The notes under the pieces: model-generated
Databases searched by the model: none
Told to the model about the DNA's origin: nothing
What the model saw: the letters and a program-made list of their open reading frames with translations, nothing else
Position numbers and translations under genes: made by a program
Shown here: positions 1-64,000 of the stretch, one piece after another
Position numbering within the stretch: position 1 is the first letter of the stretch
Layout: each line of letters opens with the position of its first letter
Assembly (NCBI GenBank): GCA_964035545.1
Contig: OZ037772.1
Location: 3,873,538-3,937,537, forward strand
Origin: Bugula neritina
Taxonomy: Eukaryota > Animalia > Bryozoa
Direction: 5' to 3'
Length of the DNA stretch: 64,000 nt

Positions 1-493
1 ACTCGGTTAGGTATGTTGGCAGCCAAGATAGGGATTGACGTAAAAAGGATCTGTTGTTATTGGCTCATCTTTGTATATTGTGGGCTATATAATCAATAAT
101 TGTACAGCAATTCTTAATCTAAAAAATAACTTTAAAACTATAATATGATAAAATGTATCAGTCGATGCTCACGTGTTGACCTTTGTAACAGGCTGATCAA
201 TGTCAAAAAATGTATATTAGGCGTTTGAAACATTATATCATCTACATGTTGGTGTAAACAAATATTTACACATATGTGTATCTCTATTTATGAACAGCAT
301 CTGCTATATGTTTCAGCTTTTTTATTCATTCCCATTTGTTCATCAATTAGTGTTTTATTTCAAAAGTCAATATTACAAATTTCAACACGTGATCATGGCA
401 TGTGGTACTATCCTAACACACAATTACTTATCTAAAAGCCACACTACTAAATAATACTATTTGCATTATCTAAAGAAGCTATAAAACCATGTG

Positions 494-495
<2 letters not shown>

Positions 496-537
<42 letters not shown>

Positions 538-641
538 ATATATATATATATATAGTTTCTACTATCGCCAAGGTGTGGGCCATGGTACTCTGTGCTGATG
601 AGGGGACAAACCCCGAAACAGCTGCTGTCCACAGATTGAGG

Positions 642-680
<39 letters not shown>

Positions 681-708
681 TAAATATAATATATATATAT
701 ATATATAT
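496..708. repeat. (TA)n microsatellite tracts flanking a ~95 bp insert
   Basis: Direct reading; source of the spurious YIYI ORFs. Confidence 0.95.
589..635 (+). ncRNA. Type I hammerhead ribozyme (minimal, Penelope/retrozyme-type)
   Basis: Stem I TCTGTG (589-594)/CACAGA (630-635); core CTGATGA (595-601); stem II GGGG-acaaa-CCCC; GAAA (615-618); short stem III CAG/CTG; cleavage triplet GTC (627-629). Confidence 0.9.
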
Positions 709-2514
709 TTAATAATGCATTAAGCAATTTCTATGCAAGACCGAAATATTTAACTTACTCAAAACTTGTACATTTGAACTTTTAATTTCACTCAATTATT
801 GGGCCTCATGCATCATAAAACTTTTGAATGTGTTTTATATTCTTTCTTGAATGTTGTAGATAAACTGTAGTCTACATACCGTGGTGGAGCAGATATAAGA
901 ATTTATAATTGCATCAACCCGTTGCAGCAGCCATCTTACTGGAAATCTCAAACAAATCTCAGCATCGCCAAAGCCATATTTTAGCGAGCTGATAGAATAT
1001 CTCAGAGACATAACTTGTAAAGTACAGAAGTAAGAATTAAACACATAGGACAGTATATGTATAATCATGCCTTCCATCAAGGATATAGCTTTTTTAAAGA
1101 ATTTTTTGAGAATAATGATACAAATATTACCACTTCAGCTTAACAACTTATGACATAACGGTTACATTGAATATTATTTTCTAGATATCATATTCGTCTG
1201 TGTTTTAGTACTGCCAAGGATATCACTCAGCACTAAATGGACAAAATTGCTTCTTTTAATTAAGACACTATGCTGGAGAAAGGCCAATATATATGAATTG
1301 GATAAAGAAACTAGTAAATTATTCAGTGTTATAACTTATAATTAAACTTTGAACGAGCTTTGCTCTGATTGGTTTTTTCTGACTTATCGTAATATATATC
1401 TATATCTAGCCAGGGTTTTGTGCCTACATAGTAATGTACACTTCCTATGATAAGAGTAATTGAATGCAAATATAAATGAACATAATTTTTCTGATTTTAG
1501 TCTAGTTATGTTATAAGCATTAGATAACTTGTTTTTGAGACAGCGGGGTGAGAGCTTTGTAAAAAATTTAGCCTAATTAGAATTTCTGTAATAGATAAAC
1601 GTTACTAGCTCCTTAACAATTCAATTGAAGTTGAGTAAAAATATACATCAGATTACCAGTTCAAAGTAAAAGACTCTGAAGGCTAATAACTTACTACGAG
1701 CATTTTAAACAAATAACAAGAGACTAAATTCAAAACCAATTTATAATTATTCTTAGCATATGACAAGTATGAATGTTACAGCTGCTCTTATACAATGTAC
1801 TTGTACAGCTCTTACTCATTCTAGTATGTTTAACTGACATAGAATCCTTGTCTTTCTAGGGACTCCGCACATCGTTGGAGTGCAGAGGTCATCTCCAACA
1901 AAAGACTTTGAATTAAAGTGGATAAATAAAAGTAAGCGCTTGTAATGTTTTTCAGCTCTAATTAAAGTTCCCAAAATGTTATTGTTGGTAAGTTTCAGGC
2001 TCAAGAATAATCTTGTATTTTCTTATTAAAAAACAAAAAGAGAAAAAAAAAGAAAATAAAGCTACATGTACACAGGCCGATTTTTCATGAAAATCGGCCG
2101 ATAAACTGTTAGCGATTTTTTAGGATTTTTCAAAAATCCGCGATTTTTGCTTTTGGCCGATTTTTGAAGCGATTTTCAAAATTGAACATGTTCAATTTTT
2201 CGACAATTTTCTGTTGAACCAGCCAATCAAAAGGTGGCAGAAAATTATGACAGCAAGCAAAGTTAACACCATTGTTGAAATACAACCAGGAAGTAATTAA
2301 TACGTTGCTATCACTACGATACATCATATATAAAATACAAATAACTAAAATAACTATCAATAGCAGTAGTAGCAATAATAACAACGCATTGGTTGTTGTG
2401 TAACTTTGAGAAAGTTAGTTTCACTTTCGTGGAAATTCATTAAATTTTGCTTGCTTTTTTTTTAAAAAGACAAATATCATTACGGTATTCTTAACTTTTA
2501 CTCATGTAAAATAT

Positions 2515-3231
2515 TGTGGTAAAATTGTGTATAGTAACTAATACTTGTATCCCCCTTACTATTATTATCTTCATTCCCATGGAATGCGTGTTTTCTTAGA
2601 TATACATCATTACATAGCCATAGTATTGTAACAGCTAAGTGTTATGTTGGCAATGATAGGATTAGCTATTATTCCCAGCTACTTATTACTACCGACGTGA
2701 CTGGATTAGCTATTGTTTCTGACGGCTCACAGGAACACTTATATAATCAAGATAACCGGGATTTCCCTGCGAAGTTCGCTCGATTCGAGCGATTCTTTCA
2801 TTCTAGCCCTGCGAATCCCCTGCGATTCGAGCGAATTCCCTCGAATTCGCTCGGAACATTCTGGTGGGAATGTTTCCCAATGTATAAAAGGGAGCCCTCA
2901 ACACAGTAGAGTCAGTCTTCAGCCAGCAGCACAACAGGACACATCTCGGAGCTACCAAGCCAGGACAATAACACACTTAGTTAATTATCTTATACTTTGT
3001 TTACCAGTTTACTAGTAAGTTTTCCATACATGTAAGGAGTTGTCCTCCCTAACTGCTATTTTTGGATTTATATATATTATGGAGTAAATAAAGGGGATTG
3101 TGAGTATTACATTTCTTATTTATTGTGCATAAATACCCTCTTACAAAGAGTCACTGTGTTCCATCAGCTAACAACCCACACCAATAATTGCATGCAGCGA
3201 ATCATAACATTCTACGCATAAAATTATTACA
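2515..3231 (+). repeat. 5' LTR of element 1
   Basis: TGTGGTAAAA...TTATTACA; repeated at offset 7924 with only one substitution noticed. Confidence 0.97.
2883..2917 (+). promoter_or_regulatory. LTR core promoter: TATA box plus initiator
   Basis: TATAAAAG at 2883-2890 and TCAGTC initiator at 2912-2917; the initiator A (2914) is 31 nt after the TATA T, which is canonical spacing. Confidence 0.7.
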
Positions 3232-3232
3232 C

Positions 3233-3250
3233 TGGTGGCAGCGGTGGGAT
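3233..3250 (+). promoter_or_regulatory. Primer-binding site complementary to the tRNA-Leu 3' end
   Basis: TGGTGGCAGCGGTGGGAT is the reverse complement of ATCCCACCGCTGCCACCA, the 3' end of metazoan tRNA-Leu(AAG/TAG) plus CCA; 1 nt after the LTR. Confidence 0.92.
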
Positions 3251-3300
3251 AATCGTCTGGTACAGACTAAGCTGATGCTCCCCCACGGGGAGAGACAACA

Positions 3301-4401
3301 ATGGATCCATTGAGGCCAGCGCCAGAGCTCAGGCTTGATGATGAAGCAGCAGGAGGACGCTTCACCCTAGAGGCATTGATTCGGACTCTCTAGGAAGACA
3401 GGGCAGCTGCACAGGCTCCACCTGGTGACAGGTTCCGCCTTAAAGCGCCAGTCTTCGACGGTGAAGGAAATGTAGAACAATTTCTACAAGAATTCCGCGA
3501 GGTGGCCGTGGCCTCCCAGTGGCCGGCCCAGGTGGAATTACTGCAACTACGGTCCTGCCTGACAGGTCGAGCCAAACCCTATGCGGTAGGCCCGAATAGG
3601 GACCACATCATTGAGGCTCTGCGCGGCCGCTTCGGACTTACCGTCCGGGACGCGAGAGCCCGCCTACAAGGACTCCGACGAGACCCTAAGGTCTCACTAC
3701 AGGATCACGCCAACAAAGTGGAGCAGCTAGTCCAGGTAGCCTACGGTAACGTAGACCTGGAGTCACGCCAGGCCACCACCTTTGATATCTTCCTGCAATC
3801 GCTCAATAACCTGAGCCTGCAACGGTATCTCTTGGCAGCTGGGGTCGACACCATTGAGGCTGCTCTGGCCAGAGGAAAGGCGTACTACCAGATCGGCGGG
3901 AGTCAGGACTGTGACAGCAGTGCCCGACGAGTCGAGTCAGACTGGGGAGAGGCTGCCGAAGACACTCGGCCGAGGCCTCAAGTAGCGGCCGCCGCCACTA
4001 CACCCCCAACCCCACCCGAACTCTCCATGGTATTGGAGGTGGTGGACAAACTGCAAGGAGAGATCGCAACATTGCGACGGGACCAAACTACTAACAGACC
4101 GGATCGGTCATACGGTAGTCAGCCCAACAAGGACGCTCAGTTAGAGCCTAGGGTAGCAGCTACTGCACCTACCCCATCGACCTCAGCCGAAGTCTCCATG
4201 GTACTGGAGGTGGTGCGAGATCTACAGGCCGAAGTTAAGGCCCTGAGACGGGCCCAAACTACTAACCGGCCGAATCAGCCACGTAGTAGTCGCCCCGAAG
4301 GGTCTTCTCTCACGTGTTGGAAGTGTGGGACAACAGGTCATGTGCAACGAGACTGTCCCCGAGGACGCAGCGGTCCTTTAAACACCCAAGGCCTGCGGTA
4401 A
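3301..4401 (+). CDS. gag: Gag of element 1 (capsid-like region plus CCHC knuckle), with an in-frame TAG at 3391-3393
   Basis: ATG 3301 is in frame with ORF 3502-4401; FRLKAPVFDGEGNVEQFLQEF upstream of 3502 aligns with element 2 Gag YRLKAPTFTGEEEVEQFIQEF; zinc knuckle CWKCGTTGHVQRDC. Confidence 0.9.
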
Positions 4402-7400
4402 TCTCCGCCACCCGCAGGCCGAGTCTCCAGACTCACCCAAGGAGGGTTTACTCTGCACCCAGGGAGGCGCAGACGGAGCCCCCCTCATCTGAATGGCAAG
4501 CTCCCCGGAGAACTTGGAGGCCGAAAGGCCTGCCCGAACCTCCAGCTTGGCCACTCAACAACCGGTTCGCGGGGTTACCCGAGGAGGTTGTGGAGGAGGA
4601 TACTGATTCCGACCGGGATTTCCCCCGACTGCCCTCCAAACCTCAGAAAACCCCCGTGGTCCCTAGGACGTGTAAGAGGCCTACCGTCCAGACCCAAGAA
4701 GTGTCTCCCCCAGAGACAGACTACTCGAAGCACACCCAACCATACGGAAGCAGCTATTTCCTGCCCGGCAAGATTGCGGGCAAAGCTGCCACCTTCCTGT
4801 TGGACACCGGGTGCACCACAAACCTTCTGAGTAGGCGTCTCTTCGACACTCTTGGCGCTCGGGAGCGGGAAAGCCTCAAGCCGTATAATGGTGAGCACGG
4901 TACGTTGGCGGACGGATCGAGCATACCGTTTTACGGCCTCATCTCACTACCCAGAAGAGTTCGGGATCTCGTAATCCACGAGACCTTCATAGTGAGTCAC
5001 CTGAAGGAAGATGCTATCCTTGGCATGCCCTTCCTTGAGGAGCACCAATGCCACATGGACTTCAACAAGTCAGCAATAGTGGTGGATGGCAAGGAACTTA
5101 CCTGCGTGGATAAGTTCGGCAGGCCTCTGGTAGGAGGCGTACAGGTGGTCCGGGACAGCCTGATTCCCGGGCGCTCCCAGGCTACACTCCGGTGCAGGGT
5201 CAACTGCAAGGAGATCTCTGAGCTAGGGGTTGTGGAGGGCATGCACGGAAAGGTACAGTTGGCAAACAGCCTGAATTGGCTAGACTGCCGTGGAGAGTTC
5301 CTGGTGCAGTGCATCAACCCCTACGCGGAGCCGGTGAAGTTATCGGCTGGTTCACTGGTGGGCAGGTATCACTCGGTTCAGGAGACTGATGTTGGGCCCA
5401 CACTCGATGCGACGTCGGAGACACCGAGTCGCCCCCTGGAGTCTGGCATGGGACCAGTCCCAGAGCATGTGGCGGAGCTATACAAGGGAGCCTGTGGTGG
5501 TTGTGGAAGTAACGTGGAGCGCCAACGGATGGCCCAGTTACTTCGAGAGTACCACGATGTATTCAGCCAAGGAGACGAGGACATGGGGTTGACTAACGTA
5601 GTGCGGCACGAGATACCCCTAGTAACAGGGACTGCCCCCATACGACAACCCACTCGACGGCTGGGCCCGGAAAAGGAGAGGGAGGTTAGCCGGCAAGTCC
5701 AGGACTTGCTTGATCGGGACCTGATTGAGCCAGCCCACGGTGCGTGGAGCTCACCAGTCGTTCTGGTCAAAAAGAAGGATGGGAGCTGGAGATTCTGCGT
5801 TGATTACCGCAAGTTGAACAGCGTCACCATCCAGGATGCCTACCCTCTCCCCCGGATAGACGAGTCGCTAGATGCCCTCGCGGGAAGTAGATACTTCAGC
5901 ACGCTGGACCTACTGAGTGGATACTGGCAAGTACCCCTCAGTCCTGATGCACAGGACAAGGCCGCGTTCATCACCCGCGATGGCCTCTGGAAATGGAAGG
6001 TGTTGCCATTCGGGCTGACATCCGCCCCGGCCACCTTTCAGCGGCTCATGGAGCAGGTCCTCAGTGGGTTACACTGGAAGACGCTGCTAGTCTATCTGGA
6101 CGACGTCATTGTTATCTCGCCAGACTTTTCGACTCATGTCAGTCGTCTGCGCGAGGTCTTTGACCGTCTCCGGGCCGCCGGGCTAAAGCTTAAACCCTCG
6201 AAATGTGCCCTCCTGCAGCAGGAAGTCAAATATCTCGGACATGTGGTCAGCCGGGACGGCGTTGCCACCGACCCCGAGAAAGTACGGGCCGTACAAGACT
6301 GGACTGTTCCCCAAGATATCCATGAACTGAGAGCGTTCCTAGGACTGGTGGGATATTATCGGCAATATATCCCCGAATTCGCAGGTGTGGCACAGCCATT
6401 GAATCGGCTAACCGCCAAAGGAGTCCGGTGGCGTTGGACTCAGGAAGAGCAGCAGGCTTTTGATCATCTCAAGGCCCGGCTAGTGGAGGCACCCATCCTG
6501 GCCTACCCCGACCCGACCAAACAGTATATCTTGGATACAGATGCCAGCGACCACAGCATGGGGGCTGTGTTGTTCCAGGTACAAGGAGGTACCGAGGTAG
6601 TGGTGGCGTATTACAGCAAGGCCCTCTCCACCGCCGAAAGAAACTACTGCACGACCAGGAAGGAACTCCTAGCAGTAGTTAAGGCGGTGAAGCATTTCCG
6701 GCCATATCTGTATGGTAGAACGTTCAGATTACGAACCGACCATGCATCGTTGATATGGCTGTGCAAACGGGCCGAACCCTCCAGCCAGGTTGCCAGGTGG
6801 CTCGAAATACTTGCAGAATTCTCATATCGGATTGAACATCGCGCCGGCCGGAAGCATGGAAATGCTGATGGTCTGAGCCGTCGTCCAGAGAGAGACTGCA
6901 AGCAATGCCTCCATATAGAGAAGCGGGACGGGGGACCCGCCCGCTCGGAAGTGGAGACACAACTGAAGAAAACAGAAGCCTACAGGTGGGAACAAGGCCG
7001 ACTGCAACCCGATGTCCATTCAGATGCTGTCCAGGCCCTTCGGGTCAACCCCACCTTAGCCAGAAATGTCCAGGACTTGTGCCGATTACAGGAAACCCTG
7101 CCAGGGGTAGTGGGAGAGATATTCAGGGTCAAGAAGGAGGGGCGCCGGCCAGGTGAAGAGGAGCAGCGGCAGAAGGGCGTTGAATTCCAACAGTTCTGCC
7201 ACCGCTGGGACTCCCTCAAATTCAACTCGGACGGATTGCTAACCATCTCCTTGGCAGCAGACAGGCAACACCAGGAACGGGAGCGGGTTGTGTGCCCACA
7301 CCCCCTCCGGAGAGAGCTCATCTGGGAGACTCACAAGCAAGCCCATGCGGGGACCAGTAGAGTGATTCGGTGCCTACAGATGCGGTGGTACTGGCCTGGG

Positions 7401-8669
7401 ATGACAAGGGATGTGAGGCTACAGATCCGGCAATGTGAAATCTGCCAGGCGAGTAAGCATGGCCGTTCTACCGAGACCACGGGACGGCGCAGGCTGTACG
7501 CCGGTCGCCCGTGGCAGACAGTGGCAGTCGACTTGGTGGGTCCCATGCCGACGTCCGCTCGTGGAAACAACTGGATTCTGGTACTAACGGATCATTTTAC
7601 TAGGTGGGCAGATGCCTTGGCAATCCCGGACGCCTCCGCCCCGACGGTAGCCCGAGCTTTAGATCAGCACGTTTTCTGCTATTTCGGGCTACCGGAGCAG
7701 ATCCACACAGATCAAGGGGCACAGTTCCAATCACAGCTGATGAGGGACCTCTGTCGGGTATGGGGGGTCAACCAAAGTAGGACCACCCCCTACCACCCCC
7801 AAGGAAATGGCGTAGTGGAACGCAACAACAGGATGTTGGGGGACGCCCTGAGGAGTCTACTACTAGGGAAAAGCCAAGAAGAATGGGACGCCGTGCTACC
7901 CCAGATCATGCGTGCATATCGCAGTACTCCCCACTCTAGCACCCAGGAGACACCCAACTTCCTAATGCTAGGCCGGGAAACGCGGGTCCCGGATCATCTC
8001 ACGTACCACGTCCCCCTCCCAGAGGGACCTGTCCACGAATACGTGAGAGAGCTGGTTGATAGGATGAGGACGGCCCATGAGGTCCTAAGGGAAAAACAAT
8101 GGCAAGTGCGAGGGGAAGACTCGGACGAGCCCCCACTCTACCAGGCTGGCGATTGGGTATGGATGATTAGTTACAGGAGGAAGCGCGGACAGTCGGCTAA
8201 ATTACAGCCCAAGTTCGTGGGACCATACTGCATCATCGAAGTGCTACCCAATCACACGTACCGCGTAGAACGCTCCGGACAGATTTCCGTCCAAAGCGAG
8301 AAACGCTTAAAACCGTACTGGGCCAGCCCTGGGGCAGTAGGACAAGCACCACCGCTCCTGGAGCCAGCACGACGACCCACCGGGGGAGGAAGGGCGCCCC
8401 CCACCCGAGAGTGGGAACTTCCCTATAACATACCGGAGGGAAACCCCGAAGCACAAGAACCCCCCCCCACTGTGCAAGAGCCCCCCGAGCAACCAGCACC
8501 TCAGGCGCCCCCACCAGTAAGACCACCCCCCGCCATACCAGAGAGGTTAGACCCACCTACCCTGGAAGTAGGAGAGAGTAGAGCCACCAACCCTGGGGGA
8601 CAGGCCACTTTGCCAGACACAGAAGGCCTAAGGCGTAGCCAGAGGACTCGAAGACCTCCTGGGTACTGA
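4314..8669 (+). CDS. pol: Pol polyprotein of element 1 (protease, RT, RNase H, integrase)
   Basis: LLDTG protease; YLDD RT; DTDAS RNase H; HKQAH...CEIC zinc domain, VDLVGP/TDQG/VERNN DDE core and KFVGPY module of integrase. Probably entered by frameshift near 4383. Confidence 0.97.
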   Translation: MLEVWDNRSCATRLSPRTQRSFKHPRPAVISATRRPSLQTHPRRVYSAPREAQTEPPSSEWQAPRRTWRPKGLPEPPAWPLNNRFAGLPEEVVEEDTDSDRDFPRLPSKPQKTPVVPRTCKRPTVQTQEVSPPETDYSKHTQPYGSSYFLPGKIAGKAATFLLDTGCTTNLLSRRLFDTLGARERESLKPYNGEHGTLADGSSIPFYGLISLPRRVRDLVIHETFIVSHLKEDAILGMPFLEEHQCHMDFNKSAIVVDGKELTCVDKFGRPLVGGVQVVRDSLIPGRSQATLRCRVNCKEISELGVVEGMHGKVQLANSLNWLDCRGEFLVQCINPYAEPVKLSAGSLVGRYHSVQETDVGPTLDATSETPSRPLESGMGPVPEHVAELYKGACGGCGSNVERQRMAQLLREYHDVFSQGDEDMGLTNVVRHEIPLVTGTAPIRQPTRRLGPEKEREVSRQVQDLLDRDLIEPAHGAWSSPVVLVKKKDGSWRFCVDYRKLNSVTIQDAYPLPRIDESLDALAGSRYFSTLDLLSGYWQVPLSPDAQDKAAFITRDGLWKWKVLPFGLTSAPATFQRLMEQVLSGLHWKTLLVYLDDVIVISPDFSTHVSRLREVFDRLRAAGLKLKPSKCALLQQEVKYLGHVVSRDGVATDPEKVRAVQDWTVPQDIHELRAFLGLVGYYRQYIPEFAGVAQPLNRLTAKGVRWRWTQEEQQAFDHLKARLVEAPILAYPDPTKQYILDTDASDHSMGAVLFQVQGGTEVVVAYYSKALSTAERNYCTTRKELLAVVKAVKHFRPYLYGRTFRLRTDHASLIWLCKRAEPSSQVARWLEILAEFSYRIEHRAGRKHGNADGLSRRPERDCKQCLHIEKRDGGPARSEVETQLKKTEAYRWEQGRLQPDVHSDAVQALRVNPTLARNVQDLCRLQETLPGVVGEIFRVKKEGRRPGEEEQRQKGVEFQQFCHRWDSLKFNSDGLLTISLAADRQHQERERVVCPHPLRRELIWETHKQAHAGTSRVIRCLQMRWYWPGMTRDVRLQIRQCEICQASKHGRSTETTGRRRLYAGRPWQTVAVDLVGPMPTSARGNNWILVLTDHFTRWADALAIPDASAPTVARALDQHVFCYFGLPEQIHTDQGAQFQSQLMRDLCRVWGVNQSRTTPYHPQGNGVVERNNRMLGDALRSLLLGKSQEEWDAVLPQIMRAYRSTPHSSTQETPNFLMLGRETRVPDHLTYHVPLPEGPVHEYVRELVDRMRTAHEVLREKQWQVRGEDSDEPPLYQAGDWVWMISYRRKRGQSAKLQPKFVGPYCIIEVLPNHTYRVERSGQISVQSEKRLKPYWASPGAVGQAPPLLEPARRPTGGGRAPPTREWELPYNIPEGNPEAQEPPPTVQEPPEQPAPQAPPPVRPPPAIPERLDPPTLEVGESRATNPGGQATLPDTEGLRRSQRTRRPPGY
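4377..4420 (+). promoter_or_regulatory. -1 programmed ribosomal frameshift signal (gag to pol)
   Basis: T TTA AAC heptamer in gag phase, 6-nt spacer, 9-bp stem GGCCTGCGG (4390-4398)/CCGCAGGCC (4412-4420); pol is in the -1 frame. Confidence 0.85.
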
Positions 8670-8957
8670 GAGGAATATTACTGTGGCCAGATAGGGAAAG
8701 GATACCCTAGCTCGGAGGACGAAGGGCCCCCCTTGTATTACAACTATTCACCACCTAACCACACCACCAGGGAGGCTCGATATCGGCAGGAGATCACTTC
8801 GATGTTCCTCACCCAGGTCGGACAAAAACCCGATCCCGAAATTGGAAAAACCCAGGCGAGGGACTCTCGCGATAAACCACGAACGCATACTTTGTTCATT
8901 CCAATCGCAGCAAGCACACACGCCACACGGAATTTAATCTCTCGCCACCTAACAAAT

Positions 8958-10241
8958 ATGGATATTACACCCACTCACCTGAATGTTGAAGAAGAGTCCA
9001 GCACACACCCTGGTAAGTCCACTAGACTAGAATTACCTCCTATACCGGAGAATTGTCTAGGTGGTGATGACAGTAGAAACTCGAACTCTGATTCCCAGAG
9101 TAAGTTCGAGATGTGGAGAACTCACACTTGGAACTCTGAAGGGTCAGACTCAGAGTCACCCAACAAAGATTACCTACTTGACCAGGACATCCAGAGTGTC
9201 ACTCTACCCCCACCTCGGCAGCTCGCAGTATCGCGACGAGTGCTATACAAGGATATCACTAATAATGGAGTGAGTCAGCCATCACGAGTTGGAGATATCG
9301 GTCAGACTCGACCAGCTCAACTCTCTATTTCTGTTGTAGACACCGACAAAGTCGTAGAGCCTGCCTCTATGACTCTCACCTCATTCGGAAGATCCTCCGA
9401 AATCGCGGCACCCCAGGAGCAAGTAATGGAGGGAGATACAGAGACCCCTGCCACTGTCGTCGATATTGGACTAGATGAAGGGGAGGAACAGTGTATCCTG
9501 TCCCCATCCGGGACTACAGACCCCCCTCAAGGACTAGAGGGAGCTGGAGAGCTGGGACTACCACGTGTTTTCAGCACCCGGTCTCACTGGACCAGCACCA
9601 AGACGCGGATCCTGATAGCTGAGGCTTGTGGGGAGCCTAGCAACACGAAGTGCCCCACATGTGGGCGAAGCTTTACCTCGCACAGGCGACTACGGATACA
9701 CGTCCAACAACATTACGTCAACTCATTCTGTCCGTGTGGGGAGTTTAGCTTCCAGCGGGACTACGTGCTCAAGCAGCAACGTATCGGCCGCTGCCACACG
9801 GGCAGAATTTTTGATGTGGATGCGGACAATTATCTAGAGTTCAGGGACCTGATTCTCCCCCACATCAGCGATCCCAAGAAGAGGGAGCTGTTGTCCCAAG
9901 GGTTCCCGGCCTGTCGACCCACTAGTCAGACTCAACCGCCAGAGGACTCCCCAAGTTGTGAGTTGCCACCCACCCAGCCTCTCCGGGTAGTGGTAACTCG
10001 AGCCGAAGCTACTGCAGAAGGAGACCGCTGGACGCCACGAGAAACGGCCCGAACTAGAAGAGAACGGCGTCGGCAGGGCGCACCGAGGCCGCGTAGTATC
10101 ACTCCCTATACTACTAGGCACACACACCGTGGACCCCCGGAGAGTCTGGAGGATATATATCGTGGCCTGGACCGGATCTCTGAGGAACTAGGACGCATAC
10201 GACGCAGGCTGCAGGACCTTGAACAGCCCGCTCGACCCTAA
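8958..10241 (+). CDS. Accessory ORF3 of element 1: C2H2 zinc finger/Cys cluster/Arg-rich/coiled-coil protein; predicted exons 8958-9012 and 9340-10241 (318 aa); the unspliced frame is also open from 8670
   Basis: CPTCGRSFTSHRRLRIHVQQH, FCPCG...GRC, VDADNYLEF, RETARTRRERRRQ, LDRISEELGRIRRRLQDL; homologous to ORF3 of element 2; donor G|GTAAGT at 9013 and acceptor CTCTCTATTTCTGTTGTAG| at 9339, both phase 1. Confidence 0.8.
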   Translation: MDITPTHLNVEEESSTHPGKSTRLELPPIPENCLGGDDSRNSNSDSQSKFEMWRTHTWNSEGSDSESPNKDYLLDQDIQSVTLPPPRQLAVSRRVLYKDITNNGVSQPSRVGDIGQTRPAQLSISVVDTDKVVEPASMTLTSFGRSSEIAAPQEQVMEGDTETPATVVDIGLDEGEEQCILSPSGTTDPPQGLEGAGELGLPRVFSTRSHWTSTKTRILIAEACGEPSNTKCPTCGRSFTSHRRLRIHVQQHYVNSFCPCGEFSFQRDYVLKQQRIGRCHTGRIFDVDADNYLEFRDLILPHISDPKKRELLSQGFPACRPTSQTQPPEDSPSCELPPTQPLRVVVTRAEATAEGDRWTPRETARTRRERRRQGAPRPRSITPYTTRHTHRGPPESLEDIYRGLDRISEELGRIRRRLQDLEQPARP

Positions 10242-10427
10242 GGGTGACACTTTTCTTTATGTAAATATATATTCTTGTGTGTATTAATTCATTATCCCTT
10301 AACATTTTCTATCTTATATATTTTTGTTTGTGTGACTAGATTAGCCATTCCAGAACTCCCTTACATGTATTTTCTTTTATTATTATATTTTTTTTAATTA
10401 TATCAGAAAGGGGTTGTACTTTCTGAT

Positions 10428-10436
10428 GGAGGGGAG
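10428..10436 (+). promoter_or_regulatory. Polypurine tract of element 1
   Basis: GGAGGGGAG, 2 nt before the 3' LTR. Confidence 0.8.
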
Positions 10437-10438
10437 TG

Positions 10439-11155
10439 TGTGGTAAAATTGTGTATAGTAACTAATACTTGTATCCCCCTTACTATTATTATCTTCATTC
10501 CCATGGAATGCGTGTTTTCTTAGATATACATCATTACATAGCCATAGTATTGTAACAGCTAAGTGTTATGTTGGCAATGATAGGATTAGCTATTATTCCC
10601 AGCTACTTATTACTACCGACGTGACTGGATTAGCTATTGTTTCTGACGGCTCACAGGAACACTTATATAATCAAGATAACCGGGATTTCCCTGCGAAGTT
10701 CGCTCGATTCGAGCGATTCTTTTATTCTAGCCCTGCGAATCCCCTGCGATTCGAGCGAATTCCCTCGAATTCGCTCGGAACATTCTGGTGGGAATGTTTC
10801 CCAATGTATAAAAGGGAGCCCTCAACACAGTAGAGTCAGTCTTCAGCCAGCAGCACAACAGGACACATCTCGGAGCTACCAAGCCAGGACAATAACACAC
10901 TTAGTTAATTATCTTATACTTTGTTTACCAGTTTACTAGTAAGTTTTCCATACATGTAAGGAGTTGTCCTCCCTAACTGCTATTTTTGGATTTATATATA
11001 TTATGGAGTAAATAAAGGGGATTGTGAGTATTACATTTCTTATTTATTGTGCATAAATACCCTCTTACAAAGAGTCACTGTGTTCCATCAGCTAACAACC
11101 CACACCAATAATTGCATGCAGCGAATCATAACATTCTACGCATAAAATTATTACA
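10439..11155 (+). repeat. 3' LTR of element 1
   Basis: Direct repeat of 2515-3231, followed by TSD ATAT. Confidence 0.97.
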
Positions 11156-12022
11156 ATATAATTTATAACTTGTAGTTTATAGGTTGTTGTTTTTATATTC
11201 ATGTAACCAGTATTAGTATGAGATTGAGCATCTCAACTTTACGATTTAAATATTTTCTTAGAGAGAAGATTTGCCGTGCTCTACAGTTTTCATTACCTGT
11301 ATAAACAATAACGCTTGAGTTAAACTTCTAGTTTTAAACTAAATAGCTTAAACAAATTGATAGGTGATGTTAATCGTGTAGCTTAGTGATTTATGGATAA
11401 TTATAGATAATAAATATGGTTAAATAGAAAGCTACCAAGCCAGCTATTTGCTTTTTGATTTAATACTAAAATTAGTGATAAGTTTTTACGCAATTTTTAA
11501 ATGCAGCAAGCTGCTAACAAATTATACGCAGCCAATTTACTTTATTCATTTTTCATTTATTAGAGTATCAGAATAAGCATATTGCTTTTTTAAATAGAAC
11601 ACTGGTATTATTCTTAGCTTTCATTTATAATATAATTTATAACTTGTTGTTTTACTTTTTATATTCATGTAACCAGTATCAGCATCTTAACTTTACAGTT
11701 TAATTTTGTGTTGACAGTTTCTAGCCATTTCACTTGTGAAAATAACGTATATAAAATGCCGATGTATGTTTACTATGCTAATGCACATGCAACTAATCTT
11801 GACCTTTGCGTATGAACCTAAAAGAAAGTTAGATAGACCGAGAACCATCCGCCAGTAAAACAAAAGCAGGAAAATAACGCGGGAAATAAAATCGCCTAGA
11901 AAATCGGCTGATTTTTCAGTCAGCAATAGCGAAATCGACAAGCACAAAATCGGCTGAAAAAATCGACCTGTGTACATGTAGCTTAAGGGTCCTCAGTCGC
12001 AAAAACCAAAAGATAGCTTTTC

Positions 12023-12645
12023 CAGAGGTGTGGACATATTCAAAAGTTTCAAATTTGGGGAAGGAGAATCTATAGAGGTTCACAAGGATGTCTTAGAAAA
12101 ATTTGACAACTTTTGTAAAAAGACCTCCAACAAAATAATCAAGAGACATCAACTGCTATCAATAGATGAGTATGTCACCAACTTACATTGTTTATGAGCT
12201 TGATAGAGATAAAACTTCACTCAATACCAAAGACATATTTTCAAATATTGTTTTTTTTGTGTTTGCAGGTAAAAGACCATTTCTATGTGATGTCTGTGGC
12301 AAGGCTTTCAAGCGCAGAAAAATCTGATAAAGAGGATAAAACAAAAATGGCCATTCTAATGCGGACCATTAGACCCAGAGGTGTAGACATATTCAAAAGT
12401 TTCAAATTTGGGGAAGGAGAATCTAAAGATGTTTACAAGGATGTCCTATATATAGGAAAATTTGACAACTTTTGGAAAAAGACCTCCAACAAAATAATCA
12501 AAACACATCAACTGCTATCGACAAAACAAGAATGCTTATCAATAGATGAGTATGTCACCAACAGCTTACATGGGATCGCCAGAAAATGTGACCTTGGTGA
12601 CATGTATGATGTCTTTTTTATGCAGGCCTTTCTTCTTGGCATATA
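12023..12645 (+). pseudogene. Two partial tandem copies of a degenerate retrotransposon gag (copies of 14638-15400)
   Basis: VDIFKSFKFGEGES...KFDNF...IDEYVT segments at about 12023-12187 and 12316-12645 are near-identical to about 14720-15045. Confidence 0.7.
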
Positions 12646-12653
12646 TAATTTTG

Positions 12654-12955
12654 TATGCTCACATGGAGCTATAGAAGGAAATGTCAGCTAGAAGAGGAAG
12701 GAAATGGAGGTCAAGGCCAGCAACCCAATATCAAGGTCAACTGGAAGAAAGTAGTTTTAGGTCATGACTTGTCATTCTCAATTATGGCGGCTAGTTTGAG
12801 CACACTTTTGGACTAGAAGAGGAAGGAGACAAGGAGACCACAGAACTCTCTGGGGAGGGAGGTAAAACACGCTTCAGCTACAAAGCAAGAGTTGAAAAGA
12901 GAAATAATTGGAAAAAGTTGAAATTTTACTCCATTTGATCCAAAATTAACAGATA
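12654..12955. repeat. ~300 bp dispersed direct repeat, second copy at about 23909-24210
   Basis: TATGCTCACATGGA(G/A)CTATAGAAGGAAATGTCAGCTAGAAGAGGAAGG... shared with high identity. Confidence 0.85.
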
Positions 12956-13169
12956 TCAATAAGAGTTGCAATCACATGTTCTCCTGTAGTTTTCAGAACA
13001 AAAGGATGCTTTTGTTGAGCAGAGTCTTGAGCTTGGTGACTTGACAAAATTGCTTTGATCTTAGATAAGTCACAAAAGCATTTATTTGTAGTTAATCTGA
13101 ATACTAATATAAGACAGTTATAAACTAGATCTTAGTTTTAGGTCATATATAGTATGAAATTTTACAGAC

Positions 13170-14306
13170 ATGAAGAAACAACTAAAGGAGGTGCTGGATG
13201 GGCAGAAAAAACTGATGGCTATAATCACTGATAGCCATAGTGGCAAAGACAATATAACTGAGCAGCTGGAGGAGCCGCTAAAAACAATACAAGAGTTTGA
13301 ATCTCTTGAAGAACTTCTCCAATCCTCAAGAGAAAAACGTTCTGCTCTGGTACATAGTATGCTACTATATAATATAGATTGTAAAGCTAGTTTAAAAACT
13401 TTTGGTGTATAACATGCAATATATAACATCCTGGCGTAGTTGATATTAGAATACAATTTCTAGTGAACTGTAGATTTTCAAGCTATAAAGTGTGTTTCTC
13501 TTATGGAATGTTTCTCATTAAAGTGTTAGAAAAAATATTTGCCCCACTGCAATAACACATTGAATGTATTCATGTAAATTCATGCTATGAAATATAGGTG
13601 CATTAATGTTGTAGACAAAGTTTCTTTTCCAACTGGGAGGAAAAAACTGCGCAGATATGGTGAAAAGAGCCATGAGAAGAATTGGCACCAATGGGCTGTG
13701 GAGCCAATTCAGTATGAAGGGCAAAGCCCATAAACAACATAAAAAGCTGTCTCTAAAAATATATTGAAATAAAATCTGTATCAAAACTTATCAAATCTCT
13801 GGGGCTGCATCAGCAGTTAAAATAGTTGTTGAGTTGTTGAGTTTAGAATAATTGCTCATCTAAAAATTTACTGCATTCACTAAGTTTTACTTTCTAATTA
13901 TATTTCAGAAGCTCTGCTGAAAAGTAAAAATAATAAAGAAATAGATATAGAGATTGAAGTATCGCTATTTTTGCGGCAGTGCCCTTATCAACTGGGAGGG
14001 GATAAGTATAAAAAGACAAGTTTGCAAGATGAGGTTTTTGTTCTGTTGTTTTTCATTTTTCTTAACAAAATAAAGTAGCCATTACAGAGATCGGTGTAGG
14101 ATCGCAAACCTTTCACCAACGTTATATGAAAACCATCTACACAACGTTATGCAACACAACGTTTATGGAACGTTGGTGAAACTTTTTGAGATAAACGTTT
14201 GTTTTAAACGTTGTATACAGTACAAAAATGTGTCGACATTTAAACGTTTATTAAACATTTTGCCCAACGTTTATACAACGTCATATCAATGTAAATTGTT
14301 AGTGGG
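13170..14306 (+). mobile_element. Right part of a probable CACTA/EnSpm-type DNA transposon with a spliced DUF4806-like accessory gene remnant
   Basis: Exon-like pieces PLKTIQEFESLEELL...KRSAL and FQLGGKNCADMVKRAMRRIGTNGLWSQFSMKG resemble DUF4806 proteins; dense AACGTT subterminal repeats 14118-14280; terminus TGTTAGTGGG. Confidence 0.5.
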
Positions 14307-14309
14307 GTG

Positions 14310-14500
14310 ATTGCTAAAGAACTATGGGGATATTTTGATGGCTCTATAACTGAACCTGAAAAATCAGCTAGTGCTATACTAGACTGACTATACAAAGATA
14401 TTAAGCAAGGCTATGTCAATTATTGTACTCGCGATAATTTGCTATACCTCATAACCAGCTGCACAGAACCAAAGCAAGCATGGGGCACTTTACAAAAACA
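14310..14500 (+). pseudogene. Ty1/Copia gag N-terminal fragment
   Basis: Manual translation IAKELWGYFDGSITEP...KAMSIIVLAI...LYLITSCTEPKQAWGTLQKH, with frameshifts and a stop, is typical of Copia Gag. Confidence 0.6.
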
Positions 14501-14637
14501 CAGAACCAGAAAGCAAGTCAGAAAACTGACAGTGCCTTCCTCCTATCAAAAAGGGAGACAACCAACTACTAACCAAAAAAATACTTAAACGGACACTGGA
14601 TCTAAATTTGTCAAAATAAAAAATAGTTGTTGTAAAC

Positions 14638-15400
14638 ATGGCAACTGCACAAGATGGTGCAGAGTTGTCCACCCAATGGTCCTGCTTCAAGGAAGAGTTC
14701 AACTATTATCTGATAGCCTCAGAAAAATCTGATAAAGAGGATAAAATAAAAATGGCCGTTCTAATGCGGACCATTAGACCGAGAAGTGTGGACATATTCA
14801 AAAGTTTCAAGTTTGGGGAAGGAGAATCTAAAGAGGTTTACAAGGATGTCCTATATATAGAAAAATTTGACAACTTTTGTAAAAAGACCTCCAACAAAAT
14901 AATTAAAAGACATCAACTGCTATCGACAAAACAGGAATACTTATTAATAGATGAGTATGTCACCAACTTACATAGGATTGCCAGAAAATGTGACCTTGGT
15001 GACATGTATGATGATTTTTTTATGCAGGCCTTTCTTCTTGGCATCAACGACACAAACAACTTTAGAAAAAATTGTTTGAGGAGTCAGAAAAGATAGACCT
15101 CAAAAAAGCAATTAAAAAGTGCAAAGTGGCTGAGAGCTCTCAGAGTAATATGAAGACTATTAAAGCGGAAGGAGAATCAATTCATACACTTGGTCTCAAG
15201 GCCACTAAAGCAAACAAAAGTGCCAAACTGTACTTACGCACAACTGACAAGGAAGCGAATAATCCTGCCAAGTCTAACTGTGGAAACTGTGGAAACTGTG
15301 GCAACTCTCATCCTCCTGAAAATGCTTACGGTAAACAGTGTAGTAACTGCAAGAAATTCAACCACTTCAGAGCAGTCTGCAAAAGAAGGAAGATGCATGT
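14638..15400 (+). pseudogene. Frameshifted Gypsy-type gag with zinc knuckle (unrelated to elements 1 and 2)
   Basis: ORFs 14638-15096 and 15072-15440 join by a frameshift; QWSCFKEEFNYYLIA...IDEYVTNLHRIARKC and CSNCKKFNHFRAVC; no pol follows. Confidence 0.75.
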
Positions 15401-18400
15401 AAATACAATTTTATATCTGAGTGTTATTCCGTGCATTTAATCCAAAAATGTTGATAAGAAAAACTGAAGGCTACTGGGTGTGTGTTACAAAAATGTTATA
15501 TAAAGCCTGAGATCATGCTTTAAAACACTTTAAATATTGCATAATATATATTAAATCAAATAAGTACAATATCAAAATATATATCGATACTATAATTTAT
15601 TATATGTATAAATATACATGAAGTGCTAGCATAATGTAGCTAATATTTTATATTATGATAAGCCAAAAGTGATCATTATAATTTTAAACAATGTATATGT
15701 TCGCAGTCTAAATACAATAAATAGATAGCTGTTGTCCATATTTTTAATGCAAGCTGATTAAAAACTGCCAGTGCAGAGTGTGACAGCCAATACTGGTTGC
15801 TGTATCAGCTGATAATTGTTGCTCTCGTCAGCACGGGTGCTGTTTGGCACGGATGCCTATGTATTATGATTCACTTAACAAAGGCTGAATGGATTGAGGA
15901 CACAGATGCAGGCCACAACTCTATTTTTTGTTTATTGCCAACAGTATATTTTCTAAGTTAGACTTAGACTCGAACTCATACTGATACTCATACTGTAACC
16001 TATAACCATGAAAATTACAAACTTCATGTTAACTCAACATTAATTACACAGCTGACAAAACATTTAGTTAATGAAGTTCAAAGCAAAAGATAATATAATA
16101 CTTGATACTCGCGATTAAGTATAGATTGCCTGCATCTTTAGCAGGAGGAAAATTGAGCTACACTGACTCATTGAATAAAAACAGCCAGCAAATAGCTTTC
16201 ATTTCACAATGGTTTTTGGAAAGCTGCCAAAACTCCTGCAACACGGAGATCTATATATGGCCTTCAAAGCTATTAAAATATATTTCATAGAGTTCCAGTC
16301 ACCAATAAAACAAAGTTTGAGTATAGTAGGCAATATAATTACTGAACAGATATACTTTAAATATATATTAACGTAGGAGGTCTAACATTATTCTTAAAAA
16401 CAAAGTAACAAAAGTAACAAGCTAAAGTTGCTTTCGAAACAAAATAATGATTTACAGGTATACATTATTAAGTTAAAATGTTTGGTATTAGATTACATCA
16501 TATAGTTTTTTTGTAAGCATTATGCATGATTGTCTCCCAATCAACAAGAAGTCATAGTATGCAGTTTGATGATTTTAATTATTTAAAAAAGATAATTGTA
16601 TTTTTAGTAAACTGTTACACGAAACAAAATTGCACATTTCCTCATAAATTTAACTACAGTTAAAACAACATTATTATTTTTTGGTAAGACTGGAAAAAAT
16701 TAAAATAATACTCAACCTAAGAAGATACATACCTTTTGCTGTCTCCAACTTGCTGCTCAACTTTTCAGGCATTTTTGCTAAGAATTTAGTTATATAGTGT
16801 TTAAAAGTACTATGGTTTCCCAGCAAGCTTTACCTTGCTGAAATGTAACTTTCCAGGGTCAGAATAGCAGGTTTGACAAAATTTCTTATTTATATACTGC
16901 TATAATAGTAACAAAGAAAATTATCTGTTCCTACAATTACTTCTACTAAGGTCTAGAGGGAGAGTGCATCCCTATAATTATGCAAAAGATAATAGACCCC
17001 CTGTAGTTCTGGGCCAAGTTTCTTTTCATCTTCATAATAATCAGGAAGCTTAAGTAAGCTTAAAACTTTTTAATTTACTAAAAATAGCTGCCAAGAGTTG
17101 TACTTTAGTTTGAACCTTATAAAAAAATCCTGGAATTAGCCAACTTCAAAAGCACTGTCATAATTATAAATTTTTTTGAAGAAGTTTACCCTCAAATACT
17201 GTATAATAAAGAAAAATCTTCAAGCTTTCTTGGTTTTGTGTTATCTCAGTACATGCAGAGTTTATAGTCTCTATGAGAGAGCTTTTTCAACTGACTGAGC
17301 ATATAATAGCTAAAAATTTTGTCCGCTGTCATGAACTTTATGATAGTAAAGGAGATGTTAAGAAATGCTTGCAGCTTACATTTGCTACTAAATATTAGAC
17401 CCTGTAGCATATACGATACACCAAGTTTCATTCACAATAAATCTAATGGGAATCAAGAGATAATAAATTCAAACTTATTAACACATAATTATTATTGAAA
17501 ACTATCTATACATATCTTACTCTTTTTTTGTGTAGGTATAGTCAAATTATATGACTAGCAAGAAATTCAGATTTTGATATTCACCCATTGCGTGAACAAT
17601 ATTTTTTCTAACTGAATTATTTTACTTGAAAAATTTCCAAAACAGGGAAACCAATTCAGCAACTAGTTCTAAAGTTTGAAAAAGGCATGTAGCACCAGTG
17701 CTACACTGGTCGTCTGTCTCTAAGAGTAACAATTCAGTTTAATTCAGGCAACTCCCCTCCATATAAACTCCAAACAATATATTCTACTTAAACTGCTATA
17801 TTTAAAAACATTAGAAAATGAAGATCATACTTTTTATAAATAGTATGTATAGTAACTTTCATAAAAAAAGCAAGCGCTTTGCTGGGAATATTTTGTTGCA
17901 TGCAGTTAATAGAAACTGGGGGGAACCCTGAGTATGTCTCGTGTAAACACAGTTGGAGCAAATACACCAGTTAACTGTAAAATGGCTAAATATTTGCAGC
18001 TATAATAACACCTCTAAACAAATCAACTAAAAAGTAGACATGAATGTGGACATTGTACCTATTTGGTTATAATTAGTATAATAGCTAAGCTGTGAATTTG
18101 CTCTTATCCTTACTAATTGACAGACAAAGTAAGAATTTAAAAGTAAGAATTTAAAGAATAAAATCTTTTAATAACCTCATACCCCAATACATTAGGCCAG
18201 GAACTACGACAAATTAAAACAAATGATGGGTGTCTTTAATTTGCCTATAACTTTTTTGCGGCTACTTACATTTTTCTTTCATATATTGAAGAAAACACAA
18301 CCATTTAGTTTAGAATTAGCAAAGGCTAGCAACTGTAAGACATGTAGTATTAATTAAGTAGCTAACCTATTACACAGGAAACTTGACAAATAAAATTTTC

Positions 18401-21400
18401 TGCTTCAGCAAGAGAAGTTTAAGTTTTTTACCACCATGTCCCATTAAATGCTTAAATATTTTATGTGTATAAACACCTAAAGTAAGTTTGTGATTTAAAA
18501 TTACTGGCAAAAGGTTAGATTCAACTAATTGACTATTGCCTTTCTTGGCCTGGGCCAAAGCTAAACAACTCAAATAACTACTAAAAGTTTGTGGAGAACT
18601 CGAGCAGCTGACAAATTAAGTAATTTTAGAGGTAATGGTTTTCATTATAGAGTTAATAACAGGTTCCAACCTTATAGAGAGACACGGAGGGCTAGATAAG
18701 GGCAATGACAACTACAATAAGTATAACATAGGACATGAAGTTTTAAGCAATTCTGATGGCAATTCCCCAAGAATCAATATTATACTAAACAAATGTAAAC
18801 TTTGAACACATCTCTTTAACTTGCTGAAACTGCATACCAGCAAGAATTTTTTTAATGAAGATAAATTGCATTTTGTAAAACTGTTCACTATTACCGCGCA
18901 GCTGTGACTGAATAAGGAAACATAGAGCAAGCCATTTTTTGTAAAACTAATCATCGATAAAGTACAGAATAAGTCATATAAGTTGTATAATTTTGTAGTT
19001 TACACCGAAAAAAGTTTTCTTTAGTTGAATTATTATTTTAGTTGTTGAAAGAACAACTGTTATATTGACTCTAATAGTTTCACTTGAAGTTTTCCTGCAG
19101 TGTACAGCAGTGCTTGTTCTATCCATTCAGTCAGTTACTTAATTGTTACTTAAAGTCAGTCAACAACTAAAGTTACTAGTCTGTAGGCTGTTCTATTCAC
19201 TCTAGGGCCGAGGCTTTAAAAATAAAGAACCTCATTCTCCACCATCTAACACTTGTAACCTATTGATAGTCCAGGGTGCTTTGCTTGCCATACTCTGGCT
19301 AACAGACAGAGGATTAAAATTGCTTTTTATTACTGGGTACCTGTTATATTTTGCTATTACAAGATAAATAAGTTTTAAAATATGCTAAAAGTATAAAAAG
19401 TATAAAAAAATTTTTAATGGTAGCACCATACATTGTCGTCCAGTTTGTATCTCTATCTTAATATTTTGCGTTATTATTATTGTTATCAATTTGTGAAAAG
19501 AGGTACTGAAAGAGCTTTTTATGAAACTTTGAAACATTTACCCCATACACAACTTACTGGATTGCTCTGTGTCACCGTAGGCTGGCGGCAAAGCTAGCCA
19601 AAATTGCTTATTCTGAAGTCTAGCTTTTGTGAAAATTGGCAAGCTTTAGTTAATAACCTCTAATTATATAGCCAAGTTGTTTAATTAAGATTTAAAGTAG
19701 CATTGCCTTACACACAATAGTTTAGGAAAACAATTGAAAGAAAAGTTCAATAATATATTACTAAAATACCAGGAAAGTCTTGCTGATGTTTATAAAGCAT
19801 GCATTAAACATTCTGTATTTCAATGGAAGATGTCTTACACATTGTAGAAGAAAAGTTGTCTACTTGCCTTAGTTTACAAGGCTATAGCATAATGATAGTA
19901 GTAGACTGATACTCAAACAAAAAAATTAGGAAGAAATTTGGTGCTTGTCATAAATATTATGTTAATTTGTCTCTCTAGCATTAGGACAAAAAGAGAGATA
20001 AACCAGTTGCTCACATTGTGAGATTGTGCATAAACTGCTATATACTAGCTTACAAATTGTTGAGTGCCAGTATTTGAATTATCAATATATTTATGCTAGG
20101 TAAGGCCAGTAAGAAAATTTAGTTTACCAGTGGTAACTTATATATTTTGACTGCTATAGAAAGTTCAACTGCATTAACAAATAAGCCTCCTTATGCTGTG
20201 TAAGATTAAATAAAAAGTACATAAAAGCAGTAACAAAGACAAGTTCTGAAACGTCTGCTCTTGCAAACAAAATGCCTAATTGCTAAGTGTTGGGAGCAGT
20301 TTCAAAGAAGCTTGTATATTATACCATACATTCAACCTATAAGTTACTGCTAAAAATTGAAAAAAAATCCAAGGCACATTCAGAAGCTTGCTAATATATT
20401 TCTTTTAAAGCTGCAATTTTAAAGAGTAATTTGTAGTGTAACGGCTAGATTTCTAGCCCACAAAAAGTTTCAATTGCTTATAAAAGGGGAGACAACAGAC
20501 GTGCCTCACCTGCCTGCCACAGACGTGTGTCATTTGCAGTAAATGGTAAATAGTATTATAATGAGTGTTAATGAGAGATGAGCTCCATTACATATGAATG
20601 TTATTAATTACATTTAATTAGGTTCTCACAAGGTATAAATAGAAGTTATAAAATCTTACTCCTGGGGTCCAACTATGTGAGGCAATTCTAACATTGGCGA
20701 ATCTCCTTTGTTCTCAACAGTGATTACTAGTGGATACAATATACTGCATTGACTTATTCTCAACTGTTTTAGTTAAATACTTGGCATGGTAGAAAAAGTA
20801 AGAATTTTATTTTAAGATTTAAACCTTGAAATATAATAGATATACAATTACAAAGTCATTCCAAGACCCGATTCCATTTCTAGATGTGTCATATATGTTC
20901 TACAATTACAGTTTTATACATATGTAACAAATTACATTCAATTACTTGAAAAAAATTAATTGATCACAACTAATTACAAATTACAATTTCTCAAACCCTG
21001 GTGGTAATGGTTAATAACTGGCAGACTCAAATATCCTGTGTGCAGAAGTTTTTAGGGTTAGGTACTGATAATATTTAAAAATATTTTTAATTTGTTTTTT
21101 CATATTTCTAATTTTGTCCCCAAAATTTGAGGGCTGAGAGTATGAAAGCTGTTGAAGGTGAATGGAATATTCTTAACTTTCTGAACTGAATTATCCTGCA
21201 TGTACTGCACAATTTGTTAGATATTTTCCCAGAGTATACAGGTATAACTGCTTGATTATCTCTCCACTTTGTCACTCAAACCTCCTTCAGAGCTCATCAG
21301 CACTTGCCTATTATACTAGCAGATCTGTCTATAAATATGAATTTTAGCCCAAGTAGAGTTAGCTAGCAAAACAGGCATGTAAATGTTGTATACAAGGGCT

Positions 21401-22446
21401 TTAGATGTCTTGAGTATGGGTTTGTCTATTAGTTATTTTCTTTTTTACGAAAGAAGATTCTAGTGAGCTAACTGTTTGGTGACTTTCTCTCTAAGAATCA
21501 ATAAGAATATTTTGGTCATGAATCACTCATTTTATATCTCAGTTTTTTTTATATGTTGGAAATAAAGATTAAATTGGCTCTCTATAGTTAACATAGTAGT
21601 TTATTTAGTGGTAAATGAGCATCATACTCTACTTATGCACCAGAATTGGTCACAAGTTTTGAGAAGGTGAAGTGAAAACTTCATATAAACTACTATCTGT
21701 AGTAAGACAAAACTACTGCTACTGTTGCAGGCACACTCAGCTCTCATGTGCCTTACAGACGTCTTAAACATAAGACAGTGTATGATGCTGAGGGAGACAA
21801 CTCTCGATTCTATCCATCTATTCCTCACTATCTCTCACACGCTGCTCAGCACAAGGTCGCACAGGTGTGAGCCATCACTTCCAGTGCCAACTTAACATAT
21901 CCTTTTCATTCCTCAGCCAATCAGATCAGCTCAAGTGATGCACCAATAATATATCGCATTGTTGACTTGAGAAAGCAGGTGCTACAGCAGAAGCCCTGTA
22001 CCATCACTGGGCAATCTGTCATAAGCTCACGGGTTTTCTCTTGCACTGCTATGTGTAAAGTAACAGTCTTTTTTTATACAATATTAAGCTGTTAGTTTAG
22101 CATATAACTTGTCTCTATGGTTATATATTATAGTTTATAAGACCGTGCCTCTCATGTATGTTTCCAACATGGAGATAATTTGGCATGCAATAATATGATC
22201 CTGACTTTTCTGGCATCACCAGGAATGCTGGCAGGTTTTGATATATTATATTATTAATCCATTTATTGCAAGACATAATAACCTGTACACCTTTTGTTTT
22301 GAGTATATTATTACAAGAACAATTTGTGTTTTTGAATGCATTTCATTTGACTTATTTATAAATTCAACAATAAATACCAAGGTGCCATGTTAATGATGTT
22401 GAGTTTCCTTGTAAGTCTTCTTGTCTGTGAAGGAAAAGAATGATAA

Positions 22447-22448
<2 letters not shown>

Positions 22449-22521
<73 letters not shown>
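22449..22521. repeat. (TA)n microsatellite
   Basis: Direct reading. Confidence 0.95.
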
Positions 22522-22525
<4 letters not shown>

Positions 22526-25500
22526 TAAACATGCACGTACATAAAGAAAATAACATTCATGCGACTAGTAGTAAATACTGTTTAGTATGAGCTTTTACTA
22601 ATTTTGCTATGGCATGTAGCTGCATTATAATAAATAGCGAGTTATTATACACCACTAAATGGATTGGTGAAGATCCTAAAGCACTTTATAGTCGTTTATG
22701 CAAAATTTTTCTTTCATTCCAATATATGAAAGTTATAAAACACGCACTAACTGAAAGCCAATTTTTTTCCAATAAAGTATATCATAGACTTGCATACTTT
22801 GTTCAGGAAAGAAGAGAGAGCCACAAAGGAAGAGCCACACCTACCATGTCTAATGAATACAGACCTGTCATATTAAGTATATAGCTATACAGACCTGCTA
22901 TACCAGATAAAAACAAACCTGCCATATTGCACAAAACTGAACCTGCAGTACTGAGCAAAGAGCAACCAATCAAATATTCCAAGCAAAGAGAAAACAATTC
23001 AGCATTGTGGAAAAACCTCTCCAGGGGGATCAGCAAACTCCGACAGCTGGTCAAAGTTTTAGCTACAGAAAAGGAAGAATTGCCGAGTATTGTAATTATT
23101 CAGTGAGGAAAACCGCATGTTTACCTTGTTCTGGTAACCACTACACAACTGTGAAGAGAAAGGGCTGGAAAGCTACACAGCTTTGAGAGATTTCTCATAC
23201 AGACAGCTATTCTATAAGAAGTGTTGCATAAGAGTTGTGACTATTGACTATTATAGACAGGGTTGTAAGAATGGGGACACAGTTTTAGGATTTCTTATTT
23301 TAGGAATCCAATACTTTAGTTATGTTATGATAGCATTAACTTAGCAGAAGCATTGGTGGAATTTGATATAATGCTTAATTACTACTCAAAGCAGAATAGT
23401 TTAATATTTTTTTTAAAAAGAACATAATATTATATTTGTATTTTCTTATAAATAGATGTTTATTGTACATGCCGATAACAAAAGTCAACTCATTATATGG
23501 TACACAAAAGTTATATCTGTAAATGAACATGTGCATGCTGCAGTTGAAGAATTAAAAATAAAATGAGAAGGAAACAAAACGTATTCAACTAGATGAGTCA
23601 TCAGATGACATTGCTGTATAAAATGACGGATTAGGAAAGAGAAAGTATGTGGAAACAAAGCAACACTGAACTACAATGTGGCTAACAAATACTAGGTCAG
23701 CAGAAATAATATCATATTCAATAAATAAAATACCAAGAGGTGTAAAATGTCAATATAAGTACACATAGAGAAAATAGGTGATATACAGAATAAAAACTAA
23801 CAGTTTAATATTGATATAGCTTTTCAATTTCACACAAACATAACATCTTTACAAGGCATTATTGTATATATAACTATTTGTATTAGGAGAGAGAAACAAT
23901 ATAATTTAGTATGCTCACATGGAACTATAGAAGGAAATGTCAGCTAGAAGAGGAAGGAAATGGAGGTCAAGGCCAGCAACACAATGTCAAGGTCAACTGG
24001 AAAAAAAGTATTTTTAGGTCACGACTTGTCATTCTCAAACATGGTGGCTAGTTTGAGCACACTTCTGGACTAGAAGAGGAAGGAGACGAGGAGACCACAG
24101 AGCTCTCTGGGGAGGAAGGTAAAACACGTTCCAGCTACAAAGCAAGAGTTGAAAAGAGTAATAATTGAAAAAAGTTGAAATTTTACTCCATTTGATCACA
24201 AATGAACAGATATTATTAAAAAAAATTTCCACAGATTTTAAAGCTGCTATGCCAGGACAACTATAGCATATTATAATTATATTATCACCTCATTATATAA
24301 TAATCATATTACATGATATATTATATTGTTTACATGCCATATTATCATTATATTATATTATAATCATACTATGTTATAAATATGGTATACTATTATATTA
24401 TACTATATCAATGTACATGACTTGCACCAAGTAGATGCCAAACGTTACCTTTTCTGTGTTGGCAACTTGGGGCAGAACTCTTTTGGGTGGAAGGTCTGAA
24501 ATAGATGGGGAAGAGATGATTCACCGCCCCTAGCAGAGGCGTGATGTCAAGAGAAGAATCCGAGGCTAAGTTACGACAACTTTTTCTCATGGTGTTGGCG
24601 GCTTTGAGAAAGATAGCTCTGTCGCACTCCTTGCCTGAAGACAGGAAATGATCATTGTACTTCCATAAAGGAAACGTACATGAACTGTATCAGAAGCTCA
24701 AACTAACATATGTTAATGGTAATGGAAGATATAACAATCCTAATGAGAATTAAAGGCTCTATTAATAGTAATCATTAGATATCTGAATTTGAATTGTGGG
24801 AGGCTAACGCACTCACCCTGAGTAAACATCAGTTTGAACAGAGCACTGAGGTTATCTCCAATACTGTTGAGACTAGCTATAGCCTGGGAGCACATTTCAT
24901 ATTGCAGCCACGGGTCTACCTTGGTGAATTTCATACCTTCCAACTGTAAAAAGACGACAGAGCGAATAAAAATGAATAACTGAACAGAGAATACATTCAA
25001 TAACAGGTGGTTGTCAAGTGGGTGATATTCACTACTGCTTCCCACTGATCGCGTGATGTAACAGTCAAATATGACATCACATGTCGACTCACTCTGCACT
25101 GGGGTGGCTGTGACAAGCAGTGCTCCATACTCAGACCACCCACAGTCTAAGCACCTGGAGCACTGCCCACACATGGCAAAAAGTGACAAGACAAAGTGCT
25201 GGGGATAACTAGCAATACAAAGAGAATTAACAGTCAGAGTATGAAGTTGGTACTCACCAGTTGGAAAGTGTTCCCAATATCATCTCTATAACTGGTTAGA
25301 AAGGATTGCACTTGGTTGAGGACTCTGTTAACAGCACCATAAATATCCTCTTCAGCGTGGCAGTTGCCGGCACCTGCACAACATGAAATAACTACCACCT
25401 GCTATTCGTTGACATCTATGAGACTATAGTTGCTAGTGACATCAAATGACAGGTACTTGGTCAGCAAATTTATACAAAGATGAGAGTTCTACTGTCACTT

Positions 25501-27742
25501 GATCAAAGGTTGCGACACTCTTCGCCTAGTGTGACTCATAAGTTATATATGACTTAGGCTAGCAGGTGAGCATGAGCTCATTTTATAAGCTATGTAGCTC
25601 AAAACTATGCAAGCATCCTACCATAAAGAGACACCACTACACCGCACCATTGGTATGAGAGTCTTTATAAAAACTAAAGCTACACTCAAGCCCCACCAGC
25701 ATGATAGAATATATCGCAAACACTTACTATTGCACATATAGTCTATGGATGAGATGGTTGCAGTTAGCTTCTCTGTAGATGTATGGATACATTGAGCAAG
25801 GGCACCTTGGGCACATGCCATGGGCACATCTGTTGACAGCTGTCAAGTACATGACAGTACATATTGATGCACTGCCTTATCTATGTTACTCAGCAGTGCC
25901 TGCAAACAAATATGGAGATATTACTTAGGAAATGAGCAGAATTATTTTTATTTCAGAGATTTTACATATTCTTAAATTAACAAAGGCATAAATTTCGAAC
26001 ATCTACATAAAATTTTGGAGATATCTTAAATTTTTCTGCAAAATCTATAAGTTGAACACTAAAAAACAAGTTTCGGCCCAACATAAAATGTCAACCATTG
26101 GAGAATCTTCTGGCTCTATAAGTTTGTATCATGAGGATATATTTAATACAATGTAATGTGATTATATAGAGTTGTCATCACAATACAAAATAGTGATAGT
26201 TTCGAGCAACAAGTCTTATATTATTATATGAACTTATGGAGAAATAGCATCTTGGGAACATAGGCTTTACATTACTACATTACAATACATACACATGTAT
26301 AACAGAAGTTGAACAAAATATTTTTATATTCCTATCCTAAAAATTTCAATATTTTTGAAGTCAGTTGGGTTCTACCTTTTATATGTACACTGTTCAGTGG
26401 AATGCTTCTTTTAAACAAAGAAAGTGTTATTTACATTCATTAATTTTAGTTGCCAAGAGAGCTAAAGTTGCAGATAGTTTCCTTCCTTTCAGATAAAATG
26501 TGTTACATATGCATATGAATATGTTCAACTGATGATAGCAATTAAAATACAAATACCTTGCAACATAAAATAACACAACACCTGCAAAATACTGCTTACA
26601 ATCGAATTTGCAGCTCTAACTGTAATATTGAGTCCACCCTGTGGAGTAATGGTAGCACGCTAGCGGGTGGAAATTTTTTAATTGAGTTTTGGGTTTGAAA
26701 TGAAATTAGGACTCACCTGCTGACGCTGCCTTGTAGCTCTCCAAAATGCTGCCAGCAGAGATTCTACACAACTCACACTGCTGCAGTATGCAGTCAAACA
26801 CCTACCTGCTCCCTGCATTGGTTGCTATAAACAGTACAGAGCTACACGTATGAGATAAGAGTGGACTAACAGAGTAGTCTCTGAGAATATATACGAGGTA
26901 TATGACCAGAGAGGAGATTATTCCAAAACAGCCGAAACTAGGTTGGTGTGAAAATAATCCGACTTAATTAATGACTTTAGAAGTAAAACTACTGCTACTG
27001 TTTCAGACACACTCAGCTCTCATGTGCCTCACAGACGTCTCAGACATAAGGTAGTGAACTGCTTTAGTAATTGAAATTTTTGTAAAAAAGGTGACAAACA
27101 ATTGAGTGAAGACAAAAAACAGAAAAAGTAACCGAGTACCTTTATTTTTTTGTAAACTGTAGGAGACGAAATCTTTGCACATGGAGAACATGGTACTGGA
27201 AGACATGAGCTTTGACCTTGACCTGCTTCTGACCTTCATAGATGGAGACTGTTGATTGGCTGAAGCAGAGTTGAAGACTAACTCCATAGAAGTGAGTTTA
27301 TTCTCAGAGCTAAGGATCTCGCTCAGACTGTCAATAGAGAAATACAGAGATAGAGCTGCTCTACTCATACGTGGTGGAAGTTGATAAATGTCAAATAAAT
27401 ACCAACAATATTACACTCATTTGTACTGGAAATCGAATGAAATCATTAGAAAGTAAATGAGATATTTGAATTATCAAATAGCAAGGAGGTTATGTTGTTG
27501 GCAATTTAATTAACTATTTTCTCGAATAAATGTTATAAAGTATAAAACATAGTCCCAGAAAAACTCCACTGACAAAAATTGAACTTAAATTGGTGATCGA
27601 GCCAGCCCTAACATGTAAACACTAGATTTATCCCAGTGATTAGGCCAACAAAACTAAACTATAAGATTCTTAGGCAGATGCGAGGAGTAGTTAGTGGAAC
27701 TGTTATAGTGCAGACCATACTTAGCCTTAGTAGCTAGATTAC

Positions 27743-30700
27743 CTGGTAACCTGCTGATTGAGGGGGGTCAAGGAACTCTTCCAACTGTCACCTGGGTTGG
27801 AGAAAACAGCCAGACACTCCTCATGAGGTGTGTTACTGTGAAGTAACTCTCGCATGTCTGCTAGTCTCTCCTCAAACTTGGACACAGTGAAGTGTGTGTA
27901 TCTATTGAGTTGTTTATCCGTTACCTTGACAACCATAACATTGTCCACTTCTTCCTGTTTAAATATCTAGAACAGACAGACGCATGGTGTAACATATTTA
28001 CATGAATATTTATAAATTTATATAAATAAATAAACAAGTGTATGTGAGTGTATGTGTGTGTGTGGTGCGTGAGTGGTCTGCGTGTGCGTGCATGTATCTG
28101 TGTGTATTATTGACACAAACAAAGGCAAAATTCAACCTAAACAATTTTACCAATAGCTGGCTAGAAAGTACGGATCACATAATTTTTGTGAAAAAAAAAC
28201 TTCTACACACGATAATTGAAAAACTAAAATAAAAATGCATATTTTCAATACCATCTGGTACACGCTTTAATCATGGCAGACACAAGGGATGCACAGAGAA
28301 AGATAATTTCTCAAGTAGATACTGTGGGTAATGCTGATGTGGACACTATGAACAATGCAAGTATTATATAGGAGTTGTGTACTCTTTGAAAATAGACAAC
28401 TTACTGTAGGCATTGACTTGAGTTGACTCAGTTTATTGCTTTCCTTATAAGAAGAGCGACCTTATAAAGGTCAGTTTTACCCCGCTCTACAAAAAATAGG
28501 AGTAACTCAGACTAACATTATAGGCCCTACTGGGTTATTTTATCATGTAGTTTTCTTATCATACGATACAACTCATTAGGATCTGGTAGTAGGAAAATAT
28601 AAAAAAGATATTTTCATTTAGGAGGAAAAACTGAAAAGTTACCAAAACCAAAGATGAGGTCTAGCGGAATATTAAGAAACTTCTCACAACAAAGTAATTC
28701 GCAATGAAGGGTCAGAGGTCAAGCATACACCAAATCTAGCAAATTTATTATCTTCAACAGCCTCTCAATGAAACCATGCCATGCCTAGTTCACGTCACAG
28801 CAACACACAACTGACAGGATGGGGGGGGGGAGCATGACTAGCAAAGACTTAGCAATTATAAACTGGAAAAAGCTCTCAAAAACACAATCAAAATAAGCAC
28901 ATAGACAAACTTTACCCTTTCTCCTATAATATATATAAATTAAACACATAAACTGGAACTGTAGTCAGGAGAACATAACTCTGTAAATAAAACAATGAGC
29001 TGTGTAATTCTGTATGTTGATTTTCCACGTACAGCAGGTGTAGAGCTCAAAGGATTACCAAGTAACTGATATTAATTTTTAATATTGATATAGAATGTAA
29101 TATTGAGTTTTAAAAGCAGTCATAAAAATGAAAAAGAAATCAAAGTAATGGCGCTGTGATGAATACAGATAATTAAAGCTGAAACTTCTGGACTTTTTAA
29201 AACCACACTATGAGAGACTACGCCGCCGTTGCAATCAACAATTGTAAATAAATGTTGTAAAAACTCATATTTATTATTTAATTGCTTCCACAACAATGCT
29301 GAAGGAGATGAAAACTATGAATGAAAACAACACAGCCCTTTCTCTCTTACAGATCTAGATTGAGTATATAGATTCACCATAATCCATTAGTGGGTATCGA
29401 GACATCAAATTACCGACCCCTACTAACTGAAGCTCACCACTAGGAACTGAAGCCAGGCTTTTCACAGCCACTTCCTCTTTGCCTCCTTTTAGGTGTTTGA
29501 GTCCCGCAGACTAAAGAGGAAGCGCTGGGCCGAGGAGATGGTAGGTAAAGAGTCCGTCAGCACGGCAGTATGTGTGCTTTACCTGCAACGGAGTATTCAG
29601 AAATATTCTCAGCAAAAACACTAACTTCTGTATTCAAACCATGACTATATGACACCATGTCAAGTCGCTGCTCTAAAGTATGCTGTGGGTAGAAAGATAA
29701 CTTAATGAAGCGGATATAAATATAATCATTGACATAACTACACATATTGGAGTTGTTCCCTCGCTAAACTGAAAGATTTACAATACAACAGTTATAAAAC
29801 TTCAGGAACAGCAAAGTGAAATGAAATCGTTGGCGTTTACTAAAAGTTTTTTGATTTTCAATCACTGACTGTGTAGTTACAGTGAAAGTATAATAATATC
29901 ATAATATATTAGTCATCATAACATTGAAGTATACAATGATCACTAAACATATTATATGCCGAGTGATGACCAATGTGTCTGGGAACATTAATAAATACAC
30001 ATCGAATGACCAATATGCTTGGGGAATACTAATGAAGACATGACTGTACACAATAAACAGGCTTACCGATCATTCTGGCAAACAGGAAGTCCTTAGGAAT
30101 GGTGGAGGACTTGCGTTTAGATGGGTCAACGCCGGCGGGGTGATTAAAGTGGAAATAGTGATCACCACCGATAATAACTCGGTCTCCCTACAGACATGAT
30201 AATAGGAAATGATTCAAGATTGAAAATATTACACTAAACAAGCATAGTAAATAAACTACAAACAATAATCTATCAGTTTCATAAACAATTTTATCACCCA
30301 TATGATTGGATAGAATCAAGTAGAGTTTGTCTCCTAATGCACTTCACAATTGCTATAAAATCGAAAATACTACGCTGTAGAAATTTAGTAAGTAAATTAG
30401 AAATGTTAATTGACAAGTTTCATACACAATTGCATCACACATGTAACTAAAAAGGAATTTAGCATGAGCAAGTGCATTCCAAAATATCTTACAGGTTATT
30501 CTAATACACAGAGAGAAATATTAGTGTTAGAGTGAACATAAGCTGACAACTAAAACCTCTCGTTTTTTGGATCCCTAAATTGACCAGCAGTGAATAGAAA
30601 TTAGTGTCAGGTACTGTTCACAGTGAATAGTATGTTAGATCAATGTTGATATAAAAAGTTGTGAAGTTGATTCTTTGTATTTATCACAATGAGCCAAATT

Positions 30701-33700
30701 ATGTTCAATGGTGATCTTATATATGTTCAATGGTGAGCTTATATATTTTCAATGGTGATCTTATTTATGCTCAATAGTGATATTATATATGTTTAATAGT
30801 GATCTTATTTATGTTCAATAGTGATATTATATATGTTTAATGGTGAGCTTATATATATTCAATGGTGATCTTATTTATGCTCAATAGTGATATTATATAT
30901 GTTTAATGATGATCTTATTTCTGTTCAATGATGATCTTAGATATGCTCAATGCTGAACTAAGTTATATTCAAAGCTGAACTTATAAATGTTCCATGCTGC
31001 TCTAATTTTCGTTGGAAATAAGCTTCTGCAAAAATTATTACTGATCACTCTGAACTAACTTGTCATAACTTCTAACCAGTATGAGAGTATAGTAATGTGG
31101 ATTTTATTGTATATGATAGTTGAATATAAGAAATGCAACAAAAAATAACTTCTAAAGATTAAAATAAGAAAAAAAACATGAAAATAAACATTTGCAAAAT
31201 TTTTCTACGACTGTAAATTCAGTTAATTTTTCTCAATATTAGCAGAACCTGCTAAGACCATAGTGTGTGTCATTACATTCTTGCTCTGTAGTGTAACGAT
31301 AACCAAGCAGTTGTGGTGTGTAATGGTTAGCACACCTGTGTGCAAGTCCGAGGTCCGTGATAGTAACCCAAGTACGGGAGGGGGGAGGGGGAAGTTTTAT
31401 AACTAATTCCAGCAGTTAGTAAAGTGTGGTAGTACTCCAAGAGGAGTCGAGTGGCCAGGGAAGCCTGAAGAAATAGTATAAAACGGGCAGCTGGGTTCTT
31501 GAGAAGTGGGTGAGGTGTAGTGTCGAGAGCACCCAGTGACGCTTGTAATGTAGTGGTGAGTGCGCCTGCTTGCAGGCTGAAGTTCTCAGCATGATTTAAA
31601 GTTTTGTAGCGGTCAAATTCTTTTTTGTGCTCCTATTCAGCATCTTTGAGTGCATGGTCTTAAAAAATGTTATGGGATCTACAACAAAAGATAAAAGTTG
31701 GGCAATATTTAAACTGTATTAGTATAAACAGTAAACATTTGGCTAAGATATACAATCACAAGCAGCGTAAATAAATTAAGTTCAACTTTGAAGAAGCTGA
31801 AGTCTAAGGCCAAAACTAATAGTATCAATGATGTTAGCTACGAATCTTTCAGCATATTTTCAGCACCATCGTACCAATTGTTTGATTCTGAATAACCATA
31901 CAGGCTTTGGCAAACTTATGATCATTATGTTGCGTAGTGTTTGGGTTAGTTTGAGCTTATCAAAATTTACTAATAATTTTTGCCATCATTTTATTTTTTA
32001 CTTCTTTCTTAATTACAAATGCAAGAGCTGTTGGGCATAATTAGTTTAGTTAATAGAAGCTTCTCTGCATTAAAATTATCTCAAAATGTCAGTGAATCAC
32101 AATTTAAGCTGGAGTCAGCATTTTATATGGACCCCTCATATCGAGATAACAGATATTGATAAGTTTCAGTATGTCTATAAATTGAAAAACAAATAAAGTA
32201 CTACCAAGAAAAATATTGCTACTTAAACATGTTTTTATATTTAATTGTGCTGTGCAAAGGTAAATAAAAGAATAAACTAGTGGCACGGAAGTTAATGAAA
32301 AATTTTGCCAACTTTGCCAACTCACCACTAATATTGGCATTTTGGTACTTAGCTATAAAACAAGAAGCTAGCTTGGCAGCTGATTAAGGCTAATAACTAC
32401 TTGTAGGCTGCTAAACTGCATTATTAGCAATACTTTTACAATGGGGGAGGGAATTCAAATTAATGAATTTAGCACAAATTGCTAAAAGGTGAAGTGGAAA
32501 TAAAACGCTAAATTTTTTGAAAATAGATTGTTACAGGAGAACTTATATCAAATTGATATAGGAATAGAGTAGTTTGGGAATTATTAGTCAATGTGGTCTC
32601 TTAAAAGTTATGGTTGCACAAATTCAATTATCTGTCTACAGCAATAGTCATACTGATACTGTCATTGTGATTTCAAATGACAACGTTAAGCAAATGATTG
32701 GGCTTACCTTTTGCTGCAATGACAACTTCAGTTCCTAACTCTGAAAGAAAGTGATCATCTTCTATCTCTGAGAGGTAGCTGCAATCTTTACCCATGTGAT
32801 GAAATGATTCAATGTTTTCCATGTTGTGGGGTTGTTTGGAAGCACAAATTCACTGAATCTCAAAGCACAACCTCTTAGTCTGAGCCTCTGGTGTTCACTA
32901 TGCCGGCAAAATATTTCTTCTGTCAATAGCCATGAATGAAAACTATGTGCTGTTATGTAATAACCTTTGCTTTGCTCTGTCACTGCTTGGTAAGCCAGTT
33001 TCTTGCCTTTGAATTACAATTTAAATATTTCCTTACTATAGCTCTGTTATGCAACATCTTCTTTTGTTCCACCGGGTAGTTTGCACAAGTTTACACAAGG
33101 CTTTTGAAGTGGTTCACCTGATCCACAATTGACTATTCAGTAGCTTGTTTCATTGTTAATTTTAAGCTTCTTGTTTGAAACACATTTGCTGATAACTGAG
33201 TACATTGGAGTTTAATGGTGCATCTCCCTGATCTCTCTTTTACACACATTTTAAATTAGTTGGCTTTCCTTTCCATGAATGAAATTGACTAGTGAAGCCT
33301 AAACTACCCATGCAAGAGATATGTGAAGTTGAAATATTTTGTTGATAAATTCAACTTAAGTCTTTGATAAACGGAGTGGGGCAATGTTTAATAGTAGTCT
33401 GGTAACAAGCTATTTGAAAATGTCTTGGCTTCAAAAAAATTTCGAAATCATAAACAGCTAGTAGGTTGAAGGAGTTTCATTCCACTTATATGCTCCCCAG
33501 TTAGGTTGTATTTTTTGTTTTGGTACTAAGTATTATATACCTATATACCCTTATATAACTTTCATATCAATTGCTAAACATAAAATAACCAACAATATGA
33601 TATGTTTGCAATAATATTTAAATTTTTCCAAATTTGTGTTGAAAAAAAGCATTAAATGCATTAATAATAACATTTTTTTCAAAAAACAAAAAATATAGAA

Positions 33701-36700
33701 AATGCAAAATTAATAGGTTTATGCAGAGCAAAGAAATTTATTTGTGTGCCAATTATAAAAAGCAATTGACTCAAATTTATTTAAATACACATATATTTCA
33801 ATAGTATTCAAATAAATTGCACGTAAAATGTATAAATAACATCTAACTGGGAAGCACCAATTGAAATGACCCAAATGTAGGGTTCAACTATATCCTAGCT
33901 TCCTATAAAGGTTTGTGATCATCATTAGTGCACATGTGAACGAATAATTTTGTTAGGTAAACAACTGCCGATTGTTCCATAATTCTTATGTAAATAAAAT
34001 TTTGCTTGAACATATGTAGTTGTAGCATTGATCTCACTTTCTGCTCCTATCAACTACTTTTTAGCTTCATTCAGACCTAGGGATGGTGATTACGTAATAC
34101 TTGTGAAAAGTAGCGTTGACTGAACAACTAAGTGGTTTCAGAGCTACTACAAAATATTTTTCAGTTTACACTAATCGGATTAATTTTCAATTTCATTAAA
34201 ATAAGTGCAGGTCTAACAACTATTAGAGGTGTGGTGCAGGCTATACCGACAATAAAAGGCTCTTTGAACAACTTTAGTGCAAGCGCTGCACTAATATTTC
34301 TCTCTGTGTACTTAAACCCCACAAGGTTCATATATACAACTAATATACATAGTACTTAAATGTTATGAGGCGTAACTCAAATAATTCTAACATAGCTGTG
34401 TTTTATTACTTTGAATTACAACAACGGTCGTGCTCAGACCAGGCTGCGGATGTGTAAGATCGTTGTGCAGACAAAGCATCACAGTAAACATGCCTACTGT
34501 CACTGCCTTGACAAAACCTCATGTTACCCTGTATGCTAATCATTTTGATAAAAGTTATTTTTAGTTGAATTAATTTTCCGGCTTATAGTATGAATCCGCA
34601 CTTACGCCACATATTGGTTACTAGAGGGCGCTCCAGGTAGGCCAGTTTCATGCACAGCAACAGAACGATATTGATAACTTGACTGTGTGACAGGACTATT
34701 CCGCATAGAAACCAGCTTCTCCCGCAAGAGTGATGGGAGAAAGTGATGCCAGCTGAAAGAAATCAATGAAGGTAGCCATATTAGATCACCTGGTAATTGC
34801 TTACAGTTTGTTCTGCAGGCAATAGCTACTGTCTATAACATTAACTCAGAAATTTCTTCTACAAATTTATAGCATGAACGATATTGATAACTTGACTGTA
34901 TGACAGGACTTTTATTTACTAATTAGGAAATTATGTCTATTAAAGTAAATTCCGAAAAATTACAAAAAAATACAGTGATACATTAAATAAACATAATAAA
35001 ACACAGATAATAAATTATATACATGCTGTTATTAAATTAGATTTTGTGACTAAAACAAAATCTTTGTAGCTATACATGCTAAACTTTTGAAAGCGGTATA
35101 AAAACAAGCACCTGTCACACATGTCATGTGAACTTTTCTGAATATGAAAGCACCAGTTCATGTGACCTCACTGACCTCTTCTGAAGGTGAAGGACATGAC
35201 GTACTGTTAGAATTAATAGATAGTAAAACAATTTGTGTCGAACGTATGAACACGAAGAATAATACCACCAAGATCAAAATATTTGGCAGCAAATTATACT
35301 TCATTACAATTACAAACTAATGCATAGTTACACTGATCAAAATTGAGTTATACTTCACTTTACTAATATATTGATGGATTGGTTTATCACATATCACAGA
35401 CAAGAAAAAAATATGTTGTGAAAGTCAGTGTAAATACTGGCCATAAAAAGTAGGCATGAATAAAATTGAAGAAAGAAAAAGTCAGAACTCTGTTGGATTA
35501 TTTAAAATAAAAGATCATTTAAAGCATTACCAAGGTATCTCTGCCCCATGCTTCTCTATATTTAATGGTTTGATATCCTGGTATTGGCAGCAAGTCATAC
35601 TTCACTATACTAATAAGCTGAAACGAAGAGAATAAATGCATTCAACCAACCATGGATAGTCTGAGACAAGAGCTCCAGATAGCTGTATGTCACACTCCTG
35701 CTGGCTCGCTCTTTGCCTGCCGACCTTCGTTTCACCTTCCTTAAGGAGATAGAGTGAGATCTCGGATAGCTGAGGATCTTCATTCAGATTGACTAGAATT
35801 GGCAGTTTGTTGTTCACAGATGTTGCAGCCACGCCTGAGATTACAGTACAGTAGAATGAACCACTTTGTGGTAGGCATATATTATCGAGCTGATCAAGTC
35901 AACTACGAGCTGCAAAAGAAACTCAAAATTGCCTTTCACAATATATCCAATATGTCAGAGGACAAATCCTATTAGAATTAATTCTCTTTAACTATAGAAA
36001 AGTTAATGTTCAAGGGCAAACAATTACTAGTACTTATCAATATGTTCGAGGGCAGACAATTACTAATACTCACCAGTATGTTCGAGGGCAGATGCCTCTT
36101 CTCTCACTTTTTCCTCAGCCAACTTCAGTTTCAACTGCCAATCTCTCTGCTGATTTTCCAAGTTCAACTCTTTCTCCTAAACACAAGCATGACCTGATAT
36201 ATTTACCTGTTCTACAGTAACAGCAGTAGTCACATGTATTGAGATACAAAAGAGGTATTATAAGTATAGACAACAACTTGGCAGTCAAACAGATCTGAAA
36301 TTTGTAGTCTTTGTCTGATTTGTGGTCTAACATCAGCTCTAAATTAAATTAAAGAGAATGCATTTCGAAATGCAATACACAGTAACCGCCTATGATTTAT
36401 TTAGAATAGACTACATTATATATATTATTGTATACATTATATAATATCATATAACATGGCAAATATCACATAATAATGTATAAATTATACAGTATTATAT
36501 AGTATATAATATTACCCCGCCACACGCGCAGGACCACGGCGGTGAAAGGTGACCAAAGGTGATCATAGTATATAATATTACATATATTTTATAAAATTAT
36601 ATTATAAAATTACTATAATGTTTACGTAACGTCATAAAACAACCGACTACAGACACGAGAGGAAGTTGTATCACCTTCAGAGCTTTGCGAAGATCCACAA

Positions 36701-36851
36701 TCCCCTGCATGGTGGAGAGACTGTCCCGCCCTGATCTGATTGCTCGGCCCTCAGTCTACCTTTCTCAGCCCACAGCTCTCTGATCAACTTGACCTTGGGA
36801 TTTTTGTTTACTCTAGCAAGGTTGACTATAGAACGGGCCTGCTTGGCATAT
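27743..36851 (-). pseudogene. KIF14: KIF14-like kinesin-3 gene, unprocessed and apparently disabled (neck, FHA and stalk exons)
   Basis: GT-AG exons: 36851-36675 YAKQARSIVNLARVNKNPKVKLIREL (frameshift before donor); 36176-36074 EKELNLENQQRDWQLKL; 35834-35651 LPILVNLNEDPQLSEISLYLLKEGETKVG...DIQLSG; 30187-30067 GDRVIIGGDHYFHFNHP...PKDFLFA; 27966-27743 FTVSKFEERLADMREL...FSNPGDSW. These match KIF14 motifs in order. More 3' exons probably lie in 21800-27400. Confidence 0.8.
30700..30990. repeat. 21-bp minisatellite (ATATGTTCAATGGTGATCTTA-like), about 13 copies
   Basis: Direct reading. Confidence 0.85.
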
Positions 36852-37946
36852 CTGTAGATGTGAAGAAAACATGCTACCTAAGATTTATACCCTCAATTAT
36901 AACTTTTCAAAAGAAAAATAAAAATTGTAGAAACTTTGGAAGTTAGATGTGTTTTCAAAATGTGAAGTAAAAAACACAATCCAAAAAGAATATAACCAAT
37001 TACATGACTTGTTACATATTTAGATGCTGAACACTTTTTAAATGAAGCAGATAATCATAAGCGAGCTGAAAAGCATATTACAGTGGCTGGTTAAAAACAC
37101 ACATACTCCCACTTTTCTCATAAACTGTAAATACGCCCACACTCACATTGGTACCTGAACTCATACTGAAAGCGTTGCTCATAGCTGGTTCATATTGATA
37201 CTGATATCATAAAGTTAATAATGATATTCATCCTCAATAGTAGAGTTAGTAAATGGTATTGATTCACCCACAATGACAATTACTTGCAAAAGTTATTGAA
37301 TTATTTATTTATTGACTTGGTGAGTTATTTAATTTTATCAATTATAATGTGTATCATTCAAATGTGAATGTTTGTTTGTTTGTTTGTTTTCTTTATTTCC
37401 ATCAAAACAAAAAACAAAAGGACAAAAAAATACAAATATACAACAGTAACACAAAAAGAGCTAAATTCAATTTATATATAATATCAATCGAAGTCAAGAT
37501 GGGGGCCCATGTGCTCAGTAGCATAGCTATTCAAGGAATGGGGCCCAAGTGGCAGTTGAAAAAATAGTTGAAAAAATGTTGAAATGATCTAGTCAATTTG
37601 ATTACCTCATACTAATTTCGATTCATCGCAATTGTCGCAATAATTTTGCTATAGGGAATCTTATTAAATTTGACAATTGACATTCAGTTTCACGATGCTC
37701 ATTCAGTGATTGACAGCTAGTCTTACATTGACCTTCAAGCGTAAAGCAACAGAATCTAACAGTAAGTGTAACTATAAGATTAAGTATATTTAGTTTACTA
37801 TCAAGTATTAACATTACCACGTAAAATTAAAATCTGTCAGTGTCTATAAAATTAAATTCCATAAAGCAAAATTACAAACCATTTTTATTCATGCTCTAAC
37901 TTTGAAACCAGTGATACAAAAATAGTGTCATATCATTATTTGATAT

Positions 37947-38252
37947 TGTTATAATTTTCAGATTTAGGGTTGATATGCTATCCAGAGAGTCTATTTATCT
38001 AGTATAGAACTGCACCAGGCTAAGTCGAGTGAACGAGTATATTTTATACACAATTATACATTATAAAAACACGATACATTATTCCCAACAAGTTACACAT
38101 CTAATCTATTTCACACTCTAGCTTCGACTGAGTTAGCAGCGGGAAACTACAATTGCTGCTAACTATCAACTACGCTAATTGGCTATCCATTGTTCCGGGT
38201 CAATTACGCGACCCTACATGTTGTGCTGCTGGTAGTTCCACGAACCACCACA
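37947..38252 (-). repeat. 3' LTR of element 2
   Basis: Direct repeat of 45136-45441 with 9 substitutions counted; preceded on the minus strand by G-rich PPT-like GGTGGGGGCGG. Confidence 0.96.
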
Positions 38253-38532
38253 CCGCCCCCACCAGCAGAAAGCCATTTTTCTGATATATATATATAAAAA
38301 ACATTCAATAGTAATTGCATACATCAGTGGACAAAAATAATACATAATATACAGGAAGAGACATAATAATACACAGAGTCGTTATAACGATCTGTTGCAT
38401 ACAATTGGCCAGCTGTAGATAGACGAGGAATACTAGCTAGCTGTGGTATTAGACAAGGAATAACCTGTCTAGCAGTTAAGCATTTGCACGAGTTTGGTTC
38501 TTCACCAAATGTGGAGTATTCTGGGTAGCATA

Positions 38533-39609
38533 CTAGAGTCCTTGTTGGGCACGCCGGTGCTTGGCTTGGCATGTACGCAGTTTCCGTTTCATACGGCATA
38601 CGGATCCCTTCAGCTGGAAGAGTCCTGTGGTAGTGTTGAGTAGATCTGGCGCCAGCTGGGTGAACTCTTCTTGTAATCGTAGGAGGCGTTCTTCTACTGT
38701 AGCTAGTCGTACTGGGTCTGGGGACGGTGTCCGTCTGCGGCGTAATGGTGGACTGGGGGACCTGGTCCGTCTCTTCGCCGGGGTAGGGGAGATCTCTCCT
38801 TCTTCTGGATATGTAGTTTCCTCGGGGGTGTAGGTAATTGGAGGGCGGTCAGACACCAACGGGGATTGTTGGCGGGCGTTGTCTAACACACTTTGGAACC
38901 CCGAGGATAGAACGGCTAGTAGCATGGCCTTCTTTACCAGAGGTCGTATATATGTGAGGAACTCCGGGTACAGCTTAGCGTCGACCACATAGTTTTCTCC
39001 AGGGAAACAGCCCGCCGCTCTGTGTCTGGTGACGGGGTAGGGATACACATCATTGTACCCGCAGGGGCAGAAGGTCAGTAGGAGATGGGCATTGACGTGT
39101 AGTTTAAGGGAGCGGTGAGAGGCGCAATCTTCACCACAGATCTGGCATCTCGTCCGTCCTCTGGACCCCCAGGCTGTTTCTATTTCTTCTTCGGTTTGTG
39201 GAGACACCCACCGCCAACGGCGGCGTAGTGGCTCAGGCCGGTCACCACTAGCATAGTCCTCCGGATACGGAGCGGGAAGTGTTCTATCCCGTACCCTGGT
39301 TGTAGCGGGTCGAGTGTAATCTGAAAAAGTTTCAACAGTGTTAGTACATTACACTGCTGTGTTGTCAGCTTGAACAGCTTGGCAACTCCTAATTCAGTTA
39401 CCTCGTAGAGATTAATGATAGTGAATAGTCAGATAGAACCGTATTGCAATGAGATTATAAAAATCTCTAAGTCAAACTAAGTTCTTACTACGGTATTTCA
39501 CTAACCTATCTCCAGCTCGATTGACTCAGTGAGTCAGAGCTGAGCGATGCAATCTAGTTTCGTATTAAGATATAGTTAACTCACCCCACGATCTGTTGTC
39601 GTAAGACAT
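38533..39609 (-). CDS. Accessory ORF3 of element 2, spliced: exons 39609-39585 and 39320-38533 (270 aa, MSYDNRSWDYTRP...)
   Basis: CQICGEDCASHRSLKLHVNAH, FCPCG...H...GC, VDAKLYPEF, KRRTRSPSPPLRRRR, coiled coil LATVEERLLRLQEEF. Exon 2 has no in-frame ATG before the finger. Donor G|GTGAGT (39584), branch TACTAAC (39346-39340), acceptor TTTTTCAG| (39321); phase 1 on both sides. Confidence 0.8.
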
Positions 39610-39633
39610 ACTGAATATGTGAAATGGTTTGAA

Positions 39634-42600
39634 CTACTGCTTAGAAACACGTCTACTCTTGACTGCATCAGCGTATGAAAAGATCGAGCAACGTGGTTGG
39701 GGTGCGTGATTAAGACTTTGTGCACCCGGCGGATGAATTTTGTTCCTACTTCCGCCGATACAAAAGTTGATATTTCCGTGGTGTTGACAACCCCCACATT
39801 TGCTCGATTCTTTTCTCGTACGGTTTTCCCCTAGACTTTCACGTGCGCCGCTTCTAATGCAGTCACATACGAAGTCTTTTAAATACGGTGGGGGTTTCCT
39901 CGTACGCTGTCCCCTTTCTAGGGGGGGTGACACGCTTGCCGGTTCAATAGTAGGGGCCTCTAATGGCGTCTCTACTTCACCGTCAGCAGTCACCTCTTCT
40001 TGTTCTCCGGATGGAGCCCCTCCCTCCGTGGGGGTTTGCACTTCCGGAACCGGCTCGGTTTCTGGAAGTGATGGAATTAGACTTGGCGGTGGCGGACACG
40101 CTTCTGTTGCCAGAAGCTGCCGCTCCTCTCTCACCAAGTTTTCTTCCCGCGGTATGACCACTTCGTATTCAGGTCCATGCCGCCGTCGCCCGCGCGTTGT
40201 TGTCTGCCTCCTGGGCTCTAACAACGGGGGGGCTTCTCCCACTCCGCCGGGGCTAGCCCAATACGGTTTCAAGCGAGACTCATTCTGGATAGACACCTGT
40301 CCTGAGCGCTCAATCTTGTACGTATGATTGGGCATAGCCTCGACGACCACGTAGGGGCCTACGAACTTAGGCTTCAGCTTATCAGCCTGTCCGCGGCGCC
40401 TACGGTAATTGACCATCCACACCTTATCTCCTCTTTGATAGAGGGGTGGTTCATCGGAATCTTCGTGCCGCACCTTCCACTGCTGTTGACGCAGTATATC
40501 GTGTGCGGCCTTCATCCGTTCCACTAGTTCACTGGCATACTCGTGAACCGAGTTATCTTGCTCTGGAACGTGATAGGCGAGATGGTCAGGGACACGAGTC
40601 TCTCTCCCGAGCATCAAGAGGTTTGGGGTCTCACCAGTACTGGTGTGTGGGGTGCTACGGTATGCACGCATGACTTGTGGCAACACCGTATCCCATTCCT
40701 CTTGACCTCGTCCAAGGAGGAGACTCCGGAGCGCATCACCTAGCATCCGGTTGTTGCGCTCCACCACCCCATTACCTTGAGGGTGGTAGGGGGTGGTCCT
40801 GCTCTGATTTACTCCCCAGAGGTGGCAAAGGTCGCTCATCAGTTGAGACTGGAATTGAGCGCCTTGATCAGAGTGTATCTGTTCGGGAAGCCCAAAATAA
40901 CAGAATACATGTTGGTCTAGCGCCCTGGCCACTGTTGGGGCTGATGCATCTGGGATGGCCAGAGCATCCGCCCACCTAGTAAAGTGGTCGGTTAGTACTA
41001 GGATCCAATTATTGCCTCTGGGGGTCAGGGGCATGGGTCCGACCAGGTCTACAGCGACTACTTGCCAGGGCCTACCAGCATATAGCCTCCGCCGTCCTGC
41101 TTCACCAGGGGGGCGGCTATGCTTACTGGCCTGGCAGATCTCACACTGTTTGACTCTGAGCCGGACGTCACGCTCCATCTGCGGCCAATACCACCGGAGT
41201 CGTAATTTGGATATCACTCGCTTGACCCCTGCGTGGGCCTGCTTGTGAGTATCCCAAATCAACTCACGGCGGATGGCTGTGGGGCAGACTACCCTCTTCC
41301 TTTCCGGGTGTCTGCCGCTGGCAGCTAGAGAGATGGTTAGCAACCCATCCTGCCCGATCCGCAGCGAGTCCCAACGCTGACAGTATAGCCTGAACTCGGC
41401 GCATCCCTGTCGTATGCGTTCCTCGCTGGGTCGTCGCCCTTCCCTTTTGGCCCGGTATATGTCTGCCACGACTCCAGGCAGCTCTTCTTGGAGCTTCTTC
41501 AGCTCTCGAACATTACCGGCCAGTACAGGGTTGGCGCGGAGGTTTTGTACATCCTCCGGGGATTCATCAACTCTCTGCCTGAGTTGACCTTGATCCCAGT
41601 CAAACGGTGCTCCGCGATGAGCCAGCGTCTCCAACTCGCATCGTGGGGGACCTCCATCCCTCCTCTCGATGTTGAGACACTGTTTGCAACCTCCGTCAGG
41701 TCGGCGACTCAACCCATCCGCATTGCTGTGTCTCTTGCCCGGTCGATGTTCGATCCGGTACGAGAATTCAGCTAGGATTTCGAGCCACCGGGCGACCTGA
41801 CTAGAGGGCTCTGCTCTCCTGCACAACCAGATCAGTGAGGCATGATCCGTACGCAGCCGGAACTTCCTGCCATATAGGTATGGTCTGAAGTGCTTCACTG
41901 ACTTGATTACTGCCAGCAGTTCCTTGCGGGTAGTGCAGTAATTTCGTTCAGCGGGAGAGAGAGACTTGCTGTAGTAGGCTACTACTACTTCTCGGCCTTC
42001 CTGCACTTGTGACAGCACAGCGCCGACATTCTGGTCACTGGCGTCCGTGTCTAGGATGTACTCCAGAGTGGGGTCTGGGTAGGCCAAGATGGGCGCCGTT
42101 AGGAGGCAGCCCTTGAGGCGGTCGAACGCTTCTTGTTCGACTGGAGTCCACTGCCACGTCACTCCCTTTGCGGTAAGCCGGTTTAACGGCTGGGCTATGC
42201 CCGCAAAGTCTGGTATGTATTGCCTGTAATACCCTACCAGCCCCAAGAAAGCCCGGAGTCCGGTCAAGTCTTGGGGGGTGACCCAGTCTTCTACTGCCCT
42301 TACCTTCTCGGGATCCGTTGCCACGCCGTTTCGACCGACAACGTGCCCCAGGTACTTGACCTCCGGCTGCAACAGAGCGCACTTGGAAGGTTTGAGCTTA
42401 AGACCGGCACCTCGGAGTCTCTCGAAAACCTCCTGCAGACGACTGACATGTGTCTCGAAGTCTGGAGAGATTACGATGACATCATCGAGGTAGACCAGCA
42501 GTGTCTTCCAATGGAGTCCGCTAAGGACTTGTTCCATCAGCCTCTGGAAGGTGGCTGGGGCGGAGGTTAACCCGAAGGGCAGCACCTTCCACTTCCACAA

Positions 42601-44262
42601 ACCGTCCCGTGTGATAAACGCCGCTTTCTCTTGGGCGTCGGGACTCAGAGGAACCTGCCAATAGCCGCTTAGCAAGTCTAATGTACTGAAGTACTTGCTG
42701 CCGGCTAGAGCGTCCAATGACTCGTCAATGCGAGGTAGAGGGTAGGCGTCCTGTATGGTTACGCTATTGAGTTTGCGGTAGTCCACACAGAACCGCCAAC
42801 TGCCGTCTTTCTTCCGGACCAGTACGACTGGCGAGCTCCACGCACTATGGGCGGGCTCTATCAGTCCCCGGTCCAGAAGATCCCGTACTTGTCGGCTAAC
42901 CTCCTTCTCTTTCTCCGGCCCCAGCCTGCGTGTGGGCTGCCGGACAGGGACTGTCCCTGCAGTCAGCGGTATTTCGTGTCTGACAATTCCAGTCAGTCCC
43001 ACGTCATGCTCCCCGCTGCTGAACACATCACCGTAGTCGCGTAGTAACTTGGCCATAGCTTGGCGTTCTCTGTTACTCGCGCAGCCGCCACTGGCTGTCT
43101 CGTATAACTCCCGGAGATGTGTTGGGACTGCCCCTCGTCCCTGAATAGGGTGTCGAGGGAGTGCCTCTGTCGCATCACCCAGCGACGGGCCTACGTCTCC
43201 CTCTTGAACAGAGTGAAAACGGCCCAGCATCGACCCAGCCGGGAGCTTGATAGGCTCGGTAAAGGGGTTGACGCACTGCACTAAGATCTCCCCTTGCTCA
43301 GTCAGCTGATTCAGACTGCTGGCAAGTTGGATCTTTTCGTGCGCGCCTTCAACCACCCCGAGTCCAGAGATCCGGCTACTATTCACCCTGCAGTGAATGG
43401 TAGCCCGGGAGCGGCCTGGTATGGTACGGTTGCGTACCACTTGCACACCTCCCACTAAAGGGCAGCCGAACTTGTCGACGCAGGCGAGTTCCCGCCCGGA
43501 CATCATCATTGCAGATCTGCTAAAATCTATGTGACATCCGTGCCGTTTAAGGAACGGCATCCCGAGGATAGCATCCTCCTTGAGCTGACTGACGATAAAC
43601 GTCTCTTGGATCGTTTGATCACGGACTCGTCCCGTCAGCTCAATTATACCATAGAAGGGAAGGCACGACCCGTCAGCTAGGGTGCCGTATTCCCCTTCGT
43701 ATGCTTCCATCTCGCCCCTGACCCTAGCACTGAGGGTGTCGAAGAGTTGGCGGCTTAAGAGGTTTGTGGTACAGCCCGAATCAATGAGAAAAGTAACAGC
43801 TTTGCCTTCCAGTTTGCCGGGCAAGAAATAGCTGTTCCCATGGGGCTGCACCTGAACTCTCCCTTCAGGCCTTACTCTCGCAGGGAGTACCCCCCTCGCT
43901 TTGGGTCGCGAAGGAGGTCTCTTGGGGCGGTGATAGGCAGGCCTCGGGGGTGCCGAGGCTAGATTCTCAGCTACCTTTGTGTGCTCCCATCCAGATTCTT
44001 GGACTTGTAGCCCTGTGAATCTGTTGTGAAGGGGCATAGAAAAGGCAGCCGCGGGGCGAAGCCCCTTGCTGGTCCGTCGTGGCTGTTGCCACTGTTGGTT
44101 GCCAGTACGCGGTACCCGTCTGGGTGACCTGCGTTTCTTCTTCCCTAGAGGTTTCGTCGGCCCGCGGAAGGTGGGAACATCTGCGGGCCGCGGTAGTTTA
44201 ACCCCTGATTTAGGAAGGGACAATATCGGCGGAAATGTCCTTGATTTCCGCACTCCCAGCAA
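39634..44262 (-). CDS. pol: Pol polyprotein of element 2 (protease, RT, RNase H, integrase)
   Basis: LIDSG, YLDD, DTDAS, HKQAH...CEIC, DDE core, KFVGPY; uninterrupted 1542-codon frame. Confidence 0.97.
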   Translation of the reverse strand: MLGVRKSRTFPPILSLPKSGVKLPRPADVPTFRGPTKPLGKKKRRSPRRVPRTGNQQWQQPRRTSKGLRPAAAFSMPLHNRFTGLQVQESGWEHTKVAENLASAPPRPAYHRPKRPPSRPKARGVLPARVRPEGRVQVQPHGNSYFLPGKLEGKAVTFLIDSGCTTNLLSRQLFDTLSARVRGEMEAYEGEYGTLADGSCLPFYGIIELTGRVRDQTIQETFIVSQLKEDAILGMPFLKRHGCHIDFSRSAMMMSGRELACVDKFGCPLVGGVQVVRNRTIPGRSRATIHCRVNSSRISGLGVVEGAHEKIQLASSLNQLTEQGEILVQCVNPFTEPIKLPAGSMLGRFHSVQEGDVGPSLGDATEALPRHPIQGRGAVPTHLRELYETASGGCASNRERQAMAKLLRDYGDVFSSGEHDVGLTGIVRHEIPLTAGTVPVRQPTRRLGPEKEKEVSRQVRDLLDRGLIEPAHSAWSSPVVLVRKKDGSWRFCVDYRKLNSVTIQDAYPLPRIDESLDALAGSKYFSTLDLLSGYWQVPLSPDAQEKAAFITRDGLWKWKVLPFGLTSAPATFQRLMEQVLSGLHWKTLLVYLDDVIVISPDFETHVSRLQEVFERLRGAGLKLKPSKCALLQPEVKYLGHVVGRNGVATDPEKVRAVEDWVTPQDLTGLRAFLGLVGYYRQYIPDFAGIAQPLNRLTAKGVTWQWTPVEQEAFDRLKGCLLTAPILAYPDPTLEYILDTDASDQNVGAVLSQVQEGREVVVAYYSKSLSPAERNYCTTRKELLAVIKSVKHFRPYLYGRKFRLRTDHASLIWLCRRAEPSSQVARWLEILAEFSYRIEHRPGKRHSNADGLSRRPDGGCKQCLNIERRDGGPPRCELETLAHRGAPFDWDQGQLRQRVDESPEDVQNLRANPVLAGNVRELKKLQEELPGVVADIYRAKREGRRPSEERIRQGCAEFRLYCQRWDSLRIGQDGLLTISLAASGRHPERKRVVCPTAIRRELIWDTHKQAHAGVKRVISKLRLRWYWPQMERDVRLRVKQCEICQASKHSRPPGEAGRRRLYAGRPWQVVAVDLVGPMPLTPRGNNWILVLTDHFTRWADALAIPDASAPTVARALDQHVFCYFGLPEQIHSDQGAQFQSQLMSDLCHLWGVNQSRTTPYHPQGNGVVERNNRMLGDALRSLLLGRGQEEWDTVLPQVMRAYRSTPHTSTGETPNLLMLGRETRVPDHLAYHVPEQDNSVHEYASELVERMKAAHDILRQQQWKVRHEDSDEPPLYQRGDKVWMVNYRRRRGQADKLKPKFVGPYVVVEAMPNHTYKIERSGQVSIQNESRLKPYWASPGGVGEAPPLLEPRRQTTTRGRRRHGPEYEVVIPREENLVREERQLLATEACPPPPSLIPSLPETEPVPEVQTPTEGGAPSGEQEEVTADGEVETPLEAPTIEPASVSPPLERGQRTRKPPPYLKDFVCDCIRSGARESLGENRTRKESSKCGGCQHHGNINFCIGGSRNKIHPPGAQSLNHAPQPRCSIFSYADAVKSRRVSKQ

Positions 44263-45104
44263 AAACTGACTGTTTCTCCCTGTGGCGGCGCCGATGGCCG
44301 CATGGGCTCAGGGGCGGTACTCACTGGGTTTTGTGGTGTCAGTGTTGCTATCAGCTTGGCTAGCATGTCCGTCAGTTGAGTGACTTTTGATGCCGTCGCC
44401 AACTGGGACACGGCAGCCGCGGCGGGGGTTTCCTCCCCTTGTCCCGCGGCCGTGTCTGCGCGGTCTATCTCCACTTGGCGGGAGCTTCCGCGACTTTTAT
44501 GCATTTGGTTAGCTAGGAGGTAAGCTTCCCCCTCAGTCAGAGCATCTTCAACGGTGGTGACTCCCCTAGCTAGAAACTGGTGGTGGAGACCCAGATCGTC
44601 GACAGATGCTATGAAAGCGTCGAGGGTGTACCTCTCACGGTTGACTGGGGGCAAGTCGCTGTACGCGATCTGTGCCAGCTTCATGACCGCGGCGGCATGC
44701 TCCCGCAGCGGGGTGCGGGGATCACGCCGCAACCTCTGTAATCGGGCCCTGGCATCTGTAGCCGAGAGGCCAAAGCGGGCCCGCAGAGAAGCAAAGATAT
44801 TATCAATGTCTACGCCCAGCCCATAGGGCTTGGCTTTGTCCATCAATGCCATTCTAAGCTTCAGCAGGGCCACCCTAGGGGGCCACTGAGCGACGTCCAT
44901 TACGTCGCTAAACTCTTGGATGAATTGTTCCACCTCCTCTTCACCCGTGAAGGTGGGCGCCTTTAACCTGTAGTGGTATTCAGCTAGTTCTCGTGGAACC
45001 CTTCGCTCTTCTACTACATGGTTAACAGGCATTGTCTCTACAGCATTGTCTCTACGCTCACCTTCGATTGCCGGTGGTTGAGTTCCAGCATTTTCAGTCT
45101 CCAT
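44145..45104 (-). CDS. gag: Gag of element 2
   Basis: Intact 319 aa ORF starting 13 nt after the PBS; CWECGNQGHFRRYC knuckle; homologous to element 1 Gag. Confidence 0.95.
   Translation of the reverse strand: METENAGTQPPAIEGERRDNAVETMPVNHVVEERRVPRELAEYHYRLKAPTFTGEEEVEQFIQEFSDVMDVAQWPPRVALLKLRMALMDKAKPYGLGVDIDNIFASLRARFGLSATDARARLQRLRRDPRTPLREHAAAVMKLAQIAYSDLPPVNRERYTLDAFIASVDDLGLHHQFLARGVTTVEDALTEGEAYLLANQMHKSRGSSRQVEIDRADTAAGQGEETPAAAAVSQLATASKVTQLTDMLAKLIATLTPQNPVSTAPEPMRPSAPPQGETVSFCWECGNQGHFRRYCPFLNQGLNYRGPQMFPPSAGRRNL
44159..44202 (-). promoter_or_regulatory. -1 frameshift signal of element 2
   Basis: G TTA AAC in gag phase, 6-nt spacer, stem GGCCCGC/GCGGGCC spanning 31 nt as in element 1; pol is in the -1 frame. 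Confidence 0.75.
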
Positions 45105-45116
45105 CTTGGATGCACC

Positions 45117-45134
45117 ATCCCACCGCTGCCACCA
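45117..45134 (-). promoter_or_regulatory. Primer-binding site (tRNA-Leu)
   Basis: Minus strand TGGTGGCAGCGGTGGGAT, identical to the element 1 PBS. Confidence 0.92.
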
Positions 45135-45135
45135 C

Positions 45136-45441
45136 TGTTATAATTTTCAGTTTTAGGGTTGATGTACTATCCAGAGAGTCTATTTGTCTATTATAGAACT
45201 GCACCAGGCTAAGTCGAGTGAACGAGTATATTTTATACACAACTATACATTATAAAAACACGATACATTATTTCAAACAAGTTACACATCTAATCTATTT
45301 CACACTCTAGCTTCGACTGAGTTAGCAGCGGGAAACTACAATTGCTGCTAACTATCAACTACGCTAATTGGCTATCCATTGTTCCGGGTCAATTACGCGA
45401 CCCTACACGTTGTGCTGCTGGTAGTTCCACGAACCACCACA
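45136..45441 (-). repeat. 5' LTR of element 2
   Basis: 306-bp repeat adjacent to the PBS. Confidence 0.96.
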
Positions 45442-48400
45442 ATAGCACTGATATTGACGTGACCGTGGCGCATGAAAAATCTGAAAGAAGAGTTGTCTTC
45501 TTTTTTTCTATATTAATATATAGAGCTTGTCGTGAAAATAAAGATTTTTAAAAAAAATATTGTGACCCTCTGGTAACTTCCAGAATTTAGAAAATTGGCT
45601 CATATATTTCCTTTCATGTGGACAACAGCTCACTTTTTTTTAAATTTATTTTGAAGCTCCTTTCGTAAAAAATATTTAAAAGTAAAAAATCCAAATTTTT
45701 TACAAATTGGTTCGGGGCTTGATGTGAAAGGCATTTAGACGAAGATGTCAAGGTCACCATTAATAAATTTATTTTATCACAATACTGCACGGAAAGTTAA
45801 TGAAGTGAGCTGAAAATTAGGTTGCTAGCATATTGATATACATTATATTGATTGTTGCAGTATTATTTTTTAAATTTGTTTTATCAGTTATGTTTAACTT
45901 CTTCATAGAGCTGCTGTTAGACTAAGAGTAAGACATAATATTAGCAACAAAGATAATAATATTAAATTATTATTAAATTCACGAAGAAGTATCACCATCA
46001 CTATGACTATGAGTATGACTATGACTATCACTATGAGTGTCGTAATCGTATAAATTAATTATGAGTATGAGTATCACTATGACATTAACTCAATCAGTGA
46101 TTGACTAATACTGTGAATATGACTATGCATAACTCAATGAGAATATCAATATGAATATGGCTTCTAATTCTTGTAACTTTAACTTTTGACTATGACGATG
46201 CTGATACTGATAGTGATAATCACTGCCAGCCCAAGTCTCATACTCATAGCGATACTATTACTATTGTTTATTAGTATTAATAATTAGTATTACTATTAGT
46301 ACAACCACTAGTATTACTCATAGTTCTGTTAATGATGCAGATGATAGTTTTAGAAGTTCTACTTCTACTTTTATAGTACGCTAGATTGTATATGTTGAAC
46401 TCTACTCATTTTTTACTACTAATGCTAATACTAATAGTAATAGTAATAGTGATTATAGTTGTTATAATGATAATAATACTAATAGTAATAATAACTATTT
46501 AAATTTGATAATATATGTTTTACAACAGCATTATCACTTATCAATTACATTGGTTCATAATATGCTTATTTTAATTTTGCTTTGTGTGTTTTGTCCTGTT
46601 ATAAAATTAAGTTCGTATGGTTATTTAATGAACTAGAGAACTAGCCAAATGTTATGTAACAGTTGCAATAATTTACTATAAACTCAGTGAAATTTAAAAC
46701 CTAATTGATATTACTATGACATTGATTGTACAGAGGTAGCTAAAATATACATTAAATTACCAATAATTTTAACTCGCCAATACACTATGAGTAGAACAAT
46801 CAAATGCAATGATAAAAAATTAATTAGTCATAGCAGCCCGTTGCTTGAAGAACATCGAGCTACAGGTCTAAAATGATGTAGTTTTGTGATCCATTACATA
46901 ACAAAATAATTTTTTTCAAACTGGTTTAATACTTTTATTATGAACACGCTTATCAAAGTAACATGTTTGTGATGTATATTCTATTAAAAAAGCAATCACA
47001 TCAGGTTTTCAATTTGTATGTTGTACAATGTTTATTATGGTGACAAGTTACTAAATCATATGGTTCAGCTTTGTAAAGTAAAGCTGATAAAATAAATACA
47101 AGTATGTGATTGTTTTACTGCTATATATTAAATTTAAATGAGTTGAATAATATCCTAGTGCAGTGAATTAGATATTTTTTAGCTTTGGTACACCTGTTTG
47201 TTATAGGCTAACATTCCACCAATAGAAGAATGGTGCAAGTAGAAGAAATTTCAGGCGCAGAAAGCTAAGGAGCAGTCAGAATGCTGCCAGAGTTGTGAAG
47301 AGGCACTTAAAAAAGCTGAATTTCAATAATGACATGACATTCGTAACATATCACCCTGGTGTATTTGAACTGACATGGCCAGCAGAGTTCTTGAAGTCAC
47401 ATTCAACAGCTATTTACATCATCATGGTTAGCTTAAATTTAATTCCTATATCAGTCTCTAATATATAGTTTGATATCTGCTGTAAATTCGCTTAAGAAGC
47501 ATACACATAACCAAAACTGAGTTACACTATAGTATTTGTTCTTGAATATATTTACCAAGATAAGTAGATTTGCTAATTCATTAACAGTAAAATTATAATG
47601 ATACAACAATTTTTCTTTTAGATGATTCAATCAATAACACAAGACACTACAACATGGTTTTGCAGTTATAGAGTATTAATTTTCTGGCTCTTTCCAAATC
47701 TTCATAGAAGGCAAAGAAAACCACCGTCAGCTTGCCTTTATAACTGAGTGCAAGCTTCTTCCACCTACAGATGATGATAAACAATTTGCTGATGTGGAAC
47801 TTTCTAATTTTGTTTACAATGAAGATAGATTATAGGACATTATTCTTTATGTAAAGATTGTCAAGTTTTGTTATAATTAAGAACAGTTTTAGTTTCAATA
47901 AATCAGTTCAACATTATGGACATCATTGCACAAACATTTTAATCTTTACTACCTACAAAGGTATCTGATGGACTACTTGAAAATACAAAACTATGCTCCA
48001 GATACACAATGAACTGACCAGCAAAGTTAAAATGAGTTGGAGATGTAGAACATAATATCTTGTTCAAGGCTTTTCCCTGCTGTTGGAACCTTCTACTTCA
48101 GAACACTGAATTGAACAAACATATGTAGATATATAAAACTTTGCAAACAATGATAATGTGAAATTAGTTGCTAAGTATCACATTGCTAATAAATACAGCG
48201 TTGTGTAATGTTTTATTTAATTTTTTTTTGAGCCATTTGATCTATAGGCCCGCATAGTATTTACTATATTATAACTAATAAATTGCAGACACATTATGTC
48301 AGACCAGTCTCCATTTAAATAGAATCGTGTAGGCTATCAAATTTGTAGAAGTAAAAAACCGCATTCTTATCGAGTAAAATACTTACCTTTTTTTTCATGA

Positions 48401-51400
48401 TGCCTCTACTGCTAAAAAGAGAAGTTTTTATCAATACATCTCCATCAATCTGCATCCTGATGAAGCTAGTAGTTTAGGAACATTTGTGGCGGGAGTGTAG
48501 GCTGAGCTGCAGTATAGGAAGAACCCCAACATATGTAATTTATTCAGCACATTATATGTATTGTAGAAATTTATTCAAAAAAGAATTTAGAAAATGCTTT
48601 ATGAAGTATGAACAAAGTAAAAATTAATGCTGGTGAAAGTAATATTATTACACCCATTAGAGTTACTAGCAGCTATAGCATTAAAATTATGTATTTTTAT
48701 AAAATGTGTCTAATTTATGCTACAAAGTTATTACTGCCAAAGGTTACAAAATTTACCAGTCGCATTCATGCAGCTGATGGAGAATAACTAACCTTTACAT
48801 GCAATAAATACAATTAGTAGCTCAATCTAAAACTAATGTTAGGAGTATAAGTTATAGTTATTCTAAGGAATAATTGCAAAAAAAGTTACTTAGAGGAATT
48901 TAACTCTTATTATAATGTAATTATCTTCCAAGATATATTACAACATCACTACTTGGATGCATACAATGTCATATTTATATTGGCATCAACATAATTTTCA
49001 ATAATTTCCAATCTATTAACTTGAGCATTATGATTGTGATTATTTTATAAATAAGGCGATGATTAGGCACTGTTGGTATTTTGGTTCAATTTATTTATAG
49101 CTGTAACAGGCAGAGTTGTAAATATAATGGATATATCAAAATTCCAATGGGTATAGTACTCTAACACAACATTGATACTAAGTCTAATAATTGTAGTCAC
49201 TCACTTTTAGAGTTAGTGAATGATGATACAGTCATAACAATTTGAATATCAATCAGCATTAGAGATAGACAGACTGCTTTATAATACTATAGTTATTATG
49301 TCAAATTGAATTTATTCACTATAACTAAAAAAATTATGATTATAATTATAAATTAAAATAATTTAAATATTATATAATATATTGATAATTATTGGAATCA
49401 TAATTATATTTATTGTTATGATCATTATGATTATAATTATTTAATATTATCTTTATGTTTGTATTTAAAGTTGCTCCTTAAATCTAAAGTTGTTTAAGTT
49501 TTATAAATTTATTATAAATATATTACTGCATAAGTATTGCTATTACTATTAGTATTAGTATAATTAAATTATTATAATTTATATTTTATTATTTATATTT
49601 ATTTTACTTTTTATTTCAAGACCAACAGTTCAAATTAATACTTGTGTCGTTTGCTTTATATTATAACTTATAAGTATAACTATTAACATAATAATATTAG
49701 ATTTGCTATTAGTATTACTATGAATATAAATATTTATGTTAATATAGCTATCGGTATAACTTATACTTATAGTTATAACTAATATTACAAGTATTACTAT
49801 TACTGTATTACTATTAGTTTCGAAACTGATCCTGCTCCGTAACAATAACATACTGATAGTGATACTGTTATATGATTATCATTATGACTAATAATGGTAT
49901 TATTAAATAAAACCATTGAATATTATTAATAATAGTTCACCAATACTAATAGGCGATAGTCATAGACTTAGAGTGAGAGTCATAGACATAGACTAGTGAT
50001 ACTCATACTGATTGTCATACTCATAGTGATACTCATACTCATACTGTGATTCACTGATTCAATTACAAATTTTAAAACTTGGTTTTACGTAGACAACTAC
50101 TAACCTATAGTTCATCACAAAACGGTTGAAAATCATCATTAACTGCATATTTAAGAGTAATTTTCTGGTAGTGTGGTCGACATGATAATTGAAATTAAAA
50201 TAGGAAAAATAATTATTTTGTGATTTACAGCAAGTTACAAACTAGCGAAATGGAATAGTCCATTTGAAAACAGTCAAATTAGTTACCTTTCTTGATGTTG
50301 CGTAGCTAACGTTAGTTATTAGTAGCCGCCCGAAGAGTAACATTCATGATTTGAGCTACGAATAACGAGAATCTGTGACAAACCCGCTTCTTAATAACTT
50401 TACGCGATATAAACTCACGCTACAATAGGGCTATTTTGCCATCCCCACGTCAGAATAGGACACGAAGGGCAAGCTCGCGGGCAAGTCTGGGCAAGTCTAA
50501 GACACCTAATATGACCACTTTTACTTGCATTTTTGTAGTGTTTTCGTATAAGAAATTGGATAAAATGCTAATAAAACAGTTGAAAAGCATGCAAACTTTT
50601 GCTCAAATGTAATAAATAACCTGGAAGCTTACGGCCTTTAAGAGCATCATTTTTGAAATGCAGACAAATTCTTACACAAACTTTGCACCTGGTCACTACT
50701 GATTCGGTGCGATCTTCAGAACAACAATAATGGTGACAGACAGTAAGCGTACCGCATGATAGTTTGAAAAATCTGTAAGTTTATAAATTTATATTGCAGT
50801 TGCTTGTAGATAGTGCTAGTATATTAATAGTGATAAATTGATTTATAATTATGTTTTATTGTTATACTATTGTACTTGTAGCCTATATATATATATATGG
50901 AATAATTAACATAAGCATTAGCATTAAAATTATTTATTGATGTTTAGTATATTCATATTGATATTCATATTGACTTTCACTTTAACAATAACTTGAACTT
51001 CAATTGTATAAGTACTTTATTTTTTTTTTGTTTAATTTTTTTTTTTCTTAGCAAATTTATTTTTTTAATAGTAAAAACTGCGAGCTCATTTAGGTGCAGA
51101 ACACTTTAATAGCCCATGTTGTTTAATTTTCAAAATACATTTTGGTTGAAGGCATGGGTTAAAAGTGTTACTAGAACATAACTTCTTTTGTTATTGATAT
51201 ACTCTAAAACATAAACTTTTCTTTTTTTTTGAACGCCCTATTAGTTCAAACTCTTCCCAAACCAAAATGTATTAGGAAAATCAATGGACTTGGGCTACTA
51301 AACTGCATAGTTCACCGCTGCAACTTAATATTCTTCTCAACATCTGTTTCACTCTTATTAATAGTGTGGACAGAACCTTTCTCAGGCCTTACCTTAGCTG

Positions 51401-51689
51401 GCTCGGACCTGGCTAAAGTACATAAATAGTAAGTGCTAACGTACATATATGTAGTAACTATGTAGTAACTACAGCCGACACCGCCAGAATCTTATGTCAT
51501 CCAATCAGGATCAGCTCCATGTATATAAGCAATGCCTTGTGGCGCCCACATGCAGTCTTGGACAGTGTTAGTAGATAACTAGGTTGACGATATGTAGTGC
51601 AAAAAACTACAGCAATAATACTGACAAAATAATATACCAAGCAAACTATATAGTATAATACAATATATAGTATACATGCTATGGTCATA

Positions 51690-52516
<827 letters not shown>

Positions 52517-52570
52517 AAATACTCTATGTTTCGAAATATTGAGTTCTTTTGATTCATTTTTAATTATAGA

Positions 52571-52777
<207 letters not shown>

Positions 52778-52971
52778 CTATGTAATTGATTAACAATACA
52801 TTTCTCTTGTTAAATGATCAACTTGTTCGGTTCTTCACATAACCTAACAGTGAACATGCAATAACTACCAGCACACAATAACAGCCAACTTAGTAGTGTA
52901 CAAAACTACAACACCACATACATAGTGAGTGGCAGACTGTTGATAGTTTATAATGCTAAATTGAGAAAACA

Positions 52972-53687
52972 TTACACTGTAGTGTTACACTGTAGTGTTA
53001 CACTGTAGTGTTACACTGTAGTGTTACACTGTAGTGATATACTGTAGTGTTATACTGTAGTGTTACACTGTAGTGTTATACTGTAGTGTTAGCCTAGGGC
53101 CACACGGCGCGTATTTTCGCATGCGAAAATTGAAATCACAAGTAGCAAAGGTGTCCACTGTAGCGTCAGTGATGCGTGATAAATAAAGCTTTCATTTTTA
53201 AATCGCACTCGCTTTCAATAAAACGCAATTTACTGGAATGTAGCACTAAATAAAGAAATTGGGCTCGCTGAATAACTATCAGCCAATTAGGTGACGACGA
53301 CAGAGACGATTCGCACTTGCGTTGAAAATGCAAAGCGACAAGTGCGAAGGTTTTCTCAACGCGCACAGTGGACACCTTTGCTACTTGTGATTTCAATTTT
53401 CGCATGCGAAAATACGCACAGTGTGGCCCTAGGCTCATACTGTAGTGTTACACTTTAGTGTTATACTGTAGTGTTATACTGTGTTGGTATACTGTGTTGT
53501 TATACTGTAGTGTTATACTGTAGTGTTATACTGCAGTGTTCTACTGTAGTGTTATACTGTAGTGTTATACTGTAGTGTTATACTGTAGTGTTATACTGTG
53601 TTGGTATACTGTAGTGTTATACTGTGTTGGTATACTGTAGTGTTATACTGTAGTGTTATACTGTAGTGTTCTACTGTAGTGTTCTAC
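52972..53687. repeat. 13-bp tandem repeat (GTGTTAYACTGTA)n, interrupted by a MITE
   Basis: Direct reading. Confidence 0.92.
53092..53434. mobile_element. MITE with ~70-bp TIRs (PIF/Harbinger-like)
   Basis: GCCTAGGGCCACAC..GCGTATTTTCGCATGCGAAAATTGAAATCACAAGTAGCAAAGGTGTCCACTGT and its inverse; flanks TTA/TCA fit a 3-bp TSD within the satellite unit. Confidence 0.85.
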
Positions 53688-56278
53688 AATCTCCTTTTAG
53701 ATTACAAGAAGAATCTTCCTTATTGTGTACATCAGAAAAGTACTGAGACTGATTAGAATGCAAGGGATTCATGCTCCATCACCTTCTGCTACTGGTGAGT
53801 CAGTCATTATAGAATGTTCTAGATCAGACCTAAGCCTATGCTCAACTACAGTAACTTAAAATATGCCCACAAACTACCGCACAGAGTGTACTAGGTGTTA
53901 TCATATGAAGTGGATTATCACACATATTGCTAAGGGAAGTTTTGTAATAGCATGGAAAACTGGGCGAAATGCTTGGAGTTTATGAAGTCAAAATGTGGAA
54001 CGAATAATGCAAAAAGTTTCTGCACATGCCAGTCATCCAAAAGGTCGATCTCTATCAAGGTCAAATAGCTGATAACATGGCAGGAAAACTAGTTGATTAT
54101 TACATAAAGTAAATATCCAGTGAACTGTTACTGCTTGCTGTACAATACTGTCTCATGCTTTCTATCAAACAGTACATTAGCACTGCTACAAGTCATAGCA
54201 AGGCTAGTAGTAAGAATATTATTTTAGCAGCTGGTCCAGAAGCAGAGAGGTTAAAAGATATTCTAGAGAAAAGTTGCCCATTGGAGAACAAAGGAGATGA
54301 TTCTAAAGACATGCTTCCTGATTACTGTGACTTTGGTACAGCAGAGTATAGGGCAAGGTGGGCACAACTTCTCAATATCAGATATAAATAGGTTAACTGG
54401 AGGATCTTCACTGATTAATGTTAAACTATGAAATAACGTGACTAATATAACTATTGTGTGTAATATAGTGTATTGTACATTGTGTTATTGTTTATTGTGT
54501 TATTGTATTGTAATAAGTTGCAATACATTGCAATGCATTGTGTTACCATGTATTGTATTATATTGTATTGTATTATATATTGCATTATATTGTAATGCAT
54601 TGTGTTACATTGTATTGTATTGTACCATAATGTAATTGTAGTGCATTTTAATTCATTATAGTACACTGTCATCTAATGAATAGTATTGCATAAACACGTC
54701 AATATTACTTCAATGAACAATAAGTATATTTATAAATTGTGGTGTTAATGTATTTTCTTACATTTTCTGTGTTATATTGCAATGTATCTTACTGTACTGT
54801 ATTATGAGGTATATTGTGTTTTGAGTAATTGTAATGAGATTGTATTGCATTCAAATGTAAAATAATTATTGCATTGTATTTATCAACAAACTTGCTTAAT
54901 TTATTAAATATAAATTACGTAAACAATATCTTCCTTATAGTCTACGAAATGATGTCATAATATTATATACTGTGAATAATTATATTATATACTGTGAGTT
55001 ATTATATTATATACTATGAGTTATTATATTAGGTTCCTAGTTAAGCTTCCAGGCTACGTTACATCCAGAGCCTTTGCAGACACGCTGCCTACAGCTCAGA
55101 CACATGCAGACACTTGGCAATAGCTGCCAGTGAACTGATTCACTAGTGAAATAATATTGATAGTGTCATCCATGTGTCATGTTAGATTATTGGTATAATG
55201 AAGTTACATCAGTGATGATTAAATTTACTAGTCAGCCTAGTTCACAATAATGCCTTTGCTGTCTATTTCTCTACATTCTTTACATTGCACAACATTGCTT
55301 GTCTATTTCTTTAAACCTCTACATTATAGCCTACGGCATTCATAGTCTGTTGCATTAGATATGAAGTCATAGAATATAAAAGAACCACGTTCTCATGAGT
55401 CTCACACAAGTTCTGATTGGTTCTTGTGAATCTCACACAACCACTGATTGGTCTCGCTACCTGTCTAATTACAAATATTGACAGAAGAAGACTTTAACTA
55501 ACTGAAACTCTATCTCTATATTGATAATCTGCTTTAGTAAAAAGTGAGTACCTGAGGTGGAGAGAGCCAGTTCTCAGGAAGCTGATTATAGAGAGGGCTG
55601 AGGGAGCTGATTTTGTGCCAGTCTTGGAGACAGAGCAGGTTTTGGCCGGGACGGCTTTGAGAGTAACAATCAACGTGACAGCGGAGTTTGAAAGTCATCA
55701 ACTTGAAGTGAGTGTGGATGCTTACCCACGTCTGCTGATTGTAAACGAGTGTAGAGTTTTATTTACTGGGAGGTGGTTTGTTTTACCCCCTCATAAGTGC
55801 AGAGGGGTGACTTTTCAGTCTCATTGAAACAGTTGACTTAGTTTATACAAAGCACTCTCAATGCACTTTTCTAGAATATTATATGTGGGACAAATATCTC
55901 TTTTGGGAAAAGTTTCTTGCTAAGTAGAAATTTTCTAGTAAGAGACAAATACGCTACAAAGTTATATAAAACATGTGTTATTGGAGGTGAAAAAGGTTTT
56001 ATTTTTTCTTTTTATCGTTATTTATTTACTGATTTTAGATATTTATTTTGAAAAGTTTTTGTCAACCACTGGGATTTTCTGTCCAATGCCATGCTAACAT
56101 GTTTATCTGATTGACAGGTGGGCGTGGCTTGGGTAGATGTGGGCGGAGTTGAACACAGGTTCCGGTGCGATACGGAAGGAAACAGATATGCTGTGAATGA
56201 CGAAGAGTATTTAACTTTCAACCAGATGGAGTACGTGAATCAGGATAACCAACTTGGTGTATGCTAACATCAGGTATA

Positions 56279-56385
56279 ATAATACTAGTAATACACATAA
56301 CAATACTAGTAACACACATGATAATACTAGTAATACACATGATAATACTAGTAACACACATGATAATACTAGTAATACACATGAT
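56279..56385. repeat. 21-bp tandem repeat (ATAATACTAGTAAYACACATG), about 5 copies
   Basis: Direct reading. Confidence 0.85.
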
Positions 56386-57165
56386 AGGGCTAATAATAAA
56401 TATTATGTCCAAAGCTTGAGGAGAAATCTGTGAACAAGTCAACAGTAGACATTGTGACATCCTTGGCAATTAAAATAACAAACTTCTTTATACCAACACT
56501 AGCTTGTCCTATTCTACTTTGAATACCCATATTATGAGTATCTGACGTATGTTTTACTAGGAAACAGAGGACTGTGTGGTGGTCTATGGAATAGAATACA
56601 TCTGTCTGAGAGTCCCAAACACTGATGCGGGCGGTGAGGTTGAGCAGTGTTACAAAGTCTGTACCTCTGAGGCTCGATGTCAAGGGATTCCAGGGTCCAC
56701 CTGCCACCTTAGTGAGTTGTCTTCTCACAGCATACAGTTTATTAGTGTGTGTGTGTAGCAAAAGGAATATTCATTGAAGTATGCTTATCAACTACTTAGT
56801 ATGCTGAAACAAATGTGGGTTTTTAGTGTATAAGTGCTTTCTGACTCTCATCAGTTTGTGTAATACAAGAACCCAGTAGAATCACTAAATTGGTATAACA
56901 TAGAGATATGTTCATCAGAAATGTACATGATGTAGCAGTGCAGCCCAATGAAGTCATTCGGAAAGTTAAATGATGTTCTTTTAGACATTGCTCTGTAGAA
57001 CTCAGAGTGAGCATGTGACATCCAGGTTCCGAGTGTATTACCATCAGTGGTGGAGACGAAGGAGGTTGTTGGTGTACAGGGGGTACTCACTACTACAACC
57101 AAGCTTGTGTACCTGACATGATTAGTAAGTGTGTTGTATCTACAGACAAGCAGAGTGACAGATGA

Positions 57166-57369
57166 ACTGACTGACTGACTGACTGACTGACTGACTGATT
57201 GACTGACTGACTGGCTGACTGGCTGATTGACTGACAAACTGACAGACTGACTGACTGACTTACTGACTGTCTGACTGACTGACTGACTGACTGCCTGACT
57301 GACTGACTGACTGACTGACTGACTGACTGACTGACTGACTGACTGACTGACTGACTGACTGACTGACTG
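57166..57369. repeat. (GACT)n microsatellite
   Basis: Direct reading. Confidence 0.95.
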
Positions 57370-58226
57370 GACAGACAGGCAGGTAAACAGATAGGTATAT
57401 ATCGATCACATTATATAGCGAAGCTACCAACTGAGACCCAGACTGTGTTTTGATTTAGCATATACTGGTATATGATATCTTTCTACAATGTGTTTACAGT
57501 TTACTCTACAAAGTATTGTTCCATCGGATGGACTCACTCTACTCATGTGTAAGACTCATCAGGAATGTCTACCCAATCAGATCTGTGTTAACGAGGTGTA
57601 CACACTGACGTGTAAAAGTGACTCTGAGTGTGCATCTAACCAAGTTAGATACTGCGTACATGTCTCTATCCTAGCAGCTAATTGCACGACCATATATGGA
57701 AGTATGCAATTGTATGTCCAAATATGGGAGTATTTATCTCTGTGGCCATATATGGTAGCGAATATCCTTGTGCATGTACATATTTGGCAATATGTATATC
57801 CGTGACCATATATGGTATGAACATATTTTATGACAAACTGTTTCTATGATGCATGTAGCTGTATGCGTTTTTATGACCATATTATATAACAGCAATGTGA
57901 ATAACAGTTGATGAATGTATGCATTTCTATGACCTTATAGCTGTATATTTCTTGATGACTGTATTTAGTAGTAAACTATCTCTTTGTTCATGATATAATA
58001 TCTATTAGGCAGATTTTCTATTACACATCAGGTCTACTCTGACAGTAGCCTGTATACATATAGATATCATTTACTGACTGAATGTTTTTCCTAACATCGC
58101 CCATAGCTTTTTTCGTGGCTCGAACCTATTATTTCGTGTTTACTAGGCAAAACCTTGAACCCCTAGACCATGTTTGTTGTATATTATATATTTATATGGG
58201 TGTCAGTGTGAAGTTCCGGTTTGTAG

Positions 58227-61200
58227 GAGAACCTGGTTTAATTGGACCACAGGGACCCAGCGGACGAGATGGAGAAGATGGAGCTCCTGGTTTACAGGTA
58301 TTTCACAAACTATTCTGAAACTCATACTTTTTTTGTTCATTGTTTATGTATTCTCCACCATGTTTTTACTAGAAGTAAACTTTAATTCAGTAATGAGTTT
58401 AAAATAAATTATTGTTTCACATTGTACAGTTTATTATTGCCTGAATCTTGTAATAAGAATATTGACAATATTAGAGCAGCAATGTGATTGGCTTAACAAT
58501 ACCAGAGCAGGGATTTGATTGGCTTAACAATATCAGTGCAGCGATGTGATTAGCTTTACAATATCAGAGCAGGGATGTGATTGGCTACTCTGTTCTGTTC
58601 TGCAGGGCTTCAGAGGAGACGAGGGGAAACGGGATTGCCCTGTGCTGTAGGAGATGCTGGAAAACCCGGACCTCAATGTCCAATGGGAGAGAGCCGGTCG
58701 ACTGGGCTCAAGAGATTCCTCGGACCAGTCGGTGGTCCTGGTAATCCTGACCTGCAAGAACCGAGGTTGGTGAATAGTATCTTTGTGGGGCTCACTGCTT
58801 GTGTGGGAGTTGTCTCCTCTGAAATATTTATAAGTGTAGCTTCCTTGCCTTGTGTTATCAGTTAGCCACGCCTAGGTGTTTCACAGTTTATTACAGGGTT
58901 GGGGTAATTGTAATTTGTAATTGTAATTGGTTGTATTTAATTACATTTTTCCAAGTAATTGAATGTAATTTGTGATTGATGTATAAAAATGTAATTGTAA
59001 TTGTAATTAATCACTTATCTAATGTAATTGATTTTAACAATTACTTTACAATTACATCTCAATTACTTCAACCTTTTAAATCTTATGAAATTCATTCTTT
59101 TTTAACATGCCTACTGTTAAATAACAAGTTCAGATTAAGTCAATGTAGTATAGTATCAGTGTTGAGAACAAAGGAGGTTCACCACTGTCAAAATTGCCCC
59201 TGCTAGTTGGACTCTAGAAGTGAAATTGCATAACTTCTATTTGTCCTTTGTGAGAACAAAAGTAATTGTAATTGTAATTAATTGCTTTACAATGTAATTT
59301 TGTAATGTAATAAATTACATTTATTTCAACTGTAATTATAATTGTAATTGACAAATTCTCATGTAATTGTAATTAATTACATTCACATGTAATTGACCCC
59401 AACAACCCTGGTTTCTTATGGAGCTCATACTTTTATTGTTCAAGGTCTAGATGTATTCTCCACCATGTTTTTACTAGAAGTGAACTTTATTTCAGTAATG
59501 AGTTTAAAATAAATTGTTGTTTGGCATTGTACAGTTTATTATTGCCTGAATATTGTAATAAGAATATTGACTGGCTTGACAGTATCAGAGTAGTGATGTG
59601 ATTGGCTACTCTGTTCTGTTCTGCAGGGCCATGCCTACTTGTATTACGTGTTAATCTTGTTTTGCAGTGAACAGAAAGGGATAATGGGTCCCAAAAGACA
59701 CCCGGGATCTTACAGAACTGATGGTGAGGAAGGGTTCACCCGATGTTGATGGCCTGCCTGGTATATCCGGCAATCCTGGAGATGCAGGAGAAAGGAGACC
59801 ACTTTGTTTTGCAGGAGATACCGGAGTTCTTGGAGAACCAGGTAATGCTTATGCTCAATTGAGTTCAATCTGTCAAGTTATGTTGGGATCTTTTTCGTTT
59901 TTGTTATTTTATGTTTGTTACGTGGAAAAAGGAAAAAAACTCTGTCTCGGAGCATTTTTGTCTTTTCAGAGGGCTTTGGATTATTTGATTATGGTCTACA
60001 CAGGGGTGTAGAGAGACTAAACTACACAGTGGTGTAGACAGACTAAACTACACAGTGGTGTAGACAGACTAAACCTACTACCCTGCATCATGCTGTCATG
60101 ACATCTCTATTCTCTCTTATAATTTGACTTTTATTTAGCGAGCAGATTTCTAGTGGGCTATTCTATAGTGGCCAGTCACACTGTTTATTATAGCAACAGA
60201 GAAATCAAGTTGAAAACTAGTGATGCTATCGCTGGGTGCTTACAGGTAAAGACGGAGTACCTGGACCTGTTGAGATAGGATATCAGGGCAAACAAGGAGA
60301 TCAAGGTCCTGCAGGTAAGAATGAGGAGTTACTCACCTTTGTTTGTGTATTTCTATTCTTTTTAGGTATTCTATAATATGCTGGGGTTTCCCTCAAAGCT
60401 ATGCTATATGCTGGAATTCCCCTCACACTTATGCTATATGCTGGGGTTCTCCTCACAGCTAGTCTGCACTAAGGCAGGGTGTAGGCTAAGTAATCATATT
60501 GAATCCCAGCAGTGCTTGTTACTTCAACTGACAGGATTACTATGTATGATAGTTACTCTGACTGCATTCTATGGATCATTTTTACCATACTGTTTGCCAC
60601 ATGATGCATTGTCTGAGTAAAAACAAGGAAACAAAGAAATATACCAGAAATGTTGAGAAATTTTGTGTTCCAGAATTAATAAATGACCACTTGTAATGCA
60701 TACTGGTGCTGCTTGGTTCATAGGACCTGTCGGACAAGCCGGAGAACCCGGTCTACATGGCAGAAATGAAAGACAGGAGAAACTGGACCAGCTGGTATGC
60801 CTGGTCCAACTGGCTCAAGGGGAGTGACTGGAGAACCCGGATCTGATGGAAGGTATTTTTGTGCTTTACTCTATTCAGCTTCTTAGAACTTTTTATCCAA
60901 TTGGGTTTTTGAAATTTGCCGCAATTTTCTCTGGGACGGTTTACCTGGAGTACCGGGTGCTGATGGTAGACCTGGGGAGCAGGGTGATCAAGGACCTCCT
61001 GACCCCATTGGTCCAGTGGGAATCCCCGGTAACCAGGGACCTGAAGGTGCTCAAGGAGACAAGGGTGATAAGGCAGGAACATTCTTTATTCAGTTTTCTA
61101 TTTATTTCAGGTCTCTGGTTTTCTACTAGTCAATCCTGTAGTTGTTTATTTGTTTTAGGTTATTTATGTTAATACTAGAGTTGCTTCAGTGACACCACAT

Positions 61201-64000
61201 CATGTAATATATTACATAACAGTGCAGTATAATACACCATAATATAATATGTTATACAATACAATATTGTTACAGAAAATATAATTCACTAATATCTCAC
61301 AGCTAAGGTGTGTCTCCTAAATATATTCATTACTATAGGGGCCAGCTGGGCCACAGGGTGCTTCTGGACCAACTGGATTGTCTGGACCAGCAGGTTCACG
61401 TGGGCCAACTGGTCCTCAGGAATCCCAGGGAGCTAAGGGAATTCCCGGCGAACAAGGACCTAAAGGTATAAATTAAGTTAAACCAATCTTTGTCCTTAGT
61501 TATTGGCCATCAACAGAATCTTGACTCTAAGAGTTATCCTACTTGGTAAGAAGGTAAGGCAATTCCTAACTCATGATAATATGAATATCATCTGCTGTTG
61601 TAAGAGCCACTGGTTTCCAGGGACCTCAGGGATTCCCCGGAGCTACCGTTATTGATGATGCAAGGGGAGATGTTGGACCAGTGGGTATTGCTGGACCACC
61701 TGGGCTACGGGGTGCTGATGGCAAACAAGGAATTACTGGTTCTCCTGGTGCTATGGGTGCTACGGGACCACCTGGACCTGATGGTGCTAAGGTAAACACT
61801 TACACTGCTAACAGGTTATTGTTATTCATCTTGGTAGTTTAGTGATAATAAACCAATAGTCTGTATTTCTAGGGTGAACAAGGGAGAGATGGGGAAATGG
61901 GTAGTCCTGGCAGACCTGGACCTCCTGGACTTCCTGGTGAAGCTCCAGTATTTGGTTAGTTATTAACAAAACCAAGTTATTGTTCATTACTTGTATCTTT
62001 TTCATTCTCTTTCAACTGTGTATTGGTAATATTTTGGGAATTTCATCCATAGCTTTTGATTGAAGCTTTTATTTTATTCTACCATGGGTTATGTTAGGTG
62101 CGCCCCCTATGATGATGAGTGCAATGATGTCCAACGGTAAAGGTGTACAAGCAGATGATGCAGGCGCCAACAATGAGCTCTATAATATGTACCTCAGTGA
62201 GTAATGGCCATGATGTGCTTTGATGTTGCCTGCTTTGTAGTGGAAAGGCCTTTTTGAATGCTGTTTTGGAACTCAAATGACAGACTCGTTTCAAATTGTT
62301 TATGTTTTTGCAGACAAACAATTTTATAATTAACTGCTAGAAACTATTGTAATAAAAATAGAGACAGCTGTTGTAATGTATTTCTCCTCCTAGCATTGAT
62401 GATTGACATTCTTGTTTAATGAGTCACCTATTTAGTTCGCTTCTTCAGTCAAATGTTTCTACATTCTGATATATTATATAATGTTGGTTTTATTGCTGTT
62501 AGCTTACATCACTACTTCCACCTTATTTCTCTAGAAATGTAAGTAAGGGACGGGTCCAAAGACAGCCCTGTTATAGAGACTGTAGAGAACTCTTCACTGA
62601 AAACCCAGAGTTTAAGAGTGGAACTTATTGGGTGAGAGAAGATGCTGATATGTTTCTATTTTCTCTGCTCAGAGGAAATCTGTATCCAAGTCTGATGACT
62701 GAAATTCTGTGAACATGTTTTATATTTTACAATTACTACTCCTGAGGTGTCAATATCATGTCATGTGAAGTTTCTACAGATATTTAATGTTTAAGAATAA
62801 GAGTTTTCCCATGAGTTGCCTGTATTATATAATTCTGTATATTTAACAGCTGAACAGGTTTTAGAAGTTTTATGTGATGTTTGTATTGTGTTAGTGTGAA
62901 ATGGAGAAGTTGTATTCTCTATTGTTTGTTGTCAGGTGGATACAGATGGTGGCTCCATAGCTAATGCTATCCAGGCTTACCGTCGCAAGGAAATGAAGAG
63001 CACTTGTATCAATGTCAAGACCTCTGAGTTCGCCACCAAATCGTACGTCACCCAGCAGCTAGATAATCAGCCATTTGTTGCTTTAAACACATGGGAACAG
63101 CACTCGTAAGTGTTTATCTTGTATCAACCATGACTTTCTCAGTATTATTTTAGAATATCCAAAAGTTTTCTTGTTGAGAATTGTCGCTATAGTAACATAT
63201 TGGTTTCCTGTATGGATGTTGATAAGTGTTGCTATAGTAACATGTTGGTTTCCTGTATGGATTGTAGTTTGAGTATCTGGCAGAGTTTTCCTAACTCAAC
63301 TTTCTTCAAATTCACTCTGAGAGAGCAAACCCAGACTGACAGGCAATAGTCACTGCCAACAGTTTATCAAATAGTCACTAGTTGCTAGTCACCAGATACT
63401 AGTCCTCTACTATGTTGCTAGTCACTTGATAATCTGAACAATCACAGGCCTTTTTAAAGCTGAGCAAGTTGTTGGTATGACTATTCCATTTGCTGATTGT
63501 AGATGTATAAACTCAGTGGCAGTAGAAGACACATATGGTAGGAAGAATAAGTCAGTCATTTTATATACAGCTGGTGATAAAGAATACACAGCAACAGATA
63601 GCAGGTTCCAATATTCTGTGCTGCAGGATGATTGCAAGGTATGTAAATCTGACCTATATACTGCAAATCTGACCTATAAAGTGTAAATCTAATTTATATG
63701 GTGTAATTTCGATCTGCACTTGAACATGATTGCGATAGTTGCATCTTTTTTCTGTTAATATGCAATATAGCTTGCCTTTGAGTCTTTTTAATGACTACTT
63801 ATGACTTCAACCCAAAAGCCACTTTGAGTGCTGTACGAGTTTAGAGTTTTGAGTTTGCCTTCTGCCATTTTGTAGTATGCCAAATCATCAGAAGCTCAGA
63901 CAGTGATTGAGATTGGCACCAAGACCGCCACCCACTTGCCTATTATTGACATTGCTCCTGGTGACATCGGGACCACCCACAAAGAGTTTGGGGTTCAGCT
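58227..64000 (+). pseudogene. Fibrillar collagen alpha-chain gene (Gly-X-Y exons plus COLFI C-propeptide), disabled; runs off the window end
   Basis: Gly-X-Y exons at about 58227-58297, 58605-58765, 59670-59841, 60245-60314, 60724-60852, 60930-61072, 61339-61466, 61604-61790 and 61873-61954. COLFI exons RELFTENPEFKSGTYW (~62536-62630), VDTDGGSIANAIQAY...TC (62936-63105), SRFQYSVLQDDCK (~63638) and TVIEIGTKTATHLPIIDIAPGDIG..KEFG (63876-64000). Many Gly substitutions, frameshifts and a TAA at 63292. Confidence 0.9.
58894..59410. mobile_element. hAT-like MITE in a collagen intron
   Basis: Termini CAGGGTTG...CAACCCTG; 8-bp TSD GTTTATTA/GTTTCTTA (7/8); many GTAATT subterminal repeats; a related end fragment at about 20900-21000. 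Confidence 0.75.

Follow-up and report, generated by a model that had tools for sequence, protein, structure and literature searches.

Extra genes carried by LTR retrotransposons are the raw material of retroviral complexity, and few non-env examples from animals have been characterized. HIV-type Rev and HTLV-type Rex are made from fully spliced early mRNA and bind a structured response element in unspliced RNA; foamy-virus Tas binds the LTR or an internal promoter. The env of the errantivirus type encodes a protein with a signal peptide and a membrane anchor. Additions of another kind are found as C-terminal extensions of Ty3/Gypsy integrases, among them the chromodomain of chromoviruses and the targeting domains of the Tf1 and Ty5 type.

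A Rev-like factor in a 'complex' Gypsy element has its precedent in CERV, from the Ty3/Gypsy element Cer1 of C. elegans; CERV is encoded by a five-exon spliced mRNA that has exons in common with gag, features a putative C4 loop and is not known to be fused to Pol (PMC10309623). In the bdelloid rotifer elements Juno and Vesta the non-env ORF3s encode a GDSL esterase and a DEDDy exonuclease, and Ty3/Gypsy-like elements repeatedly gain non-env third ORFs that are also found in other genomic contexts (PMC5408684). Both non-env third ORFs (CERV, rotifer ORF3s) and integrase C-terminal modules are already known.

The ORF3 described here is a post-integrase module of a bryozoan Ty3/Gypsy clade, and it occurs in three lineage-dependent layouts: as a separate ORF, as a pol-frame ORF that follows one stop, and as the uninterrupted C-terminus of Pol. 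The module represents a large family under selection, whose zinc-finger fold is predicted with confidence but unclassified, in an under-studied phylum for which repeat libraries are scarce (PMC13326412). No description of the domain family, its fused and free states or its host paralogues was found in the searchable literature. Its three states and its sharing with host genes raise the questions of how an accessory gene separates from or joins Pol, and of whether elements and host exchange DNA-binding modules.

Compared by description, ORF3 resembles Rev, Rex and Tas in its Arg-rich tract, in a helix with the potential to multimerise and in being neither structural nor env, and differs from them in that it is built on zinc fingers, can be part of Pol and, in element 1, is 2-4 times larger. 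Like the integrase C-terminal extensions, it lies directly after integrase, in some lineages shares the frame of Pol, and is a small module plausibly binding chromatin or DNA; unlike them, it is far longer, carries a coiled coil and in most copies has its own Met or stands as a separate ORF, and Pfam shows no chromodomain in it. In-frame coding after integrase is seen in P0251, P0252 and P0254, is interrupted by one stop in element 1 and does not occur in element 2. Features in common with CERV are a Cys-rich putative zinc site, a leucine-zipper-like helix, a basic nuclear signal, lineage restriction and fast evolution (PMC10309623); by description, the C2H2-type double finger and the Pol-fused forms set ORF3 apart from CERV with its putative C4 loop. 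The rotifer ORF3s are enzymes, whereas the bryozoan ORF3 is a zinc-finger/coiled-coil protein.

Two Ty3/Gypsy elements in the window

The window, the whole 64,000-nucleotide stretch of Bugula neritina DNA analysed here, is A+T-rich (~30% G+C overall) and contains two islands of ~57% G+C, each of which is one Ty3/Gypsy LTR retrotransposon; tRNA and Rfam scans of the window found nothing. Element 1 (2515 to 11155, 8641 bp) lies with all its features on the forward strand and is flanked by an ATAT target duplication. Its 717-bp 5' LTR (2515 to 3231), with TG...CA ends, is identical to the 3' LTR (10439 to 11155) at 716 of 717 positions; an 18-nt primer-binding site is located at 3233 to 3250 and a polypurine tract (10425 to 10436) adjoins the 3' LTR. 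The gag gene (3301 to 4401) encodes a CCHC knuckle and contains one in-frame stop, counted in the frame read from the ATG that aligns with the element 2 gag start. The pol gene (4314 to 8669), which is in the -1 frame relative to gag and shares 88 nt with it, encodes protease, reverse transcriptase, RNase H, integrase and an SH3-like domain (PR-RT-RNase H-IN-SH3-like) with zero internal stops. The hallmarks of the Metaviridae are present, namely direct LTRs with TG...CA ends, a short target duplication, a primer-binding site and a polypurine tract, and the CCHC knuckle of gag and the PR-RT-RNase H-IN order of pol, assigned by Pfam, are those of Ty3/Gypsy elements.

Element 2 (37947 to 45441, 7495 bp) is a related Ty3/Gypsy element on the reverse strand, with a pol 67-72% identical to that of element 1. 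Its 306-bp 5' LTR (45136 to 45441) matches the 3' LTR (37947 to 38252) at 297 of 306 positions, and its flanks read ATAT and ATAG. Both gag (44145 to 45104), which has an ATG, and pol (39634 to 44262; 1542 aa) are open. The LTRs of the two elements cannot be aligned, as had been claimed from the sequence, and the 18-nt primer-binding site, the same in both, is their sole common part. No more than two or three insertion sites can be seen (ATAT; ATAT/ATAG), and in a genome of 70% A+T they are uninformative on targeting.

The ORF3 core, its predicted fold and its relatives

In element 1, ORF3 (8958 to 10241, forward strand) encodes 427 aa plus a stop. The ORF3 open frame of element 2 (38533 to 39348, reverse strand) comprises 271 codons plus a stop and has no ATG ahead of the core, unlike most E2-type relatives, in which a Met stands ~20 residues ahead of it. 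The two products show 37/109 identities (34%; BLASTP E 9e-18) over a core of ~110 aa, and the conserved stretch begins at the Trp (9588 in element 1, 39210 in element 2) from which the sequence-only reading had traced a common core. The same reading had described the products as lacking a signal peptide and a membrane segment, and this is borne out: neither protein has a hydrophobic N-terminus or signal peptide, and no membrane segment was found in either, the maximal Kyte-Doolittle mean over 19 residues being 0.67 in element 1 and 1.36 in element 2. An errantivirus-type env, with its signal peptide and membrane anchor, is rejected for ORF3 on these grounds.

AlphaFold2 models of both ORF3 proteins were built with 150 relatives. 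The element 2 model has a mean pLDDT of 86, with 94-98 over residues 1-115, which contain the core (38863 to 39207, reverse strand), and one long helix at residues 165-223 (38539 to 38715). In the element 1 model, residues 1-200 (8958 to 9557) are disordered with pLDDT mostly <50, the core at residues 201-325 (9558 to 9935) reaches pLDDT 95-98 and a helix spans residues 397-422. The N-region of element 1 is acidic and contains short conserved motifs. The structured core, predicted with confidence, amounts to ~115-125 aa and consists of an N-terminal helix, two consecutive beta-beta-alpha zinc fingers and three short helices packed as a small bundle. Finger 1 is a beta-hairpin plus helix with the pattern C-x2-C-x12-H-x3-H, and finger 2 is a hairpin plus helix with the pattern C-x-C...H...C. 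The eight candidate zinc ligands are retained in 84-98% of up to 120 relatives, those of the C2H2 finger in 92-94%, and the latter finger has the PF00096 spacing together with the predicted beta-beta-alpha fold.

The Arg-rich tracts and C-terminal heptad helices noticed earlier are both located where they had been placed. The tract of element 1 lies at 10038 to 10076, and that of element 2 (38731 to 38775, reverse strand) is accompanied by Ser-Pro repeats. In the amphipathic C-terminal helix of element 1 (10146 to 10223) the heptad pattern is complete, with 100% of the a/d positions hydrophobic in the best heptad register; the figure for the helix of element 2 is 81%.

Searches of domain and structure libraries yielded no known relative of the module. 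The Pfam C2H2 family (PF00096) scores 17.3 bits on it, below the gathering threshold of 25.2, a weak sub-threshold match of this kind is obtained in just 3/41 relatives, and no other Pfam family covers the module. A profile search of PDB sequences returned generic single-finger matches (SALL3/4) only, and Foldseek found nothing with E <= 0.001 in the PDB or in BFVD, a collection of viral structures. The best partial matches in the PDB are tandem C2H2 fingers on DNA (E 0.6-1.4); as these fold matches are non-significant (E >0.6), they do not tell DNA from RNA binding. No kinship with Rev, Rex or Tas, the regulators named in the sequence-only reading, emerged from Pfam, PDB sequences, PDB folds searched with Foldseek or the viral fold library, and Cer1 CERV was likewise absent from the matches.

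A word-indexed search recovered 9 element 1-type and 97 element 2-type relatives, which come from JGI, Logan and ENA data, and a profile search of 1.84 billion representatives recovered 309 clusters at E <= 0.001. One JGI protein is 99% identical to the ORF3 product of element 1, and B. neritina proteins occur in the same JGI and Logan data, in keeping with the origin of the window. Among 20 family matches whose names were checked, the names that appeared all belong to 'uncharacterized' or 'hypothetical' proteins from two bryozoans, Watersipora subatra and Bugula neritina, with no named nematode protein among the 20. A scan of metagenome contigs for extra loci gave 176 pattern matches, of which zero were confirmed.

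It had been asked whether such genes lie between integrase and the 3' LTR, or whether they are for the most part host genes without a link to pol. In each element-type locus with flanking sequence (L001-L007, L009-L011, L015 and L016), as in the window, the module is 3' of integrase, which answers the second question in the negative. The module is retained across pol lineages that are 51-72% identical. The core is kept under strong purifying selection in the element lineages: by the Nei-Gojobori method, a simple one applied to single pairs with the called ORFs unaltered, core dN/dS is 0.067 for element 1 against P0003 (dS 0.94) and 0.048 for element 2 against P0011, where dS is near saturation. 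In the former pair the values are 0.36 for the N-region, 0.42 for the linker and 0.27 for the tail; in more distant pairs the silent sites are saturated. These core values support the earlier proposal of selection on an element-encoded protein and refute a dN/dS of about 1.

Coding layouts and proposed role of the module

A separate ORF with its own Met is found in most E2-type copies, and 97 E2-type clusters encode a free protein. On three ENA contigs, integrase, core and coiled coil are encoded in one continuous ORF, with products of 1460 aa (P0251), 1168 aa (P0252) and 1181 aa (P0254). P0251, from ENA contig L014, is free of stops and comprises RNase H, integrase, an SH3-like domain and then the pol-tail motif, past which follow a linker of ~380 residues, the core (residues 1077-1170), Pro-rich repeats, an Arg tract and the terminal coiled coil. 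The same fused arrangement is seen in P0252 and its cluster mate P0254, whose lineage shows identities of 57% in integrase and 31-39% in the core. Pol of the fused forms is 51-62% identical to Pol of the window's elements, indicating that pol and the module were associated before elements 1 and 2 diverged. The module is not in every case the separate third gene proposed from the sequence, as on these three contigs it is the C-terminus of Pol.

The layout of element 1 is intermediate in kind. Its ORF3 has the frame of pol and is separated from it by no stop other than pol's own, and the interval from that stop to the ORF3 Met (8670 to 8957, forward strand) is open for 96 codons in the pol/ORF3 frame, with 3 stops in each of the remaining two frames. 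In element 2, the linker from pol to the core (39208 to 39633, reverse strand; 44% GC) contains six stops in the pol/ORF3 frame. It is possible, though we would not favour it, that element 1 has no separate third gene at all and that its module is a Pol tail, truncated by a nonsense mutation or reached by low-level readthrough. The shared frame, the single stop and the 96 open codons ahead of the Met speak for this, as do the fully fused relatives and the stop that element 1 also has in gag. A further point in its favour comes from L015, a sister copy of element 1 with 96.7% nucleotide identity, in which a sense codon stands where element 1 has the pol stop, and in which the open frame of ORF3 extends over 629 codons and includes the pol-tail motif; this region of L015 also contains indels, however, and the pol of L015 stops earlier and in another frame. 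The pol-tail motif likewise falls inside the ORF3 open frame in L009. Against a Pol tail, the Met at 8958 is conserved in 5/5 E1-type relatives that cover the column, the open frames of the E1-type P0003, P0007 and P0008 begin just 26-59 codons before the start and lack the pol tail, and no stable RNA structure was found after the element 1 pol stop (z = +1.0).

Three mechanisms were considered for the element 1 stops and the pol/ORF3 junction, and each was rejected. A structured readthrough signal at the pol stop is rejected on the z-score just given, a programmed frameshift between pol and ORF3 on the frame offsets of L015 and L009, which run in opposite directions, and G-to-A editing as the origin of the stops on the 100 substitutions that separate element 1 from L015, which show no such bias. 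A separate gene is also favoured by L006 and L007, two copies of one family whose linkers differ in length by an amount not divisible by three. Across loci, pol and ORF3 share a frame at ~6/10, a proportion that is not significantly above chance and comes from non-independent loci.

We propose that ORF3 is an integrase-linked, putative nucleic-acid-binding accessory module whose most likely role is DNA tethering or targeting, and we assign this reading a probability of roughly 0.4. The product would oligomerise, act in the nucleus, bind nucleic acid and cooperate with integrase or the pre-integration complex, and it would most likely tether the complex to DNA or chromatin, with target choice or nuclear delivery as the result. 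Chromodomains and further C-terminal extensions of integrase have this role in other Ty3/Gypsy lineages. The fingers may provide the contact to nucleic acid, the Arg tract may serve nuclear import or contact the backbone, and the C-terminal helix may mediate multimerisation or the docking of a partner. Tethering at integration is preferred over an early regulatory role because the module can be made as a Pol tail, from unspliced RNA; delivered with the polyprotein, such a module fits a role in integration better than one in early regulation. Points that we count for tethering are the position 3' of integrase, the in-frame fusions, the layout of element 1, the pol-tail motif inside the ORF3 open frame of L015 and L009, the selection on the core, the zinc ligands, the fold and the heptad helix. 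On the other side, most copies are free and the linker of element 2 is rich in stops, so that a link to integrase would have to be made there by protein contact. The shared frame at just ~6/10 loci, the non-significant fold matches and the uninformative insertion sites also count against it. Separately, the element 1 stop may itself be a mutation, in view of the sense codon in L015 and the stop in gag, and this too weighs against tethering.

In a more specific form of this proposal, which we consider unlikely, the zinc-finger/coiled-coil module, integrase-fused or free, would read DNA sequence and steer the choice of insertion site. If this were true, the module would parallel, in nature, the zinc-finger-integrase fusions that have been engineered, and the host paralogues would be its source or its domesticated copies.

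A Rev/CERV-like regulator is the weaker rival to tethering. ORF3 would then be a free nuclear protein, translated from a spliced subgenomic mRNA, that binds element RNA or the LTR through its fingers and Arg tract, multimerises through its helix and promotes the export of unspliced RNA or transcription from the LTR. Such a protein would be in keeping with the Arg-rich tract next to a candidate oligomerisation helix and with the separate ORF and conserved Met seen in both element types; a spliced leader exon could supply the ATG missing ahead of the element 2 core, and an activation region could lie in the acidic, disordered N-region, where short motifs are conserved. By analogy, a Rev/CERV-like factor is plausible for the free forms. 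As an account of the module it is nonetheless doubtful, given that no similarity to retroviral regulators was found in Pfam, by PDB sequence, by PDB fold or in the viral fold library, and that translation of the Pol-fused forms would require the very unspliced RNA whose release is ascribed to such a factor. The Pol-fused arrangement sits uneasily with an early regulator or an export factor, and tethering remains our preferred role.

Host paralogues of the module

The core is also found outside the elements. At L008 (B. neritina VXIV02000093.1), two adjacent multi-exon genes of host-like, AT-rich composition encode KAF6040923, with two cores, and KAF6040922, with one, and no similarity to pol was found within 26 kb around them. 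Together with W. subatra XP_067944745, these host paralogues have the same core as the element ORF3s at ~30% identity, and KAF6040922 resembles the element proteins further in ending with a coiled-coil-like helix. They differ from element ORF3s in an extra conserved N-terminal region, in their introns, in a host-like A+T content and in having no pol nearby. Between the host, E1-type, E2-type and fused groups, core identity is ~30% throughout and accordingly does not decide the direction of transfer.

The host genes bring two further explanations into view. In one, ORF3 would be a mimic or antagonist of a host factor, pairing with the paralogues through its coiled coil or competing with them for DNA sites, and would thereby let the element escape or redirect a host pathway such as silencing. 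The presence of core and C-terminal coiled coil in KAF6040922, KAF6040923 and XP_067944745, the AT-rich, multi-exon, pol-free setting of the host genes and the equal distances of ~30% between host and element cores are consistent with such an interplay; it leaves the Pol-fused forms unexplained, and we regard it as quite unlikely. In the other, ORF3 would be a passenger, a host zinc-finger exon captured by chance and with no role for the element. Host paralogues exist, as this would require, but it is contradicted by the selection on the core (dN/dS 0.05-0.07 between element copies), by the retention of the module across the divergent pol lineages and by the hundreds of clusters in the family, and it is very improbable. 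The sequence-only reading had likewise set selection against a host capture: the purifying selection holds, whereas the separation from host genes is weakened by pol-unlinked host genes that carry the core and the coiled coil. The N-terminal region specific to the host proteins is conserved between KAF6040922 and W. subatra XP_067944745.

The element 1 copy and its insertion site

The gag gene of element 1 (window 3301-4401) is interrupted by a single in-frame stop, despite LTRs that are identical at 716 of 717 positions. The copy was probably defective before it inserted, or derived from a defective template; comparison with its sister copy, L015, revealed no G-to-A bias in element 1. The two Gypsy elements share an identical primer-binding site of 18 nt (window 3233-3250 in element 1 and 45118-45135 in element 2), though their LTRs cannot be aligned. 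Element 1 is flanked by the four-base duplication ATAT/ATAT (window 2511-2514 and 11156-11159), and element 2 by ATAT/ATAG (window 37943-37946 and 45442-45445); with only two such ATAT-type sites in a genome of 70% A+T, nothing has been demonstrated so far.

Just downstream of element 1 lies a 74-nt direct repeat (window 12022-12095 and 12375-12448), the units of which are 93% identical and 353 nt apart. The ORF at window 14638-15093 weakly matches Retrotrans_gag (E 0.001) and is probably the leftover of a different retroelement.

An old copy with an open ORF3

The relative at L002:4185-11375 is an old element copy, in which LTR likeness is only 85% and pol is spread across all three frames by at least nine frame changes. 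Its ORF3, the non-env module 3' of integrase, is still open over 330 codons and identical in four samples, which could reflect post-mortem selection on a dead element, or chance. Beyond the 3' LTR, just downstream of ORF3, a second gene of exactly 330 residues is called in both L002 and L003 (L002:11639-12631 and L003:3752-4744); it shows no similarity to the conserved double-zinc-finger core of ORF3. The host flank at L002:16682-17250 contains a long repeat array with a period of 9-12 nt.

The core in host genes and annotated proteins

The core is also present in two neighbouring host genes of B. neritina, KAF6040923 and KAF6040922 (L008:2362-4972 and 10001-16169), one of which carries two cores in tandem. 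Both genes possess a common conserved N-terminal region that occurs in W. subatra as well. W. subatra XP_067940964 (P0107), annotated as an 'uncharacterized protein', features two cores of the type found in element 1, mutually 69% identical, and ends in a coiled coil; the entry may represent a domesticated gene, or element copies merged into one model.

Follow-up and report, generated by a model that had tools for sequence, protein, structure and literature searches.

The window, the whole 64-kb stretch of DNA that was analysed, is AT-rich, repeat-rich and animal-like, and contains two Ty3/gypsy elements: element 1 on the plus strand (2515-11155, LTRs of 717 nt, 99.9% identical) and element 2 on the minus strand (37947-45441, LTRs of 306 nt, 97% identical). 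In both elements, gag and pol are followed by a third open reading frame (ORF3) before the 3' LTR, and the pol domains are ordered PR-RT-RH-IN (Pfam). The two pols are 72% identical to each other, while the third ORFs share 33% identity over 127 residues. Dispersed repeats of another element lie at 12022-15096 and 23899-24219, and an ORF at 14620-15093 gave a weak Retrotrans_gag match (E 9e-4, under the cut-off).

Element 2 has the features of a Ty3/gypsy (Metaviridae) LTR element: TG...CA LTRs (5' LTR, 45136..45441, 306 nt; 3' LTR, 37947..38252, with 9 differences to the 5' copy), a primer-binding site (45117..45134, an 18-mer identical to that of element 1 and presumably of the tRNA-Leu type), a target duplication, and gag followed by PR-RT-RH-IN. 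The 4-nt flanks are ATAT/ATAT for element 1 (2511-2514 / 11156-11159) and ATAT/ATAG for element 2 (37943-37946 / 45442-45445), which suggests a common target preference. All features of element 2 given here are on the minus strand. Its gag gene (44145..45104) specifies 319 aa with a CCHC knuckle at the C-terminus, and the pol frame (39634..44307) is -1 relative to gag and closes with a TAG stop ending at 39634. The two overlap at 44145-44307, where GTTAAAC near 44200 is a candidate slippery site. At 45118, where the primer-binding site ends, 14 nt ahead of the gag ATG, lies an out-of-frame ATG that could lower translation of gag and ORF3. The leader and 3' UTR folded no better than shuffled sequences.

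Probable splicing of ORF3

A sequence-only reading of this locus had proposed that ORF3 of element 2 acquires a start codon through a small sense-strand intron, running from a mini-exon with its ATG at 39609 and donor at 39584, through a branch point at 39346-39340, to an acceptor at 39321. All of these motifs are present. The zinc-finger frame is open from a TAA at 39351-39349, and the first in-frame ATG (38925) lies behind the fingers, so that none precedes them. Homology to element 1 extends, as claimed, upstream of the GTG (V48) from which the frame had been called, beginning at residue 38, ten residues earlier (E 6e-19). The acceptor (TTTTTCAG, 39321..39328) is in phase 1, ends at 39321, and opens the main ORF3 exon (38533..39320); upstream of it is the branch point TACTAAC (39340..39346), a motif that occurs together with a pyrimidine-rich YAG only twice in the window, counting both strands. 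The spacer between pol and the main exon (39321..39633) is AT-rich and probably forms the non-coding 3' end of a large intron.

Homologs were drawn from JGI and Logan records (59 matches at E 0.001 among 1483 candidates). The starts at V or L in these records indicate gene callers that do not splice, so that some of the proteins are read through the spacer. Setting P0032 (below) aside, the 29 read-through homologs form 15 groups at 85% identity and 7 at 75%, and their residue at -1 is S (25/29) or L (4/29), preceded at -2 by F (16/29) or L (13/29) and followed by D/G-x-T; these counts come from amino acids, not codons, and from copies related to one another. In these proteins, the F/L-S/L|D/G pattern is what a pyrimidine tract followed by a phase-1 YAG would leave behind once translated, which makes it very likely that the acceptor at 39321 is genuine; with no ATG before the fingers and a conserved acceptor footprint, element 2 ORF3 would need splicing to this site. 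Upstream of the acceptor, the frame of the spacer that a relative matches varies, as copies are offset from one another by one to several bases, and the TAA is not fixed, Y being found in its place in P0007 and P0008; the spacer therefore behaves as non-coding sequence. An in-frame Met lies between acceptor and domain in 26 of 30 relatives, the four without it belonging to the element-2 lineage, and in 18 of 29 there is a Met three codons before the acceptor. Many relatives could accordingly make most of the protein from unspliced RNA, and the missing ATG is a peculiarity of the element-2 sub-lineage.

The donor is where our interpretation departs from the earlier one. A listing of GTRAG sites on the sense strand revealed a second in-phase donor that the earlier reading had missed, AAG|GTGAGC at 45061 (donor, 45056..45061, phase 1), located 14 codons plus one base into gag, counted from its ATG at 45104. 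Joining the resulting gag segment (45062..45104, probably the exon with which the coding part of the ORF3 mRNA begins) to 39321 removes 5741 nt and gives an in-phase frame that is open for 276 aa, under a gag start codon in strong context. Phase-1 GTRAG sites occurred in 2 of 62 windows of 75 nt in pol. The true donor is probably this one, judging from related proteins, and the assignment of 39584 probably wrong.

This donor is supported by homolog P0032 (JGI contig, 5320 nt), which begins MAEEGTELPIPRNEDHTRLT. Its residues 1-14 are identical to the N-terminus of gag protein P0257 (14/14) and match eight more gag proteins at 13/14; when its start was compared with 324 proteins, the best 25 matches were all gag. 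Past residue 14, P0257 reads G-E, whereas P0032 fuses directly to the post-acceptor residues D-H-T-R. Other ORF3 relatives show S or L before D-H/Y-T, and in the closest unspliced relative, P0192 (82% identity in the exon), DHT is preceded by YTLS. With a gag-identical start fused to post-acceptor residues, the break in P0032 coincides exactly with both the donor and the acceptor that were predicted. The donor has a footprint in gag as well, visible as an E-G-E island. A gag search gave 129 matches, 120 of them listed; 53 reached the N-terminus, and 67 were dropped as too short there. At the donor position these 53 read G-E or S-E (50), R-E (1) or D-E (2), and codons for G, S and R can all be xGT. 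Among 21 gag representatives under 75% identity, with N-termini of differing length, the three E-G-E columns were kept at 0.86, 0.81 (with a further 0.10 S) and 1.00, compared with 0.19-0.62 in the five flanking columns on each side.

P0032 belongs to a sister subfamily of element 2 in a tree of ORF3 domains. Of 199 ORF3-family proteins it alone has the gag join; the 6 proteins that match its residues 1-60 contained no further spliced form, and neither did the 30 clusters looked up. A spliced copy of element 2 would measure 1754 nt from LTR to LTR, against 5320 nt for the P0032 contig. Going by its sequence, P0032 may well stem from a DNA copy that was reverse-transcribed from spliced RNA and kept the primer-binding site and both ends, an origin that we favour with some reserve; a deletion at a shared AG could mimic the join. 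Taken together, the gag donor, the P0032 join and the E-G-E island indicate that ORF3 is most likely expressed from a subgenomic RNA of the env type, and comparison with these relatives makes it highly probable that element 2 itself is spliced from 45061 to 39321 in vivo.

Two sequencing runs match the stretch examined for reads, and the gag donor at 45061 lies outside that stretch. RNA run X1 (share 0.07) gave 7 low-depth contigs, none of which covers 39244-39579, including the acceptor. Run X2 gave 1702 contigs of many diverged copies with eight joints, none at 39321 or 39584 (6 of 138 loose ends being listed). Searches of metagenome, viral and genome contigs with ORF3, integrase and RT as queries mostly returned no relative, and one gave three loci. 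One of these, L001 (394-5403), carries a eukaryote-type gypsy pol, 45% identical to the RT of element 2, on a contig that ends before any ORF3; the contig is filed in a bacterial MAG and is probably host contamination.

Element 1 may be spliced in the same manner. Its ORF3 frame (8670..10241, plus strand, 523 codons) contains a strong candidate phase-1 acceptor ending at 9339, a point at which the GC content goes up from 0.49 to 0.57; P0096 has S-F-F-L-F-T|E before the domain. The candidate phase-1 donor in its gag (CTG|GTGACA, 3425..3430) is weak. The upstream part of the frame is open for 223 codons, lies in frame after pol, and has ATGs at 8802 and 8958, and a 479-aa record, P0118, is nearly identical to element 1 ORF3. 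The pol stop of element 1 (8667-8669) lies in the same frame as ORF3 and inside a motif that the pol tail of element 2 continues, and the gag of element 1 has an early in-frame stop at 3391-3393 despite the 99.9% identity of the LTRs.

Two other ways of starting ORF3 translation were weighed against the gag splice. The mini-exon of the earlier reading (39585..39609, 25 nt, with 8 codons from the ATG and one further nucleotide) does join the acceptor in phase, giving 270 aa with no stop, and the 264-nt intron bounded by GGG|GTGAGT and 39321 contains stops in all three frames (6, 12 and 6) and has a GC content of 0.37, against 0.56 for both pol and the ORF3 exon. An AG (39612-39611) directly precedes the putative exon, its donor equals that of gag in match to the U1 consensus (7/9 each), and when the 313-nt spacer underwent 5000 dinucleotide shuffles, an in-frame path of ATG, donor, branch point and acceptor arose only 0, 7 and 58 times under strict, medium and loose patterns, which were picked after the site had been seen. 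P0025, one of the read-through homologs, has its start 88 codons upstream of the acceptor and reads V-S-Y there, as a GTGAGT footprint would, and a deep X2 contig over 39460-39616 differs by one letter. Yet P0025 resembles the entire spacer, so that the kept donor may be plain DNA conservation, and the peptide was resembled by none of 324 proteins (best score 28, self 48). The spacer has a predicted fold of z -2.25 (3/100 shuffles), in which a hairpin (39582-39626) contains the mini-exon and pairs the GU of its donor; used behind the gag exon, the 26-nt cassette would shift the frame and reach a stop after 46 codons. That the mini-exon provides the main route, from a putative internal promoter near the end of pol or by double splicing, is improbable. 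The mini-exon could be due to chance, or serve as a minor route or a regulatory cassette, and is at most a minor or frame-shifting cassette; the predicted hairpin is a candidate cis element limited to unspliced RNA. Rfam gave no match in the spacer, and no response element was identified. Even less probable is that no splicing takes place at all, with translation from a Met near the acceptor by internal initiation or read-through, a decayed copy in the window, and P0032 the product of a chance internal deletion. The in-frame Met of 26/30 relatives and the arrangement of element 1 would suit this explanation, but it leaves P0032 broken at exactly both predicted sites, the E-G-E island conserved in gag N-termini, and four sequences of the element-2 lineage with an intact frame and no Met. 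The claim of a splice-dependent start codon thus stands as regards the acceptor, and is replaced as regards the source of the ATG and the small intron, since the sole spliced form among the 199 proteins joins the gag start to the acceptor.

The ORF3 protein

The ORF3 profile search recovered 123 clusters (50% identity) at E 0.001. The common domain spans 133 residues (38845..39243 in element 2) and comprises a C2H2 finger, a CxC..H..C finger and packing helices; C33, C36, H49, H53, C59, C61 and H74 are nearly invariant, and the residues of the Cx2C-x12-Hx3H finger (C33, C36, H49, H53) are kept in at least 90% of 73 sequences. Pfam matches came up in 8 of 73 sequences at E 0.01, and the domain stays below all Pfam cut-offs. 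The domain was modelled with a pLDDT of 95.7 as two fingers packed with helices, whereas the full-length model was poor (pLDDT 55.9). A variable S/P-rich linker connects the domain to a conserved long helix (218-270; 38536..38715), coiled-coil-like and ending in an Arg-rich tail; a tail with 5-9 R/K was present in 30 of 34 aligned sequences. Patterns resembling export signals were found in 31-32 of the 34, as would be expected in any coiled coil. An ORF3-like motif, E-K-x-I-E-x-x-W-G, in another frame of the pol tail (39817-39776) was considered as a relic duplicate and rejected as probably due to chance (5/300 and 67/300 shuffles with two profiles).

Fold searches with the domain gave no match at E 0.001 in the PDB or BFVD and none at Z 5 among 48,161 chains, which is no proof of a new fold. 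The ESM Atlas returned unnamed clusters at 0.95-0.96 as well as finger families. The best rows of the wide search were DNA-binding finger pairs, Kaiso/ZBTB33 (Z 3.6) and SALL4 (Z 3.4), which share two consecutive fingers with the model (residues about 23-81 of the domain), but these alignments extend over 51-57 residues only, and the ORF3 domain adds N- and C-terminal helices. An identity as Env was ruled out: the protein has no signal-peptide or membrane-anchor pattern and no transmembrane-like stretch (highest 19-residue hydropathy 1.36), and carries a zinc-finger domain instead.

When 73 domains were placed in a midpoint-rooted tree (134 columns), elements 1 and 2 fell in separate supported clades. 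Among the 30 clusters looked up, the only named relatives were two isoforms of one uncharacterized gene of the bryozoan Watersipora subatra (XP_067940963.1 / XP_067940964.1; P0091 / P0329), which carries the domain twice (E about 5e-42 and 5e-39 against the family profile) together with a C-terminal helix; P0137 also has two domain copies. Unlike the element ORF3s, this gene is annotated on a 66.5-Mb sequence and has an N-terminus unlike gag. Its sequence makes either a domestication or a source of the ORF3 domain possible.

A possible role in handling unspliced RNA

The reading that we consider likely is that the third gene of element 2 is made by splicing the gag start and 14 codons (donor 45061) to 39321, yielding a predicted 276-residue two-finger coiled-coil protein that would act in the nucleus so that the unspliced gag-pol RNA is preserved and exported, in the manner of CERV from Cer1 or of HIV Rev. 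A single RNA would be driven from the LTR, serving in unspliced form as genome and gag-pol message, and the splice would give ORF3 the start codon of gag. The perfect branch point and consensus donor would make splicing the default outcome, and the basic, likely self-associating finger protein would feed back such that unspliced RNA is retained or exported. The earlier proposal that spliced and unspliced RNA must coexist is supported, while no paradox of a small sense intron arises, because the intron would be the ordinary large gag-pol intron of env-type splicing, and it stays in every full-length copy, the unspliced RNA being the genome.

The earlier analogy to Rev is a reasonable one, and has a precedent in the CERV protein of Cer1, a Ty3/gypsy element of Caenorhabditis. 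CERV shares its N-terminus with Gag, ends in an ORF located after pol and before the 3' LTR, and is needed for gRNA export; it is a 517-aa protein from five exons that contains a C4 loop and a G-protein-like domain, and its homology is stated not to reach beyond nematodes (PMC10309623, PMC3315495). ORF3 is probably alike in having an N-terminus in common with Gag and an end in a post-pol ORF, but differs in its two predicted exons, 276 aa, C2H2 and CxC..H..C fingers and C-terminal zipper. Going by the published description of CERV, its H, M (C4 loop) and G-protein-like domains set the two apart, and in ORF3 the 276 aa, taken up by Cys/His fingers and one long helix, leave no room for a G domain. 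ORF3 would also resemble HIV Rev, as a small, basic, helical product of a spliced RNA with possible feedback on unspliced RNA, but no sequence or fold match to Rev and related export proteins was found.

In the splice itself the nearest likeness is to env of insect errantiviruses of the idefix subclade, described as a third ORF behind pol whose main exon is spliced to a donor in gag, and which encodes an F-type envelope with a signal peptide and transmembrane segment (PMC12992720). ORF3 is likewise probably spliced to an exon in gag, as read from protein records, but has neither of these segments and has zinc fingers instead. Insect errantiviruses are not known to have a Rev-like protein, and the fact that they manage gag-env splicing in this way counts against an export role for ORF3. 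By analogy with CERV and Rev, a nuclear location and a role in export of unspliced RNA are put forward as a tentative suggestion, not far short of an even chance.

In the main rival reading, which retains the gag splice, the protein would bind DNA and activate the LTR or counter its silencing, comparable to Tat, Tas or Tax, with no part in RNA export. The tandem fingers do align weakly to DNA-bound C2H2 pairs (SALL3, E 6e-6 over 22 positions), a coiled coil with a basic tail is like that of dimeric transcription factors, and the bryozoan RefSeq gene has two domain copies, as a host regulator might. We nevertheless regard this as less likely, since no fold match exceeds Z 3.6 or reaches E 0.001, the second finger departs from the usual type and has helices wrapped around it, and splice sites of such strength suggest that unspliced RNA has to be protected. 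The most far-reaching version of the export reading is more doubtful again, namely that an invertebrate Ty3/gypsy lineage independently evolved a Rev-like switch, with the mini-exon as a frame-shifting tuner, spliced RNAs copied back into DNA, and the domain exchanged with a bryozoan host gene.

The splice design is already known, while the ORF3 protein family and its natural spliced copy appear to be undescribed. The accessible portions of PMC13524379, PMC8220671, PMC12440569, PMC11963269, PMC8556966 and PMC6238403 contain no description of a comparable finger ORF, and no paper on the family was found in the open literature, although Repbase, GyDB, subscription journals or supplements may annotate it. 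For most additional ORFs that LTR retrotransposons carry in the env position, no function is known, and CERV was the only export regulator of such elements found in the literature. The ORF3 family would be a second candidate, unrelated to CERV, whose splice junction is defined and whose unnamed domain is well folded, features which make the balance between spliced and unspliced RNA in env-less retrotransposons testable outside nematodes. For annotators there is also a warning, in that an ORF3 without a start of its own may use the gag ATG 5.7 kb away.
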